Notes under the pieces: model-generated
What the model was told of the DNA's origin: nothing
What the model saw: only the letters and a program-made list of their open reading frames with translations
Databases searched by the model: none
Shown here: in pieces, positions 1-64,000 of the stretch
Position numbering within the stretch: position 1 is the stretch's first letter
Layout of the letters: each line of letters begins with the position of its first letter
Translations under genes and position numbers: made by a program
Origin: Haliotis rufescens
Taxonomy: Eukaryota
Direction of reading: 5' to 3'
Assembly (NCBI RefSeq): GCF_023055435.1
Contig: NW_025964112.1
Coordinates: 56,916,001-56,980,000, forward strand
Length of the DNA stretch: 64,000 nucleotides

Positions 1-157
1 TGCTTTACCATTATAAGTTATATTCTACAGTTAATGCCCCTTTTCTTTACACTATCAAAAATGGAATACTGGTTTTCCTACATATTGTCTTGTATTGAGG
101 ACGACATTTCTTTTAGTCTTGAAACAAAGAATTCATATATTCTGTTTTCACACTTAC

Positions 158-184
158 GTGAAGAGGAAACATATGATCGCCGTC
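158..184 (-). CDS. Micro-exon, 27 nt, (R)RRSYVSSS; last exon visible in the window
   Basis: Identical exon with intact CAG/GTAAGT; no stop reached. Confidence 0.72.
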
Positions 185-3100
185 CTGTAATAAAATTTGA
201 AGTGGTAAATGTGATAATCTTCATAGTACTGACCATAATTTAACTATAGATGACACAGCTCTTTTGATGTATATATTATTTTGGTGGTGATTCATATGTT
301 AGTTGAAGGTTTGAAATTTGGATTCCAAAAACATAGGATGTATATTAGACCAAGCTAACAATGGGAGTATTTATGTTTTATGAAATTGATGGTTTTAAGT
401 GATATTTGAAAAGATTTTATCCTTTATCTCTTGAAACAACAAGGTCAATAATATCTCTTATTGTTTGGTTCTCACACATAGTGCTAGAAACATATGATTG
501 CCGTCTTGTAAAGTAATAAAAAAGAACATTAATCATGATCTAATGCAACAATAATCAGGCCATAAATGATACCTAATTGTATGAAGGAGTTTTAGATATT
601 TGTGTTCTTTTTCATCTTCTATTGACTAAAAAACATTCGGGATTAACTCGGTACAAGTGGGAAATAGATTAATCTTACAACAATATTCATTCTGTGCATG
701 TATGGATATGAGAAGTTTGCATTGTCAAAAGATAAATTTAGTGTTGAATATATATTACATTAAACTTTATTTATGCATAAACTCTCGGGCAAAAGAAACT
801 ATACACCCATGTTTGATGGTAAGTAAAACTGGACAAACAAGAAATGGTTATTCGATGGGAAAGTATTTCGCACGGGTGTCGTAGTTATGTTTTGGATCTT
901 AAGTTTGTAGTGATTCGGCGACTGATTTAGCCTAAATACATTTTGATAACGATTGTTATTTTTTGATCAAATCAAACTTTCAAGAGTATATTTCTTGTTT
1001 GCCCGGCAATATCTTACAATCTTAATGAAATGACAAAAGCATGTTTTATGCAACATTCCCTTCATTATTATAAGCTATATTGCGCCGTTAATGTTGTTTA
1101 CTTTATACTTTCAATAATGGATTAGTGGTTTCCTAAATATTGGTTCTTTATTTAAGCAAATATCCTTTGACACTTCAAACCAAAATATATACACCCTCTT
1201 TTAACACTCACTGGAGTTGGAACGTCGACCTGTAATGCAATGTTAAGAAACAACTGTTAAACCTTCATGATACTGGCCATAATTCAACTAAACGTAAAAC
1301 AGTTCCTTTCCTGGTTTTATGTTAGGCTGTATACAAATATGGAGAATGTTTCTGATACTGGTTTCCTAAATTCATCATCCACTAAAATGAAACAAATTCT
1401 TAGCCTATAAGAGACAAATGGAAAATAGTTTAAATGTATTATAATCTTCATTCTGATGATGTGACGATATTAAAAGATTGCAATTAGTGTTACACATAAA
1501 TAATATTTGACTAATTTCTAGATGTCTACCCGAAAAGGTGTTGTCACTGTTATATACGATATTACGAAAATGACAAGAGTGACAAGTGCAAACGATGCTT
1601 TACCATTATTAATGATGTTCTACAGTTAACGCCCCTTTTCTTTACACTATCAAAAATGGAATAATGGTTTTCCTACATATTGTCTTATATTGAGGACGAC
1701 ATTTCTTTTAGTCTTGAAACAAAGAATTCATATATTCTGTTTTCACACTTACGTGAAGAGGAAACATATGATCGCCGTCCTGTAATAAAGTTTAAAGTGG
1801 TAAATGTGATAATCTTCATAGCACTGACCATAATTTTTATGTTAGGCTGTATACAAATATGGAGAATGTTTCTGATACTGGTTTCCTAAATTCATCATCC
1901 ACTAAAATGAAACAAATTCTTAGCCTATAAGAGACTAATGGAAAATAGTTTAAATGTATTATAATCTTCATTCTGATGATGTGACGATATTAAAAGATAG
2001 CAATTAGTGTTACACATAAATAATATTTGACTAATTTCTAGATGTCTACCCGAAAAGGTGTTGTCACTGTTATATACGATATTACGAAAATGACAAGAGT
2101 GACAAGCGCAAACGATGCTTTACCATTATTAATGATGTTCTACAGTTAACGCCCCTTTTCTTTACACTATCAAAAATGGAATAATGGTTTTCCTACATAT
2201 TGTCTTATATTGAGGACGACATTTCTTTTAGTCTTGAAACAAAGAATTCATATATTCTGTTTTCACACTTACGTGAAGAGGAAACATATGATCGCCGTCC
2301 TGTAATAAAGTTTAAAGTGGTAAATGTGATAATCTTCATAGCACTGACCATAATTTTTATGTTAGGCTGTATACAAATATGGAGAATGTTTCTGATACTG
2401 GTTTCCTAAATTCATCATCCACTAAAATGAAACAAATTCTTAGCCTATAAGAGACTAATGGAAAATAGTTTAAATGTATTATAATCTTCATTCTGATGAT
2501 GTGACGATATTAAAAGATAGCAATTAGTGTTACACATAAAAAATATTTGACTAATTTCTAGATGTCTACCCGAAAAGGTGTTGTCACTGTTTTATACGAT
2601 ATTATGAATATGACAAGAGTGATAAGTGCAAACGATGCTTTACCATTATAAGTTATATTCTACAGTTAATGCCCCTTTTCTTTACACTATCAAAAATGGA
2701 ATACTGGTTTTCCTACATATTGTCTTGTATTGAGGACGACATTTCTTTTAGTCTTGAAACAAAGAATTCATATATTCTGTTTTCACACTTACGTGAAGAG
2801 GAAACATATGATCGCCGTCCTGTAATAAAATTTGAAGTGGTAAATGAATGTGATAATCTTCATAGTACTGACCATAATTTAACTATAGATGACACAGCTC
2901 CTTTCATGTATATATTGTTTTGGTGGTGATTCATATGTTAGTTGAAGGTTTGAAATTTGGATTCCAATAACAGAGGATGTATATTAGACCAAGCTAACAA
3001 TGGGAGTATTTATGTTTTATGAAATTGATGCTTTTAAGTGTTATTTGAAAAGATTTTATCCTTTATCTCTTGAAACAACAAGGTCAATAATATCTCTTAT

Positions 3101-6100
3101 TGTTTGGTTCTCACACTTAGTGCTAGAAACATATGATCGCCGTCTTGTAAAGTAATAAAATAGAACATTAATCATGATCTAATGCAACAATAATCAGGCC
3201 ATAAATTATACCTAATTGTGTGAAGGATATTTAGATATTTACTACAGAAATGACAAAAAATGTGTTTTAACGCAATATTCCCTTCATTAGCATGTTACAG
3301 AGTTAATGTTGTTTACTTTACACTATGAAAAATGGAATAGTGGTTTCCTAAATATTTGTTCTTCATTAATGTAGATATCCTTTGACACTTGAAACAAAGG
3401 ATTTTTATACATCCCCTTTTCACACTTACTGGAAGAGGAACGTCGACCTGTAATGTTAAGAAGCAACTTTTAGAAATTTTAGTTTTAAATATTTACATTT
3501 TAATACTCATTCTGAGCATGTATTGATATGAGCATAATTATGTTTCATCAACGATAAGATGACATCAAATTTTATCCTCAAGTTCTGCATGTTATTATTT
3601 TATATTGTTTCGTGTGACGATTCTTTTCAATACATAATAAGAACTATGAGAGATAAGACATTACATCACTGACGACCACAAGTGCTAAAGCAAGGGAAAG
3701 AAGTTAATATCAACATTATTTAATCATAGAAAGAAGAAGCAAGTGTTTTAACACATTTGAAACTTCACAAATACCTTTTTTTGACGTAATAAACGCGCCG
3801 CTCTAAAAAGCGCCCACGGCGATATTTGCTAATATATTAGCTAGTGAACAATCCCAATTAGCATCCCTTCCGATTGATCAATGTACACAACACTTATTTA
3901 TTCGCGTAAAATACGCACTCGTGTGTTATATGCACCCTTAATTATGAGCAATTAAATTCTGGTAAAATGTATCTCTCGTATATAAACATTTCAGGCTGTC
4001 AGCATAAACCACAAAATTTATCTTTCAACCCTGGTTTATTTTCATCAAAATAATATTCTAATAAGAGCCACCTATTTCTAATTTTGAGAGCGCCCTTGGC
4101 GCTTATTACGTCGAATACGGTATCTATCAGTAATACTACTTTTCATTTACGCCACTATTACGGAAAAGGTCGAGATATTGATACATAATCATGATTATTA
4201 TAAGACAATCATCGCATTTACTTGAATCAGGATGGAAACTACGAAATTCTGAGGAAAGTAAAATGTTGTGACATATTGATGCTTTGTTCTTTCAAATAAT
4301 TTATATCATGAGACTCAGTGACGTTTTTACAGTCTTCTTATTATGTGTTTGTCAATGAATTACATCCAGGCAAAGGTGTTACCAAAACATGGATTCTTAT
4401 ATCACTCGAAACAGAAATCAGCTAATACAGATATTTTTTGCAACCACAATAAAATATGACCTTCTGAAATATATAAAAGCGTCAAAACCTCTGCAATACC
4501 TAACACAAGTGCGATAGCCTATCGGCACGTACATTACAAGACGTCACCACAGCGAAAAAGTATGAATAAAATGAAGTGGTCAAGTTATTGTCATCGTCGG
4601 TTGAACTTGTCCTTAAAGGTATGTTTATACATTTGATTGCTTGGTTTTAAGGATTTTGTTTATAAAAACAAAAACAACAACAATAAAATTAGCTTAAACA
4701 TGACAAGCGTTATTGCCTTAACTTGGGTAACTGGGAAGCCATACCACTAAAAGCAGGAAGTTATACTGACACCCCTCTTTATACACGTTTTACAAGGATT
4801 ATCAGGTTATCGTGTTACACTATGTTATGTATAAAGGCACCAATTACGTGTGTTTAAGATAAATTCATTCTACATATTCTTACGTGAAGAGGTCTGTTTA
4901 GAATCTGTAAAAATAGAAAAGGATTAAGTGAGCTGTATCGAAACCTGCATCACCACCTATATGCAAAATATGACACATAAAACTCAGTTGTTGATACACT
5001 GCATCCAGAAAATCTGTAAGAGAACAAAAAGTAAGAACTTAAAACTACTTAGGAGCGCTGCATAATGCTACTATTTCTAGAAGTCACATTTAATTTTCAT
5101 CTCAATAAGTTCAGTAGTGAGAGAGAAAAACTCTCGCCGTGTTTGCGGCTATCTTTCTAAAATCGATGTCAAGGGCGAGATCATGCATTGACACAATGTA
5201 AACATTACCGATAATTGTTTTGCATTTCAGCGTCTTGGTTCCATGATGTCTTGGTTTGTGTCCAAAAAGGATTTGATAAACCCTTCTCTGACTGATTAGT
5301 GTATAACACTGTTTCACCTTATTTGATAAGCAAAAGATGGGTACCACCGACAGTAAGAAAACTAAAAGTATGAGCCACTGGCTATTGTATTCTCTTGATA
5401 TTCTGAAGAGCCCTGTTTGTGGATTTGTATTAGTCATAACGTAATAAAAGCCTAATAAAATCAGTTAGAGGACAACGCATGCAATAACGGAATGGAATTA
5501 CAAACTACAAACAAATATCCCCAGATATATTCATGATCTCTGACGTGTTTTCTTCAAGATATAACAATAATGGGTCTAATAAACAAGAGATGATACCTAG
5601 ACATATTTTATATCCTTAAAAAACAAGAAACGCATAATAATATAAACAATGAAATTATCAAATGCTCAGCCGAAACGATACGTAGGTTTTACTGAGTAGA
5701 ATCGCCAAATGACTTACCTTTTACACTGGAAGATTTCAGCGATCTTCCTACAAGAAAATTAATGCAAAAATTATAATTCTTTTATCTATAAATATTAATA
5801 ACGCATTTGAAGATTTGACTTCTTTTTTTCAAAGATATTATATATTTCAGTTATGTGATAAATCTTAAACACAATGTTTGCATTTACAAATTAAAGCTTA
5901 TATTCTTAAAATTATACAAAAAGATTAGAAATATACTTACTTCGTGTAACTGCAAAAAGGTAAAGATACACACATTAGTATATTTGAAATATGATTATTA
6001 AAGCCTATTATAAACTAGAAACTGATAGAGGAAAATAAGATATTTTCTATTTCACAGAATTGGCGTAAATCCATTACATTTCCATTTATATATATTTATG

Positions 6101-9100
6101 GTCATAGTTCAGATTATAGCTATAAGAACGCAAGTGATGTATAGCAAGATCTATGAATGGTTAACACATTTTAATGTATAGATATAATGTAATGTATACA
6201 AACTCGTACCTTCACAGTGCACATTCTTTGACATAAGTCAAACGTTCACGCCGTTGTTGAATTAAATGGTTGTCAGAAGAAGGAGTCATTGCGGTATATT
6301 AGAATATTCAGTGTACAATGCTGCTGTAAATGCTGCTCATATCAATTTTATCGACAGACGAGGAATACTTTTGGAATCTAATAAATTCATGTTCTGAAGA
6401 AACATTCTAGACATTTCATAACAAATCCGACTCATAATTGTACACTATAGTCATAAGGAAAACGGCGCGTGTATGTATGATACATTCATGTAACAAGCAG
6501 TGGCGCTTAATTTGGACATTGGTGCACATGACGTCGCGTGTCAAGCTGCCTTTATGTTGAGGTACAAATGGTTGGTTGGTTACATGAGGTTGGTTGGTTC
6601 AGCATGTTAAGCGCGCCAAGGGCATAGACGTCTACGTGAATGTCTCGAAACGTATACCTGATGATGCAGCTTATCGGTGTCTGTCACGACTGACTATTTC
6701 GTTAGGGATGAATCTATACATTCATGAGTCCAGGTGCGTAAATGTAACATAGTGATTCTACGTAATTATATGCATTTTAACTGAAAAGCCAATGTAATAT
6801 ATATCTAACTCTGCGTCTGAAAAGAGAAAACATTGTAAACAAAGCATTAGTGTTCTTCTGAATGCGATAAAAACGAGAAATTGGGACATAGGTCTGAAAT
6901 TATCGTCCATGCGCGTGTCTCATCATTTCAAAATGATCGCAATATTGATGTGTGTAATATGTGCATTATCGTAGGAAAATGATGTTATCTCATGCCATGA
7001 CATCCAAATTGTTGAATACTTAGTTAATATATTAATCAAGGGATATGGGATTTTTTAATTAAACATCTGGATATTCCGATCTTTGAATAAGTGATTGCTT
7101 ACTTTATGTTATCATCTTTGAATATTTGTTTGCTTAGTGATAGAAATTATAGGTATGGAATATCTTTTAAGATTTGGTTTACAGACACATAAGTCTTATT
7201 CATCTACATTCGGAACATGTCGCTTCAATGTGTTTTCGAGATGGAGAAATTAATTATGCTGGTCTTAATGCAAAACCAACAGTTATCATAAAAGTTATTG
7301 AAAATTTAAAACAAAACTATTATGACGAATATAGACTAAATGACTTTACACTCTGTTCAGTGTCCTAAGTGTGTACACTCAAGCAACATTTCTGGTGTCC
7401 ATCGCCTTGATCTTGCTGAAATTGCTAAAAGTGGCTTAAGCCATACTCACTCACCCACTCAGTCACACACATAAAACAAACACCTATTAACCATCCATTT
7501 TAATGCGTACTGGGCTAAAACAAATCTTACACCTCATCTGCTTTCCCTTTCAAACTGATGTGCATCTCTATTGGTAGTGGAGAGGCATTTCACCAGAACT
7601 TGTGTACAAAACAAATATCGCTAAGCAGACTTTGAATCTTTTTCCGTTTCTTCAAATGAAAAAATATCTTAAAAAGTTAATAGGTTCTTTACAGCCCAAT
7701 TAAACACCTATATACCTTAACTCTTTTAAGAAACAGAGGGTGGTTTAGAGTTGTGTGTTTCTGAGAAATCACAACATGATGAATAAGAACATGACCACAT
7801 AGTTACATTTGTGATGGGTCTACTTTGGTAAAGGACTTACAATATTTAATTTGATGCAGTCTGGAATTACTAATTTTGCTTTCTTTTAAATTTATGTCAA
7901 GACATTTATACTCAATATGCTTGTAACACAAAAACTGTCAACTATGATTTCGTGAATCAGTGAAATATATGGGGGCTTTCCACCCCCACCCCACACCCCA
8001 CATCTCCACCCACACCTACAACCCTCCACGGCTACCTAATTTCCTTCGACGTTTTCTTTCCTTCTTGCTCTTACGCCGATTCTTGCCGCTTTTACGTCTT
8101 CTGCCTCCTCGCCTTTTACCCCTGCCTCTCCGTTTTCCGATCTTCTTGCGCTTACGCCGATTCTTGCCGCTTTTACGTCTTCTGCCTCCTCGCCTTTTAC
8201 CCCTGCCTCTCCGTTTTCCGATCTTCTTGCGCTTACGCCGATTCTTGACTCGTTTTCCTCCACGCTTACTGCTCGGGCCCCTTCTCCCTGTTTTGTTTCG
8301 TTTTCCCGTAGCCTTGGTACGTTTGCGGTTTCGTTTCTTTCTCCCTCCTTTTCGTTTTCCTCTGCTTTGACCTGTATTGTCTGAAACACACGGAAAGAAC
8401 GAATACTTATCAGTAAGGAATGCCGAAGGGAAACAGTTGTTTATGAACATATTTTAGTGGTATTACCGAGTAAAATGGTTTATGGAGTTGTCTCCCTTTC
8501 ATATCTGCCAACAGTGGTCATGGCGGTAGAGGACGCCACACAACCACCGCTAGCAAACCAACTTCGTTGCAATGCAGTTGATGTTCGAGTTTTTCCGCAA
8601 TTCAGAGGAATGAAGAAAACGTGAAGAAGTAATTCAGGTATCATCGGCTTTGGCGAAGAGTTGTTTTCACCGATAGGCCCAGCGTGTCTGGGTACAGTTA
8701 TAAGTCGAACAGATGTAAAAGTGTTTGGATGGGAATATCAAGCAGATAGGTGGAACTGTTCTACCTAAGCATGTATTCACACTAGTTTCATACATGTATG
8801 GTACTGCTTGTTATATCCCTTCCATCTAAAGGACAAGCGACAGCCGTCTCATAAAACGTCTCATAAAACCTAAGTTTCAGTATATAACCTCTTCACCAAC
8901 ATTCAAAGGAAGAATATATTGTTTTCTTCTCATATCCCTTACGGGTATATAGAGATTACGATACGGGTGTCTGTCGGAAACCGTTTTTCTTACGAGTTGT
9001 TTCAAAACGTAGCTGACGAGTGAATGCGAGTTTGATACGTTTATAAACAACGAGTTGTTAGATAAATTGTGTACGAGAGCAGTAAACTGTTTCTTACAAA

Positions 9101-12100
9101 TCATAAAATCGCACAATTTTAGCATCGATTAGATGCATATTTGATCTATTCGCATAATGGCAGTGGCGCATTAATATATAACACAACGGTCACATGTGAC
9201 GTCATCCGTCTTACTGCTCACTTGGTCTGATGTGTCTGTCACATTAAATATTGGTTAAACGGACCGCCGTCGAATTCGATCTATCTTCCATACGATGCTT
9301 TGAAATAATGTGTTTTAGTGTATACTTCAGTGCGGAAGAGAAGTTGAGAAAAGTGATATTTTCACTGCAGTGAACATAACACTTTGACGGAAACCAACCC
9401 CTCTTTGCTGTATTTTTTTTTAATTTTCTGTATATAATCGTAATAATAGTCCATTTATATGGCGCTGTACTCCATGCATAAGCTTGCTCCAAATACTTAG
9501 ACATTGTTACCCCGGTCAGTGGATCAGTGTGTACACGATATTCATTCTTAGCTCCCTTGGGGGGTATACAACCCAAGCTGCCCGTGAGGCGCTAGAAGGT
9601 TAACAGTCATAGCCATCTCATCCTACCGGGTACCCATTCCCTGCTGGGTGAACAGAGGCCTATTACGAGCAAAGTCATTTTCCTAAGGTGACACCACATG
9701 TTCTACATGTGCTTTTGTGGGGGGGCTGGAGTACATACGCCTAACCAGATTGGTTACACATGCTGAGAAGAGATTCTGAAATTGCCGAGCATTTTGTTAT
9801 TTGTCGTTTGTTGTATGACGCCGCACTCAGCAATATTCCATCTACGTAACGACGGCCTGGAATTAATCGAATCTGGACATGAAAATTCAGTGAATGATAA
9901 TATGCACAACGTCATTTGCGGTCGGAGTACGATGACAGGCAGTCAACGATCACCGATCGCTGACCATGCGATCCTTTTAATCGCTGCTTACGGCCAGCAT
10001 AGGTGGTCCTATTCTAACCCGGAATCCCCGAAGGGATGGTAGGGGGTTGGTTTGGGTGATCGCGAGTAATAGTCTAGATAACGATGCTTTCAAAGCAATG
10101 ATTTGATACAGAACTGATCTAAAGTTTCAGATCTATTCTTACAGTGAGTGAGTTGGATTTAACGCCGCTTTTAACAGTATTCCAGTTATATCACGGCGTG
10201 TCAGCTTAATGTGGGAGGAAAGCCCGGAGTGATGCAGGTCTCAGACGTTTACCATTTCGGCGAAACATAATCGGGGCGAACCGGGATTCGAACTCACAAT
10301 CATAGGGTTCTGGCGTCCCCAAGGGACGCAACTCTGCACAGCGAATCGCTGCGCCTTAGTCGACTGGGCCACCCGTGCCCCCTTTTATTCTTAGAATGTG
10401 TGTAAACGTGAAGGGATGTACGAAAAGGCGGGTCTCAGTTGAGCTAAACATTAATAACTCAAGAATAGTAATAAAACTATTTTAATGACCATAAGAAATA
10501 TTGCCTGAAAGCAAAGGTCATTGTCCGATTCCGACTGTAATACTAGTAGATAGTAAAAAGAATGTTTTCATTAATCACTATCAAATAGTGATGAAATCAG
10601 GTGTTCGCCGAAAGGTGGGCGTTTCCTACCACACCATTGGCACCCGTCACAAACACACGTAAAGGCAAGTCAGCAAACACGGGAACACGTGGTACAAGTT
10701 GAAGTAGGGAATTGCATCGGACATAAGTTTGGTCACTGATGCGTCAAATTTGGAAATGGCCTTCACTTGTCTACCTTAAAACTTTTCGAAAGCTTTACTA
10801 AGGCCTGGAATGCTGTAGCCCTGATCAAAAAACATTTTAACACGAATTTTTGAATTATTCGTAGAAAGAGAAAATATACCTTTTCGATTTCCAGAAGCAG
10901 TCTTACTACGCTGAGCTCCAGCTGAAAATAATAAGCGTAATTTATTGAAATAGTCATATCATAATAGAATGTTCCCAGAACTAAAAAAGTGTGTATCAAC
11001 TGACGCATATCTCCAAACAGCATAAACCATTTCCACAACTTAAGTAGCCATTTGTATTTAATCAGAATACCCAACCATGTGGATCTTTTATTGGCATTTA
11101 GAAGTTAGATGAACATGAATACATGACACTTTTTATAATCTAAAGACAAAAGCCAGCATCTTCGTACCCAGCGTATACTCTACTGTGGTTTAACCATATC
11201 ATTAACCGCAAGTGGACATCTTGATTGTCTTATTGTTATGCTGTCACCACAGTCAGCTCTTTGTCATCACACTCAGCCCAATTACTACACCTTCATTGTA
11301 CTTAATTCGCTTCTCTCCCTTTAATACCCTTGGGTTCCGCGTTTAGTATTATATACTACAGTGAGGAAGACTGTGTTTGAGAAAAGTTATATTTTCACTG
11401 CAGTGAACATACCACTTGATATTTCACTGCAGTAAAAAATAACAATTTGACAGAACTATTGTCATACAAGAGTTACCTCCCCGCAAATTGTCTCCCTTTA
11501 TCGTAAGTGTTTGGCAAGTACACAAACTGTTGGCTTCTTTTTAAAGTTAGTTCAACAATGACAAGGGAAAATAAATGACATTTATAGAGTTAATATTTTC
11601 TGTTTTGTTATTTTCTTGAAAATGTTTCGATATAAACTAAATTTCTCATGTAACTCGTCAATCGAGACTGTTCGTTTCGCAAAGCGCCATTTCTGTTACT
11701 TGAACAGCCGTGTCGTTGCCACTTGTGAAAATATCTCCTTTCCCTCGTCACTCCATGAGAAAAAACATGATATTTCACTCGACACTGATTTAACATCTAT
11801 ATCTTTGTGCCGTATCAAACTTGTATGAACATGTCAGTTTGTATATATATGTTAACTCAAACGCTTACTCAGTATTAATCTGATTAAGTGGCAGGAAGAA
11901 ACGTCGTTACAGAGAATAAAGAAGTTTTTATCAATACCAAAAAGTGTCATGTATTCAAATATAGTTGTCGAAACATGTTAAAGTAATCCCTATTTTGATT
12001 GTATATAAATCAGACGGGATGTGAGTTGAAATGGGGATTAACGTTGAGTTCTCTCTCGCGTTCTCTAAGTAAAACCTGTTTTAATAAAACAAGAGGTTTC

Positions 12101-15100
12101 CCCTTGTGCCAGTATATTATGACAGGGGACGAATCTTGATACTCTTTATGTCCATATTTACAACTAGATAACGTTCGGCATGCAGCAAAAGAACCTTGAT
12201 TTAGAGTTCAACAAGATTCTGGTTTCATGCGAAATTGTGGGACACATGGTTGCAGCAAGTTCAACTTTATATATGATACTATCTACATGCAGCAATGGGA
12301 ATCTAGAGTATTAGTTCGACAAGGTTCTGGTTTCATGCAAGAGGTGGTAAGAACTGAGACATTATCGTCCATGCATCATTTCACGATGATCGCAAAAGAT
12401 TGTCGTGTGTAACATGCGCACAATGAAATGCAAAGGATGTTACCTCATACCATGGCATCACAATTATGGAATACTTGCTTAATTTATTAATAAAGGCATG
12501 CAGTTCAAGACCTGGGATTTGTGATTATTCATTATCTTTGAAACTGAATATAAATCGTGATTGACAAAGACTGCATGGCTTTACAAGTTGTTCAATATTA
12601 TTTGTACGCACAAAAACAAACACTTTTTAACCATCCATCTTAATGCGTGTTAGGGGCAAATGGAAACTTATGCCGAATTTGCTTTCCTTTTCAAACTGAT
12701 GTACAGTATCTATGGGAGTGGAGATACGTTTCACCAGAACTTGTGTAAACTCCCAAAAAATGCTTAGCAGAATCGGAATCTTTTTTCAGTTTGTTCAAAT
12801 GAATGAAATATCCTAGAAAGTCATTGGGTTCATTTTCATCCCAATTACACATCTATATACCTTAAAATTGTTTGCAAAAAGTGGGAAGTTTAGAGTTGTG
12901 TGTTTCTGAATCACAATATGATAATAAGAACATGACCACATAGGTACATTTGTCATTGAGTATACTTCTGTAATGGATATAGAACTCTAAACTACTTTCA
13001 CAATTATTCAGTTGCACGTTTCATTAACTTTCACAATTTTCATAGCTTCAAAACAATAATTTGTAGCAACACTATCTTCCCTTTTTTTTGTAAATGTTAA
13101 CTACAAACGGTTTATGTTCACAAAATCCTAACACGAAGTAATATAAAAGAGGTCAAGGATATATCATGCATTGATCCTATTTCTGTGAATTAGTGTTACA
13201 CATCATGCAAATTCTATCCCATGCATATCTCAGTAATGTTACCTCCGCGGTTTCTTTCCCGAGCTCCTGCAGAAAGAGTAAGTCATATATTTATTCTTGT
13301 TTTAAACGAATGAGAAGCAAAAGAGAAAAGTACTTACCAAAGAGTGGCAATGCACCATTGTCGAATGTCTTCTTCTCTTGCCAATTGGTCTTGGGTGACA
13401 CAACTCGCTGTGCAGAGTTGCTTCCCTTAGTCCTTCTAGGGTATACTGGTTGTTCGAATCCCGATTTTGAATCTTGGCCTGTTATCCGATCCGCGGTTTC
13501 GTGTTTCCACGCCGTGATGTAACTGACGTACTGCTCAGAATGGCGTAAAAAAATCACGCACACTCGACACACGCACACTACGCCTAGTCTCCATGCAAGA
13601 GGTGAGGTGAGGTGAAATGGGGTTTAACGTCGCGTCCAAGATTATTGCACTTATATAGCGACGTGCATGCACGTGTATGTATGTGTGAGGCTGCTTGTAC
13701 TAGTCCGGACTAATGCCGATTTATAGTGCTAGCTCACTGAGATACCCTGCCGCAGTTTAACATGAATACCCCGCTCAGAGTGAGTGAGTGAGTATGGTTT
13801 TACGCCGCTTTTAGCAATATTCCAGCAATATCACGGCGGGGGACACCAGAAATGGGCTTCACACATTGTACCCATGTCGGGAATCGAACTCGGGTCTTCA
13901 GCGTGACGAACGAACGCTTTAACCACTAGGCTACCCGACCGGTAACGGTAGACACAGTATACTGTCTCCGAGCCGACCAGTCCTTGTTTTAGCCCCTTAA
14001 TGCCGAGCGCCAGACAAGGTAACAACAAGTACCATCTTTTAACGTCTTTTGGTATGACGCGGCCGGGGATCGAACCCCGGACCTTCCGCTCTCCGGGCGG
14101 ACGCTCTACCACTAGACCACGGAGGCGGTCCTCCATGCAAGAGACTTAATTGTGGTGTGATATTGCTGAAAGATTGCTCACAGCGGCGTAAACCGATATT
14201 CAATCTCCAGTAACATAGTTCCATTGTAGGAATAATCCGTTTACATTTAGTTAAAATAAAACTATGTGTTTTTTAACGTTATAAAATGATTGTTTCGTTT
14301 AGTGATAAATGACACCGTTTATTTTCCAACACGAACTGATTAGAAACAAAGGGGCTTTTAGTCGTTAAATGTTCACGAGTTAAATGTTATCTCAAGTTAT
14401 CGCACCAGAAGAACACTGTACAACAACATCTGATACAAAAACAGTTCTTACCTGATTTGGACCCTGTGGATTTCGAACCTGTAAATAGAAAAAAAATTCT
14501 CAATATTGAAAAGGCAACATTTATCGCATACCCTCAAGTATGTCTACATTTCTGAAATGTTGCATTACCTGAGGAATTATATTTATACAAGGGTTGTCAG
14601 TGTGCTTCCACGGCAGTGTCATTAAAGCAGCTTGTATTTCTAATCCTTATTTTTGTAGCTTACAATCACCCTGACAAATAGTAACTATCTGCTGATGTTA
14701 TCTTTGGAATGCTGGTACATATATTTCCAACGGAACCCTTATAAGTATGTCATATACATTATGTTCTCCTTGAAAACTATCATGTATGTAATAAAATCTG
14801 CTTATATGGTGTTTTTTTACAACTACTCAACTTGATCTGTCGTCTATTGATGTACTCAACTTGTGTCTGTCCCTTTGTGAGCATTGCAACTTTACTGAGA
14901 GTTAAATGGTACAGAATAATCATTTTCAAATCAAGCAAAAAGTACTTATCCCCAACATTTCAACATCATGTTTTATTGCTTACGGCAAAAGAAAATTACG
15001 TTGACCCCAAACTTCTTTAATTACGACGTCAATCCATGCATCTTCGTCAGCGGTTAGTCGTTTCAGGTCAGAATTGGTGATATTTGACTCATTGTGTTAT

Positions 15101-16899
15101 GTTTCCTACTGCTATGTCAAACACGTTGGACATTGACTCCGGAAATAATACGGTTTTTTAAAGTTTTTAGATGTTCTCCTTCTGTGGTAACATGGTAATA
15201 CATAAGTTGTTTACTACCAATGATATTCCATATGCTTACATGGAGAGTGTATATGACTCATTTGGTAAACCTAACAAATTAGAATTAACAACGACCATCA
15301 TATATTTCATTCGAACACTAGCATTCATTAAAGGGTTTGGAAAGGATCTATCTGTAAATGTTGTGCTATTGAGGAAATGGTTGACAGTAGAATCTCACTT
15401 AAAGCACTTTATATTTAACGTCGCATCGGTAATACATCAGCAAAATACCGATTGATATCATTTGACGAGTTAAGACATTGAAACAAAATTCATTAAAGGT
15501 AAATATACGATAATAAGAAATAATCCTTGGAGCATTATTCAAAATTAAAACAGAAATATACAATACAGTAATTACGTTTGCAACTCTGCGCAGTTATATT
15601 CAATCGTACAACAACAATTCAAAGATCTACAGGTAAATAAAGAATGTGTTAAAAATTAGTTCTAAAGTACAAATGAGTTAGGTCTTTAATCGGAAAATTG
15701 TTTCAGAAAATAAATGACAAGAACCTACTAAAAAGGTATGGTAATTTAAGCAATCAGACATTGGAAATTTGTACTTTTAGCTATTTCGAGGAAAAATATT
15801 TATTGTAAATATTGACTGAAATAACTCTAATATGTCTATCTGATCAATCTCCATACATTGAAAATATTTCGTGATGGAGCTTGCAATATTCGGTTCCACA
15901 CAAATATATGAGCGAGCGAAAACAGGAAAATGATGTTTAAAATTCTGGAAATGAAGATACATGCTTTTGACTAAATGCGTGGCTAGTTTTAATAAATATA
16001 GAGATAATCAGTGAAAATAATTTATTAGTAAACAAGTGCCTATAAGGATATCATGAGTTTAAACTTGTCCAGACTGTTCCTCTGTGTCATTTTCGCAAAA
16101 TTATTTTGACTAACCCTTTGACACCTGCACACGTATAACAATAATATTTAGATTATATTGGGTACAATGTTCGAAGGCCATTTCTGTTTTCCCCGCTGTG
16201 ATATTGCTGGAATATTGCTAAAAGCGGCGTAAAACCAAACTCCCTCACTCACTCGCTTAGATTGTATAATGTTTAGAATTTATAAACATAATGAAAATAG
16301 AACGCTTTTCTCCAGGTACAAATATTGCTTTGTAGTTAATAAAAGCGACAAAACTATTGTCATGATCAAAAGAAATCTCTGTTAAAGAATATCAAATAGC
16401 GCCTAAATGTGGCATCTAAACTATACTTTTTCTGCATATTAGTATATATGCGTGGTCAAGTGCCCTGCTAGCGAAGTAATAAGAGCCGGTGAGTGAGTGA
16501 TTGAGTTGGGTTTAACACATTATCAATATTAACTCAATATATTAAAACAACAACTACAGCCTTCTGCATTACCCAGATTGTCAGAAGGGCTGTATTCCTG
16601 GTAGCAAACCCGGGCACTCTCCCAATGTCGGTCAACAGATTGGGAGGTACCAAACCTGAGGCACCGAGAACAATGGGGAGTCGGACAACTTGACACTTAA
16701 GATGCGTGCTCTGCATATTTGCCATGTTTTTCCTGAATCTTGTCAATTACATTAGTGTCAAAAGGGACAGAAAATTCAATAATAAAAATGATTTCATTTG
16801 ATATATCAAAAAGGACAAGATCAGGTATGTGGCCTGGATGGGTCTGAGGCTGTATACGGTCCTATTCCCACTAATTTTGTATTTATCATTTTCCACTCT

Positions 16900-16956
<57 letters not shown>

Positions 16957-17842
16957 AAATAGTATTAGTAGTAGTAGTAGCAGTAGTAGTAGAAATAGTA
17001 CTAGTATATAAATTAATCACAATCAAACAATTTGTGGAACAAGTTGGTATAAAGCATATGATCAATTGAAATATTTATTATATACCAAGTTAAGAGCGTA
17101 CAAAATTAACAGTTAAACTATAAGCAGGGCTTGCAGGTAGTGAAAGCTGTCAGTGTCGAGAGTAATTCAAGAGTGTCCTTTCTTATTCAATATCGACAAC
17201 ATGATTATACAACATATATATCAAACGGCATGTATGTGATACACTGGTACAATTTCTATATCAGTTATCAACACTGCATTACCTTTACACTGTTCATTAT
17301 CACATATTCCTTTGTAGCTAATTTGCCCAGCTGAAGATGTATTGATATTCTCCAAAGTTAACATATTAATGGTCCCTACTGCTGTTGTCATTCCATAGCT
17401 TACTGCTGTTGCCCACTAAACTAACTAAAGAGTCCACCGTGAGTGGTTAAGGTCTTTCTAATGGGCATATGTTACAAAGGTGAGACCGACACTTAGTCAA
17501 AGGTAATCAATAGCTAGTTTATACTAGTTCACATAGGTTTCAACAGATAGACAGTACGATCCGCTTGAGCTGCATTTAACAGTCTCAGTCACACCTATTA
17601 AATCACAAGCCAAGACAATGCAAAAAGAAACCTTAAATATCCTTCTCCTTAGTCATGAAATCGTCTTTCACATGTTAGAATGAAAAAAAGTTGTCTACAT
17701 TACCTTACTGACGAAACACTATTTCCTGCCTCCTATTAACTAACTCATAATCCCTTTTAAAGTAAGAAATGAGCTTACTTTGTGCAGACGAAATGGCCAC
17801 CAGGGTGACAACCACCAGAAGGAGAAGTATCCACCACCTCAT
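158..17842 (-). CDS. Multi-exon micro-exon gene for a secreted Arg/Lys/Ser/Gly-rich basic protein (3' end lies beyond window start). Model: join(17842-17779,14478-14452,13266-13243,10921-10880,8380-8036,5949-5941,5747-5718,4904-4884,4248-4222,3447-3430,2819-2793,2299-2273,1779-1753,1229-1212,184-158)
   Basis: Manual splicing gives 733 nt, open throughout: MRWWILLLLVVVTLVAISSAQ-SSKSTGSKS-GARERNRG-AGAQRSKTASGNRK-DNTGQSRGKRKGG...RKRRRKL-VTR-RRSLKSSSVK-DSKQTSS-QFRSFHPDS-SRRSSS-RRRSYVSSS-RRRSYVSSS-RRRSYVSSS-RRRSNS-RRRSYVSSS. Every internal exon is flanked by YAG and GT, is a multiple of 3 and is phase 1-1. No transcript evidence available. Confidence 0.75.
481..505 (-). pseudogene. Decayed micro-exon (RRSYVSST-like) with mutated splice sites
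   Basis: Homologous to the 27-nt exon, but acceptor CAG is CAA and the GTAAG donor is lost. Confidence 0.55.
601..1025. repeat. Dispersed repeat inserted in one cassette copy; related to about 46500-46918
   Basis: Absent from the paralogous cassette at about 3240; shares aaagaaa(c/g)tatacacccat...acaaacaagaaatggttattcg with 46805-46870. Confidence 0.55.
1212..1229 (-). CDS. Micro-exon, 18 nt, (R)RRSNS
   Basis: CATTGCATTACAG|GTCGACGTTCCAACTCCA|GTGAGT; paralogue of 3430-3447. Confidence 0.72.
1753..1779 (-). CDS. Micro-exon, 27 nt, (R)RRSYVSSS (duplicate cassette)
   Basis: Identical exon with intact CAG/GTAAGT. Confidence 0.72.
2273..2299 (-). CDS. Micro-exon, 27 nt, (R)RRSYVSSS (duplicate cassette)
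   Basis: Identical exon with intact CAG/GTAAGT, 520 bp from neighbouring copies. Confidence 0.72.
2793..2819 (-). CDS. Micro-exon, 27 nt, (R)RRSYVSSS
   Basis: TTTTATTACAG|GACGGCGATCATATGTTTCCTCTTCAC|GTAAGT. Confidence 0.75.
3120..3144 (-). pseudogene. Decayed micro-exon (paralogue of 481-505)
   Basis: Plus strand cacacttag-tgctagaaacatatgatcgccgtc-ttgtaaag; both splice sites degenerate. Confidence 0.55.
3430..3447 (-). CDS. Micro-exon, 18 nt, (S)RRSSS
   Basis: CTTAACATTACAG|GTCGACGTTCCTCTTCCA|GTAAGT; phase 1-1. Confidence 0.75.
3771..4122. mobile_element. MITE-like element with terminal inverted repeats
   Basis: Left tacc...gacgtaataaacgcg is inverted relative to right gcgcttattacgtcgaatacggta; TA ends. 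Confidence 0.5.
4222..4248 (-). CDS. Micro-exon, 27 nt, (Q)FRSFHPDS
   Basis: TTTTACTTTCCTCAG|AATTTCGTAGTTTCCATCCTGATTCAA|GTAAAT; phase 1-1. Confidence 0.65.
4884..4904 (-). CDS. Micro-exon, 21 nt, (D)SKQTSS
   Basis: TTTTCTATTTTTACAG|ATTCTAAACAGACCTCTTCAC|GTAAGA; 3' end CCTCTTCAC shared with the 27-nt exon family. Confidence 0.8.
5718..5747 (-). CDS. Micro-exon, 30 nt, (R)RSLKSSSVK
   Basis: TTTTCTTGTAG|GAAGATCGCTGAAATCTTCCAGTGTAAAAG|GTAAGT; phase 1-1. Confidence 0.8.
5941..5949 (-). CDS. Micro-exon, 9 nt, (V)TR
   Basis: CCTTTTTGCAG|TTACACGAA|GTAAGT; phase 1-1. Confidence 0.65.
6890..7835. repeat. Intronic segment paralogous to 12355-12975
   Basis: Collinear diverged blocks (attatcgtccatgc..., ttcaaactgatgt..., tttcaccagaacttgtgta, aataagaacatgaccacatag); this copy carries a SINE fragment at about 7365-7470. 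Confidence 0.85.
8036..8380 (-). CDS. Large Lys/Arg-rich exon (345 nt, protamine-like composition); could instead be terminal, with stop at 8016-8018
   Basis: Acceptor TTCTTTCCGTGTGTTTCAG at 8381-8382, in phase 1 with the K/R-rich ORF 8016-8450; internal 81-bp duplication (8071-8151/8152-8232); weak phase-1 donor AG|GTAGCC at 8035. Confidence 0.8.
   Translation of the reverse strand, partial: TIQVKAEENEKEGERNETANVPRLRENETKQGEGARAVSVEENESRIGVSARRSENGEAGVKGEEAEDVKAARIGVSARRSENGEAGVKGEEAEDVKAARIGVRARRKENVEGN
9540..9720 (-). mobile_element. Old SINE fragment with Nin/Deu-like core
   Basis: ccgggtacccattccctgctgggtgaacagaggc resembles the conserved Nin/Deu SINE domain (recognised from memory). 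Confidence 0.45.
10143..10382 (-). mobile_element. SINE family B (tRNA-Leu-like head, ACTC tail), internally deleted copy
   Basis: A box TGGCCCAGTCG and B box GTTCGAATCC; homologous to copies at 22716, 47783 and 52968. Confidence 0.85.
10880..10921 (-). CDS. Micro-exon, 42 nt, (A)GAQRSKTASGNRK
   Basis: TTATTATTTTCAG|CTGGAGCT...AATCGAAAAG|GTATAT; phase 1-1; composition matches neighbouring exons. Confidence 0.7.
13243..13266 (-). CDS. Micro-exon, 24 nt, (G)ARERNRG
   Basis: CTTACTCTTTCTGCAG|GAGCTCGGGAAAGAAACCGCGGAG|GTAACA; phase 1-1. Confidence 0.75.
13375..13580 (+). mobile_element. Old diverged SINE family B copy
   Basis: tcgctgtgcagagttgc.tccctt, gttcgaatcccg and cacgccgtgat...ggcgtaaa match family B. 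Confidence 0.7.
13602..14130 (-). mobile_element. MetaSINE-like tRNA-derived SINE with a nested family A SINE
   Basis: tRNA head GACCGCCTCCGTGGTCTAGTGGTAGAGCG...GGTTCGATCCC followed by Meta-like GTCATACCAAAAGACGTTAAAAGATGGTAC; TSD ctccatgcaagag at 13589-13601 and 14131-14143. Confidence 0.8.
13779..13941 (-). mobile_element. SINE family A (tRNA-Asp-like head), nested
   Basis: Near-identical to copies at 18966, 50861 and 51234. Confidence 0.9.
14452..14478 (-). CDS. Micro-exon, 27 nt, (S)SKSTGSKS
   Basis: TTTTTTTTCTATTTACAG|GTTCGAAATCCACAGGGTCCAAATCAG|GTAAGA; phase 1-1. Confidence 0.8.
16545..16746 (-). pseudogene. C-terminal remnant of an RLE-type (R4/R2-like) non-LTR retrotransposon ORF
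   Basis: PIVLGASGLVPPNL...VPG...MQKAVV resembles the PIVIGALG...QKAVL terminus of such elements (recognised from memory). Confidence 0.5.
16901..17005. repeat. (AGT)n microsatellite
   Basis: Seen directly. Confidence 0.95.
17779..17842 (-). CDS. Exon 1: start codon and signal peptide (MRWWILLLLVVVTLVAISSAQ)
   Basis: CACC-ATG context, basic n-region, hydrophobic core and S-S-A cleavage-like end; donor A|GTAAGC at 17778 in phase 1; TATA and CCAAT boxes upstream. Confidence 0.85.
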
Positions 17843-17968
17843 GGTGAAGATGTGGCTGTGGGCGACACTGGTTCCTACAACGTCGCTGTCACTGGTCAAC
17901 TGTCGTTCAACGTAAATGAATTCGGGAACGACCGCAGCGTTTGCCGTCAGGCCTTCTTCCAGCTCAGC

Positions 17969-18046
17969 TTTATACTCTCATTCCGTTACCTGATGTTCCA
18001 GGGCATCTTTCATTGGTTGAAACCTGACGGAAAACATTCTGATTGG
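17969..18046 (-). promoter_or_regulatory. Pol II core promoter of the micro-exon gene
   Basis: On the minus strand: TATAAA at 17969-17974 (about 130 bp upstream of the ATG) and CCAAT boxes at 18012-18016 and 18042-18046; a further CCAAT on the plus strand near 18093. Confidence 0.7.
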
Positions 18047-18965
18047 CTGAGACGTGATGTTTTGGCGAAGGGAGGACTTTTATTGCTATTGACCAATAGA
18101 ACGTAAGCCACATGATGATATGTATTGAATAGGCGTCTATGAGAGTCTATCAGACGTGGCAGACTGTATCAATAATCATGAAACGGGCATTGTTGCATAG
18201 GTGTAATGTAGCCACGAACGCCTTGTCAGTCTCCCTCTGCATATAAAGTAATCTTTCAAGTTAATCCTGTTTAACTGTTTCTTCTTGTTATTGTTGCCAT
18301 AATAGTTTATGTATTAGATAATGTTAAATCAATTTTTTATTATTCAAATGTTCATACAGTAACGGTAAACGATATATGCCTTCAGCGAAGTGTTTGGGTA
18401 CATAATTACATGGATAATATCAAATAGTTCCGTTATAGTAGCTACACGTATTCATAACTGGAATCACCCATAAGACAGCGATGTGTGATAGATGCAAGGA
18501 CAGGAAACTGAATTAATAAATATATTATTCAGAATCGCATGAAAAAATCTGAAAGTGAGAAATACTTGAAACTATATTAAAATCGTGCCGTTTATTTTGT
18601 TCTCATTTTCGATAACAAGAGCGTTAAACTCGTTGTTCAACAAACTAGTGTTATTCCCATGTACGTTACGCTATGCGCATTTTTGGTCTGAAACCTTATC
18701 ATAAATAGAATACACACGTTGCACGAATCACTTAAATGAGCGGCGCAGCCAAGTGTGAAATCTCAACGTCAGTCACGAGATGAGATACATGTTATTTGAA
18801 AAGAAAATGACAAGAATTATATTTATTATGTATTATCACTTATTTTTGGAGACCTAATTAGTATTTCATCAATACATGCATAATAAAGTTTAATAATCAC
18901 AGTTCAATGCTACCATGAACTCATCGACATGTTCCCGTTCTTCATCATGATACGATTTTTTAAGA

Positions 18966-19129
18966 GAGAGAGTGAGTATGGTTTTACGCCGCTTTTAGCA
19001 ATATTCCAGCAATATCACGGCGGGGGACACCAGAAATGGGCTTCACACATTGTACCCATGTCGGGAATCGAACCAGGGTCTTCGGCGTGACGAGCGAACG
19101 CTTTAACCACTAGGCTACCCGACCGCCCC
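18966..19129 (-). mobile_element. SINE family A, full length
   Basis: A/B boxes, GTC anticodon-like loop, TSD cgattttttaaga. Confidence 0.9.
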
Positions 19130-19433
19130 CGATTTTTTAAGATGTCAGCCTTCACATAAATATCATGGTAGGTTTGGGTTTCCATGGTTTGGTTGTGTAC
19201 AAGGTAGAGATGAAAACATTCATGTCCCTATGATATTAATGTCTTGAGCAACATGAATTGTTCGTATACCAACTACCGTTGAAGAAGAAAGTATTAATCT
19301 GATGGTAAGGATATTTCAAGGATTCACATCTCTTCAGAATTCGCTTCAAGTCTTTACTCTGAAAGGAATCAAACTATATATTTCAGCGGACCCATAATAC
19401 ATTATTTGTTAAGAATATACATCATAACTAGTG

Positions 19434-19510
19434 GGGGTGGGTGAGTTCGGTTTTACGCCGCTTTTAGCAATATTCCAGCAATATCACGGCGGGGGACACC
19501 AGAAATGGGC
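19434..19510 (-). mobile_element. 5'-truncated SINE family A
   Basis: 3' half only; TSD tcataactagtg. Confidence 0.85.
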
Positions 19511-22500
19511 TCATAACTAGTGAACGATATATTTATTTTTGCTAACCCTAAGGGCAAACTTTTGTTTTCAAGCAACTTCGGGAACAGATTATGGTTTATT
19601 AATACACACCAACATTGGCTCTAAAAAACGTGTGTCTTCAGATAACTGATGAAGGTGCTTTCACGGATACCTGTTAAGTCTCAGAGATGTATTTCTTAAG
19701 AAAATTTTTTATCTCAAAAGTATTTGAAATGGTTAATATATTTGAAGCGCCTGGAGTTCTACCGAATAAAGAAACTCTCTCAGAAATTGATGGAAAATTA
19801 ATTATGCTTCAAACTGTTGAAAAAAAAGAAATTGCCTGTTACAGCATACGTTGTTGAAAGATTGGTTTTTTTAAAAGAAATATATATATCAAGACTTATA
19901 GTTTTAATTAAAAATATAGGATCTAGTGTCTGCTGAATGGGTGAGCATCAATATGTTTTTTTACAGGTTTTTTATTATACCACTGGTGGGGCAGGATACG
20001 CACACCTTTTCGAGAAAATCTTGTATCATTTCTGTTTAATTGCGATTCATAAACACGTGCTGATGAAAAATGTCGGAGTCGTAGAATAGACTCTAGTTTT
20101 AGCACCTATTTCTAATGGACATGGAAATGGTTTTCTTGCTTTTATTGATAACACGGTAGGTGAGTTTATAGTTTGATGAAAGGTGATGCCGATCTTAGAC
20201 GTTCACAAACCAATGGTTATGATCAGTGCGATTTTGGGATTCGAACCCACGGTCATAGGATCATGGCATGCCCAAGGGACTCAACTCTGCACACCCCATT
20301 TAGACTACTAATACTCCAATTATTGTTACTGTCAAAATTAATTAATCCCGATACTATCTTGTCATTAGTGGAAAAGTAGACGTATATATGATCACATTTC
20401 CCAAAGTTAAATACTTGTATGCATATAAAGCCATTAGACTTATGTGTTCATTTAGGATATATGCGTGTGAATTTGCGTACCGTTCAATTGACGGAATCCT
20501 GTTAATACTTGCAGTATGTATTTTCAAATATATCATGCACGATTCAATCACACCACTAGAACTGTACAACGAAACCAATTATGTAAAAACGTCTATTCTG
20601 TTTAGGTATACAGACACGTAATACTTCTCGTGAGCGGCTGATGGAGTGTAGAGTTTCAACTGATTCAGTTATGATAAAATGGCAGAACCCTTTCCCATAA
20701 TCATAAGAAATCTCTGCTTAAAGGAAAGGCCATTGTACGATTCCAACTAAATCATAAAAATGTGTTTTTGTATCACTATCAAATACCAGGTGTATTCGAT
20801 GTCAGGAGATTTAAACATTTGAAACCTCCAACTGACCCCATCGGTTCCAAATGGAATTTCCGTGCATCAAATACTCAATAAAATCCGCAAATCTGAAAAC
20901 AAATAATATTTATCTCCTGACTCAATTACTCCCGCCAAATCGGTATCATTTGTTACAGAAGCTGATATATGTCAATGCTCATCGTTGGTAACGCAGAGGC
21001 AGTAAAGTGTTATTACAAAAGTTGGTAATGCAGACTAAGCATCTTGATAAGTTTAGAAAGTGGGCTGTCTAAATGTTACAGAAACATGTACCATTTTTTT
21101 ACCTGTTAAAACCCCCGTTAATATTGATCTTTTAGGTTTTGATACTGTCCCTAGGCATAACGTCAGCAACCACTCTTAATGTAGCCAACCAGCTGACGCA
21201 GTGATACATTCATGAAGGTGCTGTAATTACTAACGGAAATAGGCTCTATTATTCTGTATCGATGTTGAGAAAGTTGTATGGGACCAAGGTAGGGACACGC
21301 CACGCCAAGATGTGTGACTTAAGTTGGCATAGATGATGTACATTCATGTCCAAATTACTTTACCGCATGGTTTGTAATTGGCATTGACTGTGCGTGTTTA
21401 TTTCAAAACCTTCATGGTTTTGCAGCCTCAGCAAACTAGTCTGATGTGTTATAAACAAACAAACAAGTTTTGCTGTAGTCTGGATGTTTGGTTGGGAATC
21501 CACAACTCAATTAAAATAAAAGTCTGTCGCCATAAGTAGTTTCAGATCAATGTGTTGTCGTCTCATTTATGAACTCCTGATTTATTTAATCTAATATGGA
21601 AATATATTAGGGATATTTATCTGACGACACAGATCACCATTTGATACATTAGTACTTCTGCCAGTGTCACCTTTAAAACACAGCTCGATTTGTCGTGTAA
21701 GTAATTTTCTATAGCAGCATCAGTGTGTGTCTCTCGGATAAGTTACAACCTATTTAACAGCTCTGGTAGAGATTCGGAATTATCGAAAGCAACTGCGACA
21801 GGAACGCTGGTATTATCACTTTGATGAAAGATTGGATACATGTTGAACTATGTCAAAATCGACATAGGTGCCTACACCAGAAGAAAGAAAAGCAAATGCG
21901 ATCTTTGGTGGCCGTCACGCTTCTTTGCAGCAGGCCAAGTTTGGCAAACAATGATTGGTAATTATTGTTTGTTTCAGAAAGACGTTTTTGCACTTGGTCG
22001 ATCAAAACTTGAACATTTCTGCAGTATGCAATCTTATCGATGTGTTTACGTCTATACACTTTTAAAAGTATCCAAAATATGATTAGCTGTCTTCGCATTA
22101 TATAGAGAATCTAACTCTCGTGTCCTTTAATATCAAATATATCAACACGAGTTGATAAAAGTGGTAAAACTCCGTGGCTTGCTTCCCCTTTGATATATTT
22201 CATATGAAAAGACACGTGGGTGAGATTTTATTTACCATTTAACATAATTCTTCCATCTTTTTTTCAGTTTGGAGACAGTAATAAGAAGTGTTTTAAGTGT
22301 AAAAATTACTGCCAACAGCTTCAGTAGCAGAGCCATTATTGATGTCATTTGATTGTGACGTCATGGTAACCAATGATGTCACAATGGTCTTCAAAGCATT
22401 GTGATGCAATTTCACTGTAGCGATATCTACAATGTAGATATCGCTTGATCTCACACAAGCGATATCTCCTGTGGAACCAAGTTTTGGATGATAAAAAACT

Positions 22501-22715
22501 TCTCTAATGAACTAATGTACTTTTACATCATGTCTTTACCATCATTATTCGTGAAATGTCTTTCTGGTAAGCAAGCAAGGCTCGGGGTGCAACATTAAAT
22601 CATCCAGGACAAATACGTCGTATTTCCGGGTTGCTAGCTGGTTATTCTACAAATAACTCATACTCAAGTTTTATAAGAAAATGTAGGAAAATGTGGGTTT
22701 TCAGATTACAAATGA

Positions 22716-22996
22716 AGTGAGTGAGTGAGTTGGGTTTAACGCCGCTTTTAACAGTATTCCAGTTATATCACGGCATGTCAGGTTAATGTGGGAGGAAAGC
22801 CTGAAGTGATGCAGGTCTCAAACGTTTACCACTTTGGTGAAACCCACGAGCACGGGTATGGTGCTGACAAACCTAGAAACATAATCGGGGCGAACCGGGA
22901 TTCGAACCCACAATTATAGGTTTCTGGAGTGCCCAATGGACGCAACTCTGCACATCGAATCGCAGCGCCTTAGACGACTGGGCCATCCGTGCACCC
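22716..22996 (-). mobile_element. SINE family B, full length
   Basis: Homology to other copies; TSD-like tacaaa(t/c)gaag. Confidence 0.9.
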
Positions 22997-23479
22997 TACA
23001 AACGAAGAAATGACGTCACGTTAAATCGTCTGTGACGTCATGAACAATGGATGACGTCATCTACAATAATTTACGACGATTCCTTGACATCGTTGATCTG
23101 TACCGCTTTACAAACATTGATAGATATTTATTTTGTTTATATATATGATCTTACGATACATGTTTTTTTCCATTGGAAGACAGGCCGCGACCGCGATGTG
23201 TTATAAGCATAAGCGTTTAAACAACACATTTTGAGGCAAACTCAGACCATTTTCCTATAACTCTATGAAGGTTCATACGCCTGTGAACTCACACAAATCG
23301 AAAGTCAATTTTTAAGTCAATGTAACTATTACCAAAAGTTGTAATATTTTCATCGCTAGTCATGTCCATAGCACACTAGAGACGCACAGGTGTGCTACAA
23401 GAACTTGTTGTGGTTATCCAGTCTACAAAGGTAGACCAAGCAAGACACTCGCAGTCACAGAGGAATGACACTCACGTAA

Positions 23480-24545
23480 TATTTCAGCAAAATATTACTT
23501 TAGAAAACGACAAAGCGTTTGACCTAATATGACATGAAAGATTGTTCTGAAGCCCATATCTGTTTGGTATTACAGGTAAAATGTGGAATGGGGGTAAAAT
23601 GTTATCGCATTGGTAAAGGTACCTGTGCGTCATGAAATAGGGTGTTGGGCAAGGTAGTGTTCTCTCCTCGTTTGTTTCTTGTATAGATGATCATAGGTGA
23701 TTTGTTTTCAGGCTTATAACGTTTAACAAAATTGGTCAAATCCAATGTACTTTCTTTTGCCCAGCAGTTTATTATGGTTCATATCTTTAAATATTAGTCT
23801 GCAATGTTTTACTCTGCGTGTTATGAATGTGTAATTTGTTCACGTCGCTATATGGCTGGAACATTGCCAACATGCCTCTAAATATTAACCTCTCACCACC
23901 AACCGGGTGAATTTTTGACAAAAAAACTGAGTTATAGCAGACAGATGTCTCTTTATTTTTCGCTGTTAGGAAGCTCATGATGTGGAAAAAATGGCTACAT
24001 CAAATAAGTACTGGTGGAGGTCAAAAATACTTTCTTTTCAACGTCTATGTTGTACATCCAACTTGAAATTAAACGAAAGGCTTATCCAAGTCCACATCAA
24101 TTGTGTGTAATAAACTATAGAAATGACTAGCCAAAAATGTCAAAAATAATTGGAAAAGCTAGGTATTACCTTGCTCATATATCCACAGTGTAGCGTATGA
24201 AAAAAATACGGATCTGAATACGATAAAGCATTTGACCGAATTTGACAAGAAAGATTGTTCTACAAATCATATCAGCTTGGTATTAGCGGTAACATGTTGA
24301 ATAGGGGTAAAATGGTATCGCATTGGTAAAGTATCGTGGCATAGGTACCTGTGCGTCATGAAGTAGGTTTTGTGTTTGGTAGAGTTCTCTCCTCGTATGT
24401 TTCTTGCATGGGCGGATTTCGAAAAAAATCTTTATTTCTGTATAAATTACCACCAAAGACAATAAATAGATCTTAATTGTGCACCCCCCGCTTTTCAAAA
24501 AAGCTTTATCCGCCCATGTCTTGTATAGATGATCATAGGCGATTC
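23480..24545. repeat. Old local duplication (23480-23700 versus 24215-24545)
   Basis: Shared gaaagattgttct, tatcgcattggtaaag, ggtacctgtgcgtcatgaa and ttgtatagatgatcatagg. Confidence 0.7.
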
Positions 24546-25292
24546 GACAGATAGGTAACATGTGGTATCAGAGTGTATGGGTGAGATGCCAGCTGTCTTG
24601 CTGGCCGTAGCACAACTCTTCCGAATTTATCCCCTAAATGATAAACTAAATTCTTGTTAATGGCCCGCCACTCACAATATACCAAAAGGTAAAACTTAGT
24701 TTTTCTCAAAATCGTCATAGTGTTGTACACAGGTACTCTGTAGATATTAACGAATGACAACCCTTAACTTTTGTCACTTATGGACGGAATAGAACCATGT
24801 TTTTTTCGGAAAGGAAGACAAAACATCAATTCACTACATTTGATAGCCTTGGAGGGAAGCCCATTAGGTCCACAAAATTATCTTTTACCTCAAAAACTCC
24901 TATCTTGACATTCAAGCTGCTATCTTAAAAATATAGTTTCTATCTTCAAAATTAAAGTTCTTATCTGACAAGAGTGTCAGCTCAAAGCAGAATTGGCCGA
25001 AGCCTTGGAAAGTTCATTTGCTGAATTCAGTTTATCTTGAATTTTCAACACAGTATCTTGAGATATCCAAGATAATTTTCCGTAGCCCTGGCCTACACCC
25101 GTGTAGGGTAATGCCAGTGGATGCCAACTAAAGTTTTTGAGAAGATAATGTGACGTGAACTGTAATTTGAATCTAGCCCGTCGATCGGCGGAGATCTGAT
25201 ATCTCTAATTTGCTAACACAACCTCCGTGATTATCGATGTATATGTGTAGAATGTTGTCACTTTTCAACGAAATGTCAACTGAAAATGCATA

Positions 25293-25433
25293 NNNNNNNN
25301 NNNNNNNNNNNNNNNNNNNNNNNNNNNNNNNNNNNNNNNNNNNNNNNNNNNNNNNNNNNNNNNNNNNNNNNNNNNNNNNNNNNNNNNNNNNNNNNNNNNN
25401 NNNNNNNNNNNNNNNNNNNNNNNNNNNNNNNNN
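25293..25433. other. Assembly gap
   Basis: N run. Confidence 1.
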
Positions 25434-26035
25434 CATCTTCAACATCAGATATAAACTGATATAAAGAAGATGTTGGACTAACGTGGACTTTATTATTTTA
25501 TTATATATTACATGTACTCAGAATATAGATCATGATTGAATATTGTGAAATGATTATCAGGAGAAAATTCTCAAAACAATGTTAAAATGACGAAACGTCT
25601 TTACGCCGGATGAAGTCTGTTTCTGTTTGATAATCGAGCATGGTTATTCTCTGGCGTTGACGTTTTAGATTTGACTATGAGAATCATATAATTCTATTTT
25701 GTGACACGCTTGTACAACCAATAAATGTCTTCTTTTCTCCACTTATGGACGTACATGTACTTATTATTGATACATATGTAAGTCTTGAATGAAATTTTAT
25801 TTCAGCATTCGCCCTTATGTCTGCATCTTAACATATTGACAATACATATGGCACAATATTGCCATTAGTTTCGAACGATACTTGCACAGATTACAACCAC
25901 ACATTCAACCTTCAGTGATTTGCAATGACCTACAACAGGTTAATCGATGGCAAACTGCAGCAATGTATTTGTTCGTATGTATATCTGTTTTAAACTATGT
26001 CAAATATTCATCTTATACGGGGAAATATAGATAAA

Positions 26036-26211
26036 CAGTAAACTACGTTTATAACGAACACCCTTATAACGAACTGCCGGATAAAACGAACTGTTTTGGG
26101 GTCCCGCCCCTTTACTTATTATTTGCTGTATATATATGCTTATAACGAACTACGCTTATATCGAATTATGATAAGTGGTCTCTTTGAGTTCGTTATAACC
26201 GTAGTTTATCT
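26036..26211. mobile_element. pogo/Tigger-like MITE
   Basis: TIRs cagtaaaactacgtttataacgaac / gttcgttataaccgtagtttatct; same family as 52383-52559. Confidence 0.7.
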
Positions 26212-26999
26212 TTGGATCATTCTCCATTATCCAGTGCATTATATCTCCATTCTTTTGATAAATACGCTGGACACAATGCCAAGCACAGATTCGTTCTGCA
26301 AGAGAGGTCACCATCTCAACCGATCTTAATTGTGCTGAGAATGCCTCTCGACCGTGTGATTAATTTGATTGGACGGCTATTATTAGGGTCGTGCTACTCG
26401 AAACGAGCTTTGAACTGTAGTAGTACATTGATACAGGGAATTTATCATAAACAAAGTGGATATAATGCAATGGATAGTCGTGAATGTCCCCCGATTAAAT
26501 GATCATCGGTAAGTGTTAATGTCCTTCGTACATTGCTGTTCCCTAAGGTAAGCGTCTAGAAAGGGCGGAGGTGGGGGATATGCGTGCGTGCGTGCGTGCG
26601 TGCTTGCGTGCGGGCGTGTCTGTCGGTACGATAGTCTCAGCGACCAGCACTTCAATGTAAACGATTATAACGTATTTAAATACTAAACGTATGGCCATGT
26701 GTTGAAGGCGACATCGTAAGCTGACCTGGATGTTGTCGACGGGCGAATGGCTGTGAATATCAGGGTCATATTAACCCAAATCTTCTCAGGTATAGCCCGT
26801 GTGTGTGGTACACATCGATGGAGGGGAGTGTAAGGTATTGTTTCACAACACCTGGGACTTCAACATAAATCACAGACAGTCAACCTCTGAGATATCGATA
26901 AAAGACATTGTGTCGAGCTGTCTAAGCAGGGGCTTTGTTTCACAGAGGAACCACTCCTAGAAGAGCGCTGTCTGTAAATATACGATTCACAAAAAGAAA

Positions 27000-27770
27000 A
27001 TGTGCATGGTAAAAAAAATTTCTAAATTTGAAAATATAATAACAATGAAAAGTTTCAATTTAAACTTTAATAGGCGGATTTTATCATCATAAGAAGACGG
27101 TAGAACAGCATGTTTAATGTCCATGACATTGACGTTACGAGTCCAAATGCGGGGCAGGGGTCAAGCAACAATGTCACAAACTCAATAACGGATATGCCCA
27201 CCGTGCGCAATGATAACAGCAGTGCATCGCCGACACTTAGGGTCTATCAAATTTGGCATGGAAGGTTTGTGAAAAGGCTTGCTATATTCTCTGCAACTCT
27301 GCTGCCAAATCACCAACATTATCTGCGGGATTTGGCACTCGGCGGAGACGTCGTTCCATTTCATCCCACGCATAGGGAAGCGATCCGGTGAATTTGCATG
27401 CCAAGTCAGAACTTGGACATAGTGATGTTGAAGAAAAGACATAGCAACCCTAGCCGTTTGAGGAGGGGCATTATCCTTTTGGAATGTCAATCCTTGGCCA
27501 TGACATTGAAGAAGCGGAATTGCCACTGGTGCGACAATCTGATCTCTGTCGCCCACACCTGTCAAATCGCACTGAACAACAACCAAAGGGGTTCTCTGAC
27601 TTGCACTTATCCCACCCCAAATCATCACGGAACCACCCCCCAAAGAGATTCCTCTCCATGATACCGGCACGAGCATAACTCTCCCCATAACGTTCTGTAC
27701 ACACGTTGACGTCCGTCACTCTGGGAAATGTTAAATCTGAGACTCGTCTGTAAAAACAACAGTCCTCCAC
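27000..27770 (-). pseudogene. Tc1-like DDE transposase remnant
   Basis: GGGSVMIWGGIS, FQKDNAPP and LTWHANSPD motifs; FTDES in another frame upstream; frameshifted. Confidence 0.85.
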
Positions 27771-29440
27771 CAGGGGGTGGTTAATTTATATATTTCGGAA
27801 GGTACTTACACCAAGTAATTACTCGATGCAGGCGGGTTTTTTATCCTAAAACAGGCGTTTCCATCAAGTTTGTGTTTCAGTTTTGTTCTAATACTTGCAT
27901 CTAGGCTTTAATTCAAACTAGGCTCTTATTTCTCTACGAATGTAGGTCATACAGGCGGTAATTCAAGGCGGTCGTTTATTGAAGGACTTACGGTATACAT
28001 TAGGTTCACTTATCGACATAACTCACTCATTTAAAAATACCGCTTTTGACAATGTACCATGTCCTGCTTATAACGAACATGAAGTAAAGAAATAAAACTA
28101 TCACGGATTGTTTAAATTTCTCTTTACGTGACAGATATTTGTTTGTTAAATCTTTTCGAATACAAGCATGAGTAAGACAGCAGGCGTTGCCAGTCGCCCT
28201 GAGCAGCTGTGTGGCGATCAATGGCCGGCGCGAAAGCGTCTCTTGCAACTAATACACACTTGATTACTTGCTTTCTCTCCTCACAGTTACAAATAAGATC
28301 CTTAAATTCCTATACAGGGGTATTATGCCGGAGAATACCTCGTGACTGGCGACAGGACAGATGTTCAGTAATCAATATTAACTCTTACTCTTTGGTCGTA
28401 TTTGCAATAACAGGCCTGTCATGATGAATAATTTGCAGTCCGAATTCCTAGAATATTTTGAAATACTAATTTTTTTGAAATACTAATATCACTTACATGA
28501 TTGATCGAAACATTTATTCAAATGAGCATTCGAGTATTATTTTGTGCAGAGATAATGGACTTCACAATGGTTAATCTACCATTGAATTGACAGGCTGTCG
28601 TGGACCAGCGCGAGGGAAACAAAGTTTTTAATGAAGCATAAATGATACTACATTCAGTTTCAGTTATGTTGCTTTTTAACATATAGTTGCATAAATCAGA
28701 GGGCTCGATACAGAGGCGCGTGGATATAACATTATATATTTTTATGTGAATGTAGACAAAAGATTATGGATAAAACATCTTTGTTATACTGTTATAGCAA
28801 CGTTTCGGTGTACATCGCAATTACAGTATAATAAATAAAAGTTGTTTTCTTTAATGTTTTTGTCTACTTTGTCATCCATTAACTTCTATTAAATATATGA
28901 ATCAATTTATTTTTATTTGTCTTGTATGACGGAGAGTGAGTGAGTGAGTAAAGGTTGTTTCTTGTGGTCTAGGCAAACCGGTGGTTGATAGCATGAGCAA
29001 CATGCCGCCTAGATACCACAAGCAATCGAACAGCTGACACATTCCTACAATACTACAACGTGGGCTGTATAAGACCAATGTATGGCTCAAAGCATGTCTC
29101 TATAAATCTTGTGTTATTTTTCATGCGGCCCAGAAGTGAAAATTATGTCTTATTTTGATAAGTGATCCTGAATACAAATCTAACTTTACAGCTGAAAAAA
29201 CAAACTTAATAAAGCCTTTTGAAGAGCCGTCATGCTAAACTACAAATGTTATCTGTGATTGATCTGCCGTCATACAGCTGGAATATTGCTGCGCGCGGCG
29301 TTTAACAAAATTTATGTTCGAAAGACACAACAGAAATTATCGACAAGAGTCAGCTGGCAAGTTGGGCTTCAACAGAAATGTTTCTAGTTGTGTTAACCAC
29401 CATTTCAATACTGAAAGTCACTCCGTCCTTTGCGTGAAAG

Positions 29441-29681
29441 CACCGTGAAGATCCGGGGTAGAATAGATCTTCAGCAACCCATGCTTGTCGTAAGAGGCGA
29501 CTAACGGGATCGGGTCGTCAGGCTCGCTGACTTGGTTGATGCTTGTCAATGATCCCAATTGCGTAGATCGATTATCATGATGTCAATCACTGGATTGTCT
29601 GGTCCAGATTCGATTATTTACATACCGCCGTCATATAGCCGGAATATTGCTGAGTGCGGCGTTAAACAACAAACAAACAAA
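29441..29681 (+). mobile_element. SINE-like family C (non-tRNA structured head, AAAC tail)
   Basis: TSD ctttgcgtgaaag at 29428-29440 and 29682-29694; homologous copies at 49914, 50255 and 51724; degenerate copy at 9795-10035. Confidence 0.85.
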
Positions 29682-29859
29682 CTTTGCGTGAAAGATGGGA
29701 CATGAGAGGAAATATACCATCCCTCTAACAGCCTTAAAGGATTCCAGAAAACATCACTGGCTGTGACTTTTGTGTACAACAATACCATGGGGATTTAATG
29801 ACAAAATAATGGACGTGAGCAGTCTTTCCAACCAACGAACTTCCAACGTCACTGTATTG

Positions 29860-30700
29860 AGTCAGTTTCCCGCATCCCAAAGACGTCGACGCAGCCATAG
29901 TCACAAACGACGGCCAAAATATACCATTGATTTGGGAGATTTATTACCAGTCCTTCAGGAACCAGTGGGACTTCACAAAGTTAGAACAAGACTACGTGTC
30001 GTTGAACGAAATCAAACGACGCCAGGAACGTTTGATAATGAAAGAGTCTATAAACAGCCAGAGCCTACAGTATCGAGTAGAGAGTATAGTTCTTGATACT
30101 AGCTTTGCCGTATAAACGTTTAACTAAACAGGTTCAACAAAATGTTCCTGAATTTGAAATTTGGAAACAAAGGAATTGATGCTTTAAACTTAAGTAACAT
30201 TCTCAAAAAAAAATTATTTCCCCAAAGTGTTCCACAATATTTCAGGAACCACCAAAAGTTCATTTCATAGAGCTTTATATAGTCATGCTATTCTCACCAT
30301 TTCACCCAAGTTGTTCAATTATACGAACGTGTTGCAGAATGTGGATTTGGCTGCCAAGACTCATCATACTGCTACCAACCTGTTGGCCATATAATCACAA
30401 GTGAATCTTTGTTGACAATAACAACCTTCGACCGTTATTCAAATTTGGACCAAAATATCGTGAGTCGTCTCCCTTAAAAATTTGTAAAATCTTAATGGAT
30501 GGTGTCGAAGCATATGCAATAAATGTCTTTCGAAGCGGGTTAACTCAGTGCATGATGTTGTCTTTGGTGGAATGCACAAACTGAAAAAGAGGATACAGAA
30601 TTGGAATAAAGCTATTCTGTCCCCGTAACTGCCAGATGTCACCCAAAGCCTGGCTGCCAAACAAGGCCTCAAATAACTTCATAATTATTTGTAGGCATCA
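29860..30700 (+). pseudogene. Penelope-like retroelement ORF remnant (region N-terminal to the RT core)
   Basis: Fragments across frames: LKFGNKGIDALNLSNIL, TISPKLFNY, YQPVGHIIT, LFKFGPKYRE; stops and frameshifts present; motif recognition from memory. Confidence 0.6.
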
Positions 30701-30819
30701 CTGCATAAAATGTTTGATTAAAATACTTAGTTAAAGTGACATTTTAAATACTGCCACACATGTTAACCGAGGAAGTAAAAAACACGCCTCATTACTATTA
30801 ACTTTTGACTAGACTCTAA

Positions 30820-31492
30820 AACTGACGCTGTAGAGTAACCAATCAGACACTATGTTCTGGGAAGTACGGGCGGCCCGATGCTGTAGAGTAACCATTCAGA
30901 CATGTTCCGGATGCCAAAGCTCTATACACATCCGTACAAAGACAGTTAGTACACCTTCAGCTCAGAATGCCGCGATCTGATTGGTTAACGTGACGTGATA
31001 AAATACGATGTATCTAGCCACCCGTACTACCTGGAACATTGTATCTGATTTGTTCTCTAAATTTTGACACGTTTCTAAGAAGGTGAAGTAAAACGATCAT
31101 AAATGAACAACGCTGTTTCTTTTTTAAAAAAAAACGTCTGATCAGTTATTCTACAGCATGGGGCCACCCGTAGCAGCCGGAACACTGTGTCTGATTGGAA
31201 AATCTTCAGCATTTGGCCACCCGTACTAGCCAGAACACTGTGTCTGACTGGATAATCTACAGCATCTGGCCACCGGTACTACCCAGAAAATTGTGTCTGA
31301 TTGGTTACTCTTCAGCATCGGGTCACCCGAACTACCAAGAACATTGTGTCTGATTGGTTACTCTACAGCATCGGGTCACCTGAACTACCCAGAACATTGT
31401 GTCTGATTGGTTACTCTACAGCATCGGGTCACCCGAACTACCCAGAACATTGTGTCTGATTGGTTACTCTACAGCATGGGGCCACCCGTACC
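30820..31492. repeat. 53-bp repeat array I, with two inverted units at 30820-30905
   Basis: Unit gtgtctgattggttactctacagcatcgggtcacccgaactacccagaacatt. Confidence 0.85.
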
Positions 31493-31599
31493 AATGTATT
31501 ATGTTAGCTTCTTGTCGTCACTTCGTCACGTCGAAGGGCCTGGTTCGATTCACAACATGGGTACATTGTGCTAAGCCCATTTCTGCGCCCCTCATTCTC

Positions 31600-31806
31600 A
31601 CCACTCCACACACCTACCCTCCCCCCCCCCCCCCCCCCCTTCCACACACACACACCTACCCCCTTTCACACACCTACCCTCCCCTTCCACACACCTACCC
31701 CCCCCCCCCCTTCCACACACACATACACCCCCCTACCTACCCCCTTCCACACACACACACGCGCGCGCACGCACGCACGCACGCCCACACACACACACAC
31801 ACACAC
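31600..31806. repeat. C-rich/(CA)n low-complexity tract
   Basis: Seen directly. Confidence 0.9.
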
Positions 31807-32324
31807 TACGTTGACAAGTATACGTGCACTGCGTTTTTCTATGGCAGACAACAATCCGATATGTTCCTATGCTTCCGTATATTCTTATATCGACAGTGAA
31901 ATTATTTTCCAAATTTAATTGCGCACGTAAACACTGCGCGCGCATATGAGTGTGTGAAGATGCTGACACAGAGAAACTAACGTGTTCCTCTGGACAAAAC
32001 ACCGGAGCAAACAGGAATCAAATCGATGGCGAGTTTGTAAAGGTAGCATTTAGTGACAGACCCTTTTGATGAAGACGGTAGCAGATGGCTTTTAACGTGC
32101 ATACATAATGGTTCCGTTTGTGTAGTCGTCTATGTATGCCTAGCATGTCAATTTTAGCCATGCCAATATCCACTCGTCAACAACCGTCAAAGCAAAAGCT
32201 TATTTTCTTGTAGCCGTGCAACCCAATAGGTACCACTGAAATCAATTGGTTGTGTAGTTAAACGCAAATCCTGATTTCATCGCATGCAAAGACGATTTTA
32301 ATTTCATTTGTGATGTCACGTTCT

Positions 32325-32325
<1 letters not shown>

Positions 32326-32374
<49 letters not shown>
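32326..32374. repeat. (TGTC)n microsatellite
   Basis: Seen directly. Confidence 0.95.
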
Positions 32375-32377
<3 letters not shown>

Positions 32378-32419
32378 ACGTGTATGTGCCTGACATTCGT
32401 GTTATTGGAATATATCATA

Positions 32420-33015
32420 TATCTTATTAATTAAGGGGTAAATCCTGTATTTCATTGATCTTTTAAAGAAAGTTCATATTTCAATATTCAAGAGACTGTA
32501 GGTAATGTCTGAGAATATATATAACACATATCCTATATATCAAAGGGGTAAATCCTGTATTTTACTGATCTTTCGGAGAAAGTTCATATTTCAATATTTA
32601 AGAGACTGTAGGTAATGTCTGAGAATATATATAACATATATCCTATATATCAAAGGGGTAAATCCTGTATTTCATATATCTCATATTATAAAGGGGTATA
32701 TATCTTATTAATAAAGGGGTAAATCCTGTATTTCACTGATCTTTCGGAGAAAGTTCATATTGCAATATTTAAGAGACTGTATGTAATGTCTGAGAATATA
32801 TATAACATATATCTTATTAATAAAGGGGTTAATCCTGTATTTAACTGATCTTTCAAAGAAAGTTCATATTGCAATATATGAGACTGTTGGTAATGTTTGA
32901 GAATATATATAATATATATCGCATATATTAAAGGTGTAAATCCTGTATTTCACTGATCGTTCGGAGAAAGTTCATATTGCAATATTTAAGAGACTGCAGG
33001 TAATTTCTGAGAATT
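32420..33015. repeat. ~110-bp tandem repeat, about 5 copies
   Basis: Recurring ggggtaaatcctgtattt...aaagttcatatt...gagactgtaggtaatgtctgagaat. Confidence 0.9.
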
Positions 33016-33139
33016 ACTTATTATTTATCTTATGGATGGCGGACTATTTGTTTAGATAACATTTGTCGTCTAAATCTTGCCACATGTTCTAAGAAGGTAA
33101 AGTAAAACGATCATAAATGAACAACGTTGTTACATTGTT

Positions 33140-34415
33140 TTAAAAATATCTGATCAGTTAATCTACAGCATGGGGTCACCCGTACTAGCCAGAACACTGT
33201 GTCTGATTGGATAATCTGCAGCATCTGGCCACCCGTACTACCTAGAACAGTGTGTCTGATTGGATAATCTACAGCATAGGGCCACCCGTACTACCTAGAA
33301 CACTGTGTCTGATTGGATAATCTACAACACCTGACCACCCGTACTACCTAGAACAGTGTGTCTGATTGGATAATCTACAACACCTGACCACCCGTACTAC
33401 CTAGAACACTGTGTCTGATTGGATAATCTGCAGCATCTGGCCACCCGTACTAACCAGAACATTGTATCTGATTGGATAATCTACAGCATCTGGCCACCCG
33501 TAATACCTAGAACATTGTGTCTGATTGGTTAATCTACAACACCTGACCACCCGTACTACCTAGAACAGTGTGTCTGATTGGATAATCTACAACACCTGAC
33601 CACCCGTACTACCTAGAACAGTGTGTCTGATTGGATAATCTACAACACCTGGCCACCCGTACTACCTAGAACAGTGTGTCTGATTGGATAATCTACAACA
33701 CCTGACCACCCGTACTACCTAGAACAGTGTGTCTGATTGGATAATCTACAACACCTGGCCACCCGTACTACCTAGAACAGTGTGTCTGATTGGATAATCT
33801 ACAACACCTGACCACCCGTACTACCTAGAACAGTGTGTCTGATTGGATAATCTACAACACCTGGCCACCCGTACTACCTAGAACAGTGTGTCTGATTGGA
33901 TAATCTACAGCATCTGGCCACCCGTACTACCTAGAACATGGTGTCTGATTGGATAATCTACAACACCTGACCACCCGTACTACCTAGAACAGTGTGTCTG
34001 ATTGGATAATCTACAACACCTGGCCACCCGTACTACCTAGAACAGTGTGTCTGATTGGATAATCTACAGCATCTTGCCACCCGTACTACCTAGAACAGTG
34101 TGTCTGATTGGATAATCTACAACACCTGGCCACCCGTACTACCTAGAACAGTGTGTCTGATTGGATAATCTACAGCATCTGGCCACCCGTACTACCTAGA
34201 ACATGGTGTCTGATTGGTTAATCTACAACACCTGACCACCCGTACTACCTAGAACAGTGTGTCTGATTGGATAATCTACAACGTCTGGCCACCCGTAGTA
34301 GCCAGAAAACTGTGTCTGATTGGATAATCTACAACACCGACAAGCCGTATTACCTAGAACACTGTGTCTGATTGATTAATCTACAGCAAGGGGCCACCCG
34401 TACTAACCAGAGCAC
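33140..34415. repeat. 53-bp minisatellite array II (about 24 units)
   Basis: gtgtct at 33305 and 33358 gives period 53. Confidence 0.95.
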
Positions 34416-35356
34416 TATCTTATTATATATACATATAAAAGATAGATTTAACATCGTTCTATCATGACGTCATTTCTGGAGATTCGAATATGCGCTCGCA
34501 ACTTCGATGATCCTTGCTGCGTTTTCCAGTAGAAATCCCACTGCAAGTAGCACCTTGAACAAAACTGAAATAATAAGTGTATATGGCTACGTTATATATC
34601 TGTTAGGCTGATAGTTATGATTTTGTTTCTGTTATCAGACAAACTGTGGTTTGAACAATTTGAGTAATACTTGCTTTGGCTGCCCGATCCTGGGCAGACT
34701 TTAAAGACCCTATGAACATGTGCGTCAGCACCCACCCCACCCCGTGTTCAACGGTCGGGACACCTACATTTCAAATATACGAGCTTGAACTGTAGGCATT
34801 CACAGACGACTACAGTTGTGGCAACACTTTAATAGCTTATCAATATGCAGTTCTCTTTCTCTGTTATTGACCTGCGAGATATTAGAAGTCGTGCGAACAT
34901 GCATATTAATACACTTGATTAATAAATATTTGATCTGACATTCACGCCAAACTTCGAGTCCATATCCACCACTGTATATAATGTTATACGACACGTATCT
35001 GTTTGGGTGCACCTGTACTAATGATGATGAGTCCCTTTCCATCATATTGAAGAGAGAGTGTTCAGTCCGCTTATCCGGACGATTCCTATTGAATTCGTCC
35101 GGATAAACGAGTCATAGATATTGGAGTATTGCTGCTTCATATATATGTAGGCATTCAAAATGGTGGTAGACGTCCGATCCGGTATGTGGAGGTGCCGTTT
35201 TAACGAGGCTTCAATTGAACACCTGGTGTCATCACAGTGATCCATTCATATAATTTCCTATAAACCCTTCGTGTTTTTAGGCCCATAATACATTAAATAT
35301 ACATTCGAAAGGGAAACATATATAGATATTCCATGATATTCCCTAATTTTAACTTT

Positions 35357-35422
35357 GAGTGAGTGAGTGAGTGAGTGAGTGAGTGAGTGAGTGAGTGAGT
35401 GAGTGAGTGAGTGAGTGAGTGA
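35357..35422. repeat. (GAGT)n microsatellite
   Basis: Seen directly; same motif as SINE tails. Confidence 0.95.
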
Positions 35423-36394
35423 GCGAAACTACTGTTTGAATCTACACTCACTTTCATATACCGAACAAAGATTAATGTAGCATTAGTTAGGGTATATGTT
35501 GATTAAAAGCAATTCGAATGTTCTGTACACATATTGTTTGGGACATTAAAGGAAACAAGTGCAGACATTTGTTAGGTCTATGATACAACTCCATGTTCGG
35601 GATTTGTGACAGTCTTACGTTACCTTACGTTATAATAGTGAAACAATCCACGGATATTTTGGGGCACAGCATAGTTTTCATTCAATTTGTTATCTCCGTG
35701 CTTTCATTCGATTTGACAAGTGTCACGGCCAATCCAAGTCAAGTCAATACATCAAATTGATATATATCATCGCAATCGTTGTCAGGAAGATTACTATAAG
35801 AATTACCCTTGGCAGATCTTAAATTAATCACTTTTGACACGATGTGGACACTATCCCAAAAGTGGAAATGCAAGCTTCAGATCTTTGGAACTACAATCGT
35901 GTTATTTTTGCTAGTTTGTATTTATGCCCATGTGGCAATAATCATCATTGACGCTGCATTGGAACCAGGGCAGGAGACTGGCTACGCCATAGAAACATGG
36001 AGACTTTGAGCTCTGAAACCAGGCTCCAGGATCATGAAACTAACTTAAGACCCTATTTTGACTTAACTCATAAGATAGCACGGTCAAAATGTGAGCTAAG
36101 ACCACTTTCATGATCCCGGGGCATGTCGGCATGTGTCACTGAGGAAGGGCAGGTAGATTTACTACTCCTTACTTTGGGATTTGAATTTACTAAGAATGCC
36201 ACGTTTAGTGATCGACTTACACATACATGGATACATAGGAATCACATACGTGTACAAAACGTAGTGCACACATGTCCGTGCTACGTGCAAGAGGGTAGTA
36301 TTATATTAAGATTAGCACCATAATACAGGTAAGAATAATCTACACAAGTATATGGTCGGTTCAAACTCGCAACGATGTATCCTCACCTAAGTAT

Positions 36395-38865
36395 TATCAC
36401 CACCATTACCCTCACCCTCATGTATTTCATCACCATCACCATCACCATCACCATCACCATCACCCTCGTTCTCAACTTCACCATAATTTCTATCCACACC
36501 TCCACCATCATCCTCATCCTCACCCGCTGCATCCTCTATACCCTCATCTCATCCTCACCATCATCAATACCCTCATCTCATCTTCTCCCTCTTCATAATC
36601 AAAACCATCATCGTCATCCTCAACCACTCCATCATCTTCTCCCTCTTCATTATCAAAACCATCATCGTCATCCTCAACCACTCCATCATCTATACCCTCT
36701 TCATAATCAAAACCATCATCGTCATCCTCAACTTCGCCATCCTCTATACACTCACCTCACCCTCACCTATACCCTCTCCATCAACTATACTCTCATCTCA
36801 TTCTCACCTATACCCTCTCCATCAACTGTACAATCATCTCACCTCACTCTCACCCATACCCTCTCCATCAACTATACTCTCACCCCCACCCTCACCTATA
36901 CCCTCTCCATTAACTATACTCTCATCTCACCCTCACCTATACCCTCTCCATCATATATAGTCTCACCTCACCCTCACCATCAACTATACCCTCTCCATCA
37001 ACTATACTCTCATCTCACCCTCACCATCACCTATACCCTCTCCATCAACTATACTCTCATCTCACCCTCACCCTCACCTATACCCTCTCCATCAACTATA
37101 CTCTCACCTCACCCTCACCCTCACCTATACCCTCTCCATCAACTATACTCTCATCTCACCCCCACCTATGCCCTCTCCATCATATATAGTCTCACCTCAC
37201 CCTCACCATGACCTATACCCTCTCCATCAACTTTACTCTCATCTAACCCTCACCCTCACCTATACCCTCTCCATCAAATATAGTCTCATCTCACCCTCAC
37301 CATCACCTATACCCTCTCCATCAACTATACTCTCATCTCACCCTCACCATCACCTATACCCTCTCCATCAACTATACTCTCATCTCACCCTCACCATCAC
37401 CTATACCCTCACCATCAACTATACTCTCATCTCACCCTCACCCTCACCTATACCCTCTCCATCAACTATACTCTCATCTCACCCTCACCCACACCTATAC
37501 CCTCTCCATCAACTATACTCTCATCTCACCCTCACCCTCACCTATACCCTCTCCATCAACTATACTCTCATCTCACCCCCACCTATGCCCTCTCCATCAT
37601 ATATAGTCTCACCTCACCCTCACCATGACCTATACCCTCTCCATCAACTTTACTCTCATCTAACCCTCACCCTCACCTATACCCTCTCCATCAAATATAG
37701 TCTCATCTCACCCTCACCATCACCTATACCCTCTCCATCAACTATACTCTCATCTCACCCTCACCATCACCTATACCCTCTCCATCAACTATACTCTCAT
37801 CTCACCCTCACCATCACCTATACCCTCACCATCAACTATACTCTCATCTCACCCTCACCCTCACCTATACCCTCTCCATCAACTATACTCTCATCTCACC
37901 CTCACCCACACCTATACCCTCTCCATCAACTATACTCTCATCTCACCCTCACCCTCACCTATACCCTCTCCATCAACTATACTCTCATCTCACCCTCACC
38001 CTCACCTATACCCTCTCCATCAACTATACTCTCATCTCACCCTCACCATCACCCATACCCTCTCCATCAACTATACTCTCATCTCACCCTCACCATCACC
38101 TATACCCTCTCCATCAACTATACTCTCATCTCATCCTCACCCTCACCCTTACCTACACCCTCTCCATCAACTATACTCTCACCTCACCCTCACCATCACC
38201 TATACCCTCTCCATCAACTATACTCTCATCTCACCCTCACCCTCGCCATCACCTATACCCTCTCCATCAACTATACTCTCATCTCACCCTCACCATCACC
38301 TATACCCTCTCCATCAACTATACTCTCATCTCACCCTCACCATCACCTATACCCTCTCCATCAACTATACTCTCATCTCACCCTCACCCTCACCTATACC
38401 CTCTCCATCAACTATACTCTCATCTCACCCTCACCATCACCTATACCCTCTCCATCAACTATACTCTCACCTCACCCTCACCCTCACCCTCACCTATACC
38501 CTCTCCATCAACTATACTCTCATCTCACCCTCACCATCACCTATACCCTCTCCATCAACTATACTCTCATCTCACCCTCACCATCACCTATACCCTCTCC
38601 ATCAACTATACTCTCATCTCACCCTCACCATCACCTATACCCTCTCTATCAACTATACTCTCATCTCACCCTCACCATCACCTATACCCTCTCTATCAAC
38701 TATACCATCATCCTCACCCTCTCCATTATCTATACCGTCATCTCACCCTCACCCTCACCATCACCATCACCTATACCCTCCTATCTCTCTCTCCATCATC
38801 TAAACCCTCGTCTAACTTTCATCCTCTCCGTCACCTATACCCTCACCCTCACCATCACCACCACC
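36395..38865. repeat. G-poor ~47-bp minisatellite with variable CCCTCA/CCATCA hexamers
   Basis: Unit ctcaccctcaccatcacctataccctctccatcaactatactctcat. Confidence 0.95.
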
Positions 38866-39949
38866 CCATTCTCCGCCTTCAAAGGCTAAATACAACATCA
38901 GTCCGACTTCCAAACCGTCGAAGGCGTTCCACAACAGTGAGTCGCCCACCTCCCACGATGCCCCAAGAGCCGACCAACATGGGGATCGGCTGGGCACTTT
39001 CAGCTGTGACTTTTTTATTTGGGAGTCATCGTGCCTCGATTGCGTGAGTCGCTCATACTCTTTGCCACTGACGTGCAGGGTCCAGGTTTGATTATTTGAT
39101 TATTTGGGAAAACCGCGATACAGCTGAACAGCTGACTACGGCATTAAACAACATTACGCAGTCACGCGTCCCTTCTTCATCGGCATTTAGAATACTTGAC
39201 CGAGATGAATCAGTAGATGCAACATCTGCCGATTCTGGCTGTAAACAAAGACGAAAAGTCCCATGCATCATTAAGCAATCTGAATTCTCACGACTTCAAT
39301 CACACTATTCCTCATCGAGCTGTGGGCCTGTGTATAGAGAGCGTTGCAATAACAAGGCAATATGTGCTTTTGAAAGTACTTCTCAAAACATTTTCTGAAG
39401 AGCCGACACATGTGAACACATATTGAGAAAATAGATCTTTTAAATGTTTTTGGCACGTCGGCTGTTGCGTCCCTTTGAAACGGAATTCGTGTGTTTGCCG
39501 TTTGTAGCTATGTATTCCCACTCGGCAATATTCTGCGGCCAGTAAGACCACTGCCACATAAAGTCGGTCCATGATAAAATACAATGAACCCAGTCACCGT
39601 GTCAGACCCCCAACAAGTGATGATAGATTTTATGTTAAAAGATAAAAGGATGAGATTCTATTTATCAAAAATATCAAAATAAATATGAAACGTCAGCAGC
39701 TTAGGACAACCAGTCTCGATTACCAACCTCGAAGCGCAACACAGCGGTAAAAAATACATGAAGGGATCACTGAAAATGAGTGAAGACACCAGGTGTTCGC
39801 GAAAAGTCAGGGACGAAAGAATGCATGAAACTCCTGACTTAATGAACTGGACTATTTGTTTAAGTGGGTGAGTAAATGAACCGGCGTGACGCAAAATAGC
39901 CGTGTCAATGATATGAATGGATCACTAAAAATCAGTGATGACACCAGGT

Positions 39950-40230
39950 GTTCGCGAAAAGGATAAGCATGTCCTGCCCCACCGGTAGCATCCGGCCGCA
40001 TAGTGTATACAAACATGTTCAGGGTTCAAGCATTTCGGTCACTGGTGTAGTAACAATTGTCCCGATAGTCTTTGAATAGACATCCAACAACCTACGTCCA
40101 TGACCTTTGCGGCATACATACATGTGGTTTGTTAGTAGAACTGGTAACAAATGGAGTTGTAATAGATCCATACGGCATATGAAATATTCATGCCTTCCAT
40201 AGTAGCCATCGGTGTTGGCTATTTGCATAT
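39950..40230 (-). pseudogene. Possible Penelope-like element C-terminus/3' tail remnant
   Basis: YYGRHEYFICR resembles the FYGRHH..V.RY terminus; flanking caggtgttcgcgaaaaggataagcatgtcctgccccacc is also seen near 10600. Confidence 0.35.
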
Positions 40231-40435
40231 ATCAATATGACTTTCATAGGAGTGAGTGTTCGTGTGTTCTATTCGCAACCAACACGGAGTCTTTGTCACT
40301 TTAACGTCGAGAGAAACAATAGTTCATGTTAATCACTGAGAGATAGAGCAAAGTGGGAATATGTTTAAATGAGGCGCATTTGGTAAAAATGTACCCTCTG
40401 AAATAATACTATCGACAAATTTGGCCTTCCGCATG

Positions 40436-43400
40436 TATACGGTTGTCCTGATGTGCGCAGTGAAATGGTTGTATTATATACGGTTGTCCTGATGTGCGCA
40501 GTGAAATGGTTGTATTATATACGGTTGTCCTGATGTGCGCAGTGAAATGGTTGTATTATATACGGTTGTCCTGATGTGCGCAGTGAAATGGTTGTATTAT
40601 GTACGGTTGTCCTGATGTGCGCAGTGAAATGGTTGTATTATATACGGTTGTCCTGATGTGCGCAGTGAAATGGTTGTATTATATACGGTTGTCCTGATGT
40701 GCGCAGTGAAATGGTTGTATTATATACGGTTGTCCTGATGTGCGCAGTGAAATGGTTGTATTATATACGGTTGTCCTGATGTGCGCAGTGAAATGGTTGT
40801 ATTATATACGGTTGTCCTGATGTGCGCAGTGAAATGGTTGTATTATGTACGGTTGTCCTGATGTGCGCAGTGCAATGGTTGTATTATATACGGTTGTCCT
40901 GATGTGCGCAGTGAAATGGTTGTATTATATACGGTTGTCCTGATGTGCGCAGTGAAATGGTTGTATTATGTACGGTTGTCCTGATGTGCGCAGTGAAATG
41001 GTTGTATTATATACGGTTGTCCTGATGTGCGCAGTGAAATGGTTGTATTATGTACGGTTGTCCTGATGTGCGCAGTGAAATGGTTGTATTATATACGGTT
41101 GTCCTGATGTGCGCAGTGAAATGGTTGTATTATGTACGGTTGTCCTGATGTGCGCAGTGAAATGGTTGTATTATATACGGTTGTCCTGATGTGCGCAGTG
41201 AAATAGTTGTATTATATACGGTTGTCCTGATGTGCGCAGTGAAATGGTTGTATTATATACGGTTGTCCTGATGTGCGCAGTGAAATGGTTGTATTATGTA
41301 CGGTTGTCCTGATGTGCGCAGTGAAATGGTTGTATTATATACGGTTGTCCTGATGTGCGTAGTGAAATGGTTGTATTATATACGGTTGTCCTGATGTGCG
41401 CAGTGAAATGGTTGTATTATATACGGTTGTCCTGATGTGCGCAGTGAAATGGTTGTATTATATACGGTTGTCCTGATGTGCGCAGTGAAATGGTTGTATT
41501 ATATACGGTTGTCCTGATGTGCGCAGTGAAATGGTTGTATTATATACGGTTGTCCTGATGTGCGCAGTGAAATGGTTGTATTATGTACGGTTGTCCTGAT
41601 GTGCGCAGTGCAATGGTTGTATTATATACGGTTGTCCTGATGTGCGCAGTGAAATGGTTGTATTATATACGGTTGTCCTGATGTGCGCAGTGAAATGGTT
41701 GTATTATGTACGGTTGTCCTGATGTGCGCAGTGAAATGGTTGTATTATATACGGTTGTCCTGATGTGCGCAGTGAAATGGTATTATTATGTACGGTTGTC
41801 CTGATGTGCGCAGTGAAATGGTTGTATTATATACGGTTGTCCTGATGTGCGCAGTGAAATGGTTGTATTATGTACGGTTGTCCTGATGTGCGCAGTGAAA
41901 TGGTTGTATTATATACGGTTGTCCTGATGTGCGCAGTGAAATAGTTGTATTATATACGGTTGTCCTGATGTGCGCAGTGAAATGGTTGTATTATATACGG
42001 TTGTCCTGATGTGCGCAGTGAAATGGTTGTATTATGTACGGTTGTCCTGATGTGCGCAGTGAAATGGTTGTATTATATATACGGTTGTCCTGATGTGCGC
42101 AGTGAAATGGTTGTATTATATACGGTTGTCCTGATGTGCGCAGTGAAATGGTTGTATTATATACGGTTGTCCTGATGTGCGCAGTGAAATGGTTGTATTA
42201 TGTACGGTTGTCCTGATGTGCGCAGTGAAATGGTTGTATTATATACGGTTGTCCTGATGTGCGCAGTGAAATGGTTGTATTATATACGGTTGTCCTGATG
42301 TGCGCAGTGAAATGGTTGTATTATATACGGTTGTCCTGATGTGCGCAGTGAAATGGTTGTATTATATACGGTTGTCCTGATGTGCGCAGTGAAATGGTTG
42401 TATTATGTACGGTTGTCCTGATGTGCGCAGTGAAATGGTTGTATTATATACGGTTGTCCTGATGTGCGCAGTGAAATGGTTGTATTATATACGGTTGTCC
42501 TGATGTGCGCAGTGAAATGGTTGTATTATATACGGTTGTCCTGATGTGCGCAGTGAAATGGTTGTATTATATACGGTTGTCCTGATGTGCGCAGTGAAAT
42601 GGTTGTATTATATACGGTTGTCCTGATGTGCGCAGTGAAATGGTTGTATTATGTACGGTTGTCCTGATGTGCGCAGTGCAATGGTTGTATTATATACGGT
42701 TGTCCTGATGTGCGCAGTGAAATGGTTGTATTATATACGGTTGTCCTGATGTGCGCAGTGAAATGGTTGTATTATGTACGGTTGTCCTGATGTGCGCAGT
42801 GAAATGGTTGTATTATATACGGTTGTCCTGATGTGCGCAGTGAAATGGTATTATTATGTACGGTTGTCCTGATGTGCGCAGTGAAATGGTTGTATTATAT
42901 ACGGTTGTCCTGATGTGCGCAGTGAAATGGTTGTATTATATACGGTTGTCCTGATGTGCGCAGTGAAATGGTTGTATTATATACGGTTGTCCTGATGTGC
43001 GCAGTGAAATAGTTGTATTATATACGGTTGTCCTGATGTGCGCAGTGAAATGGTTGTATTATATACGGTTGTCCTGATGTGCGCAGTGAAATGGTTGTAT
43101 TATGTACGGTTGTCCTGATGTGCGCAGTGAAATGGTTGTATTATATATACGGTTGTCCTGATGTGCGCAGTGAAATGGTTGTATTATATACGGTTGTCCT
43201 GATGTGCGCAGTGAAATGGTTGTATTATATACGGTTGTCCTGATGTGCGCAGTGAAATGGTTGTATTATATACGGTTGTCCTGATGTGCGCAGTGAAATG
43301 GTTGTATTATATACGGTTGTCCTGATGTGCGCAGTGAAATAGTTGTATTATGTACGGTTGTCCTGATGTGCGCAGTGAAATGGTTGTATTATATACGGTT

Positions 43401-45700
43401 GTCCTGATGTGCGCAGTGAAATAGTTGTATTATATACGGTTGTCCTGATGTGCGCAGTGAAATGGTTGTATTATATACGGTTGTCCTGATGTGCGCAGTG
43501 AAATGGTTGTATTATATACGGTTGTCCTGATGTGCGCAGTGAAATGGTTGTATTATATATACGGTTGTCCTGATGTGCGCAGTGAAATGGTTGTATTATA
43601 TACGGTTGTCCTGATGTGCGCAGTGAAATGGTTGTATTATATACGGTTGTCCTGATGTGCGCAGTGAAATGGTTGTATTATATACGGTTGTCCTGATGTG
43701 CGCAGTGAAATGGTTGTATTATATACGGTTGTCCTGATGTGCGCAGTGAAATGGTTGTATTATATACGGTTGTCCTGATGTGCGCAGTGAAATGGTTGTA
43801 TTATGTACGGTTGTCCTGATGTGCGCAGTGAAATGGTTGTATTATATACGGTTGTCCTGATGTGCGCAGTGAAATGGTTGTATTATGTACGGTTGTCCTG
43901 ATGTGCGCAGTGAAATGGTTGTATTATATACGGTTGTCCTGATGTGCGCAGTGAAATGGTTGTATTATATACGGTTGTCCTGATGTGCGCAGTGAAATGG
44001 TTGTATTATATACGGTTGTCCTGATGTGCGCAGTGAAATAGTTGTATCATGTACGGTTGTCCTGATGTGCGCAGTGAAATGGTTGTATTATATACGGTTG
44101 TCCTGATGTGCGCAGTGAAATGGTTGTATTATGTACGGTTGTCCTGATGTGCGCAGTGAAATGGTTGTATTATATACGGTTGTCCTGATGTGCGCAGTGA
44201 AATGGTTGTATTATATACGGTTGTCCTGATGTGCGCAGTGAAATGGTTGTATTATGTACGGTTGTCCTGATGTGCGCAGTGAAATGGTTGTATTATATAC
44301 GGTTGTCCTGATGTGCGCAGTGAAATAGTTGTATTATATACAGTTGTCCTGATGTGCGCAGTGAAATGGTTGTATTATATACGGTTGTCCTGATGTGCGC
44401 AGTGAAATGGTTGTATTATGTACGGTTGTCCTGATGTGCGCAGTGAAATGGTTGTATTATATATACGGTTGTCCTGATGTGCGCAGTGAAATGGTTGTAT
44501 TATATACGGTTGTCCTGATGTGCGCAGTGAAATGGTTGTATTATATACGGTTGTCCTGATGTGCGCAGTGAAATGGTTGTATTATATACAGTTGTCCTGA
44601 TGTGCGCAGTGAAATGGTTGTATTATATACGGTTGTCCTGATGTGCGCAGTGGAATGGTTGTATTATATACGGTTGTCCTGATGTGCGCAGTGAAATGGT
44701 TGTATTATGTACGGTTGTCCTGATGTGCGCAGTGAAATGGTTGTATTATATACGGTTGTCCTGATGTGCGCAGTGAAATGGTTGTATTATGTACGGTTGT
44801 CCTGATGTGCGCAGTGAAATGGTTGTATTATATACGGTTGTCCTGATGTGCGCAGTGAAATGGTTGTATTATATACGGTTGTCCTGATGTGCGCAGTGAA
44901 ATGGTTGTATTATATACGGTTGTCCTGATGTGCGCAGTGAAATAGTTGTATTATGTACGGTTGTCCTGATGTGCGCAGTGAAATGGTTGTATTATATACG
45001 GTTGTCCTGATGTGCGCAGTGAAATGGTTGTATTATGTACGGTTGTCCTGATGTGCGCAGTGAAATGGTTGTATTATATACGGTTGTCCTGATGTGCGCA
45101 GTGAAATGGTTGTATTATATACGGTTGTCCTGATGTGCGCAGTGAAATGGTTGTATTATATACGGTTGTCCTGATGTGCGCAGTGAAAAGGTTGTATTAT
45201 ATACGGTTGTCCTGATGTGCGCAGTGAAATGGTTGTATTATATACGGTTGTCCTGATGTGCGCAGTGGAATGGTTGTATTATATACGGTTGTCCTGATGT
45301 GCGCAGTGAAATGGTTGTATTATGTACGGTTGTCCTGATGTGCGCAGTGAAATAGTTGTATTATATACGGTTGTCCTGATGTGCGCAGTGAAATGGTTGT
45401 ATTATGTACGGTTGTCCTGATGTGCGCAGTGAAATGGTTGTATTATATACGGTTGTCCTGATGTGCGCAGTGAAATGGTTGTATTATATACGGTTGTCCT
45501 GATGTGCGCAGTGAAATGGTTGTATTATATACGGTTGTCCTGATGTGCGCAGTGAAATAGTTGTATTATGTACGGTTGTCCTGATGTGCGCAGTGAAATG
45601 GTTGTATTATATACGGTTGTCCTGATGTGCGCAGTGAAATGGTTGTATTATGTACGGTTGTCCTGATGTGCGCAGTGAAATGGTTGTATTATATACGGTT
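40436..45700. repeat. 41-bp satellite, about 128 near-identical copies
   Basis: Unit atacggttgtcctgatgtgcgcagtgaaatggttgtattat; period 41 (40441 to 40482). Confidence 0.98.
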
Positions 45701-45784
45701 GACAAAATAAGACAATACCATTTTCTTGTTATTGTTTTACAAACAAGGCGACGAATTGTTTTATATATCGGAAAGAGGCAAAAT

Positions 45785-46185
45785 CTAATAGTATTGTTAG
45801 TGGTGTTAGCGGCATTAGTAGTAGTGGTGGTGGTAGTAGTGGGGATGGTGGTGGTAGTAGTAGTGGTGGTGGAGGTTGTACTAGTGGCAGTGGTGGTGGT
45901 AGTTGTGGTAGTGGTGGTGGTGGTGGTGGTAGTAGTAGTAGTAGTAGTGGTGGTGGTGTTGGTAGTTGTGGTGGTAGTTGTGGTAGTGGTGGTGGTGTTA
46001 GTAGTAGTAGTAGTAGTAGTGTTGGTGGTGGTGGTTCTAGTAGGAGTAGTAGTAGTGGTGGTGGTGGTGGTTGTAGTGGTAGCGGTTCTGGAGGTAGTGA
46101 CAGAAGATGTAGATGTAATAATAACATCTGCATGAGTAGTAGTTGCAGTGGATGTAGTAGTAATAGTATTAGTAGACGTTGTAGA
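45785..46185. repeat. (GTA/GTG)n imperfect trinucleotide repeat
   Basis: Seen directly. Confidence 0.9.
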
Positions 46186-46918
46186 TCAGCGAGGGAAACA
46201 CACGGTTCTTCTCCAAAACATTTCCCATCTCAACACCACCACGCAGCTTAAACCCTTACAAGTCAGACGCGCCCTCTAAATACTATATCAAAGGGTGTAC
46301 GTGGATGAAATATTGCAGCGAGGCATTTGCACTCTTTCATCCATCCACTGTTATTGAGATCAATTACTCCACTCCCTAAGTCTTAATTCCTGATGGAAGC
46401 TCACGAAATGACAAATCAGTCAGTACAGATAACCGACATGTTTCCCAGACTTCGTTGAGGTGTATTTAAGTAGATTAAGTGTGTCACAGAAAATACATTA
46501 CCTTGTCGTGTAACAAATTATGACACACGTGATAACACCATACATGTTTGTATTGTATCTGTCTTAATAGTCTGTAGACTATTAAGATATATACAATATA
46601 TAAGAACGAAAACTAAATAGATCTTTATTCCATTTCACTTCCATTTATTTCCGTGTCCTTTAAAAGCATACTGCAAATGTTTATGCATGAATGCGTGTTG
46701 GAGAACTTTCTTTGTTGTTGTTGTTGATGTGTCTTATGTCAGTAATATTCCGAGACAATTTATTTGTAGAGATGGTTTTAATTGTGTCTGCGCATAAACC
46801 TGATGAAAGAAAGTATACACCCATATCTGACGGTGACTAAAAGGAAACAAACAAGAAATGGTTATTCGTTGGTGATGTAATTGATACGGGTATTTGTGAC
46901 CTTAAGTAGTGTTTCGGA

Positions 46919-47076
46919 NNNNNNNNNNNNNNNNNNNNNNNNNNNNNNNNNNNNNNNNNNNNNNNNNNNNNNNNNNNNNNNNNNNNNNNNNNNNNNNNNN
47001 NNNNNNNNNNNNNNNNNNNNNNNNNNNNNNNNNNNNNNNNNNNNNNNNNNNNNNNNNNNNNNNNNNNNNNNNNNNN
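46919..47076. other. Assembly gap
   Basis: N run. Confidence 1.
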
Positions 47077-47782
47077 ACATTTTTTTCCTTTTGAAAGTTA
47101 TCTTGAATAGAAAATGGATAATCTTATTTTCCCCTCCCCTGTCAAAAAAGTTAACTACGGCCTTGATAACGTTTGCAATAGTTTGGCCCAATCCATTTTG
47201 CAAGTAAATACGTTCTTTGCCCAGGCAGTTCATATAAATATACGAGACGTGCTGTATTCAGGCCATACTGATTTAAGTTGAAATAAGTTGTATGAACATA
47301 TGATTTATGTATACACATATATATGTAACGCAATATTCTTATATTCTTCACATAATGATATTGCCACGTGTGTGCGAAGGGTTGTGGTAAGAAAAATAGC
47401 TAATAACATTCAATCTGTGACCGAAACAGCGCCCTCGATATTTTATTTTCTGACTAATTTTACGGAACCTTTGACTGACTCAATCTACCTACATCTACAG
47501 CTTATTATGCTCTGAATAGGCGGGCAGCAATATGAAGAAAGGACAAAGCATTAACTCTATGTTTCTCTGATTGACTTCGATTCCCGCCAATCTGTCATCT
47601 GCAACAGCGGGCATCAGGCGAGACAACTCTTGGTCTGCCTAGCTTTATATTTGTGACCAACTTGTTTTGTGCCGGGGCAAGCCGAATAGCGACTCGTGCC
47701 CCTCGCGTGGCCATCCTTGCGACTTGGTTCCGTCTAAGCGCAAACGGGCATAGCTAAAAGAATTGTCAACTCGTTGCGTCAT

Positions 47783-48057
47783 GAGTGAGTGAGTTTGGGT
47801 TTAACGCCGCTTTTAACAGATCTCGTTATATCGCGGCGTGTGAGCTTAATGTGGGAGGAAAGCCCGAAGTGATGCAGGTCTCAGACGTTTACCACTTCGG
47901 TGAGCACGAGCACGGGTATGGTGCTGACAAACCTAGAAACATAATCGGGGCGAATCAGGATTCGAATCCACAATCATAGGTTTCTGGCGTGACCAAGGGA
48001 CGCAACTCTGCACAGCGAATCGCGGCGCCTTAGACGACTGGGCCACCCGTGCCCCCC
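47783..48057 (-). mobile_element. SINE family B
   Basis: TSD cgttgcgt(c/t)atga. Confidence 0.9.
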
Positions 48058-48269
48058 GTTGCGTTATGATAAGAGAAATATTTTCCAACATGTTGATAAC
48101 ATGAGGGGTACGTGTTTGGGGTAATGAGGTTGGGAGATGCTCAATATGATTTGACAGGTATTATTCGCCGCATGATTCACCAGTGATTACCCGGAACAGA
48201 TGATTAAGATAAGACTTATTTTATTTATTGCTGGAAATCCTGGTGCCATTACGTCTCCTTCAGAATTAG

Positions 48270-49716
48270 TGTTGCTACTACGTCTACTACAGTAAATGCT
48301 GCAACTACTACGTCTGCGACAGTAAATGCTGTTACTACTACGTCTGCGACAGTAAATGCTGCTACTACTACGTCTACTACAGTAAATGCTCTACTACCAT
48401 CTCTACTACAGTAACTGCAGCAACTACTACGTCTACTACAGTAAATGCTGCAACTACTACGTCTGCGACAGTAAATGCTGCTACTACTACGTCTACTACA
48501 GTAAATGCTGCTACTACGTCTACTACAGTACATGTTGCAACTACTACGTCTACTACAGTAAATGCTGCAACTACTACGTCTTCTACAGTAAATGCTACTA
48601 CTACGTCTACTACAGTAAATGTTGCAACTACTACGTCTGCTACAGTAAATGCTGCTACTACCACCTCTTCTACAGTAAATGCTGCTACTACTACGTCTAA
48701 TACAGTTAATGTTGCTACTGCTACGTCTACTACAGTAAATGCTGCTACTACGTCTACTACAGTAAATGCTGCTACTACGTCTACTACAGTAAATGCTGCT
48801 ACTACGTCTACTACAGTAAATGCTGCTACTACCATCTCTACTACAGTAACTGCAGCAACTACTACGTCTACTACAGTAAATGTTGCAACTACTACGTCTA
48901 CTACAGTAACTGCAGCAACTACTACGTCTACTACAGTAAATGCTGCTACTACCACCTCTTCTACAGTAAATGTTGCAACTACTACGTCTACTACAGTAAA
49001 TGTTGCTACTACCATCTCTACTACAGTAACTGCAGCAACTACTACGTCTACTACAGTAAATGCTGCTACTACCACCTCTACTACAGTAACTGCAGCAACT
49101 ACTACGTCTACTACAGTAAATGCTGCAACTACGTCTACTACAGTAAATGTTGCAACTACTACGTCTACTACAGTTACTACAGCAACTACTACGTCTACTA
49201 CAGTAAATGCTGCTACTACCACCTCTTCTACAGTAAATGTTGCAACTACTACGTCTACTACAGTAAATGCTGCTACTACCACCTCTACTACAGTAAATGT
49301 TGCTGCTACTACGTCTACTACAGTAAATGTTGCAACTACTACGTCTACTACAGTAACTGCAGCAACTACTACGTCTACTACAGTAAATGCTGCTACTACC
49401 ACCTCTTCTACAGCAAATGTTGCAACTACTACGTCTACTACAGTAAATGTTGATGCTACTACGTCTACTACAGTAAATGTTGCAACTACTACGTCTACTA
49501 CAGTAACTGCAGCAACTACTACGTCTACTACAGTAAATGCTGCAACTACCACCTCTTCTACAGTAAATGTTGCAACTACTACGTCTACTACAGTAAATGT
49601 TGCTACTACCATCTCTGCTACAGTAACTGCAGCAACTACTACGTCTACTACAGTAAATGCTGCTACTACCACCTCTACTACAGTAAATGTTGCAACTACT
49701 ACGTCTACTACAGTAA
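48270..49716. repeat. 27/30-bp minisatellite (plus frame reads TTTSTTVNAA)
   Basis: Unit actactacgtctactacagtaaatg(c/t)tgc(a/t). Confidence 0.95.
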
Positions 49717-49913
49717 ACAGGGACAATATACAGGGATAGACAGGGGTTATTTTGTTTTAACGTGGGGTTGCGCAAGGCTACACACGTGTGTGCTCTCGGG
49801 CGAGACTCTCTCCACTTTTGGCCGCACTGGACGCGAATATAGTTAGTTATTGAAAGTTGATATTGCTGTAAGGTCTGCTACTACATCTACTAATGTAAAT
49901 GCTTGGTCTATAC

Positions 49914-50150
49914 ACCCGTGAAGATCCGGGTTAGAACCCATGCTTTCCGTAAAAGGCGACTATGCTTGTCGACAGACGGGATCGGGTGGTCAGGCTCGCT
50001 GACTTGGTTAATACATGTCATCGATCCCAATTGCGCAGATCGATGCTCATGATGTCAATCACTGGATAGTCTGGTCCACACTCGATCATTTACTGATCGG
50101 CGTCATATAGGTGGAATATTTCTGAGTGCGGTAATCATTCAAACAAATAA
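49914..50150 (+). mobile_element. SINE-like family C, diverged
   Basis: Homology to the 29441 copy. Confidence 0.8.
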
Positions 50151-50254
50151 GACTACGTCTACAACGTTAAATCCTGCTGCAATAACGCCTACTTCAATAA
50201 CTGCCGCTACTTCGTCAACTGCATTAAATGCCAAAGCTACTACATTTATTACTG

Positions 50255-50776
50255 AACCATGAAGATCCGGGGTGTGTGAGCTTAATGTGGGAGGAAAGCC
50301 CGAAGTGATGCAGGTCTCAGACGTTTACCACTTCGGTGAAACCCACGAGCACGGGTATGGTGCTGACAAACCTAGAAACATAATCGGGGCGAATCAGGAT
50401 TCGAATCCACAATCATAGGTTTCTGGCGTGACCAAGGGACGCAACTCTGCACAGCGAATCGCGGCGCCTTAGACGACTGGGCCACCCGTGCCCCCCGTTG
50501 CGTCATGATAAGAGAGATATTTTCCAACATGTTGGAATTGAATAGGTCTTCAGCAACCCATACTTGCCGTAAAAGGCGACTATGCTTGTCGTAAAAGGCG
50601 ACTAACGGGATCGGGTGGTCAGGCTCGCTGACTTGGTGGATACATGTCATCGATCCCAATTGCGTGGCTCGATGCTCATTGGATTGTGTTGTCCAGACTC
50701 GATAATTTTACAGACCGCCGTGATATAGCTGGGATATTGTTGAGTGCGGCGTTAAACAACAAACAAACAAACAAAA
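50255..50776 (+). mobile_element. SINE-like family C interrupted by a family B fragment plus flank (50272-50535)
   Basis: TSD acatttattactg; insert matches 47838-48095. Confidence 0.85.
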
Positions 50777-50860
50777 ACATTTATTACTGCAACTAGTGCT
50801 CCAACTCCTCCACTGGCACTGATCCCTATCATTCAAGTGTTATGCTCCTTTCAACCCAGG

Positions 50861-51022
50861 GGCGGTCGGGTAGCCTAGTGGTTAAAGCGTTCGCTCGTCA
50901 CGCCGAAGATCCGGGTTCGATTCCCGACATGGGTACAATGTGTGAACCCATTTCTGGTGTCTCCCGCCGTGATATTGCTGGAATATTGCTAAAAGCGGCG
51001 TAAAATCAAACTCACTCACTCA
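50861..51022 (+). mobile_element. SINE family A, full length
   Basis: 16-bp TSD ctcctttcaacccagg at 50845-50860 and 51023-51038. Confidence 0.92.
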
Positions 51023-51233
51023 CTCCTTTCAACCCAGGATCGTGTATGTTTACCGCTATTCATTGGCATCGACTCCCGCACAGTTCCCATGCCTCTGTTG
51101 AGTTCGCCAGTATACGAAATATGCAACATGCTGGGGCAGGGGTCCCGTTTCATTGCGACGAATGTTCGTGGCTATCGGCTCAACATGTACGTGAAAATGT
51201 AACTTACAAAGTCGTGTGTACTTATTGTTTGGA

Positions 51234-51399
51234 GGGGCGTTCGGGTAGCCTAGTGGTTAAAGCGTTCGCTCGTCACGCCGAAGACCCGGGTTCGATTCCC
51301 GACATGGGTACAATGTGTGAAGCCCATTTCTGGTGTCCCCCGCCGTAATATTGCTGGAATATTGCTAAAAGCGGCGTAAAACCATACTCACTCACTCAC
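51234..51399 (+). mobile_element. SINE family A, full length
   Basis: TSD tattgtttgga. Confidence 0.92.
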
Positions 51400-51723
51400 T
51401 ATTGTTTGGATCGAGAAGAATAATGAGTTAGTGGGTGAGTTAAAATTTATAGTCACATCAACAGTATTTGAGCCATATCGTGACTAGAAAAAGTAATAAT
51501 AGTAGATTACAATCTGTGAACGATGCAACAAGCAATATCTCACATTTATTAGGCAGACAATTAGACGTTTTGTTTCTTGTTATACTTGTGTTATACTTGT
51601 GTTATACTTGTGTTATACTTGTGTTATTTTACCCACATTTGATTGATATGAAAACCAAACCTATCCCTGTTCTTAACTGAAGTTATGACAAAACATTTGG
51701 CGTTCGGAACTTTCAGAAATTGT

Positions 51724-51998
51724 TTTGTTTGTTTATTGTTTATTTGTTGTTTAACGCCGCACTCAGCAATATTCCAGCTGTATGACGGCGGTCTGTAAAT
51801 AACCGAGTCTGGATCAGACAATGCAGTGATTGACATATTGGGGAACGATCCACGCAATTGGGATACGATGACATGTATCAACCAAGTCAGCGAACCTGAC
51901 CACCCGATCCCTTTAGTCGCCTCTTGCGACAAGCATAGTCGCCTTTAATGGCAAGCATGGGTTACTGAAGACCTATTCCACCCCGGATCTTCACGGGC
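51724..51998 (-). mobile_element. SINE-like family C, full length
   Basis: TSD cagaaattgt. Confidence 0.88.
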
Positions 51999-52382
51999 CA
52001 GAAATTGTACTGAAAGGTATCATGTATGTTCAAGAGAATGAAAAGTAGACTTTGTTCATGTCAACAATAACATGTTTGGGACTCCTAACAACATCAAATG
52101 TATAGGTAAGGCTAAGATATATCGCAATAAACGTATTTTTTATGCGTTCATGAAACATTTTTCTATTATTTGAACAGGAACAAGCTGATTGTCAAAGGTG
52201 GTGTACATGACACATAACAAACGTATGTTAAAGAAAATCATCTTTGTCACGAACTTGCTATTACTTAGATTCCCATTTGAAGTTCTTGGGAACTCACTTT
52301 GTTGCTCATCACAGGCAGGTTTGTGTATTTGACCATATCAGAATTTCAAAACTTACAAGTGAGTGTAAGAAAGAAACATCTA

Positions 52383-52559
52383 CAGTAAACTACGGTTATA
52401 GCGAACACGCTTATAACGAACTGACGGATATAACGAACTTACTTTTTTGGTCCCGACTATTTGCTGTAGTTATGCTGTAAATATGCTTATAACGAACTAC
52501 GGTTATAGCGAACTAAAATTAGTAGTCCCTCTGAGTTCGTTATAACCGTAGTTGACTAC
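52383..52559. mobile_element. pogo/Tigger-like MITE
   Basis: TIRs cagtaaactacggttatagcgaac / gttcgttataaccgtagttgact. Confidence 0.75.
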
Positions 52560-52591
52560 TTTGGGTGAAGGTGTGAAGAGCAGTGAACTTC

Positions 52592-52697
52592 GTGAGTGAG
52601 TTGGGTTTAACCCCGCTTTAAATATTATTCCAGTTATGTCACGGGGTGTCAGCTTAATGTGGGAGGAAAGCCCGAAGTCATGCAGGTCTCAGACGTT
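52592..52697 (-). mobile_element. 5'-truncated SINE family B
   Basis: 3' portion homology. Confidence 0.75.
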
Positions 52698-52967
52698 AAA
52701 TTGAAAACAGAAATAACTGTTATTATATTTGATTATTTCTTTTTAACCATTGCTCATTCCTGCAACAGTTTGTCAAAAGTATTCTGTGGCGGGGTAATGT
52801 TGTGTAAAAATACATTTGTTCAATGAAGACTGGGGTAATAAATGAATTTGCAACCACTTGATCCCAACTATGTTTAACATGTTGTAAATTTGTTCCGAAA
52901 AAAGCAGATATATTGATTTTCAAAGATAAGACGTCTAAGATACCCATCAGCAGTTGTGAATTATGAG

Positions 52968-53248
52968 TGAGTGAGTGAGTGAGTTGGGTTTAACGCCGTT
53001 TTTAACAGTATTCCAGTTATATCGCGGCGTGTCAGCTTAATGTGGGAAGAAAGCCCGAAGTGATGCAGGTCTCAGACGTTTACCACTTCGGTGAAACCCA
53101 CGAGCACGGGTATGGTGCTGACAAACCTAGAAACATAATTGGGGCGAACCGGGATTCGAACCCACAATCATAGGTTTCTGGCGTGCCCAAGGGACGCAAC
53201 TCTGCACAGCGAATCGCGGCGCCTTAGACGACTGGGCCACCCGTGCCC
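52968..53248 (-). mobile_element. SINE family B, full length
   Basis: TSD tgtgaattatgag at 52955-52967 and 53249-53261. Confidence 0.92.
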
Positions 53249-56200
53249 TGTGAATTATGAGAGAAAAATAATTTAATTTTTAAAAGTTTTTTAATAAAAT
53301 TATAAATTAAAAAATAAAACCATGTATTCTATTCTTTGAGAGGTGGCTAAGCGCCAGTGCAGTTCATTTTGGGACATAATCAAATCAAATAAACAATAAT
53401 CAAACATAGCATAAAATCAAATCAGATGTATAGTTTCTTCTGTTTTATAATGTTATTCAATATATTACCAAAATGTTCTGATCATTTGAGAGAGCACCCC
53501 TACGTATTTTTGTTAGAGTCTAAAATATTTGTTTCACTATAGTTCCATCGTAAATCAAACGAACAGAACATTGATTTGTTGAATATTGTTTTATGCCGCT
53601 CCAATTTGTATGCTTATTCAAGCCAAAATAGTGTGGAGGCGCTTCTCTTCAAAAGTTTTCTTCATAACATCGTGGTTAAAGGTTTTATTAAGGGCTTTCA
53701 TAGTATAGAAGAATCTTCAAGACGCAAGACGTGGCTGAAGACGACTGACACTTCCTTTTCCTTTTCAACATACATTGAACTCAACAAATGTATTTTCAAC
53801 CTAGTGTCTCTTGTGATCATCAATGAATAGTCTTCTTAATCTGATACCCACGAACAACCCCTAACTACTCAAAATACAGCACAACTGTTAGGAACTATCT
53901 CCCCACAAAAAAACCTCCTCTGTACTGTGGGCCCGAATCATTCAGTGATATTTATAAACGCATATTCCTTCATCAATTATTTAGTATAAACAAAAGCAAT
54001 GCAGCGAGATTCCGTGGTGTTAATTAGAGATGCAGAACGACCACTCGTTTCTAAAATAAGTCACATGAACGCAGTCTCAGCACTCTGTAAAATGTTCAAT
54101 AAAATCAATTTCAAGTTATTTAGCAACATACATCGAATAGCAACATACATTTACTCCTTATCGACCTCTTTCAGAGTTTCATGACTTGAGGCTTGATCTA
54201 CACATAAACCCAACACTTCACTTTGCTAACTAAGCAGTAAACGCTATTGAAATGATGCTTATATACACCAGGCAACAGGTGTGTATACCGTTAATGCAAT
54301 ACTGAGTATAACGCATGGCTCGGACCAGTGTGTGCAGGCTTTCCTTGTGTGCAGGCGTGCTACGGAATTGGTCATAAAACTGTCATAATGTCTCAATTGA
54401 GCGATAAGTACATGGATTTAAATTGTGTAGAGTTACGTTAAATAAAGGTGAGAACTCTGCAGATATTGATTTTTTTGTGTGTGCAGAGGCAGTTACATGA
54501 TGGTTAGAACTTATAGACGTGTGTAATGTGGTAAGTGGTGTAATGAGGAGTGGGGTTATTGAATAAGTAAATGCATCTTCAAACACTCGTTTGAAGCATG
54601 GGAGTAAACGAAGTCAATGAAAGCTATACAGATAAGGGTGTTGTCATACAGACCCTGACACAATGTATCCAATATTGCTTACAAGTCTGTAATATTTGGC
54701 AAGTCTAGATTACTGCTGTTTCGGACTCAATGAAGAGCGTCTCGTTTTATTATATTTTATTAAGATAACTTAATTAACAACTGTCTTTTCTGTGTAAAAT
54801 ATATTCATTTCAAAGACTAGATATTAGTCTAATAAGTGTGCTCCTTTGTACATAGGGAACAGTATGCAGGCTTTAGAGGTGGTGTATGAGATCGGTGGGG
54901 TGGGGGGAGGGTGGGGTGGGGTGGGAGTGGAGCGGGTAGCACGTTGAAGCAGCTTTTGAAGAGGTGGGGTTTATGAGTGGGTGGGTAGGATAACGCGATA
55001 CAAAGTTGCAAGTGAAGATAGTCGGATTGTGTACAGTAAGGTAGGGGAACCCCTGAGGGGTCACGTGGCATGGGCGACCGATTCCTCCGCATATTGGCGT
55101 AATCCACACTCACTCATTCTCTCGTTTCTTTAACTGGTAAGAGAAAAATATATCGACATCGAATTTGTACTCAAGATATTGTTGTTTTGGAACCAATTCC
55201 TCAGAAATAAAAATCAAAACGCAAGTTTCCCTCAACTAACAATACGTTAGCTCTGTAATAAACCGATAGACTGTAGAAATTGAAGCAGGTAGATTCACTC
55301 TAAAACTCCACTCGCAGAACTGTAAAACTTTGTCATGATTATGCTAAAGTTCGTTTCTTGACTGGCTGTCGTCTGTATTCAGATGTGAAGTGTGATTAAT
55401 AGGAATTAGAAAATCTACATTTATGCAGATGAATGCTGTGGTTCAGGCCGTAATCAAAATGCAACAGCGACAGGATTAGTAGGGTAGTGAGCGGACTTAG
55501 GGAGGGAGAGGATGAGGGGAATTAGGGGAGAGAGGATGGAGAGGGGGTTTAGAGAAAGAGAGGGGAGTTAGGGAGTGAGAAGCGAAGAATATTAATATTA
55601 ATTATTTTAATGTCATACTTGTATTTATACAATAGGTGCGAAACTAGTTTTACTTCTAAACTGTGATAGTCTAGTTATTATACTGTCCGTCGATGGAAAT
55701 TTTTATTCATCTAAATTTAAGAATTATTAATGTTCTCGTCACGATATGGCTGAAATACTGCCGATGTGACGTTAAATTTTAACTCACTCACTCACTATAC
55801 AATAGTGACACAATAATGTATATTTTCTTATTTTTGGTTATGTATGAGGGGAGTTAGGGAGGGAGGGGGAAGAGAGGAATTAGGGAGAGGGGGGAATTAG
55901 GGAGGGAGAGGGGAAGGGATATATTGGGATGCTTCATCCGAGAGACAGGCCGAAGATGCAGAAAGACAATAACTGAATTGGACTCACATACGCAGCGAGT
56001 ATCGTTAAGTTGAATTGATATAATTCAGAATCGAGCAAACATTCTTTTGTTTAAAATAATGTGTCCAGTGGAATATTTCGTAATGAATGTTCAGTCATCT
56101 TACGTCGAGATACAGGGAGTTGGTGAAAAAAATGAATCCGTAACAGCATTGTGCAGTATGATGACGTCACTTGAACAGCAGTACAAGTAAGATATTGCTG

Positions 56201-56545
56201 ACTCAGGATCAATATGGAGACGTGGTATGATCGTGTATTGATGCGGCGCATTCAAGTTATACATTTAAAACCTCCATTAGAGCCCCGACTGTTGCAACGT
56301 GTCCGAATGCCCGCCACAAACGCCGACGACAATTTACGTCAGTGAAAGTCAATATTAACTGAGGTACGGAACAATCTCAATGTACGTTCACCACAGCTCC
56401 GCACAGTGCCACACGAGTAGTGGCTGATTCTTATCACACATGTCGACTCCTAGTTGACGGTTATATCAGTTTAGTATATTTCAGAGCAATTGGTTTTAAA
56501 GGCAATTTAACATTGAGTCCTGCGATTGCTACAACGCTGGTGCTT

Positions 56546-56703
56546 AGGCGGATCCAGAGGGGGGAGGGGTCAAGGGGTCAAGGGGGTCTGGACCACCCAC
56601 CCCACCCAATTTCCTCCCCCTAAAAAATGTAGTGTGTTGAAGGCAGTAAAACTACCTGAGAGATGATTTTGATGTTTTGGACCCCTCCCTGGATCTGCCC
56701 TTG
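56546..56703. mobile_element. MITE with GGCGGATCCAG-type terminal inverted repeats
   Basis: aggcggatccagagggggg...ggg / cccctccctggatctgccc. Confidence 0.6.
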
Positions 56704-59700
56704 CTGTGTCTTTTTTTTATTTTACTGAACGAGTGAGTGAGTTTGAGAGTTTGCGCCGCTTTTACCAATATTCAAGCAATGTCAGAGTAGGGACAATGGA
56801 ATGGGCTTCACCCATTGTAGCCGCATGGGGAACCGAACCCGGGACTTCAGCGTGACATACGAACGTCATAACCATCCGGGTACCCCTTCCGTCGATTAAA
56901 ACAGCCCAAAACATCAAACATATAAACAACTGTAAACAGAAAACTTCAAACTTCCCTTTTACCAACAACGAAAGAAATGTTTAAATTTGGCGGCGTTCCA
57001 AAACTATATTCTTGAAAACGGATTATGGTCCAGGCAACCGTTGCAAGACCGGTTCACGTGTTTCATATACCACTTTGACAGCTAACTCAAAACTCCATCA
57101 CGAATTTATATCAGTTTTGTGGTTAATTATTTCCTTATAACAGGCAGTGCCCCACTTTCCCATATGGTATAAATTACATATTAATCTAGACATAAACTGG
57201 ATATCGGCATGAGACGGTGGGGTATAAAATTTATGTCTATATACTAGTAGTTAGTCCTAGGTAACTTATACCGCGCCAATAAATATGTTTATGATCCAGA
57301 TCAATCAATAATTGATTACCCAACACAATGGCAGTTCTTAATTCGCAAGAGGCATTATGCACAACCGACACAAGACTGTGATTGGTTTCGAGGCAAATAT
57401 GGGGACAGTCATTCAAGAGGCGCCCGTGTAATACTCTTTGCAACAGACTGCCGATGTTTCTGGTATTTTCACGTGTGAAAATTAGTATGGAATTGGCAGG
57501 AGTTTGACAATGAAGCAAAGTTAAACATAAAATCACAACCAAACCATCTCATATAACATTAATTGGGGAAATATATAGTGGCCGAGGATGGGTCGAGGAG
57601 AGAGAGACATTTTCCAGTCACATTTTAAATTATGCCTCTGGAGGGAATGTTGAAACTTTCTCACCATTTACTTAGAAATAATTTAACTGTATAGTCGTAT
57701 GTGTTTTTAAAACAATCCACGGATTTCGCGGTCGTAATTAAAGGCGGGAAAGCGATGCCGCCTCGCGGCCACCATAGAAATAGCACCGGAATGGGGAAAA
57801 CACGCGAGCGGTCTCAGCTGTGTCCATTTACAATAGCTATGGTTGGATTGAGTAACGCCATGGATATATTGCACTTGCTTGTAGCACAAACAACAAGGGC
57901 TTACCCATTGAAATTAATTAAAAAAAATAAAATTAATGTACTAGATCTGATTACTATAGGGTGATGTTCTTCTGTCGTGTGTTATATACATGGTCTTACA
58001 TGGTTTAGTCACTGGCTACCAATGTGGAAATTGTCGTTGAGTTGGGTCGATATTGTTGTTTGCTTATATCTTATCCTTACTTAGTACTCCAACTTCTACA
58101 TGCCTCTCTGGACCACCCACCACACCCAATTTCCTCCCCCCAAAAATGTAGTATGTTGAAGGCAGTAAAACTACCTGAGAGATGATTTTGATATTTTGGA
58201 CCCCTCCCTGGATCTGCCCTTGCTGTGTCTTTTTTTAATTTTACTGAACGAGTGAATGAGTTTGAGTTTGCGCCGCTTTTACCAATATTCAAGCAATGTC
58301 AGAGTAGGGACAATGGAATGGGCTTCACCCATTGTAGCCACATTGGGAACCGAACCCGGGACTTCAGCGTGACATACGAACGTCATAACCATCCGGGTAC
58401 CCCTTCCGTCGATTAAAACAGCCCAAAACATCAAACATATAAACAACTGTAAACAGAAAACTTCAAACTTCCCTTTTACCAACAACGAAAGAAATGTTTA
58501 AATTTGGCGGCGTTCCAAAACTATATTCTTGAAAACGGATTATGGTCCAGGCAACCGTTGCAAGACCGGTTCACGTGTTTCATATACCACTTTGACAGCT
58601 AACTCAAAACTCCATTACGAATTTATATAAGTTTTGTGGTTAATTATTTCCTTATAACAGGCAGTGCCCCACTTTCCCACATGGTATAAATTACATATTA
58701 ATCTAGACATAAACTGGATATCGGCATGAGACGGTGGGGTATAAATGTATATATACTAGTAGTTAGTCCTAGGTAACTTATACCGCGCCAATAAATGTTT
58801 ATGATCCAGATCAATGAATAATTGATCACCCAACACAATGGCAGTTCTTAATTCGCAAGAGGCATTATGCAGAACCGACACAAGACTGTGATTGGTTTCG
58901 AGGCAAATATGGGGACAGTCATTCAAGAGGCGCCCGTGTAATACTCTTTGCAACAGACTGCCGATGTTTCTGGTATTTTCACGTGTGAAAATTAGTATGG
59001 AATTGGCAGGAGTTTGACAATGAAGCAAAGTTAAACATAAAATCACAACCGAACCATCACGTATAACATTAATTGGGGAAATATATAGTTGCCGAGGATG
59101 GGTCGAGGAGAGAGATACTTTTTCCAGTCACATTTTAAATTATGCCTCTGGAGGGAATGTTGAAACTTTCTCACCATTTACTTACGAATAATTTAACTGT
59201 ATAGTCGTATGTGATTTTAAAACAATCCACGGATTTCGCGGTCGTAATTAAAGGCGGGAAAGCGATGCCGCCTCGCGGCCACCATAGAAATAGCACCGGA
59301 ATGGGGAAAACACACGAGCGGTCTCAGCTCTGTCCATTTACAATAGCTAAGGTTGGATAGAGTAACGCCATGGATATATTGCACTTGCTTGTAGCACAAA
59401 CAAGGGCTTACCCATTGAAATTAATAAAAAAAATAAAAAATTAATGTACTAGATCTGATTACTATAGGGTGATGTTCTTCTGTCGTGTGTTATATACATG
59501 GTCTTACATGGTTTAGTCACTGGCTACCAATGTGGAAATTGTCGTTGAGTTGGGTCGATATTGTTGTTTGCTTATATCTTATCCTTACTTAGTACTCCAA
59601 CTTCTAAATGCCTCTCTGCACCACCCAACCCACCCAATTTCCTCCCCCCCCCCCCCCCCCCCCCCCCAAATTTAGTATGTTGAAGGCAGTAAAACTACCT

Positions 59701-62700
59701 GAGAGATGATTTTGATATTTTGGACCCCTCCCTGAATCTGCCCTTGCTGTGTCTTTTTTTTATTTTACTGAACGAGTGAGTGAGTTTGAGTTTGCGCCGC
59801 TTTTACCAATATTCCAGCAATGTCAGAGTAGGGGACACTGGAATGGGCTTCACCCATTGTAGCCACAATGGGAACCGAACCCTGGACTTCAACGTGACAT
59901 TAGAACGTTATAACCATCCGGGTACCCCTTCCGTCGATTAAAACAGCCCAAAACATCAAACATATAAACAACTGTAAACAGAAAACTTCAAACTTCCCTT
60001 TTACCAACAACGAAAGAAATGTTTAAATTTGGCGGCGTTCCAAAACTATATTCTTGAAAACGGATTATGGTCCAGGCAACCGTTGCAAGACCGGTTCACG
60101 TGTTTCATATACCACTTTGACAGCTAACTCAAAACTCCATCACGAATTTATATCAGTTTTGTGGTTAATTATTTCCTTATAACAGGCAGTGCCCCACTTT
60201 CCCATATGGTATAAATTACATATTAATCTAGACATAAACTGGATATCGGCATGAGACGGTGGGGTATAAAATTTATGTCTATATACTAGTAGTTAGTCCT
60301 AGGTAACTTATACCGCGCCAATAAATATGTTTATGATCCAGATCAATCAATAATTGATTACCCAACACAATGGCAGTTCTTAATTCGCAAGAGGCATTAT
60401 GCACAACCGACACAAGACTGTGATTGGTTTCGAGGCAAATGTGGGGACAGTCATTCAAGAGGCGCCCGTGTAATACTCTTTGCAACAGACTGCCGATGTT
60501 TCTGGTATTTTCACGTGTGAAAATTAGTATGGAATTGGCAGGAGTTTGACAATGAAGCAAAGTTAAACATAAAATCACAACCAAACCATCTCATATAACA
60601 TTAATTGGGGAAATATATAGTGGCCGAGGATGGGTCGAGGAGAGAGAGACATTTTCCAGTCACATTTTAAATTATGCCTCTGGAGGGAATGTTGAAACTT
60701 TCTCACCATTTACTTAGAAATAATTTAACTGTATAGTCGTATGTGTTTTTAAAACAATCCACGGATTTCGCGGTCGTAATTAAAGGCGGGAAAGCGATGC
60801 CGCCTCGCGGCCACCATAGAAATAGCACCGGAATGGGGAAAACACGCGAGCGGTCTCAGCTGTGTCCATTTACAATAGCTATGGTTGGATTGAGTAACGC
60901 CATGGGTATATTGCACTTGCTTGTAGCACAAACAACAAGGGCTTACCCATTGAAATTAATTTAAAAAAAATAAAATTAATGTACTAGATCTGATTACTAT
61001 AGGGTGATGTTCTTCTGTCGTGTGTTATATACATGGTCTTACATGGTTTAGTCACTGGCTACCAATGTGGAAATTGTCGTTGAGTTTGGTCGATATTGTT
61101 GTTTGCTTATATCTTATCCTTACTTAGTACTCCAACTTCTACATGCCTCTCTGGACCACCCACCACACCCAATTTCCTCCCCCCAAAAATGTAGTATGTT
61201 GAAGGCAGTAAAACTACCTGAGAGATGATTTTGATATTTTGGACCCCTCCCTGGATCTGCCCTTGCTGTGTCTTTTTTTAATTTTACTGAACGAGTGAAT
61301 GAGTTTGAGTTTGCGCCGCTTTTACCAATATTCAAGCAATGTCAGAGTAGGGACAATGGAATGGGCTTCACCCATTGTAGCCACATTGGGAACCGAACCC
61401 GGGACTTCAGCGTGACATACGAACGTCATAACCATCCGGGTACCCCTTCCGTCGATTAAAACAGCCCAAAACATCAAACATATAAACAACTGTAAACAGA
61501 AAACTTCAAACTTCCCTTTTACCAACAACGAAAGAAATGTTTAAATTTGGCGGCGTTCCAAAACTATATTCTTGAAAACGGATTATGGTCCAGGCAACCG
61601 TTGCAAGACCGGTTCACGTGTTTCATATACCACTTTGACAGCTAACTCAAAACTCCATCACGAATTTATATCAGTTTTGTGGTTAATTATTTCCTTATAA
61701 CAGGCAGTGCCCCACTTTCCCACATGGTATAAATTACATATTAATCTAGACATAAACTGGATATCGGCATGAGACGGTGGGGTATAAATGTATATATACT
61801 AGTAGTTAGTCCTAGGTAACTTATACCGCGCCAATAAATGTTTATGATCCAGATCAATGAATAATTGATCACCCAACACAATGGCAGTTCTTAATTCGCA
61901 AGAGGCATTATGCAGAACCGACACAAGACTGTGATTGGTTTCGAGGCAAATATGGGGACAGTCATTCAAGAGGCGCCCGTGTAATACTCTTTGCAACAGA
62001 CTGCCGATGTTTCTGGTATTTTCACGTGTGAAAATTAGTATGGAATTGGCAGGAGTTTGACAATGAAGCAAAGTTAAACATAAAATCACAACCGAACCAT
62101 CACGTATAACATTAATTGGGGAAATATATAGTTGCCGAGGATGGGTCGAGGAGAGAGATACTTTTTCCAGTCACATTTTAAATTATGCCTCTGGAGGGAA
62201 TGTTGAAACTTTCTCACCATTTACTTACGAATAATTTAACTGTATAGTCGTATGTGATTTTAAAACAATCCACGGATTTCGCGGTCGTAATTAAAGGCGG
62301 GAAAGCGATGCCGCCTCGCGGCCACCATAGAAATAGCACCGGAATGGGGAAAACACACGAGCGGTCTCAGCTCTGTCCATTTACAATAGCTAAGGTTGGA
62401 TAGAGTAACGCCATGGATATATTGCACTTGCTTGTAGCACAAACAAGGGCTTACCCATTGAAATTAATAAAAAAAATAAAAAATTAATGTACTAGATCTG
62501 ATTACTATAGGGTGATGTTCTTCTGTCGTGTGTTATATACATGGTCTTACATGGTTTAGTCACTGGCTACCAATGTGGAAATTGTCGTTGAGTTGGGTCG
62601 ATATTGTTGTTTGCTTATATCTTATCCTTACTTAGTACTCCAACTTCTAAATGCCTCTCTGCACCACCCAACCCACCCAATTTCCTCCCCCCCCCCCCCC

Positions 62701-64000
62701 CCAAATTTAGTATGTTGAAGGCAGTAAAACTACCTGAGAGATGATTTTGATATTTTGGACCCCTCCCTGAATCTGCCCTTGCTGTGTCTTTTTTTTATTT
62801 TACTGAACGAGTGAGTGAGTTTGAGTTTGCGCCGCTTTTACCAATATTCCAGCAATGTCAGAGTAGGGGACACTGGAATGGGCTTCACCCATTGTAGCCA
62901 CAATGGGAACCGAACCCTGGACTTCAACGTGACATTAGAACGTTATAACCATCCGGGTACCCCTTCCGTCGATTAAAACAGCCCAAAACATCAAACATAT
63001 AAACAACTGTAAACAGAAAACTTCAAACTTCCCTTTTACCAACAACGAAAGAAATGTTTAAATTTGGCGGCGTTCCAAAACTATATTCTTGAAAACGGAT
63101 TATGGTCCAGGCAACCGTTGCAAGACCGGTTCACGTGTTTCATATACCACTTTGACAGCTAACTCAAAACTCCATCACGAATTTATATCAGTTTTGTGGT
63201 TAATTATTTCCTTATAACAGGCAGTGCCCCACTTTCCCATATGGTATAAATTACATATTAATCTAGACATAAACTGGATATCGGCATGAGACGGTGGGGT
63301 ATAAAATTTATGTCTATATACTAGTAGTTAGTCCTAGGTAACTTATACCGCGCCAATAAATATGTTTATGATCCAGATCAATCAATAATTGATTACCCAA
63401 CACAATGGCAGTTCTTAATTCGCAAGAGGCATTATGCACAACCGACACAAGACTGTGATTGGTTTCGAGGCAAATGTGGGGACAGTCATTCAAGAGGCGC
63501 CCGTGTAATACTCTTTGCAACAGACTGCCGATGTTTCTGGTATTTTCACGTGTGAAAATTAGTATGGAATTGGCAGGAGTTTGACAATGAAGCAAAGTTA
63601 AACATAAAATCACAACCAAACCATCTCATATAACATTAATTGGGGAAATATATAGTGGCCGAGGATGGGTCGAGGAGAGAGAGACATTTTCCAGTCACAT
63701 TTTAAATTATGCCTCTGGAGGGAATGTTGAAACTTTCTCACCATTTACTTAGAAATAATTTAACTGTATAGTCGTATGTGTTTTTAAAACAATCCACGGA
63801 TTTCGCGGTCGTAATTAAAGGCGGGAAAGCGATGCCGCCTCGCGGCCACCATAGAAATAGCACCGGAATGGGGAAAACACGCGAGCGGTCTCAGCTGTGT
63901 CCATTTACAATAGCTATGGTTGGATTGAGTAACGCCATGGGTATATTGCACTTGCTTGTAGCACAAACAACAAGGGCTTACCCATTGAAATTAATTTAAA
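56587..64000. repeat. ~1.5-kb tandem array (about 5 units, continues past window) with a 3043-bp higher-order dimer; each unit carries a half-MITE and a family A SINE
   Basis: Unit starts near 56587, 58107, 59615, 61150 and 62658; variants alternate A-B-A-B-A; spurious ORFs recur at +3042/3043. Confidence 0.95.

Follow-up and report, generated by a model that had tools for sequence, protein, structure and literature searches.

A tandem array of micro-exon cassettes in Haliotis rufescens is probably part of a gene grown by unequal crossover

A cassette array of about 28 kb in Haliotis rufescens is probably part of a real micro-exon gene that has grown by unequal crossover. Head-to-tail units at this single locus each hold a complete short exon with both splice sites. 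The 64,000-nt stretch of DNA analyzed here (the window) contains only the right-hand edge of the array, at positions 1-3470; the array spans contig positions 56891550-56919447 and, beyond window base 1, extends leftward for about 24.4 kb. It looks to lie inside an unannotated gene on the minus strand, about 42.6 kb long, whose product would be a secreted Arg/Ser-rich protein. We lean toward the reading in which the array lies within this gene and was expanded by unequal crossover, with its cassettes spliced and its product secreted.

Self-comparison agreed with the earlier note that 520-bp units in this region each carry one 27-nt exon-like stretch; the stretches lie where that note placed them, on the minus strand. 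The period is exact (three units over 1315-2876, 96 to 99% identical), and the stretch lies between CAG and GTAAGT at four sites. The units are, as proposed, complete cassettes of intron plus symmetric micro-exon. We refer to the 27-nt cassette, of which there are two subtypes, as type A, to the 18-nt cassette as type C, and to a dead cassette as type B. The whole array has 39 intact cassettes, 19 with a 27-nt exon and 20 with an 18-nt exon. In transcription order, positions 1-3470 begin with an 18-nt cassette (3430-3447, the first of the array) and a dead cassette; three 27-nt cassettes follow in 520-bp units, and after them come a further 18-nt cassette, the second dead cassette, and another 27-nt cassette. 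The order of cassettes is C A A A C [B] A A C [B] A C and so on, with spacings of 520, 550, and 1044 nt. A 27-nt cassette, an 18-nt cassette, and one dead cassette make up a higher-order repeat of 1594 bp (1594/1595), and extra 520-bp units are interspersed among these periods. The separate duplication of ~2635 bp described earlier dissolves into one such period plus two extra 520-bp units. Minisatellites and other tandem arrays are abundant throughout the window.

The 27-nt form translates as RRSYVSSS plus a split Arg codon. Every junction into and within the array (39/39) spells Arg; this includes the single C-to-C junction, though there the second exon begins with GA rather than GT. None of the 39 intact copies has a broken splice site. 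In type B cassettes neither splice site survives and the reading frame is broken: CAA replaces the acceptor CAG, the donor lacks its G, and there are two 1-nt deletions. A degenerate cassette pattern gave 37 matches in the 1.33-Gb genome, all at the array locus and on one strand, against 0 matches in the same genome for a reversed control pattern, which excludes chance as the source of the cassette pattern. The 520-bp unit itself had no match elsewhere in the genome. Coordinates of the array features and of the proposed upstream exons are given in Table 1.

Table 1. Features of the array edge and of the proposed gene model (window coordinates)
Feature	Position	Strand	Basis
Promoter-like stretch: TATAAAG (17974-17968), CCAAT (18016-18012 and 18046-18042)	17968-18046	-	read directly
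First coding exon; ATG in CACC context, 21-residue signal-peptide-like MRWWILLLLVVVTLVAISSAQ	17779-17842	-	sequence reading
Candidate 27-nt micro-exon, SKSTGSKS, phase 1-1	14452-14478	-	strong pyrimidine tract, GTAAGA donor
Possible 15-nt micro-exon (weak)	10907-10921	-	phase-1-1 exon scan
345-nt exon, phase 1-1, 114 codons, Lys/Arg/Gly	8036-8380	-	sequence reading
Possible 9-nt micro-exon (weak; chance possible)	5941-5949	-	phase-1-1 exon scan
Candidate unique 30-nt micro-exon, RSLKSSSVK, phase 1-1	5718-5747	-	sequence reading
Candidate unique 21-nt micro-exon, SKQTSS, phase 1-1	4884-4904	-	sequence reading
Right-hand (5', upstream) array end	1-3470	-	sequence reading and self-comparison
18-nt micro-exon, older diverged type C lineage, (R)RRSSS	3430-3447	-	CAG before, GTAAGT after
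Dead cassette, type B, 25 nt	3120-3144	-	sequence comparison
27-nt micro-exon, type A, (R)RRSYVSSS, phase 1-1	2793-2819	-	CAG before, GTAAGT after
27-nt micro-exon, type A	2273-2299	-	CAG before, GTAAGT after
27-nt micro-exon, type A	1753-1779	-	CAG before, GTAAGT after
18-nt micro-exon, type C, (R)RRSNS	1212-1229	-	CAG before, GTGAGT after
Dead cassette, type B, same lesions as 3120-3144	481-505	-	sequence comparison
27-nt micro-exon, type A	158-184	-	CAG before, GTAAGT after

The gene model was read from sequence only, with composition and junction codons summed exon by exon. A TATA/CCAAT promoter would be followed by the exon for the signal peptide, a small number of unique Ser/Lys micro-exons, and the 345-nt Lys/Arg/Gly exon, and then by the 39 cassettes, whose 27- or 18-nt exons each come with 0.5 to 1 kb of intron. 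The first coding exon (17842-17779), longer than the micro-exons, ends in phase 1 before GTAAGC, and MRWWILLLLVVVTLVAISSAQ has the basic start, hydrophobic core, and small-residue end of a signal peptide as judged by eye. The three unique micro-exons are likewise Ser-rich and basic, and the last base (C) of the 4884-4904 exon joins the GT of the next exon to give Arg. The density of strong phase-1-1 candidate exons is 0.42 per kb on the gene strand versus 0.05 to 0.16 per kb elsewhere; several of the unique candidates could nevertheless be chance matches. The 345-nt exon contains 2.3 copies of an 81-nt tandem repeat. Its donor is weak (GTAGCC), with a stronger in-frame alternative (GTAAGA) after 8075, and read-through of the exon meets a stop at 8016-8018. 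When the array was followed leftward for a terminal exon, as the earlier note had advised, a candidate was found about 24.4 kb away: the open frame of the last cassette continues to a stop codon, and AATAAA follows about 120 nt later. Exons measure 18, 21, 27, 30, or 345 nt, all in phase 1-1, and exons no longer than 30 nt account for 951 of the 1360 coding bases (70%) of a conservative 44-exon model. The predicted product has ~450 residues (35% Arg, 34% Ser) and a tail of the form (RRRSYVSSS-RRRSSS)n.

To look for constraint, we compared seven old cassette lineages. Introns of these lineages are only 55 to 64% identical, whereas acceptor positions -7 to -1 are 100% identical and donor positions +1 to +13 about 87 to 91% identical (+7 to +13, about 88%). 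The acceptor and the donor are the two best-conserved 12-nt windows of the 500-column alignment, so the expectation that splice sites had been kept while introns diverged was well founded. Conservation extends into the intron, with blocks in the first ~170 nt past each donor 65 to 83% conserved between the lineages; at the other end of the intron, a conserved block takes in the final ~60 nt ahead of the acceptor. Gapped cells make up about 17 to 20% of the intron alignment, versus 0 in the splice sites and the 18 shared exon bases compared. The sole exon indel is the in-frame 9-nt difference (Ser-Tyr-Val codons) between 27-nt and 18-nt forms; it was rightly read beforehand as separating the 520-bp units from older paralogues with 18-nt exons (1212-1229 and 3430-3447). 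The conserved cassette core has 79 pairwise gap runs outside the exon, and the lengths of 73 of them are not divisible by three.

Exon changes among the old lineages fall mostly at third codon positions (identity at positions 1, 2, and 3 of 0.81, 0.85, and 0.61). Conserved Arg residues are encoded variously by CGG, CGA, CGT, AGG, and AGA, and conserved Ser residues by TCC, TCT, TCA, and AGC. Nineteen base differences change only 3 residues, compared with 11 ± 1.9 in simulations under a star model, and a parsimony count of events gave 9 of 14 as synonymous (P = 0.04). The third-position bias and the synonymous switching at conserved Arg and Ser residues point to coding constraint on these lineages.

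The young copies tell less. Their divergence from the consensus is only 0.6%, which leaves no power to detect selection. Deviations amount to 7/765 exon bases (0.9%) and 139/24016 intron bases (0.6%), and critical splice positions were changed at 0 of 165, with about 1 expected; the intactness of the young copies may simply be recent descent. The proposal that selection keeps the frame draws no support from the young array, where exons vary as much as introns do. All cassettes are multiples of three in phase 1-1, and the frame is therefore kept automatically at any cassette number. Variants are shared by neighboring copies along the array, and differences between copies grow from 3 to 12 and from 7.5 to 20 as the copies lie farther apart, so that neighbors are more alike than distant copies. 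We infer that unequal crossover in registers of both 520 bp and 1594 bp has enlarged the array and maintains its uniformity. Growth by this mechanism had been suggested before, and the two registers, the two 27-nt subtypes, and the rise of differences with copy distance all fit it.

It is conceivable that the array is a satellite-like recent amplification in or behind a short gene, with only the old flanking cassettes being real exons, now or once. The amplified copies would then be mostly skipped, or the mature mRNA would not extend past the basic exon (stop codon at 8016-8018, ATTAAA at 7850), leaving the array as intronic or 3' baggage, or the gene would be dying. The closeness of the copies to their consensus, with exons no better kept than introns, is what such an amplification would leave, and the weak donor of the basic exon with a stop and a poly(A)-like signal behind it, the many other tandem arrays in the window, and the absence of the basic exon from every protein database searched are also consistent with it. 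However, the amplified units keep the acceptor, the donor, and the flanking intron blocks long conserved in the old lineages, and a spliceosome that uses the old cassettes should therefore see the new ones. Old intact cassettes flank the array on both sides, with the terminal cassette, its stop, and AATAAA beyond; all junction codons remain Arg, and no broken splice site has accumulated in the 39 copies. On balance, we think a satellite of this kind unlikely.

A noncoding host transcript, in which splicing is kept for the sake of the introns or the RNA (for example, an intron-hosted array of small RNAs) and not for a protein, would explain why the first ~170 intron nt after the donor are 65 to 83% conserved between old lineages. 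Such an arrangement has a precedent in snoRNA host genes, where short exons and repeated introns can form arrays. This idea is, however, very improbable given the third-position bias, the synonymous switching of Arg and Ser codons, and a frame continuous with the signal-peptide exon. Moreover, an Rfam search of positions 1-9000 on both strands returned 0 matches at E ≤ 1, giving no sign of a small-RNA host gene, and no C/D box pair was seen on reading the intron. The notion that there is no gene at all, only an ordinary satellite or transposon-derived repeat with chance splice motifs and frame, possibly inflated by the assembler, draws on the AT-rich sequence, in which AG and GT motifs are common, and on the near identity of the copies. 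It is already disfavored, and we give it hardly any credence: the pattern is confined to a single strand of a single locus while the control gave 0 matches, the genome holds no dispersed copies of the unit, conservation peaks right on AG and GT while introns are 55 to 64% identical, and copy-specific variants common to neighbors speak against an assembly artifact.

Returning to the spliced micro-exon gene, its cassettes would be joined into an mRNA encoding what composition suggests is a secreted, disordered polyelectrolyte. A more specific version, in which ~39 exons of 18 or 27 nt enter one mRNA and their number varies between individuals and transcripts, yielding an Arg/Ser polyelectrolyte of variable length, is put forward tentatively, as somewhat less likely to be right than wrong. 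The serines could be phosphorylated. As to function, which is read here from composition only, the product might provide material for bulk secretion (mucus, adhesive, or matrix) or act as an antimicrobial polycation.

Searches with the 114-residue basic exon found no match in 5.8 billion clustered sequences (proteins of 63 to 200 residues), no match among 1.84 billion cluster representatives, and no Pfam family or ESM Atlas cluster. The gene is unannotated because this exon matches no protein library, Pfam, or Atlas entry. Pfam searches of two minus-strand open reading frames, 27185-27688 and 13834-14136, likewise returned nothing. Possible paralogy with the array cassettes was examined by blastn, both for the unique micro-exons at 4884-5949 and for the regions beyond the array; it gave no similarity at E < 0.01, and a same-cassette origin of the unique micro-exons was therefore dropped. 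Gastropod protamines offer a comparison for the Lys/Arg/Gly exon; a protamine-like nuclear protein was set aside, as the model starts with a signal peptide, and a literature search on abalone protamine found nothing relevant. Basic Ser-rich disordered proteins are mentioned in the shell proteome of Haliotis laevigata (PMC6003135), and nothing in that work tied the array gene to the shell matrix.

SR and SR-related proteins are nuclear, with RNA-binding domains, runs of RS dipeptides, and ordinary exons. The abalone model shares with their RS domains a low-complexity sequence dominated by Arg and Ser; unlike them, it has a signal peptide, units of RRR plus a Ser run, and no recognizable domain. 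We did not assign it to the SR/RS-domain splicing factors, since the long exon contains no Pfam domain and the model carries a signal peptide.

A closer parallel in architecture is provided by the micro-exon genes (MEGs) of schistosomes; tandemly repeated exons in MEG-4/Sm10.3 were reportedly described by Davis et al. in 1988. Schistosome MEGs and the abalone model both have a signal-peptide first exon, most of the coding sequence in symmetric micro-exons of multiples of three nucleotides separated by long introns, a secreted low-complexity product, and tandem exon copies within the gene, as in MEG-4/Sm10.3 (PMC10526429; PMC3961193). In contrast, the host here is a mollusc rather than a flatworm, and no similarity to a schistosome MEG family was found when the basic exon was searched against two protein libraries and Pfam. 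The abalone model also differs in its ~39 cassettes, which form a homogenized 1.6-kb higher-order repeat, and in its Arg/Ser-rich product. Alternative splicing is the hallmark use of MEGs, whereas the abalone cassettes are known from genomic sequence. The kringle IV-2 region of human LPA is another intragenic array of exon cassettes, with 5.5-kb units in variable copy number. Both arrays consist of head-to-tail exon-plus-intron units that keep the frame; like those of LPA, the abalone units probably expand and contract by unequal crossover and would set the length of a secreted protein. The LPA unit has two ordinary exons and encodes a folded domain, whereas the abalone units have exons of 18 or 27 nt and would encode a disordered repeat; LPA copy number varies, and the abalone array is known from one assembly.

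If the cassettes are spliced, the gene would have lengthened by the copying of whole intron-plus-micro-exon units, and phase 1-1 exons with Arg at each junction would make any copy number or skipping pattern translatable. Splicing would also carry micro-exon gene architecture beyond schistosomes into the molluscs, offer 39 near-identical natural tests of the recognition of 18- to 27-nt exons with conserved flanking intron blocks, and flag a class of secreted, highly charged proteins missed by gene predictors and tryptic proteomics. Were ~39 exons indeed spliced in variable number, the locus would rank as the first micro-exon "exon factory" of such scale outside parasitic flatworms; without splicing, it would be an example of an exon-seeded satellite and of local interest only. 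With regard to the product, phosvitin and the sandcastle-worm cement protein Pc3 are secreted proteins with serine runs interrupted by basic residues. The predicted abalone protein resembles them, in composition only, as a secreted, disordered, highly charged chain, and this likeness suggests a materials or antimicrobial role.

Reading of positions 1-4200 together with a pattern scan bore out, on the minus strand, the exon-like stretches of 27 and 18 nt described in the earlier note (see table). The window is C334:56916001-56980000 of a 1.33-Gb genome; in a whole-genome search, the 520-bp unit gave 23 matches, all within C334:56891646-56919440 and none elsewhere. A degenerate acceptor-exon-donor pattern matched 37 times genome-wide, every time at the array locus and on a single strand, while its reversed control gave 0 matches in the whole genome. 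After 40 kb had been added to the left of the window (negative coordinates), we listed the cassettes, i.e., intron plus micro-exon units, exhaustively. With A denoting 27-nt cassettes, C 18-nt cassettes, B dead cassettes, A' a cassette that resembles A but whose exon is 18 nt long, and T the last cassette, the order in the direction of transcription is C A A A C (B) A A C (B) A C (B) A A C (B), eleven further A C pairs with B after each, and then A' C C T. The tally is 39 (19 A, 18 C, A', and T). The original observation is both confirmed and enlarged: the window shows only the edge of the array. Spacings are 520 nt from A to A, 550 nt from A to C, and 1,044 nt from C to A across B; the latter two give a main period of 1,594 bp. 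Direct-repeat analysis resolved 1315-2876 into three 520-bp units (96-99% identity), with further matches at 1,595- and 2,639-bp spacing. The superimposed ~2,635-bp duplication of the earlier note is no event of its own: at 1,595 + 520 + 520 bp, it spans a single higher-order period to which two A units have been added.

Growth by unequal crossover, also proposed earlier, agrees with the variation among copies. Inter-copy differences rise with separation (A-to-C segment, 3 to 12; C-to-A segment, 7.5 to 20), and neighboring copies have variants in common (e.g., a Tyr-to-Asn change in three adjacent A exons). In every cluster of two or three A units, the one directly before C has its own haplotype. 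Distance dependence and neighbor-shared variants argue against an assembler having pasted one consensus. Such variation is what characterizes a genuine array with unequal exchange in two registers; its exact copy number is provisional. Symmetric exon cassettes that multiply by unequal crossover are a textbook route of gene growth, as in the LPA kringle IV-2 repeat.

The best explanation of the locus, and the probable one given the sequence, is that these units are exon cassettes. Its main rival, that a recent amplification left copies that are mostly unused, is less likely. Young copies are uninformative on constraint: relative to their own consensus, deviation was 0.6% in introns (139 of 24,016 cells) and 0.9% in exons (7 of 765), and the AG, GT, and +5G positions deviated at 0 of 165, versus ~1 expected. 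The old lineages (A, A', array C, the C cassettes at 3430, -23625, and -24209, and T) are informative. Among them, mean pairwise identity was 55% in the upstream and 59% in the downstream intron, compared with 100% for the acceptor heptamer ATTACAG and 87% and 89% for donor positions +1 to +6 and +7 to +13; gaps occupied ~19% of intron cells and none of the splice sites or 18 shared exon bases compared. The top two conserved 12-nt windows of the 500-column alignment lay on the acceptor and the donor. The excess of splice-site over intron conservation that the earlier note proposed to check was found in the old lineages.

Exon identity in the old lineages by codon position was 0.81, 0.85, and 0.61. 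Two conserved Arg codons vary among CGG, CGA, CGT, AGG, and AGA, and conserved Ser codons among TCC, TCT, TCA, and AGC. The 19 base differences from the exon consensus altered only 3 residues, against 11 ± 1.9 expected from simulation under a star model, in which 0 of 20,000 runs gave so few. The star model overstates independence, and in a parsimony event count made besides, 9 of 14 events were synonymous (P = 0.04). The sole exon length difference is 9 nt (Ser-Tyr-Val codons), present in A and lacking in its sister A' and all C lineages; outside the exon, 73 of 79 pairwise gap runs in the conserved cassette core were not multiples of three. The B cassette serves as a natural control, with acceptor CAA, the donor G lost, and two 1-nt deletions that break the frame.

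Secondary conserved blocks cover the first ~170 nt past the donor and the ~60 nt that lead up to the acceptor, the rest of the intron being unalignable among the old lineages. The blocks TTTGTTTCAAG and GAAACCAGTATTCC...GATAGTGTAAAG...CATTAAC are 65-83% conserved between cassette lineages whose introns are otherwise unalignable. As candidate signals within the intron, they may help define the micro-exons.

Gene context was obtained by sequence reading; the candidate exons tabulated from 4884 rightward are upstream of the array. Every cassette is phase 1-1 (two bases at the start, one at the end), and Arg is encoded (C+GT, C+GA, or A+GA) at 39 of 39 array junctions, entry to the array included; the lone C-to-C junction keeps Arg, its second exon opening with GA rather than GT. 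Candidate phase-1-1 exons number 0.42 per kb on the minus strand of 3500-20000, versus 0.05-0.16 per kb elsewhere in the window. Some, notably those of 9 and 15 nt, may be chance matches. For the three unique micro-exons, chance is a very improbable source of the Ser-rich, basic makeup (of the order of 1e-7, a rough estimate with background Ser of ~9%). Leftward extension for a terminal exon yielded T as the candidate: its donor is GTATGT, and if this is unused, the frame continues 31 codons to a stop, followed by AATAAA. The predicted model has 44 exons and ~453 residues, with exons of ≤30 nt carrying 70% of coding bases; summed per exon, Arg makes up 35%, Ser 34%, and Lys 8%.

Features of the locus and window
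Feature	Position	Strand	Remarks
27-nt segment, CAG|...|GTAAGT	158-184, 1753-1779, 2273-2299, 2793-2819	minus	direct reading of 1-4200 and pattern scan
18-nt segment, CAG|...|GTRAGT	1212-1229, 3430-3447	minus	direct reading of 1-4200 and pattern scan
Conserved intron blocks, examples	28-157, 1082-1211	minus	first ~170 nt past each donor
A', A-like cassette with 18-nt exon	-23097..-23114	minus	cassette listing left of window
T, last cassette of array	-24433..-24450	minus	cassette listing left of window
AATAAA	C334:56891343-56891348	minus	~120 nt past T-cassette stop
Candidate micro-exon SKQTSS	4904-4884	minus	phase 1-1, good splice sites
Candidate micro-exon RSLKSSSVK	5747-5718	minus	phase 1-1, good splice sites
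345-nt candidate (basic) exon	8380-8036	minus	phase 1-1, good splice sites; 114 residues, Lys/Arg/Gly
Candidate micro-exon SKSTGSKS	14478-14452	minus	phase 1-1, good splice sites
Putative first exon, signal-peptide-typical sequence	17842-17779	minus	good start context; ends in phase 1
TATAAAG	17974-17968	minus	ahead of first exon, with two CCAAT boxes
53-nt minisatellite, 23 copies	within 31136-49717
47-nt minisatellite, 42 copies	within 31136-49717
41-nt minisatellite, 128 copies	40436-45701		97% identical
30-nt minisatellite, 49 copies	48275-49717

The basic exon is single copy in its own genome. It contains an 81-nt tandem repeat (8061-8247; 2.3 copies, 99% identity, 27-residue unit), indicating that the gene is growing by within-exon repeats too. 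Searches with this exon found no matching protein in protein databases, no Pfam family, and no Atlas cluster; since the 81-nt repeat may break short-read contigs, the empty protein search is weak evidence against expression. Directly past the exon's weak donor and stop lies a G-rich run, GGTGTGGGTGG...GGGGTGTGGGGTGGGGGTGG (7985-8035, minus strand), which might form a G-quadruplex and influence the choice between stop and splicing. An Rfam search of 1-9000 gave no match (E ≤ 1) on either strand.

The predicted architecture matches that of schistosome micro-exon genes, in which an exon for a signal peptide precedes symmetric micro-exons that are set apart by long introns (PMC10526429). One of those genes, MEG-4/Sm10.3, was first described via exons repeated in tandem (Davis et al. 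1988, as recounted in PMC10526429 and PMC3961193). Searches with the basic exon gave no sequence relationship to these genes, and the abalone locus is therefore an analogue rather than a family member. It is unusual to see exons this small in ~39 copies, within a higher-order repeat and in a mollusc; a full-text literature search yielded no paper on micro-exons in Haliotis.

Elsewhere in the window, a 168-codon open frame (27182-27688, minus strand) resembled a transposase remnant by eye and matched no family in Pfam. Runs of N occupy 25293-25433 (141 bases) and 46919-47076 (158 bases). Minisatellites crowd 31136-49717; their GC skew is strong, and the long open frames in them are spurious.

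Follow-up and report, generated by a model that had tools for sequence, protein, structure and literature searches.

A candidate gene for a secreted, highly basic protein with phase-1 micro-exons and a tandem exon-cassette array in Haliotis rufescens

Background

Does this locus of the abalone Haliotis rufescens carry a gene whose exons are partly too small to be recognized as open reading frames, and how far does such a gene extend? The window analysed here is a stretch of 64,000 nt (contig NW_025964112.1, positions 56,916,001 to 56,980,000). All positions refer to this window unless contig positions are named, negative positions lie to its left, and all features described are encoded on the minus strand. 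An initial annotation had read the locus as a micro-exon gene (MEG)-like gene for a secreted, highly basic protein. With confidence and doubt in balance, we read this stretch as the 5' third of one ~53 kb minus-strand gene that encodes a secreted, disordered and extremely basic protein.

Results and discussion

Putative promoter and signal-peptide exon

A TATAAA motif (17974-17969) and two CCAAT boxes (18046-18042 and 18016-18012) are grouped about 130 nt 5' of an ATG at 17842. As read from the sequence, this segment (17969..18046) matches the consensus of a core promoter, and its role as the promoter of the gene is inferred from that match. The coding part of exon 1 (17842-17779, 64 nt) encodes MRWWILLLLVVVTLVAISSAQ. 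It comprises the ATG and a predicted signal peptide of 21 codons with the n-region MR, a 15-residue hydrophobic core and SSA|Q, called by the (-3,-1) rule. The exon ends in phase 1 with the donor AAA|gtaagc (score 2.8, generic splice-site matrix). Its DNA is single copy in the genome, and no other strong signal-peptide-like ATG was found on the minus strand from +18.1 kb to -37 kb (~55 kb). Both elements proposed for the start of the gene, the TATA/CCAAT group and a phase-1 ATG exon, are present on the minus strand.

Micro-exons upstream and downstream of the Lys/Arg exon

The 14 internal exons of the initial annotation were all found on the minus strand, namely 13 micro-exons of 9-42 nt and one Lys/Arg-rich (K/R) exon of 345 nt, referred to as exon A. 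All of them are bordered by AG and GT, have lengths divisible by three and are stop-free in phase 1, and no stop codon arises at a junction; the frame was checked per exon and per junction codon, and searches were done exon by exon. The total of 733 nt agrees with the proposed model of 244 aa, but the frame is still open at position 158 and the model is truncated by the window edge inside a tandem array. Micro-exons of this size are indeed invisible to ORF finding.

Three unique micro-exons with phase 1-1 are located between exon 1 and exon A. The 27-nt exon at 14478-14452 encodes (x)SKSTGSKS(x), and the scores of its acceptor (9.2) and donor (7.0) both rank in the top 0.1% of the AG/GT sites in the window. 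The 24-nt exon at 13266-13243 encodes (x)ARERNRG(x) and combines an acceptor of 9.4 with the donor GAG|gtaaca (1.8). The surroundings of these two exons are single-copy. The 42-nt exon at 10921-10880, encoding (x)GAQRSKTASGNRK(x), has lower scores (acceptor 3.1, donor 0.4) and carries ...AAAAG at its 3' end, the end needed by the RNA contigs that join the K/R exon. A dispersed repeat starts ~10 nt past its donor; since the repeat begins only there, the exon itself is unique.

Four further candidates are found between exon A and the array. The smallest (9 nt, 5949-5941, (x)TR(x)) has an acceptor of 6.7 and a donor of 3.5 and was identified from sequence only. A 30-nt candidate at 5747-5718, (x)RSLKSSSVK(x), with a donor of 7.7, looks like a cassette exon (see below) that was copied long ago and has diverged. 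The 21-nt candidate at 4904-4884, (x)SKQTSS(x) (acceptor 7.5, donor 2.6), ends in CCTCTTCAC|gtaag, as does the 27-nt cassette exon. The weakest member is a 27-nt candidate at 4248-4222, (x)FRSFHPDS(x), with the donor CAA|gtaaat (score 0.0) and an off-type composition. By blastn, the sequence following exon A shows no homology to that preceding the later exon B, so the two 9-nt candidates are unsupported by duplication. The RNA depth of run X1 in the bin 5601-5800, which includes the 30-nt candidate, is 51.9 and is unexplained.

Frequency of splice-site pairs and composition of the reading frame

The initial annotation had named the plus strand and positions 18-64 kb as a control for chance. 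With the generic splice-site matrix, 13 distinct strong AG..GT pairs spaced 6-60 nt apart were detected on the minus strand of 1-17800, nine of them 3n, none 3n+1 and four 3n+2. On the plus strand of the same segment no strong pair was found, and both strands of the rest of the window together yielded 30, eight of which are 3n. The minus strand is thus enriched for 3n pairs by ~5.5-fold, a figure that overstates significance because the pair thresholds were derived from the model's own exons; stricter initial matrix thresholds recovered one exon only.

The amino acids R/K/S/G/T/N account for 77% of the phase-1 translation of nine non-redundant micro-exons, versus 24% and 32% in the other two phases, and phase 1 alone is stop-free in all nine. 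The consistent R/K/S/G composition that had been claimed for the spliced frame is borne out by this bias. Arg occupies 40 of 47 junction codons. Cys is absent from all micro-exon translations and occurs only at the start and in the tail of exon C, which lies beyond the window. No tRNA genes were found in 1-18600. The window contains two runs of N, at 25293-25433 and 46919-47076.

Transcription and splicing of exon A

Exon A (8380-8036, 345 nt) starts with the acceptor tttcag|AC in phase 1, encodes ~49% Lys+Arg and is single copy in the genome. It contains a tandem repeat of 81 nt (27 codons) in 2.3 copies (8061..8247). The RNA data consist of assembled contigs from runs of three abalone organisms: A (X1 and X2, the window's own species), B (X4) and C (X7). 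Relative to the window, X1 and X2 contigs contain no mismatches and X7 contigs two.

In X1 rec 8, X4 rec 22 and X7 rec 30 the match ends at 8382 and is followed upstream by 85, 71 and 94 extra non-genomic letters, respectively. The loss of the match at this point in organisms A, B and C confirms the 8380 acceptor: the K/R exon is transcribed and spliced there. The contigs match through 8382 (AG) and not 8383, and the upstream exon therefore ends in AG preceded by a letter other than C. This ending fits the 42-nt or the 24-nt micro-exon but neither exon 1 nor the 27-nt exon. Taken together with the predicted signal peptide, these contigs support the proposal of a secreted, highly basic protein gene as one that is transcribed and spliced.

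The 3' end of exon A is less sharply defined. The phase-1 donor after 8036, TAG|gtagcc, is weak (score -0.5). If it is unused, the frame ends at the stop TAG 8018-8016, directly after which a better-scoring donor, TAG|gtgtgg (3.6), is located; no poly(A) signal is found near this stop. X1, X2 and X7 have zero depth at 7601-8000. Their transcripts therefore depart from the genome no more than ~36 nt from the proposed donor, and the bin depths are compatible with an end at either 8036 or 8016. In organisms A and C, exon A is probably internal, with the transcript departing from the genome just beyond the exon end. In organism B, X4 rec 22 stays colinear with the genome beyond exon A, past the stop at 8016 and as far as 7545, which looks like a terminal exon or a retained intron. 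The same contig skips from 8142 to 8060, so that organism B has one 81-nt unit fewer. No joints from exon A to downstream micro-exons, or among array exons, occur among the listed contig joints, which are dominated by a transposon, a dispersed repeat, at 3780-4124.

Tandem array of micro-exon cassettes

The segment 1..3470 is the window part of a tandem array of ~520-bp cassettes, each consisting of an intron and a micro-exon. The first array unit carries an 18-nt micro-exon (3447-3430, (x)RRSSS(x)). It is followed by a dead cassette (3120..3144), in which the acceptor AG has become AA, the G of the donor is lost, and the remaining 25 nt contain an in-frame TAG. A 27-nt micro-exon, (x)RRSYVSSS(x), is found at 2819-2793, with identical copies at 2299-2273 and 1779-1753. 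Further left lie an 18-nt micro-exon (1229-1212, (x)RRSNS(x)), a second copy of the broken type (481..505) and the last 27-nt micro-exon within the window (184-158). Units of the 27-type, the 18-type and the dead type, one of each, make up a higher-order period of ~1.59 kb.

The window edge cuts through this array. Cassettes of 27 and 18 nt go on for 24 kb further left, to about -24,209, and the whole array spans ~28 kb (contig positions about 56,891,560-56,919,440). It contains 38 intact cassettes, 19 of 27 nt and 19 of 18 nt. No cassette copies were found elsewhere in the genome; the array is confined to this locus.

Four sequence variants cover 34 of the 38 array exons, several of which are near-identical repeat copies and not independent observations. 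Six cassette lineages have a mutual identity of only 54-76%. Mean pairwise identity across them is 0.94 in the acceptor window and 0.88-0.94 in the donor window against a median of 0.52, which places the splice signals among the best-conserved blocks; conservation also extends to other intronic blocks of the cassette. Two independent 9-nt deletions in cassette exons are both in-frame, and older diverged copies (30, 21 and 18 nt) retain their exon borders. One contig, X4 rec 17, is colinear over an 18-nt cassette and its intron past the donor, and is thus unspliced.

Exons B and C and the proposed gene model

Beyond the array, two further phase-1 K/R exons are located outside the window, exon B (465 nt) and exon C (~4.8 kb). 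Both are 3n in length and bounded by acceptors and donors in phase 1. Exon B matches only itself in its own genome, and exon C consists of ~45 repeats of 33 codons and a unique tail that contains Cys. Since purine-rich repeats are open in all frames, long K/R reading frames do not in themselves argue for coding. In the unique tail, the K/R frame has 0 stops over 98 codons versus 7 and 8 in the other frames.

In the gene that we propose, the signal-peptide exon would set phase 1 and each later exon would be symmetric in this phase. Three unique micro-exons (27, 24 and 42 nt) would be followed by exon A (345 nt), another four unique micro-exons, the 28-kb array of 38 cassettes (27 and 18 nt), exon B (465 nt) and finally exon C (~4.8 kb). 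It is inferred that the weak donor of exon A is used and that a single mRNA carries exon A, the array exons, exon B and exon C. The complete gene would comprise ~49 exons and ~2,270 codons with ~58% Lys+Arg, and micro-exons would contribute ~15% of the coding sequence. Arg junction codons would make the cassettes spell RRRSYVSSS and RRRSSS modules. Such a gene may have grown, and may vary, by duplication, loss or skipping of cassettes. With 3n units all in phase 1, none of these changes would ever break the frame. Its product might act outside the cell as a polycation and bind or condense polyanions, such as sulphated glycans of mucus or matrix, or mineral or adhesive partners, and its Ser-rich RRRS modules could act as phosphorylation or processing sites. 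Points against this model are the weak donor of exon A, the colinear contig of organism B, the unspliced contig X4 rec 17 and the blank protein searches described below; moreover, a secreted protein of 2,270 aa with 58% Lys+Arg would, to our knowledge, be unprecedented.

More tentatively, we consider one mollusc gene exceeding 50 kb in which a 28-kb 'exon factory' of 38 cassettes (18 and 27 nt, an Arg codon arising at each junction) and Lys/Arg exons of 345, 465 and ~4,800 nt together yield a secreted protein of ~2,300 aa with ~58% Lys+Arg. As a micro-exon-array gene it would be the first on record for a mollusc, and its product would rank with the most basic of the known large secreted proteins; the charge pattern would be tuned by the number of cassette copies and by skipping.

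Alternative readings of the locus

It is somewhat unlikely, and yet to be taken seriously, that the gene is small and consists only of exon 1, the three upstream micro-exons and exon A. It would then encode a secreted basic protein of ~173 aa ending at 8018-8016, and the downstream 'micro-exons' and the 28-kb array would be 3'-UTR exons, intron or a non-coding, locus-specific repeat with splice-like motifs that never reach translation. Of the donors near the end of exon A, the best-scoring one sits just past the stop codon, and its use would leave everything downstream untranslated. A small gene also agrees with the run of X4 rec 22 from exon A over the stop to 7545, with the unspliced contig spanning an 18-nt cassette, with the fact that joints to 5949, 5747 or other candidates are absent among the joints listed, and with the result that no annotated protein matched. 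In organisms A (X1, X2) and C, however, depth is zero at 7601-8000 and the stop has no poly(A) signal nearby; the mRNA is thus probably spliced onward. One would not expect untranslated or neutral cassettes to retain 3n lengths, in-frame indels, a stop-free phase 1 and a constant Arg/Ser composition, nor to keep AG and GTRAGT maximally conserved across lineages that are only 54-76% identical. Moreover, a stop codon far 5' of many exon junctions exposes an mRNA to nonsense-mediated decay, and the stop at 8018-8016 would be so placed.

A MEG-like diversity system, with a population of variant secreted proteins generated by combinatorial skipping of the symmetric micro-exons, is distinctly improbable. 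Any subset of the internal exons would keep the frame, as all are 3n and phase 1-1, the first exon encodes a signal peptide, and the end of exon A varies by organism, being spliced onward in A and C and colinear in B. The contigs, however, are unbranched for at least 57 nt upstream of exon A, where the nearest junctions look constitutive, and micro-exons make up a minor part of the inferred coding sequence. With most array exons belonging to four variants, skipping would mostly alter length and not sequence, and the same-phase design is equally explained as a by-product of growth by cassette duplication. It is very unlikely that the array and the downstream K/R exons are transcribed on their own, as a second gene or a non-coding RNA, independently of the gene starting at 17842. 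Low-depth contigs at 6205-6663 in X1, scattered depth at 3001-7200 in X4 and X7 with none at 8401-9000, and a CCAAT/CRE-like stretch near 6550 point in this direction, but collapsed repeat copies and pre-mRNA explain the scattered depth. Furthermore, the same strand has no signal-peptide-like ATG between 8016 and -37 kb, and the downstream exons all require an incoming phase 1, which the donor of exon A supplies. The reading as one ~53 kb gene is the one preferred here.

Protein searches and implications

The exon A protein had no match in a clustered set of 5.8 billion or a representative set of 1.84 billion sequences, and the unique tail of exon C had none in the large protein collection searched. 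Neither of the two was matched in the ESM Atlas, and searches of the exon C tail and pieces of downstream ORFs against Pfam gave sub-threshold matches only. Composition bias reduces the sensitivity of all these searches, and blanks are not proof of novelty.

If the array exons are spliced in, the locus would represent a gene growing by tandem duplication of intron plus micro-exon, with live, diverging and dead cassettes side by side, and would add molluscs to the flatworms and aphids as animals in which secreted proteins have a micro-exon architecture. The product would be a new component of extracellular material, a giant secreted polycation with phosphorylatable Arg/Ser modules, of relevance to mucus, adhesion, biomineral or gamete-coat biology. 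ORF- and homology-based annotation misses such genes entirely, and no protein of this locus turned up in the very large collections searched.

Comparison with known systems

Very small symmetrical exons make up the greater part of the coding region in MEGs, which have been described as restricted to platyhelminths (PMC4350168). The abalone gene shares with them a signal peptide (here the predicted peptide of exon 1), a run of tiny symmetric 3n exons, any of which can be skipped without loss of the frame, and a secreted product without recognisable domains (PMC4350168). In MEGs, alternative splicing of the micro-exons yields a pool of protein variants. The share of micro-exons in the abalone gene is 42-44% of the model as truncated by the window and ~15% of the whole inferred coding sequence. 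MEG proteins are small, whereas the inferred abalone coding sequence of ~2,270 codons would be dominated by three conventional Lys/Arg exons. Of the abalone micro-exons, 38 are recent tandem copies of one cassette, and there is no sequence similarity to MEGs. Exon A and the exon C tail matched no protein, and the host is a gastropod. The proposed MEG-like character thus holds for the symmetric micro-exons and the signal peptide and fails for the micro-exon share and for any sequence relative: the abalone gene is MEG-like in design and is not a MEG.

Secreted-protein micro-exon genes outside the flatworms are known from aphids, namely the bicycle genes and 'megacycle' with more than 100 micro-exons and ~2,000 aa (bioRxiv 10.1101/2021.09.24.461719). 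The abalone gene resembles these in its secreted product, in its many micro-exons of one common phase and in a scale near that of megacycle. Bicycle genes have almost all internal exons in phase 2 and encode CYC motifs, whereas the abalone gene has neither: its exons are in phase 1 and its micro-exon part is without Cys. Large low-complexity exons are interspersed between the abalone micro-exons, the host belongs to another phylum and no sequence relation was found.

The vertebrate matrix genes elastin, titin PEVK and fibrillar collagen (54-bp exons) are composed of same-phase cassette exons. In elastin, codons are split after the first base, exons are symmetric and cassette splicing is frame-neutral. 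The abalone locus shows the same type of architecture, with 38 homologous cassettes of ~520 bp that are all 3n and phase 1-1, and shares with these genes tandem duplication of exon plus intron and a repetitive, disordered product. The vertebrate exons are mostly 27-190 nt long, in contrast to 9-27 nt in abalone; the vertebrate proteins are hydrophobic/Gly/Pro- or PEVK-rich, in contrast to 58% Lys+Arg, and there is no homology. In its extreme Arg/Lys content and its Ser-rich, phosphorylatable modules, the proposed abalone protein is similar to protamine-like and other polybasic proteins and to the polycation/phosphoserine pairs of marine cements, such as the Pc proteins of the sandcastle worm. 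By analogy, Arg/Lys and Ser modules suggest charge-driven binding of, or coacervation with, polyanions. Protamines are small, nuclear and without a signal peptide, and cement proteins are Gly/Lys/Tyr-rich and far smaller. The closest analogues are the aphid bicycle and megacycle genes together with phase-1 cassette genes such as elastin.

Exon structure of the locus and its extension beyond the window

The initial annotation had proposed a promoter, a signal-peptide exon and 14 internal GT-AG exons with lengths divisible by three (3n) and phase 1-1 (introns after the first base of the codon). All of these elements were located on the minus strand, which confirms the observation. Promoter-like signals 5' of the ATG at 17842 are two CCAAT boxes (18046-18042 and 18016-18012) and a TATAAA motif (17974-17969), as read from the sequence. 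The coding part of exon 1 (17842-17779) carries the ATG with a 21-codon signal peptide (MR, a 15-residue hydrophobic core, SSA/Q) and ends in a phase-1 donor (AAA/gtaagc). This ATG is the sole strong signal-peptide-like start on the minus strand between +18.1 kb and -37 kb (negative coordinates denote DNA left of the window start). Intron 1 contains a (TAG)n/(CTA)n microsatellite (~36 units, 16900-17006).

Micro-exons of 27 nt (14478-14452), 24 nt (13266-13243) and 42 nt (10921-10880) precede a 345-nt Lys/Arg exon, here termed exon A (8380-8036), whose acceptor is supported by RNA. Candidate micro-exons of 9 nt (5949-5941), 30 nt (5747-5718), 21 nt (4904-4884) and 27 nt (4248-4222) follow. The remainder are micro-exons of tandem cassettes, each an intron plus an exon of 18 nt (3447-3430, 1229-1212) or 27 nt (2819-2793, 2299-2273, 1779-1753, 184-158). 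All 14 internal exons are 3n, have AG and GT borders and are open in phase 1, and their junction codons contain no stop; the frame was checked per exon and per junction codon. Together with exon 1 they sum to 733 nt, i.e. the 244 aa of the model in the initial annotation. Exon 1 and exon A are both single copy in the genome.

The window cuts the gene, and 70 kb to its left were examined. Cassettes run on to about -24,209 with a period of ~1.59 kb, each period comprising a dead unit besides one of 27 nt and one of 18 nt. Intact cassettes number 38 (19 of 27 nt and 19 of 18 nt) and occur nowhere else in the genome. Two further Lys/Arg exons lie beyond on the minus strand: exon B (465 nt, -26,699 to -27,163), with a phase-1 acceptor and a strong phase-1 donor (CTG/gtaagatc), and the giant exon C, with its acceptor at -30,521. 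The latter consists of ~45 repeats of 33 codons (~62% Lys+Arg) and a unique tail of 98 codons with eight Cys. Its end is set by one of two signals: a strong phase-1 donor after -35,323, giving 4,803 nt (3n), or a stop at -35,421. The Lys/Arg repeats are near-pure purine and leave all six frames open, so ORF length is uninformative. In the exon C tail, which has normal composition, the K/R frame has 0 stops versus 7 and 8 in other frames, and the repeat periods of 81 and 99 nt are both 3n. The simplest reading is one gene of ~49 exons with ~6.8 kb of coding sequence and ~2,270 aa, for which the predicted composition is R 39%, K 19%, G 15% and S 14%, with Arg in 40 of 47 junction codons.

Further left on the minus strand, open-frame pieces between about -37,200 and -53,800 (loci L008-L010) carry EGF-like (DENECVC), C-type-lectin-like, VWD-like (GDPH) and TIL-like Cys patterns. 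Those of the pieces that were searched against Pfam gave sub-threshold matches only; judged by the patterns, a gene of mucin/VWF type may follow downstream on this strand. The examined DNA stops within another purine-rich repeat, at about -69,314 to -69,997 (locus L011), whose minus-strand translation is RRGRRGRRG...

Transcript evidence at exon A

Part of 7800-8420 is contained in 14 runs presumed to be RNA (seven studies, four coded organisms). Four of them were aligned to 3001-9000: X1 and X2 from the species of the window (organism A), X4 from organism B and X7 from organism C. All are assembled contigs and inform on presence and junctions, not on expression level or transcript ends. In three contigs (X1 rec 8, X4 rec 22 and X7 rec 30), agreement with the genome starts inside exon A and ceases at 8382, beyond which they continue with 85, 71 and 94 letters, respectively, that are absent from the genome there. 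Since X1 has 0 mismatches to the window, divergence does not explain its break, and this confirms 8380 as a genuine acceptor.

The match takes in the terminal AG of the intron and excludes the C at 8383, so the exon upstream of exon A ends in AG preceded by a base other than C. This fits the 42-nt (...AAAAG) or the 24-nt exon (...GGAG). Exon 1 (...AAA) and the 27-nt exon (...TCAG) were rejected as direct neighbors, their endings being unlike this one. At least one exon thus lies between exon 1 and exon A, in agreement with the initial model.

On the 3' side, depth in X1, X2 and X7 is 43-77 in exon A and 0 at 7601-8000, and no poly(A) signal was found near the stop at 8018-8016. In these organisms, the mRNA therefore leaves the colinear sequence by splicing no more than ~36 nt from the proposed donor (after 8036). 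The organism-A runs hold 0.30-0.41 of the query words, which fits exon A alone. Two minus-strand candidate donors, TAG/gtagcc after 8036 (phase 1, score -0.5) and TAG/gtgtgg directly 3' of the stop (score 3.6), are not separated by the bin depths. The organism-B contig X4 rec 22 is colinear through the stop down to 7545; there, either exon A is the last exon or the intron behind it has been retained. Copy number of the 81-nt (27-codon) repeat at 8061-8247 in exon A varies between species, and the same contig lacks exactly one unit (8061-8141).

No joints from exon A to downstream micro-exons were found among those listed; the joint, loose-end and piece lists are dominated by the repeat at 3780-4124. 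This dispersed repeat (~345 bp, at least 40 copies, 89-94% identity) is spread over many genomic contigs and is very abundant in the contigs of the RNA runs (summed depth up to ~180,000). Two contigs, X4 rec 17 and X7 rec 23, represent the array in unspliced form, and their depth is consistent with many collapsed repeat copies. In the bin 5601-5800, which holds the 30-nt candidate exon, X1 alone reaches a mean depth of 51.9, X2 from the same organism having none, with no piece listed. X1 also has genome-identical contigs of low depth (~3.5-3.8) at 6205-6663, between exon A and the 9-nt candidate. Pre-mRNA, read-through and a minor transcript are all conceivable sources, and a CCAAT/CRE-like sequence is present near 6550.

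Micro-exons compared with chance expectation

A raw count of the micro-exon pattern is misleading because one C-rich (plus strand) minisatellite (47-nt unit x42, 36578-38786) alone supplies 128 false minus-strand hits. A generic splice-site matrix was used to score strong AG..GT pairs with a spacing of 6-60 nt, each set of identical copies counting once. The minus strand of 1-17800 contains 13 distinct pairs (nine 3n, 0 3n+1, four 3n+2), and the plus strand of this interval contains none. In the rest of the window, both strands together have 30 pairs, eight of them 3n. Past the array, another 8 kb of the minus strand contains ten pairs; two of these are 3n, and both contain stops. The initial annotation had named equal frequency on the plus strand or elsewhere as an argument against its model; nine 3n pairs on the minus strand of 1-17800 stand against none and eight, respectively. 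The ~5.5-fold enrichment of 3n pairs is an upper estimate, since the thresholds were taken from the exons of the model itself.

Two checks are independent of these thresholds. Among the nine non-redundant micro-exons, several of which are unrelated in sequence, R/K/S/G/T/N account for 77% of residues in phase 1 versus 24% and 32% in the other phases, and phase 1 is the only phase without a stop in all nine. Moreover, the 27-, 24- and 42-nt exons (14478, 13266 and 10921) have single-copy surroundings, a dispersed repeat beginning ~10 nt past the 42-nt donor.

The window holds three other large minisatellites: a 41-nt unit x128 (40436-45701; 5.3 kb, 97% matches), a 53-nt unit x23 (33159-34405) and a 30-nt unit x49 (48275-49717). 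No Lys/Arg-rich frames were found in any of the four. Recurrent short intronic stretches rich in GAGTGAGTGAG... (7440-7510, 16200-16270, 16490-16510), with 'ttttagcaat.. cagcaa' after each, resemble a SINE-type element; ARAGORN found no tRNA genes in 1-18600. N runs occupy 25293-25433 (141 bases) and 46919-47076 (158 bases).

Indirect evidence for selection on the array exons

Most array copies are 97-99% identical and uninformative on exon status. Six diverged intact lineages (3447, 2819, 1229, -23,097, -23,608 and -24,192; 54-76% mutual identity) were therefore aligned. Mean pairwise identity is 0.94 in the acceptor block (ttacag/G) and 0.88-0.94 in the donor block (gtRagtgt.aaa), versus 0.52 in the median 9-column window; both rank in the top four windows, with similar scores for three intronic blocks. 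Exon-internal length changes are all in frame (two independent 9-nt deletions, 27 to 18 nt), older cassette relatives measure 21 and 30 nt, and intron indels follow no in-frame rule. In the dead lineage (3144-3120, 505-481), loss of both splice sites (acag to acaa; donor G deleted) goes together with a 2-nt deletion and a TAG in frame, a picture of relaxed constraint. This pattern indirectly supports selection on splicing and frame of the array exons.

Proposed growth and function of the gene

The gene may have grown by unequal crossing-over of intron-plus-micro-exon units. As every unit is 3n and phase 1, gain, loss or skipping of units would never shift the frame. The split codons (C/GT, A/GA, C/GA) would yield Arg at each junction and thereby RRRSYVSSS and RRRSSS modules, and the encoded protein would be a disordered polycation destined for secretion. 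As a weak guess, it might bind or condense extracellular polyanions by charge (mucus or matrix glycans, an adhesive, a mineral phase); equally speculatively, Ser clusters beside Arg might be phosphorylation or convertase-processing sites. That a gene for a secreted basic protein exists here is very probable; for a single giant gene with coding array exons, we see the chances as even. Overall, the interpretation in the initial annotation is partly supported. The locus stands out by its extremely small and numerous cassettes, its visible live and dead units and its extraordinarily basic product.

Comparison with known micro-exon systems

Tandem-multiplied same-phase cassette exons occur in elastin, titin PEVK and collagens, with a logic like that of the abalone locus. 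The schistosome micro-exon genes (MEGs), to which the initial annotation had likened it, have a signal peptide and symmetric micro-exons in common with this locus. Schistosome MEGs are defined by micro-exons as the bulk of the coding region and by splice-generated variants, and are so far restricted to platyhelminths (PMC4350168). At the abalone locus, in contrast, micro-exons make up ~15% of the predicted coding region (42-44% within the window) and there is no sequence relation; it therefore resembles MEGs in design and is not one of them. A parallel nearer in scale is the aphid bicycle family, whose 'megacycle' gene has >100 same-phase micro-exons and encodes a secreted protein of ~2,000 aa (bioRxiv 10.1101/2021.09.24.461719). 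Bicycle genes, however, use phase 2 and carry CYC motifs, unlike the abalone locus, which is therefore no member of that family either.

Follow-up and report, generated by a model that had tools for sequence, protein, structure and literature searches.

The minus strand of this window, by which we mean the whole 64,000-nt stretch of Haliotis rufescens DNA that was analysed, carries a lysine-, arginine- and glycine-rich exon (the K/R/G exon) that shares its phase with a signal-peptide-like first exon and with an array of very small exons on either side, and given that shared phase a secreted polycation is its natural predicted product. The K/R/G exon is under coding-level selection for charge along its whole length, and we think it probable that at least one isoform uses it. 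What the protein does is of course a harder question, and our answer is a tentative one, held with a little less than even confidence: by analogy with the flatworm adhesive protein ap3, the product would be secreted and disordered, a polycation that forms cross-bridges between the polyanions of mucus or matrix.

The K/R/G exon and the gene around it

A pyrimidine tract and CAG acceptor ending at 8381 open the exon at 8380, and if the donor AG|GTAGCC at 8035 is used the exon spans 8380-8036, which is 345 nt or 115 codons. Read on to the stop codon, the frame (8378-8019) holds 120 residues, among them 40 Arg, 30 Lys, 24 Gly and a single acidic residue, so that K+R amounts to 58% and G+R+K to 78%. 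Hydrophobic residues are scarce (2 Ile, 2 Leu and 1 Val of 120), there is one Pro and no His, RS/SR pairs number only two and R-x-K/R-R sites seven, and the pI is about 12. A tandem duplication of an 81-bp (27-codon) unit occupies 8247-8061 in 2.3 copies with 99% matches, its longest exact run being 97 nt, and the read-through tail (8035-8016) closes with GSRGGL and a TAG at 8018-8016, directly followed by an out-of-frame, donor-like TAG|GTGTGG. All of the figures that an initial annotation had given for this exon proved correct, namely about 115 codons with more than half K/R, the 81-bp (27-aa) internal duplication and, as sequence, the read-through to GSRGGL and a stop at 8016. AlphaFold2, run on the exon alone as a single sequence, returned no confident fold (pLDDT 63.5, pTM 0.20). 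A second open frame over the exon (8440-8036, minus strand), Glu-rich and 134 codons long, has a stop that coincides with the AG of the 8035 donor and a weak Collagen match in Pfam below the cut-off (E 0.04); we rejected it because it meets the acceptor in phase 0 and is unreachable from the phase-1 exons. Leu/Pro/Arg/Phe frames on the plus strand, which have no Pfam match, were set aside as mirror images.

Purine-rich DNA is expected to yield K/R-rich frames in any case. That the K/R/G frame is a chance product of such DNA can nevertheless be rejected, as none of 5000 dinucleotide shuffles reached 58% K/R in any frame, the best frame averaging 39.5%. The exon is the sole stretch in the 64 kb with at least 27 K/R in a stop-free 60-codon window, and all six Arg codons occur in it. 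Net charge per residue was also compared with shuffles in repeat-free slices, and was matched by 0 of 5000 for 8378-8169, 0 of 5000 for 8165-8037 and 1 of 5000 for 8270-8169; the bias therefore extends to the end of the exon, beyond the internal donors described below. The net-charge signal is weaker in the first 108 nt taken alone (115 of 5000 shuffles), and plain K+R over the first 129 nt (8378-8250) is not significant (271 of 5000). Taken together, the selection on charge and the duplication that keeps the frame speak for translation of the exon and against its being a poison exon.

Upstream, a motif scan finds consensus matches to CCAAT at 18046 and 18016 and to TATAAA at 17974, and the presumed 5' UTR (17945-17843) holds no upstream ATG. 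The candidate signal exon has a 64-nt coding part (17842-17779) running from an ATG at 17842 to a phase-1 donor, A|GTAAGC, and encodes a 21-residue hydrophobic stretch that is signal-peptide-like as judged by hydrophobicity rather than by a predictor. Positions 1-19000 hold one other hydrophobic first-exon candidate, which is weaker and not in phase 1, and no second signal exon was found between 8016 and 5950. A splice-site scan, which used a generic donor matrix and an acceptor score of our own, places three micro-exons between the signal exon and the K/R/G exon: 27 nt at 14478-14452 (SKSTGSKS) and 24 nt at 13266-13243 (ARERNRG), both phase 1-1, and a probable one of 42 nt at 10921-10880 with an alternative in-frame donor after 15 nt, a pair of endings (15 or 42 nt) that follows the same pattern as the K/R/G exon itself. 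Ten more lie downstream, of 9 nt (5949-5941), 30 nt (5747-5718, RSLKSSSVK), 21 nt (4904-4884), a probable 27 nt (4248-4222) with a weaker donor and an atypical composition that falls outside our R/K/S/G filter, 18 nt (3447-3430, RRSSS) with its 18-nt paralogue (1229-1212, RRSNS), and four identical 27-nt copies (RRSYVSSS) at 2819-2793, 2299-2273, 1779-1753 and 184-158. These four have multiplied via tandem exon+intron duplication, the second and third copies belonging to 520-bp exon+intron units, and the gene runs on beyond position 1, its donor at 157 being open. Two further copies of the 27-nt micro-exon, at 3145-3119 and 506-480 (minus strand), have decayed and lack acceptor and donor, a glimpse of exon birth and death.

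The visible gene thus has 15 exons, 13 of them symmetric phase-1 micro-exons of 9-42 nt. Over positions 1-17700 of the minus strand the scan gave 19 micro-exon candidates, 15 of them divisible by three, and 13 of those 15 open in phase 1, whereas five control stretches of similar length gave 3, 0, 3, 2 and 4; with the R/K/S/G filter, which was picked after the exons had been seen, there were 20 phase-1 hits as against 0-2 in eight controls. Joined in a script, the 15 exons read without a stop for 244 aa, with a net charge of +97 over the 224 visible mature residues. The read-through form would have 173 residues and a net charge of +76, and skipping the K/R/G exon keeps the frame and leaves 129 visible residues with +30. 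The 77 residues encoded downstream are 40% Ser and 27% Arg, arranged in Ser/Arg repeats. Both the signal exon and the downstream micro-exons of the initial annotation are present, and the K/R/G exon is in phase with the two. Anatomy, frame, composition and duplications are all read from the DNA itself, and we are highly confident that the anatomy is as described.

Several other features share the window, whose interspersed repeats appear to resemble those of abalone. Intron 2 holds a weak tRNA match (14055-14126, minus strand; Rfam RF00005, 31.2 bits), probably the head of a tRNA-derived SINE, and assembly gaps (N runs) fall at about 25293-25433 and 46919-47077, none of them within the gene. 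A frame at 27182-27715 (minus strand) has no Pfam match at E<=0.01, and we take it to resemble a decayed Tc1/mariner transposase. Satellite arrays with units of 53, 109/110, 47 and 41 bp (the last in 128 copies) fill 31136-34405, 36751-38736 and 40436-45701, and are followed by a (GTG/TAG)n microsatellite region (45703-46251) with an open Gly/Ser/Cys frame of 182 codons and no Pfam match. At 48270-49739 a 30-bp unit is repeated in about 49 copies; its plus strand is open for 489 codons, Thr-rich and mucin-like, and its minus strand is open and Cys/Ser/Arg-rich, with SINE-like repeats interrupting downstream and no Pfam match. Finally, units of about 1.5 kb, 96-99% identical, are repeated in tandem from 56587 until the array leaves the window at 64000.

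How the K/R/G exon may end

The initial annotation had seen a two-way choice here, between running on to the stop and splicing at a weak donor at 8035. Weak the donor certainly is: on the generic matrix it reaches 3.4, where the 13 other donors of the gene score 5.8-12.7, and it is given -3.8 by a model built from 10 distinct donors of the gene, which themselves score 1.3-7.4 when left out in turn. The two-way choice did not hold up, since six in-frame donors inside the exon, after 111, 144, 180, 225, 261 and 306 nt, score 3.9-4.8 on the generic matrix and so outdo the 8035 donor, the lowest of the seven, and yet another donor, the out-of-frame TAG|GTGTGG, lies directly behind the stop (6.2 by the generic matrix but -5.5 by the gene-trained model). 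A further option, of 9 nt, reaches 3.3. More than two outcomes are therefore possible, all of these isoforms being predictions. Codons for Arg-Lys and for Ser-Lys generate the internal GTAAG donors in part automatically (CGT-AAG encodes 3 of the 12 RK pairs), and for this reason the donors are no sign of selection.

All in-frame donors of the exon score below the gene's other donors on the generic matrix, and its acceptor is middling (joint 6th of the 403 AG in 13242-5950), so that the exon may often be skipped. One could take this further and propose that the exon is a mostly skipped or stop-bearing (poison or terminal) cassette, in which read-through, or splicing at the donor behind the stop, would terminate the protein or lead to decay, and that the main product is the Ser/Arg micro-exon chain. 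The weakness of every in-frame donor would fit such a proposal, as would the 129 aa visible in frame after skipping and the generic score of the donor behind the stop, which is followed by four G-runs. That same donor fares badly on the gene-trained model, however, and charge selection and the in-frame duplication speak for a translated exon. Moreover, no AATAAA occurs in the 2066 nt behind the stop, a weak argument given that shuffles (mean 1.9) also lack it in 18% of cases and that four ATTAAA are found there, those at 7850 and 7504 among them. On balance we consider a mainly skipped or stop-bearing exon very unlikely.

Two features behind the exon bear on its being spliced through. The first is a set of five G-runs within 70 nt of the 8035 donor (8035-7966), a possible intronic splicing enhancer by human analogy, as in TP53, where a weak donor is described as sustained by five G-runs (PMC12062376). 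Ten other donors of the gene are followed by 0-1 G-runs, and the cluster is unique on the minus strand below position 34700; documented cases of such enhancers are human genes, and we found no account of them in molluscs. The second is a pair of collinear blocks, 7835-7465 and 7044-6896, which are 79% and 74% identical to 12977-12606 and 12499-12358, both within the intron that follows the 24-nt exon; the window holds no further copy. This suggests an old duplication of exon plus intron, and an intronic origin of the DNA behind the K/R/G exon. Clear paralogy is limited to the introns, and a low-copy mobile element may be an alternative explanation. Homology between the 24-nt exon and the end of the K/R/G exon was not upheld, with 14 of 24 matches there against 15 of 24 elsewhere; the gapped score of 37 exceeds all but 9 of 2000 shuffles but falls below the top 10 of 1850 window controls. 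Because of the five G-runs, the missing AATAAA, the intron-derived DNA and the intact exons downstream, splicing through is mildly favoured, and appears somewhat more likely than a dedicated terminal exon.

Candidate roles for the product

In the mechanism that we favour, exon 1 would route the chain into the secretory pathway, and symmetric phase-1 micro-exons, multiplied by tandem exon+intron duplication, would supply Gly/Arg/Ser/Lys linkers before the charge core and Ser/Arg repeats after it. The core would be the K/R/G exon, enlarged by its in-frame 81-bp duplication and most likely spliced through, either from the 8035 donor with the aid of the G-runs or from an internal in-frame donor, and a lesser share of the product might come from read-through to the stop. 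The secreted chain would attach to the polyanions of an epithelial secretion and link them to one another, for instance glycans that are sulfated or carboxylated and proteins that are acidic, and we propose the mucus or adhesive of the foot or mantle as the site, with a cohesive part to play as for the GRK-rich ap3 of flatworms. With a positive charge on roughly every second residue, Gly as a spacer and very few hydrophobic residues, such a chain would be suited to binding and bridging polyanions rather than to folding or membrane insertion. The initial annotation had named polyanions, mineral and microbial membranes as possible binding partners. A limpet pedal-mucus protein is described as bearing basic, Arg-rich repeats (PMC7333891), and two supplements of that paper gave no match to the motifs of our gene. 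Expression, secretion, isoforms, tissue and partners are in this account all matters that we infer.

A bolder version of the same idea is that cassette micro-exons, a ladder of seven in-frame donors inside the K/R/G exon that would keep 17 to 69 basic residues, and the stop option together allow splicing to adjust how long and how charged a glue or matrix component is, in an MEG-like gene that a mollusc has built independently. We regard this as rather improbable. Were it true that splicing varies charge, it would offer a simple genetic tuning of an underwater, coacervate-type material; if splicing does not vary charge, the gene would be one more lineage-specific, low-complexity secreted protein. 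Highly basic secreted proteins are something of a blind spot, being shredded by trypsin and down-weighted in homology searches, and gene finders tend to miss exons of 9-30 nt. The gene offers a specific protein to consider as the cationic component of mucus, adhesive or shell matrix in gastropods.

Database searches returned no relatives. The K/R/G exon was scored against 8000 candidates of near length and against 8000 of 211-2000 aa, with none at E<=0.001 in either set, and the signal peptide with 18 intron-encoded residues against 32 candidates of 71-2000 aa, with none at E<=10. A phmmer search over 1.84 billion representatives gave 0 matches, PDB sequences gave 0 at E<=1, Pfam gave 0 families for the exon and an exact look-up found 0 of 2 sequences. 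Since the exon scores 168 bits against itself (the signal peptide 35.7), a copy identical to it would have stood out among the candidates scored, and the exon is probably unannotated in the sets searched; bias correction may hide diverged low-complexity relatives. In the searched literature five motifs of the gene occurred in no paper, and searching by title and opening of the abstract brought up nothing that describes this gene or a comparable one in abalone, most subscription papers being outside that scope; 'Haliotis' with 'microexon' gave only unrelated titles, PMC13544226 contained none of the terms and PMC2989941 had them in its references only. Because neither a homologue nor a Pfam family was found, the adhesive or cohesive function is proposed from composition.

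The same composition might serve a different secretion. A mantle polycation of the shell or periostracum would be a matrix protein of basic, low-complexity sequence, there to partner the acidic proteins of the matrix or to make mineral particles aggregate, and we find this doubtful. Ser runs are phosphorylated in other biomineral proteins, and this might apply to the Ser runs here. Abalone shell proteomes include many disordered, repetitive, lineage-specific proteins, some of them basic and Ser-rich (PMC6003135), and a basic secreted peptide of a pearl mussel is associated with aragonite aggregation in vitro (PMC13756312). Descriptions of molluscan repetitive low-complexity (RLCD) shell and mucus proteins, among them basic ones (the CLC_73 group of H. 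laevigata, Songin, and limpet P-vulgata_4), likewise portray secreted, disordered, biased and repetitive proteins with no detectable homologues; they differ in that none, by the descriptions compared, has a K/R/G block or described micro-exons, and our motifs are unmatched in the texts and supplements searched. For example, of the 27 supplementary files of PMC6003135, 12 contain none of six motifs of the gene and another contains none of four, which counts only weakly against a shell role, since sequences may be missing from those files and a protein of this kind would be cut to pieces by trypsin.

The visible part could also be a charged flank at the N-terminus of a much larger secreted protein with several domains, the folded ones being encoded beyond position 1, and indeed a C-terminus beyond the window could carry domains that alter our interpretation. 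The gene leaves the window with its donor at 157 open, and Macrostomum Mlig-ap1 provides a precedent in its GRK flanks round a lectin/vWD/EGF core (PMC9229212, PMC6745481). Searches among proteins of 211-2000 aa with the exon, and of 71-2000 aa with the signal peptide, gave no match, two weak negatives, and we judge the flank explanation quite unlikely.

Antimicrobial peptides are a natural thought for any secreted polycation. Here a convertase would cut a precursor at its basic sites and the fragments would attack microbial membranes at mucosal surfaces, for which the signal peptide, the pI and the seven R-x-K/R-R sites look suitable, and linear cationic antimicrobial peptides do exist in molluscs in the form of molluscidins and myticalins, which are likewise cationic, unstructured and rich in dibasic sites (PMC5577615). 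With so few Ile, Leu and Val, however, amphipathicity would be poor, and the micro-exon Ser/Arg array is left unexplained. Myticalins, as described in the same source, have three exons encoding a signal, a Pro/Arg-rich peptide of 23-42 residues, a dibasic site and an anionic tail, whereas our gene has at least 15 exons, one Pro in the K/R/G exon and no anionic pro-region in its visible part, and it is not a myticalin. Nor is it a molluscidin, since those short dibasic-repeat peptides have no signal peptide and a signal exon is present here. An antimicrobial precursor strikes us as unlikely.

The initial annotation called the exon protamine-like, and this stands for composition and goes no further. 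Arg clusters, a pI of about 12 and a length of about 100-120 residues are shared with invertebrate protamines, which are often cut from precursors, as PMC12216123 describes them (measured against a range of 30-106 residues and a pI of 12 or more, 120 residues is slightly long). A nuclear sperm protamine could conceivably be made from an internal start, the ATG at 8450, which is in frame and open to the stop and would give an intronless ORF of 144 residues without signal peptide. Such an upstream ATG is at chance level, though: among random intron positions 357 of 1272 have a comparable one, as do 3 of the 13 other acceptors. The pyrimidine tract accounts for the 24 extra codons, and 8451-8700 has no TATA-like box. 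Protamines are nuclear proteins with no secretion signal, whereas this exon belongs to a multi-exon gene and is in frame with a signal-peptide exon, has 25% Lys and 20% Gly, and has few RS pairs. We consider a protamine exceedingly unlikely, and the caveat that the product is no nuclear protamine if exon 1 is used was well placed.

Flatworm adhesive proteins and schistosome MEGs as comparisons

The closest likeness to the secreted, cohesive polycation that we favour is found in flatworms. There ap3 has a signal peptide and a G/R/K(H/S) low-complexity region, and its proposed role is a cohesive one, with a negatively charged molecule bringing about its release (PMC9229212, PMC6745481). Tmed-ap3, which carries a signal peptide, counts 1051 K, 880 R, 581 G, 444 H and 288 S among its 3700 residues (PMC9229212). 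The ap3 proteins (Tmed-ap3, Mile-ap3) and the GRK flanks of Mlig-ap1 share a signal peptide, a low-complexity G/R/K sequence with tandem repeats, the lack of a folded domain and a very high pI. Our gene follows suit with a hydrophobic first exon in phase with a G/R/K exon (R 33/K 25/G 20/S 6%). It differs in size and in histidine: ap3 is described as having 3700 aa and 12% His, and here 115-120 codons without His sit in a micro-exon array with Ser/Arg repeats, 244 aa being visible and the rest lying beyond the window. The likeness is compositional, the protein searches with the exon having given no match and low-complexity relatives being hidden by bias correction. The product would work like a GRK cohesive protein, but one without His.

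In its layout the gene recalls instead the schistosome MEGs, which are described as secreted proteins with a signal peptide, 10-20 very short exons mostly divisible by three, long introns and room for alternative splicing (bioRxiv 10.1101/2023.06.21.545858). The same source calls them specific to Schistosomatidae and gives them a hydrophobic motif after the signal peptide (bioRxiv 10.1101/2023.06.21.545858). Alike are the signal peptide and the many tiny symmetric exons, 13 of 15 visible exons here measuring 9-42 nt and all in phase 1-1. The coding sequence of an MEG is about three quarters micro-exons, and in our gene, with its 345-nt exon counted, the share is 44% of the visible coding sequence (the 3' end lies beyond the window). 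Our gene differs, too, in encoding a polycation, in having Ser/Lys/Gly after the signal in place of a hydrophobic or aromatic motif, and in multiplying its exons by tandem duplication. As read from its predicted exons, then, the gene is laid out like a schistosome MEG, though it departs from one in motif and in micro-exon share, and it shows an MEG-like exon layout outside the schistosomes.
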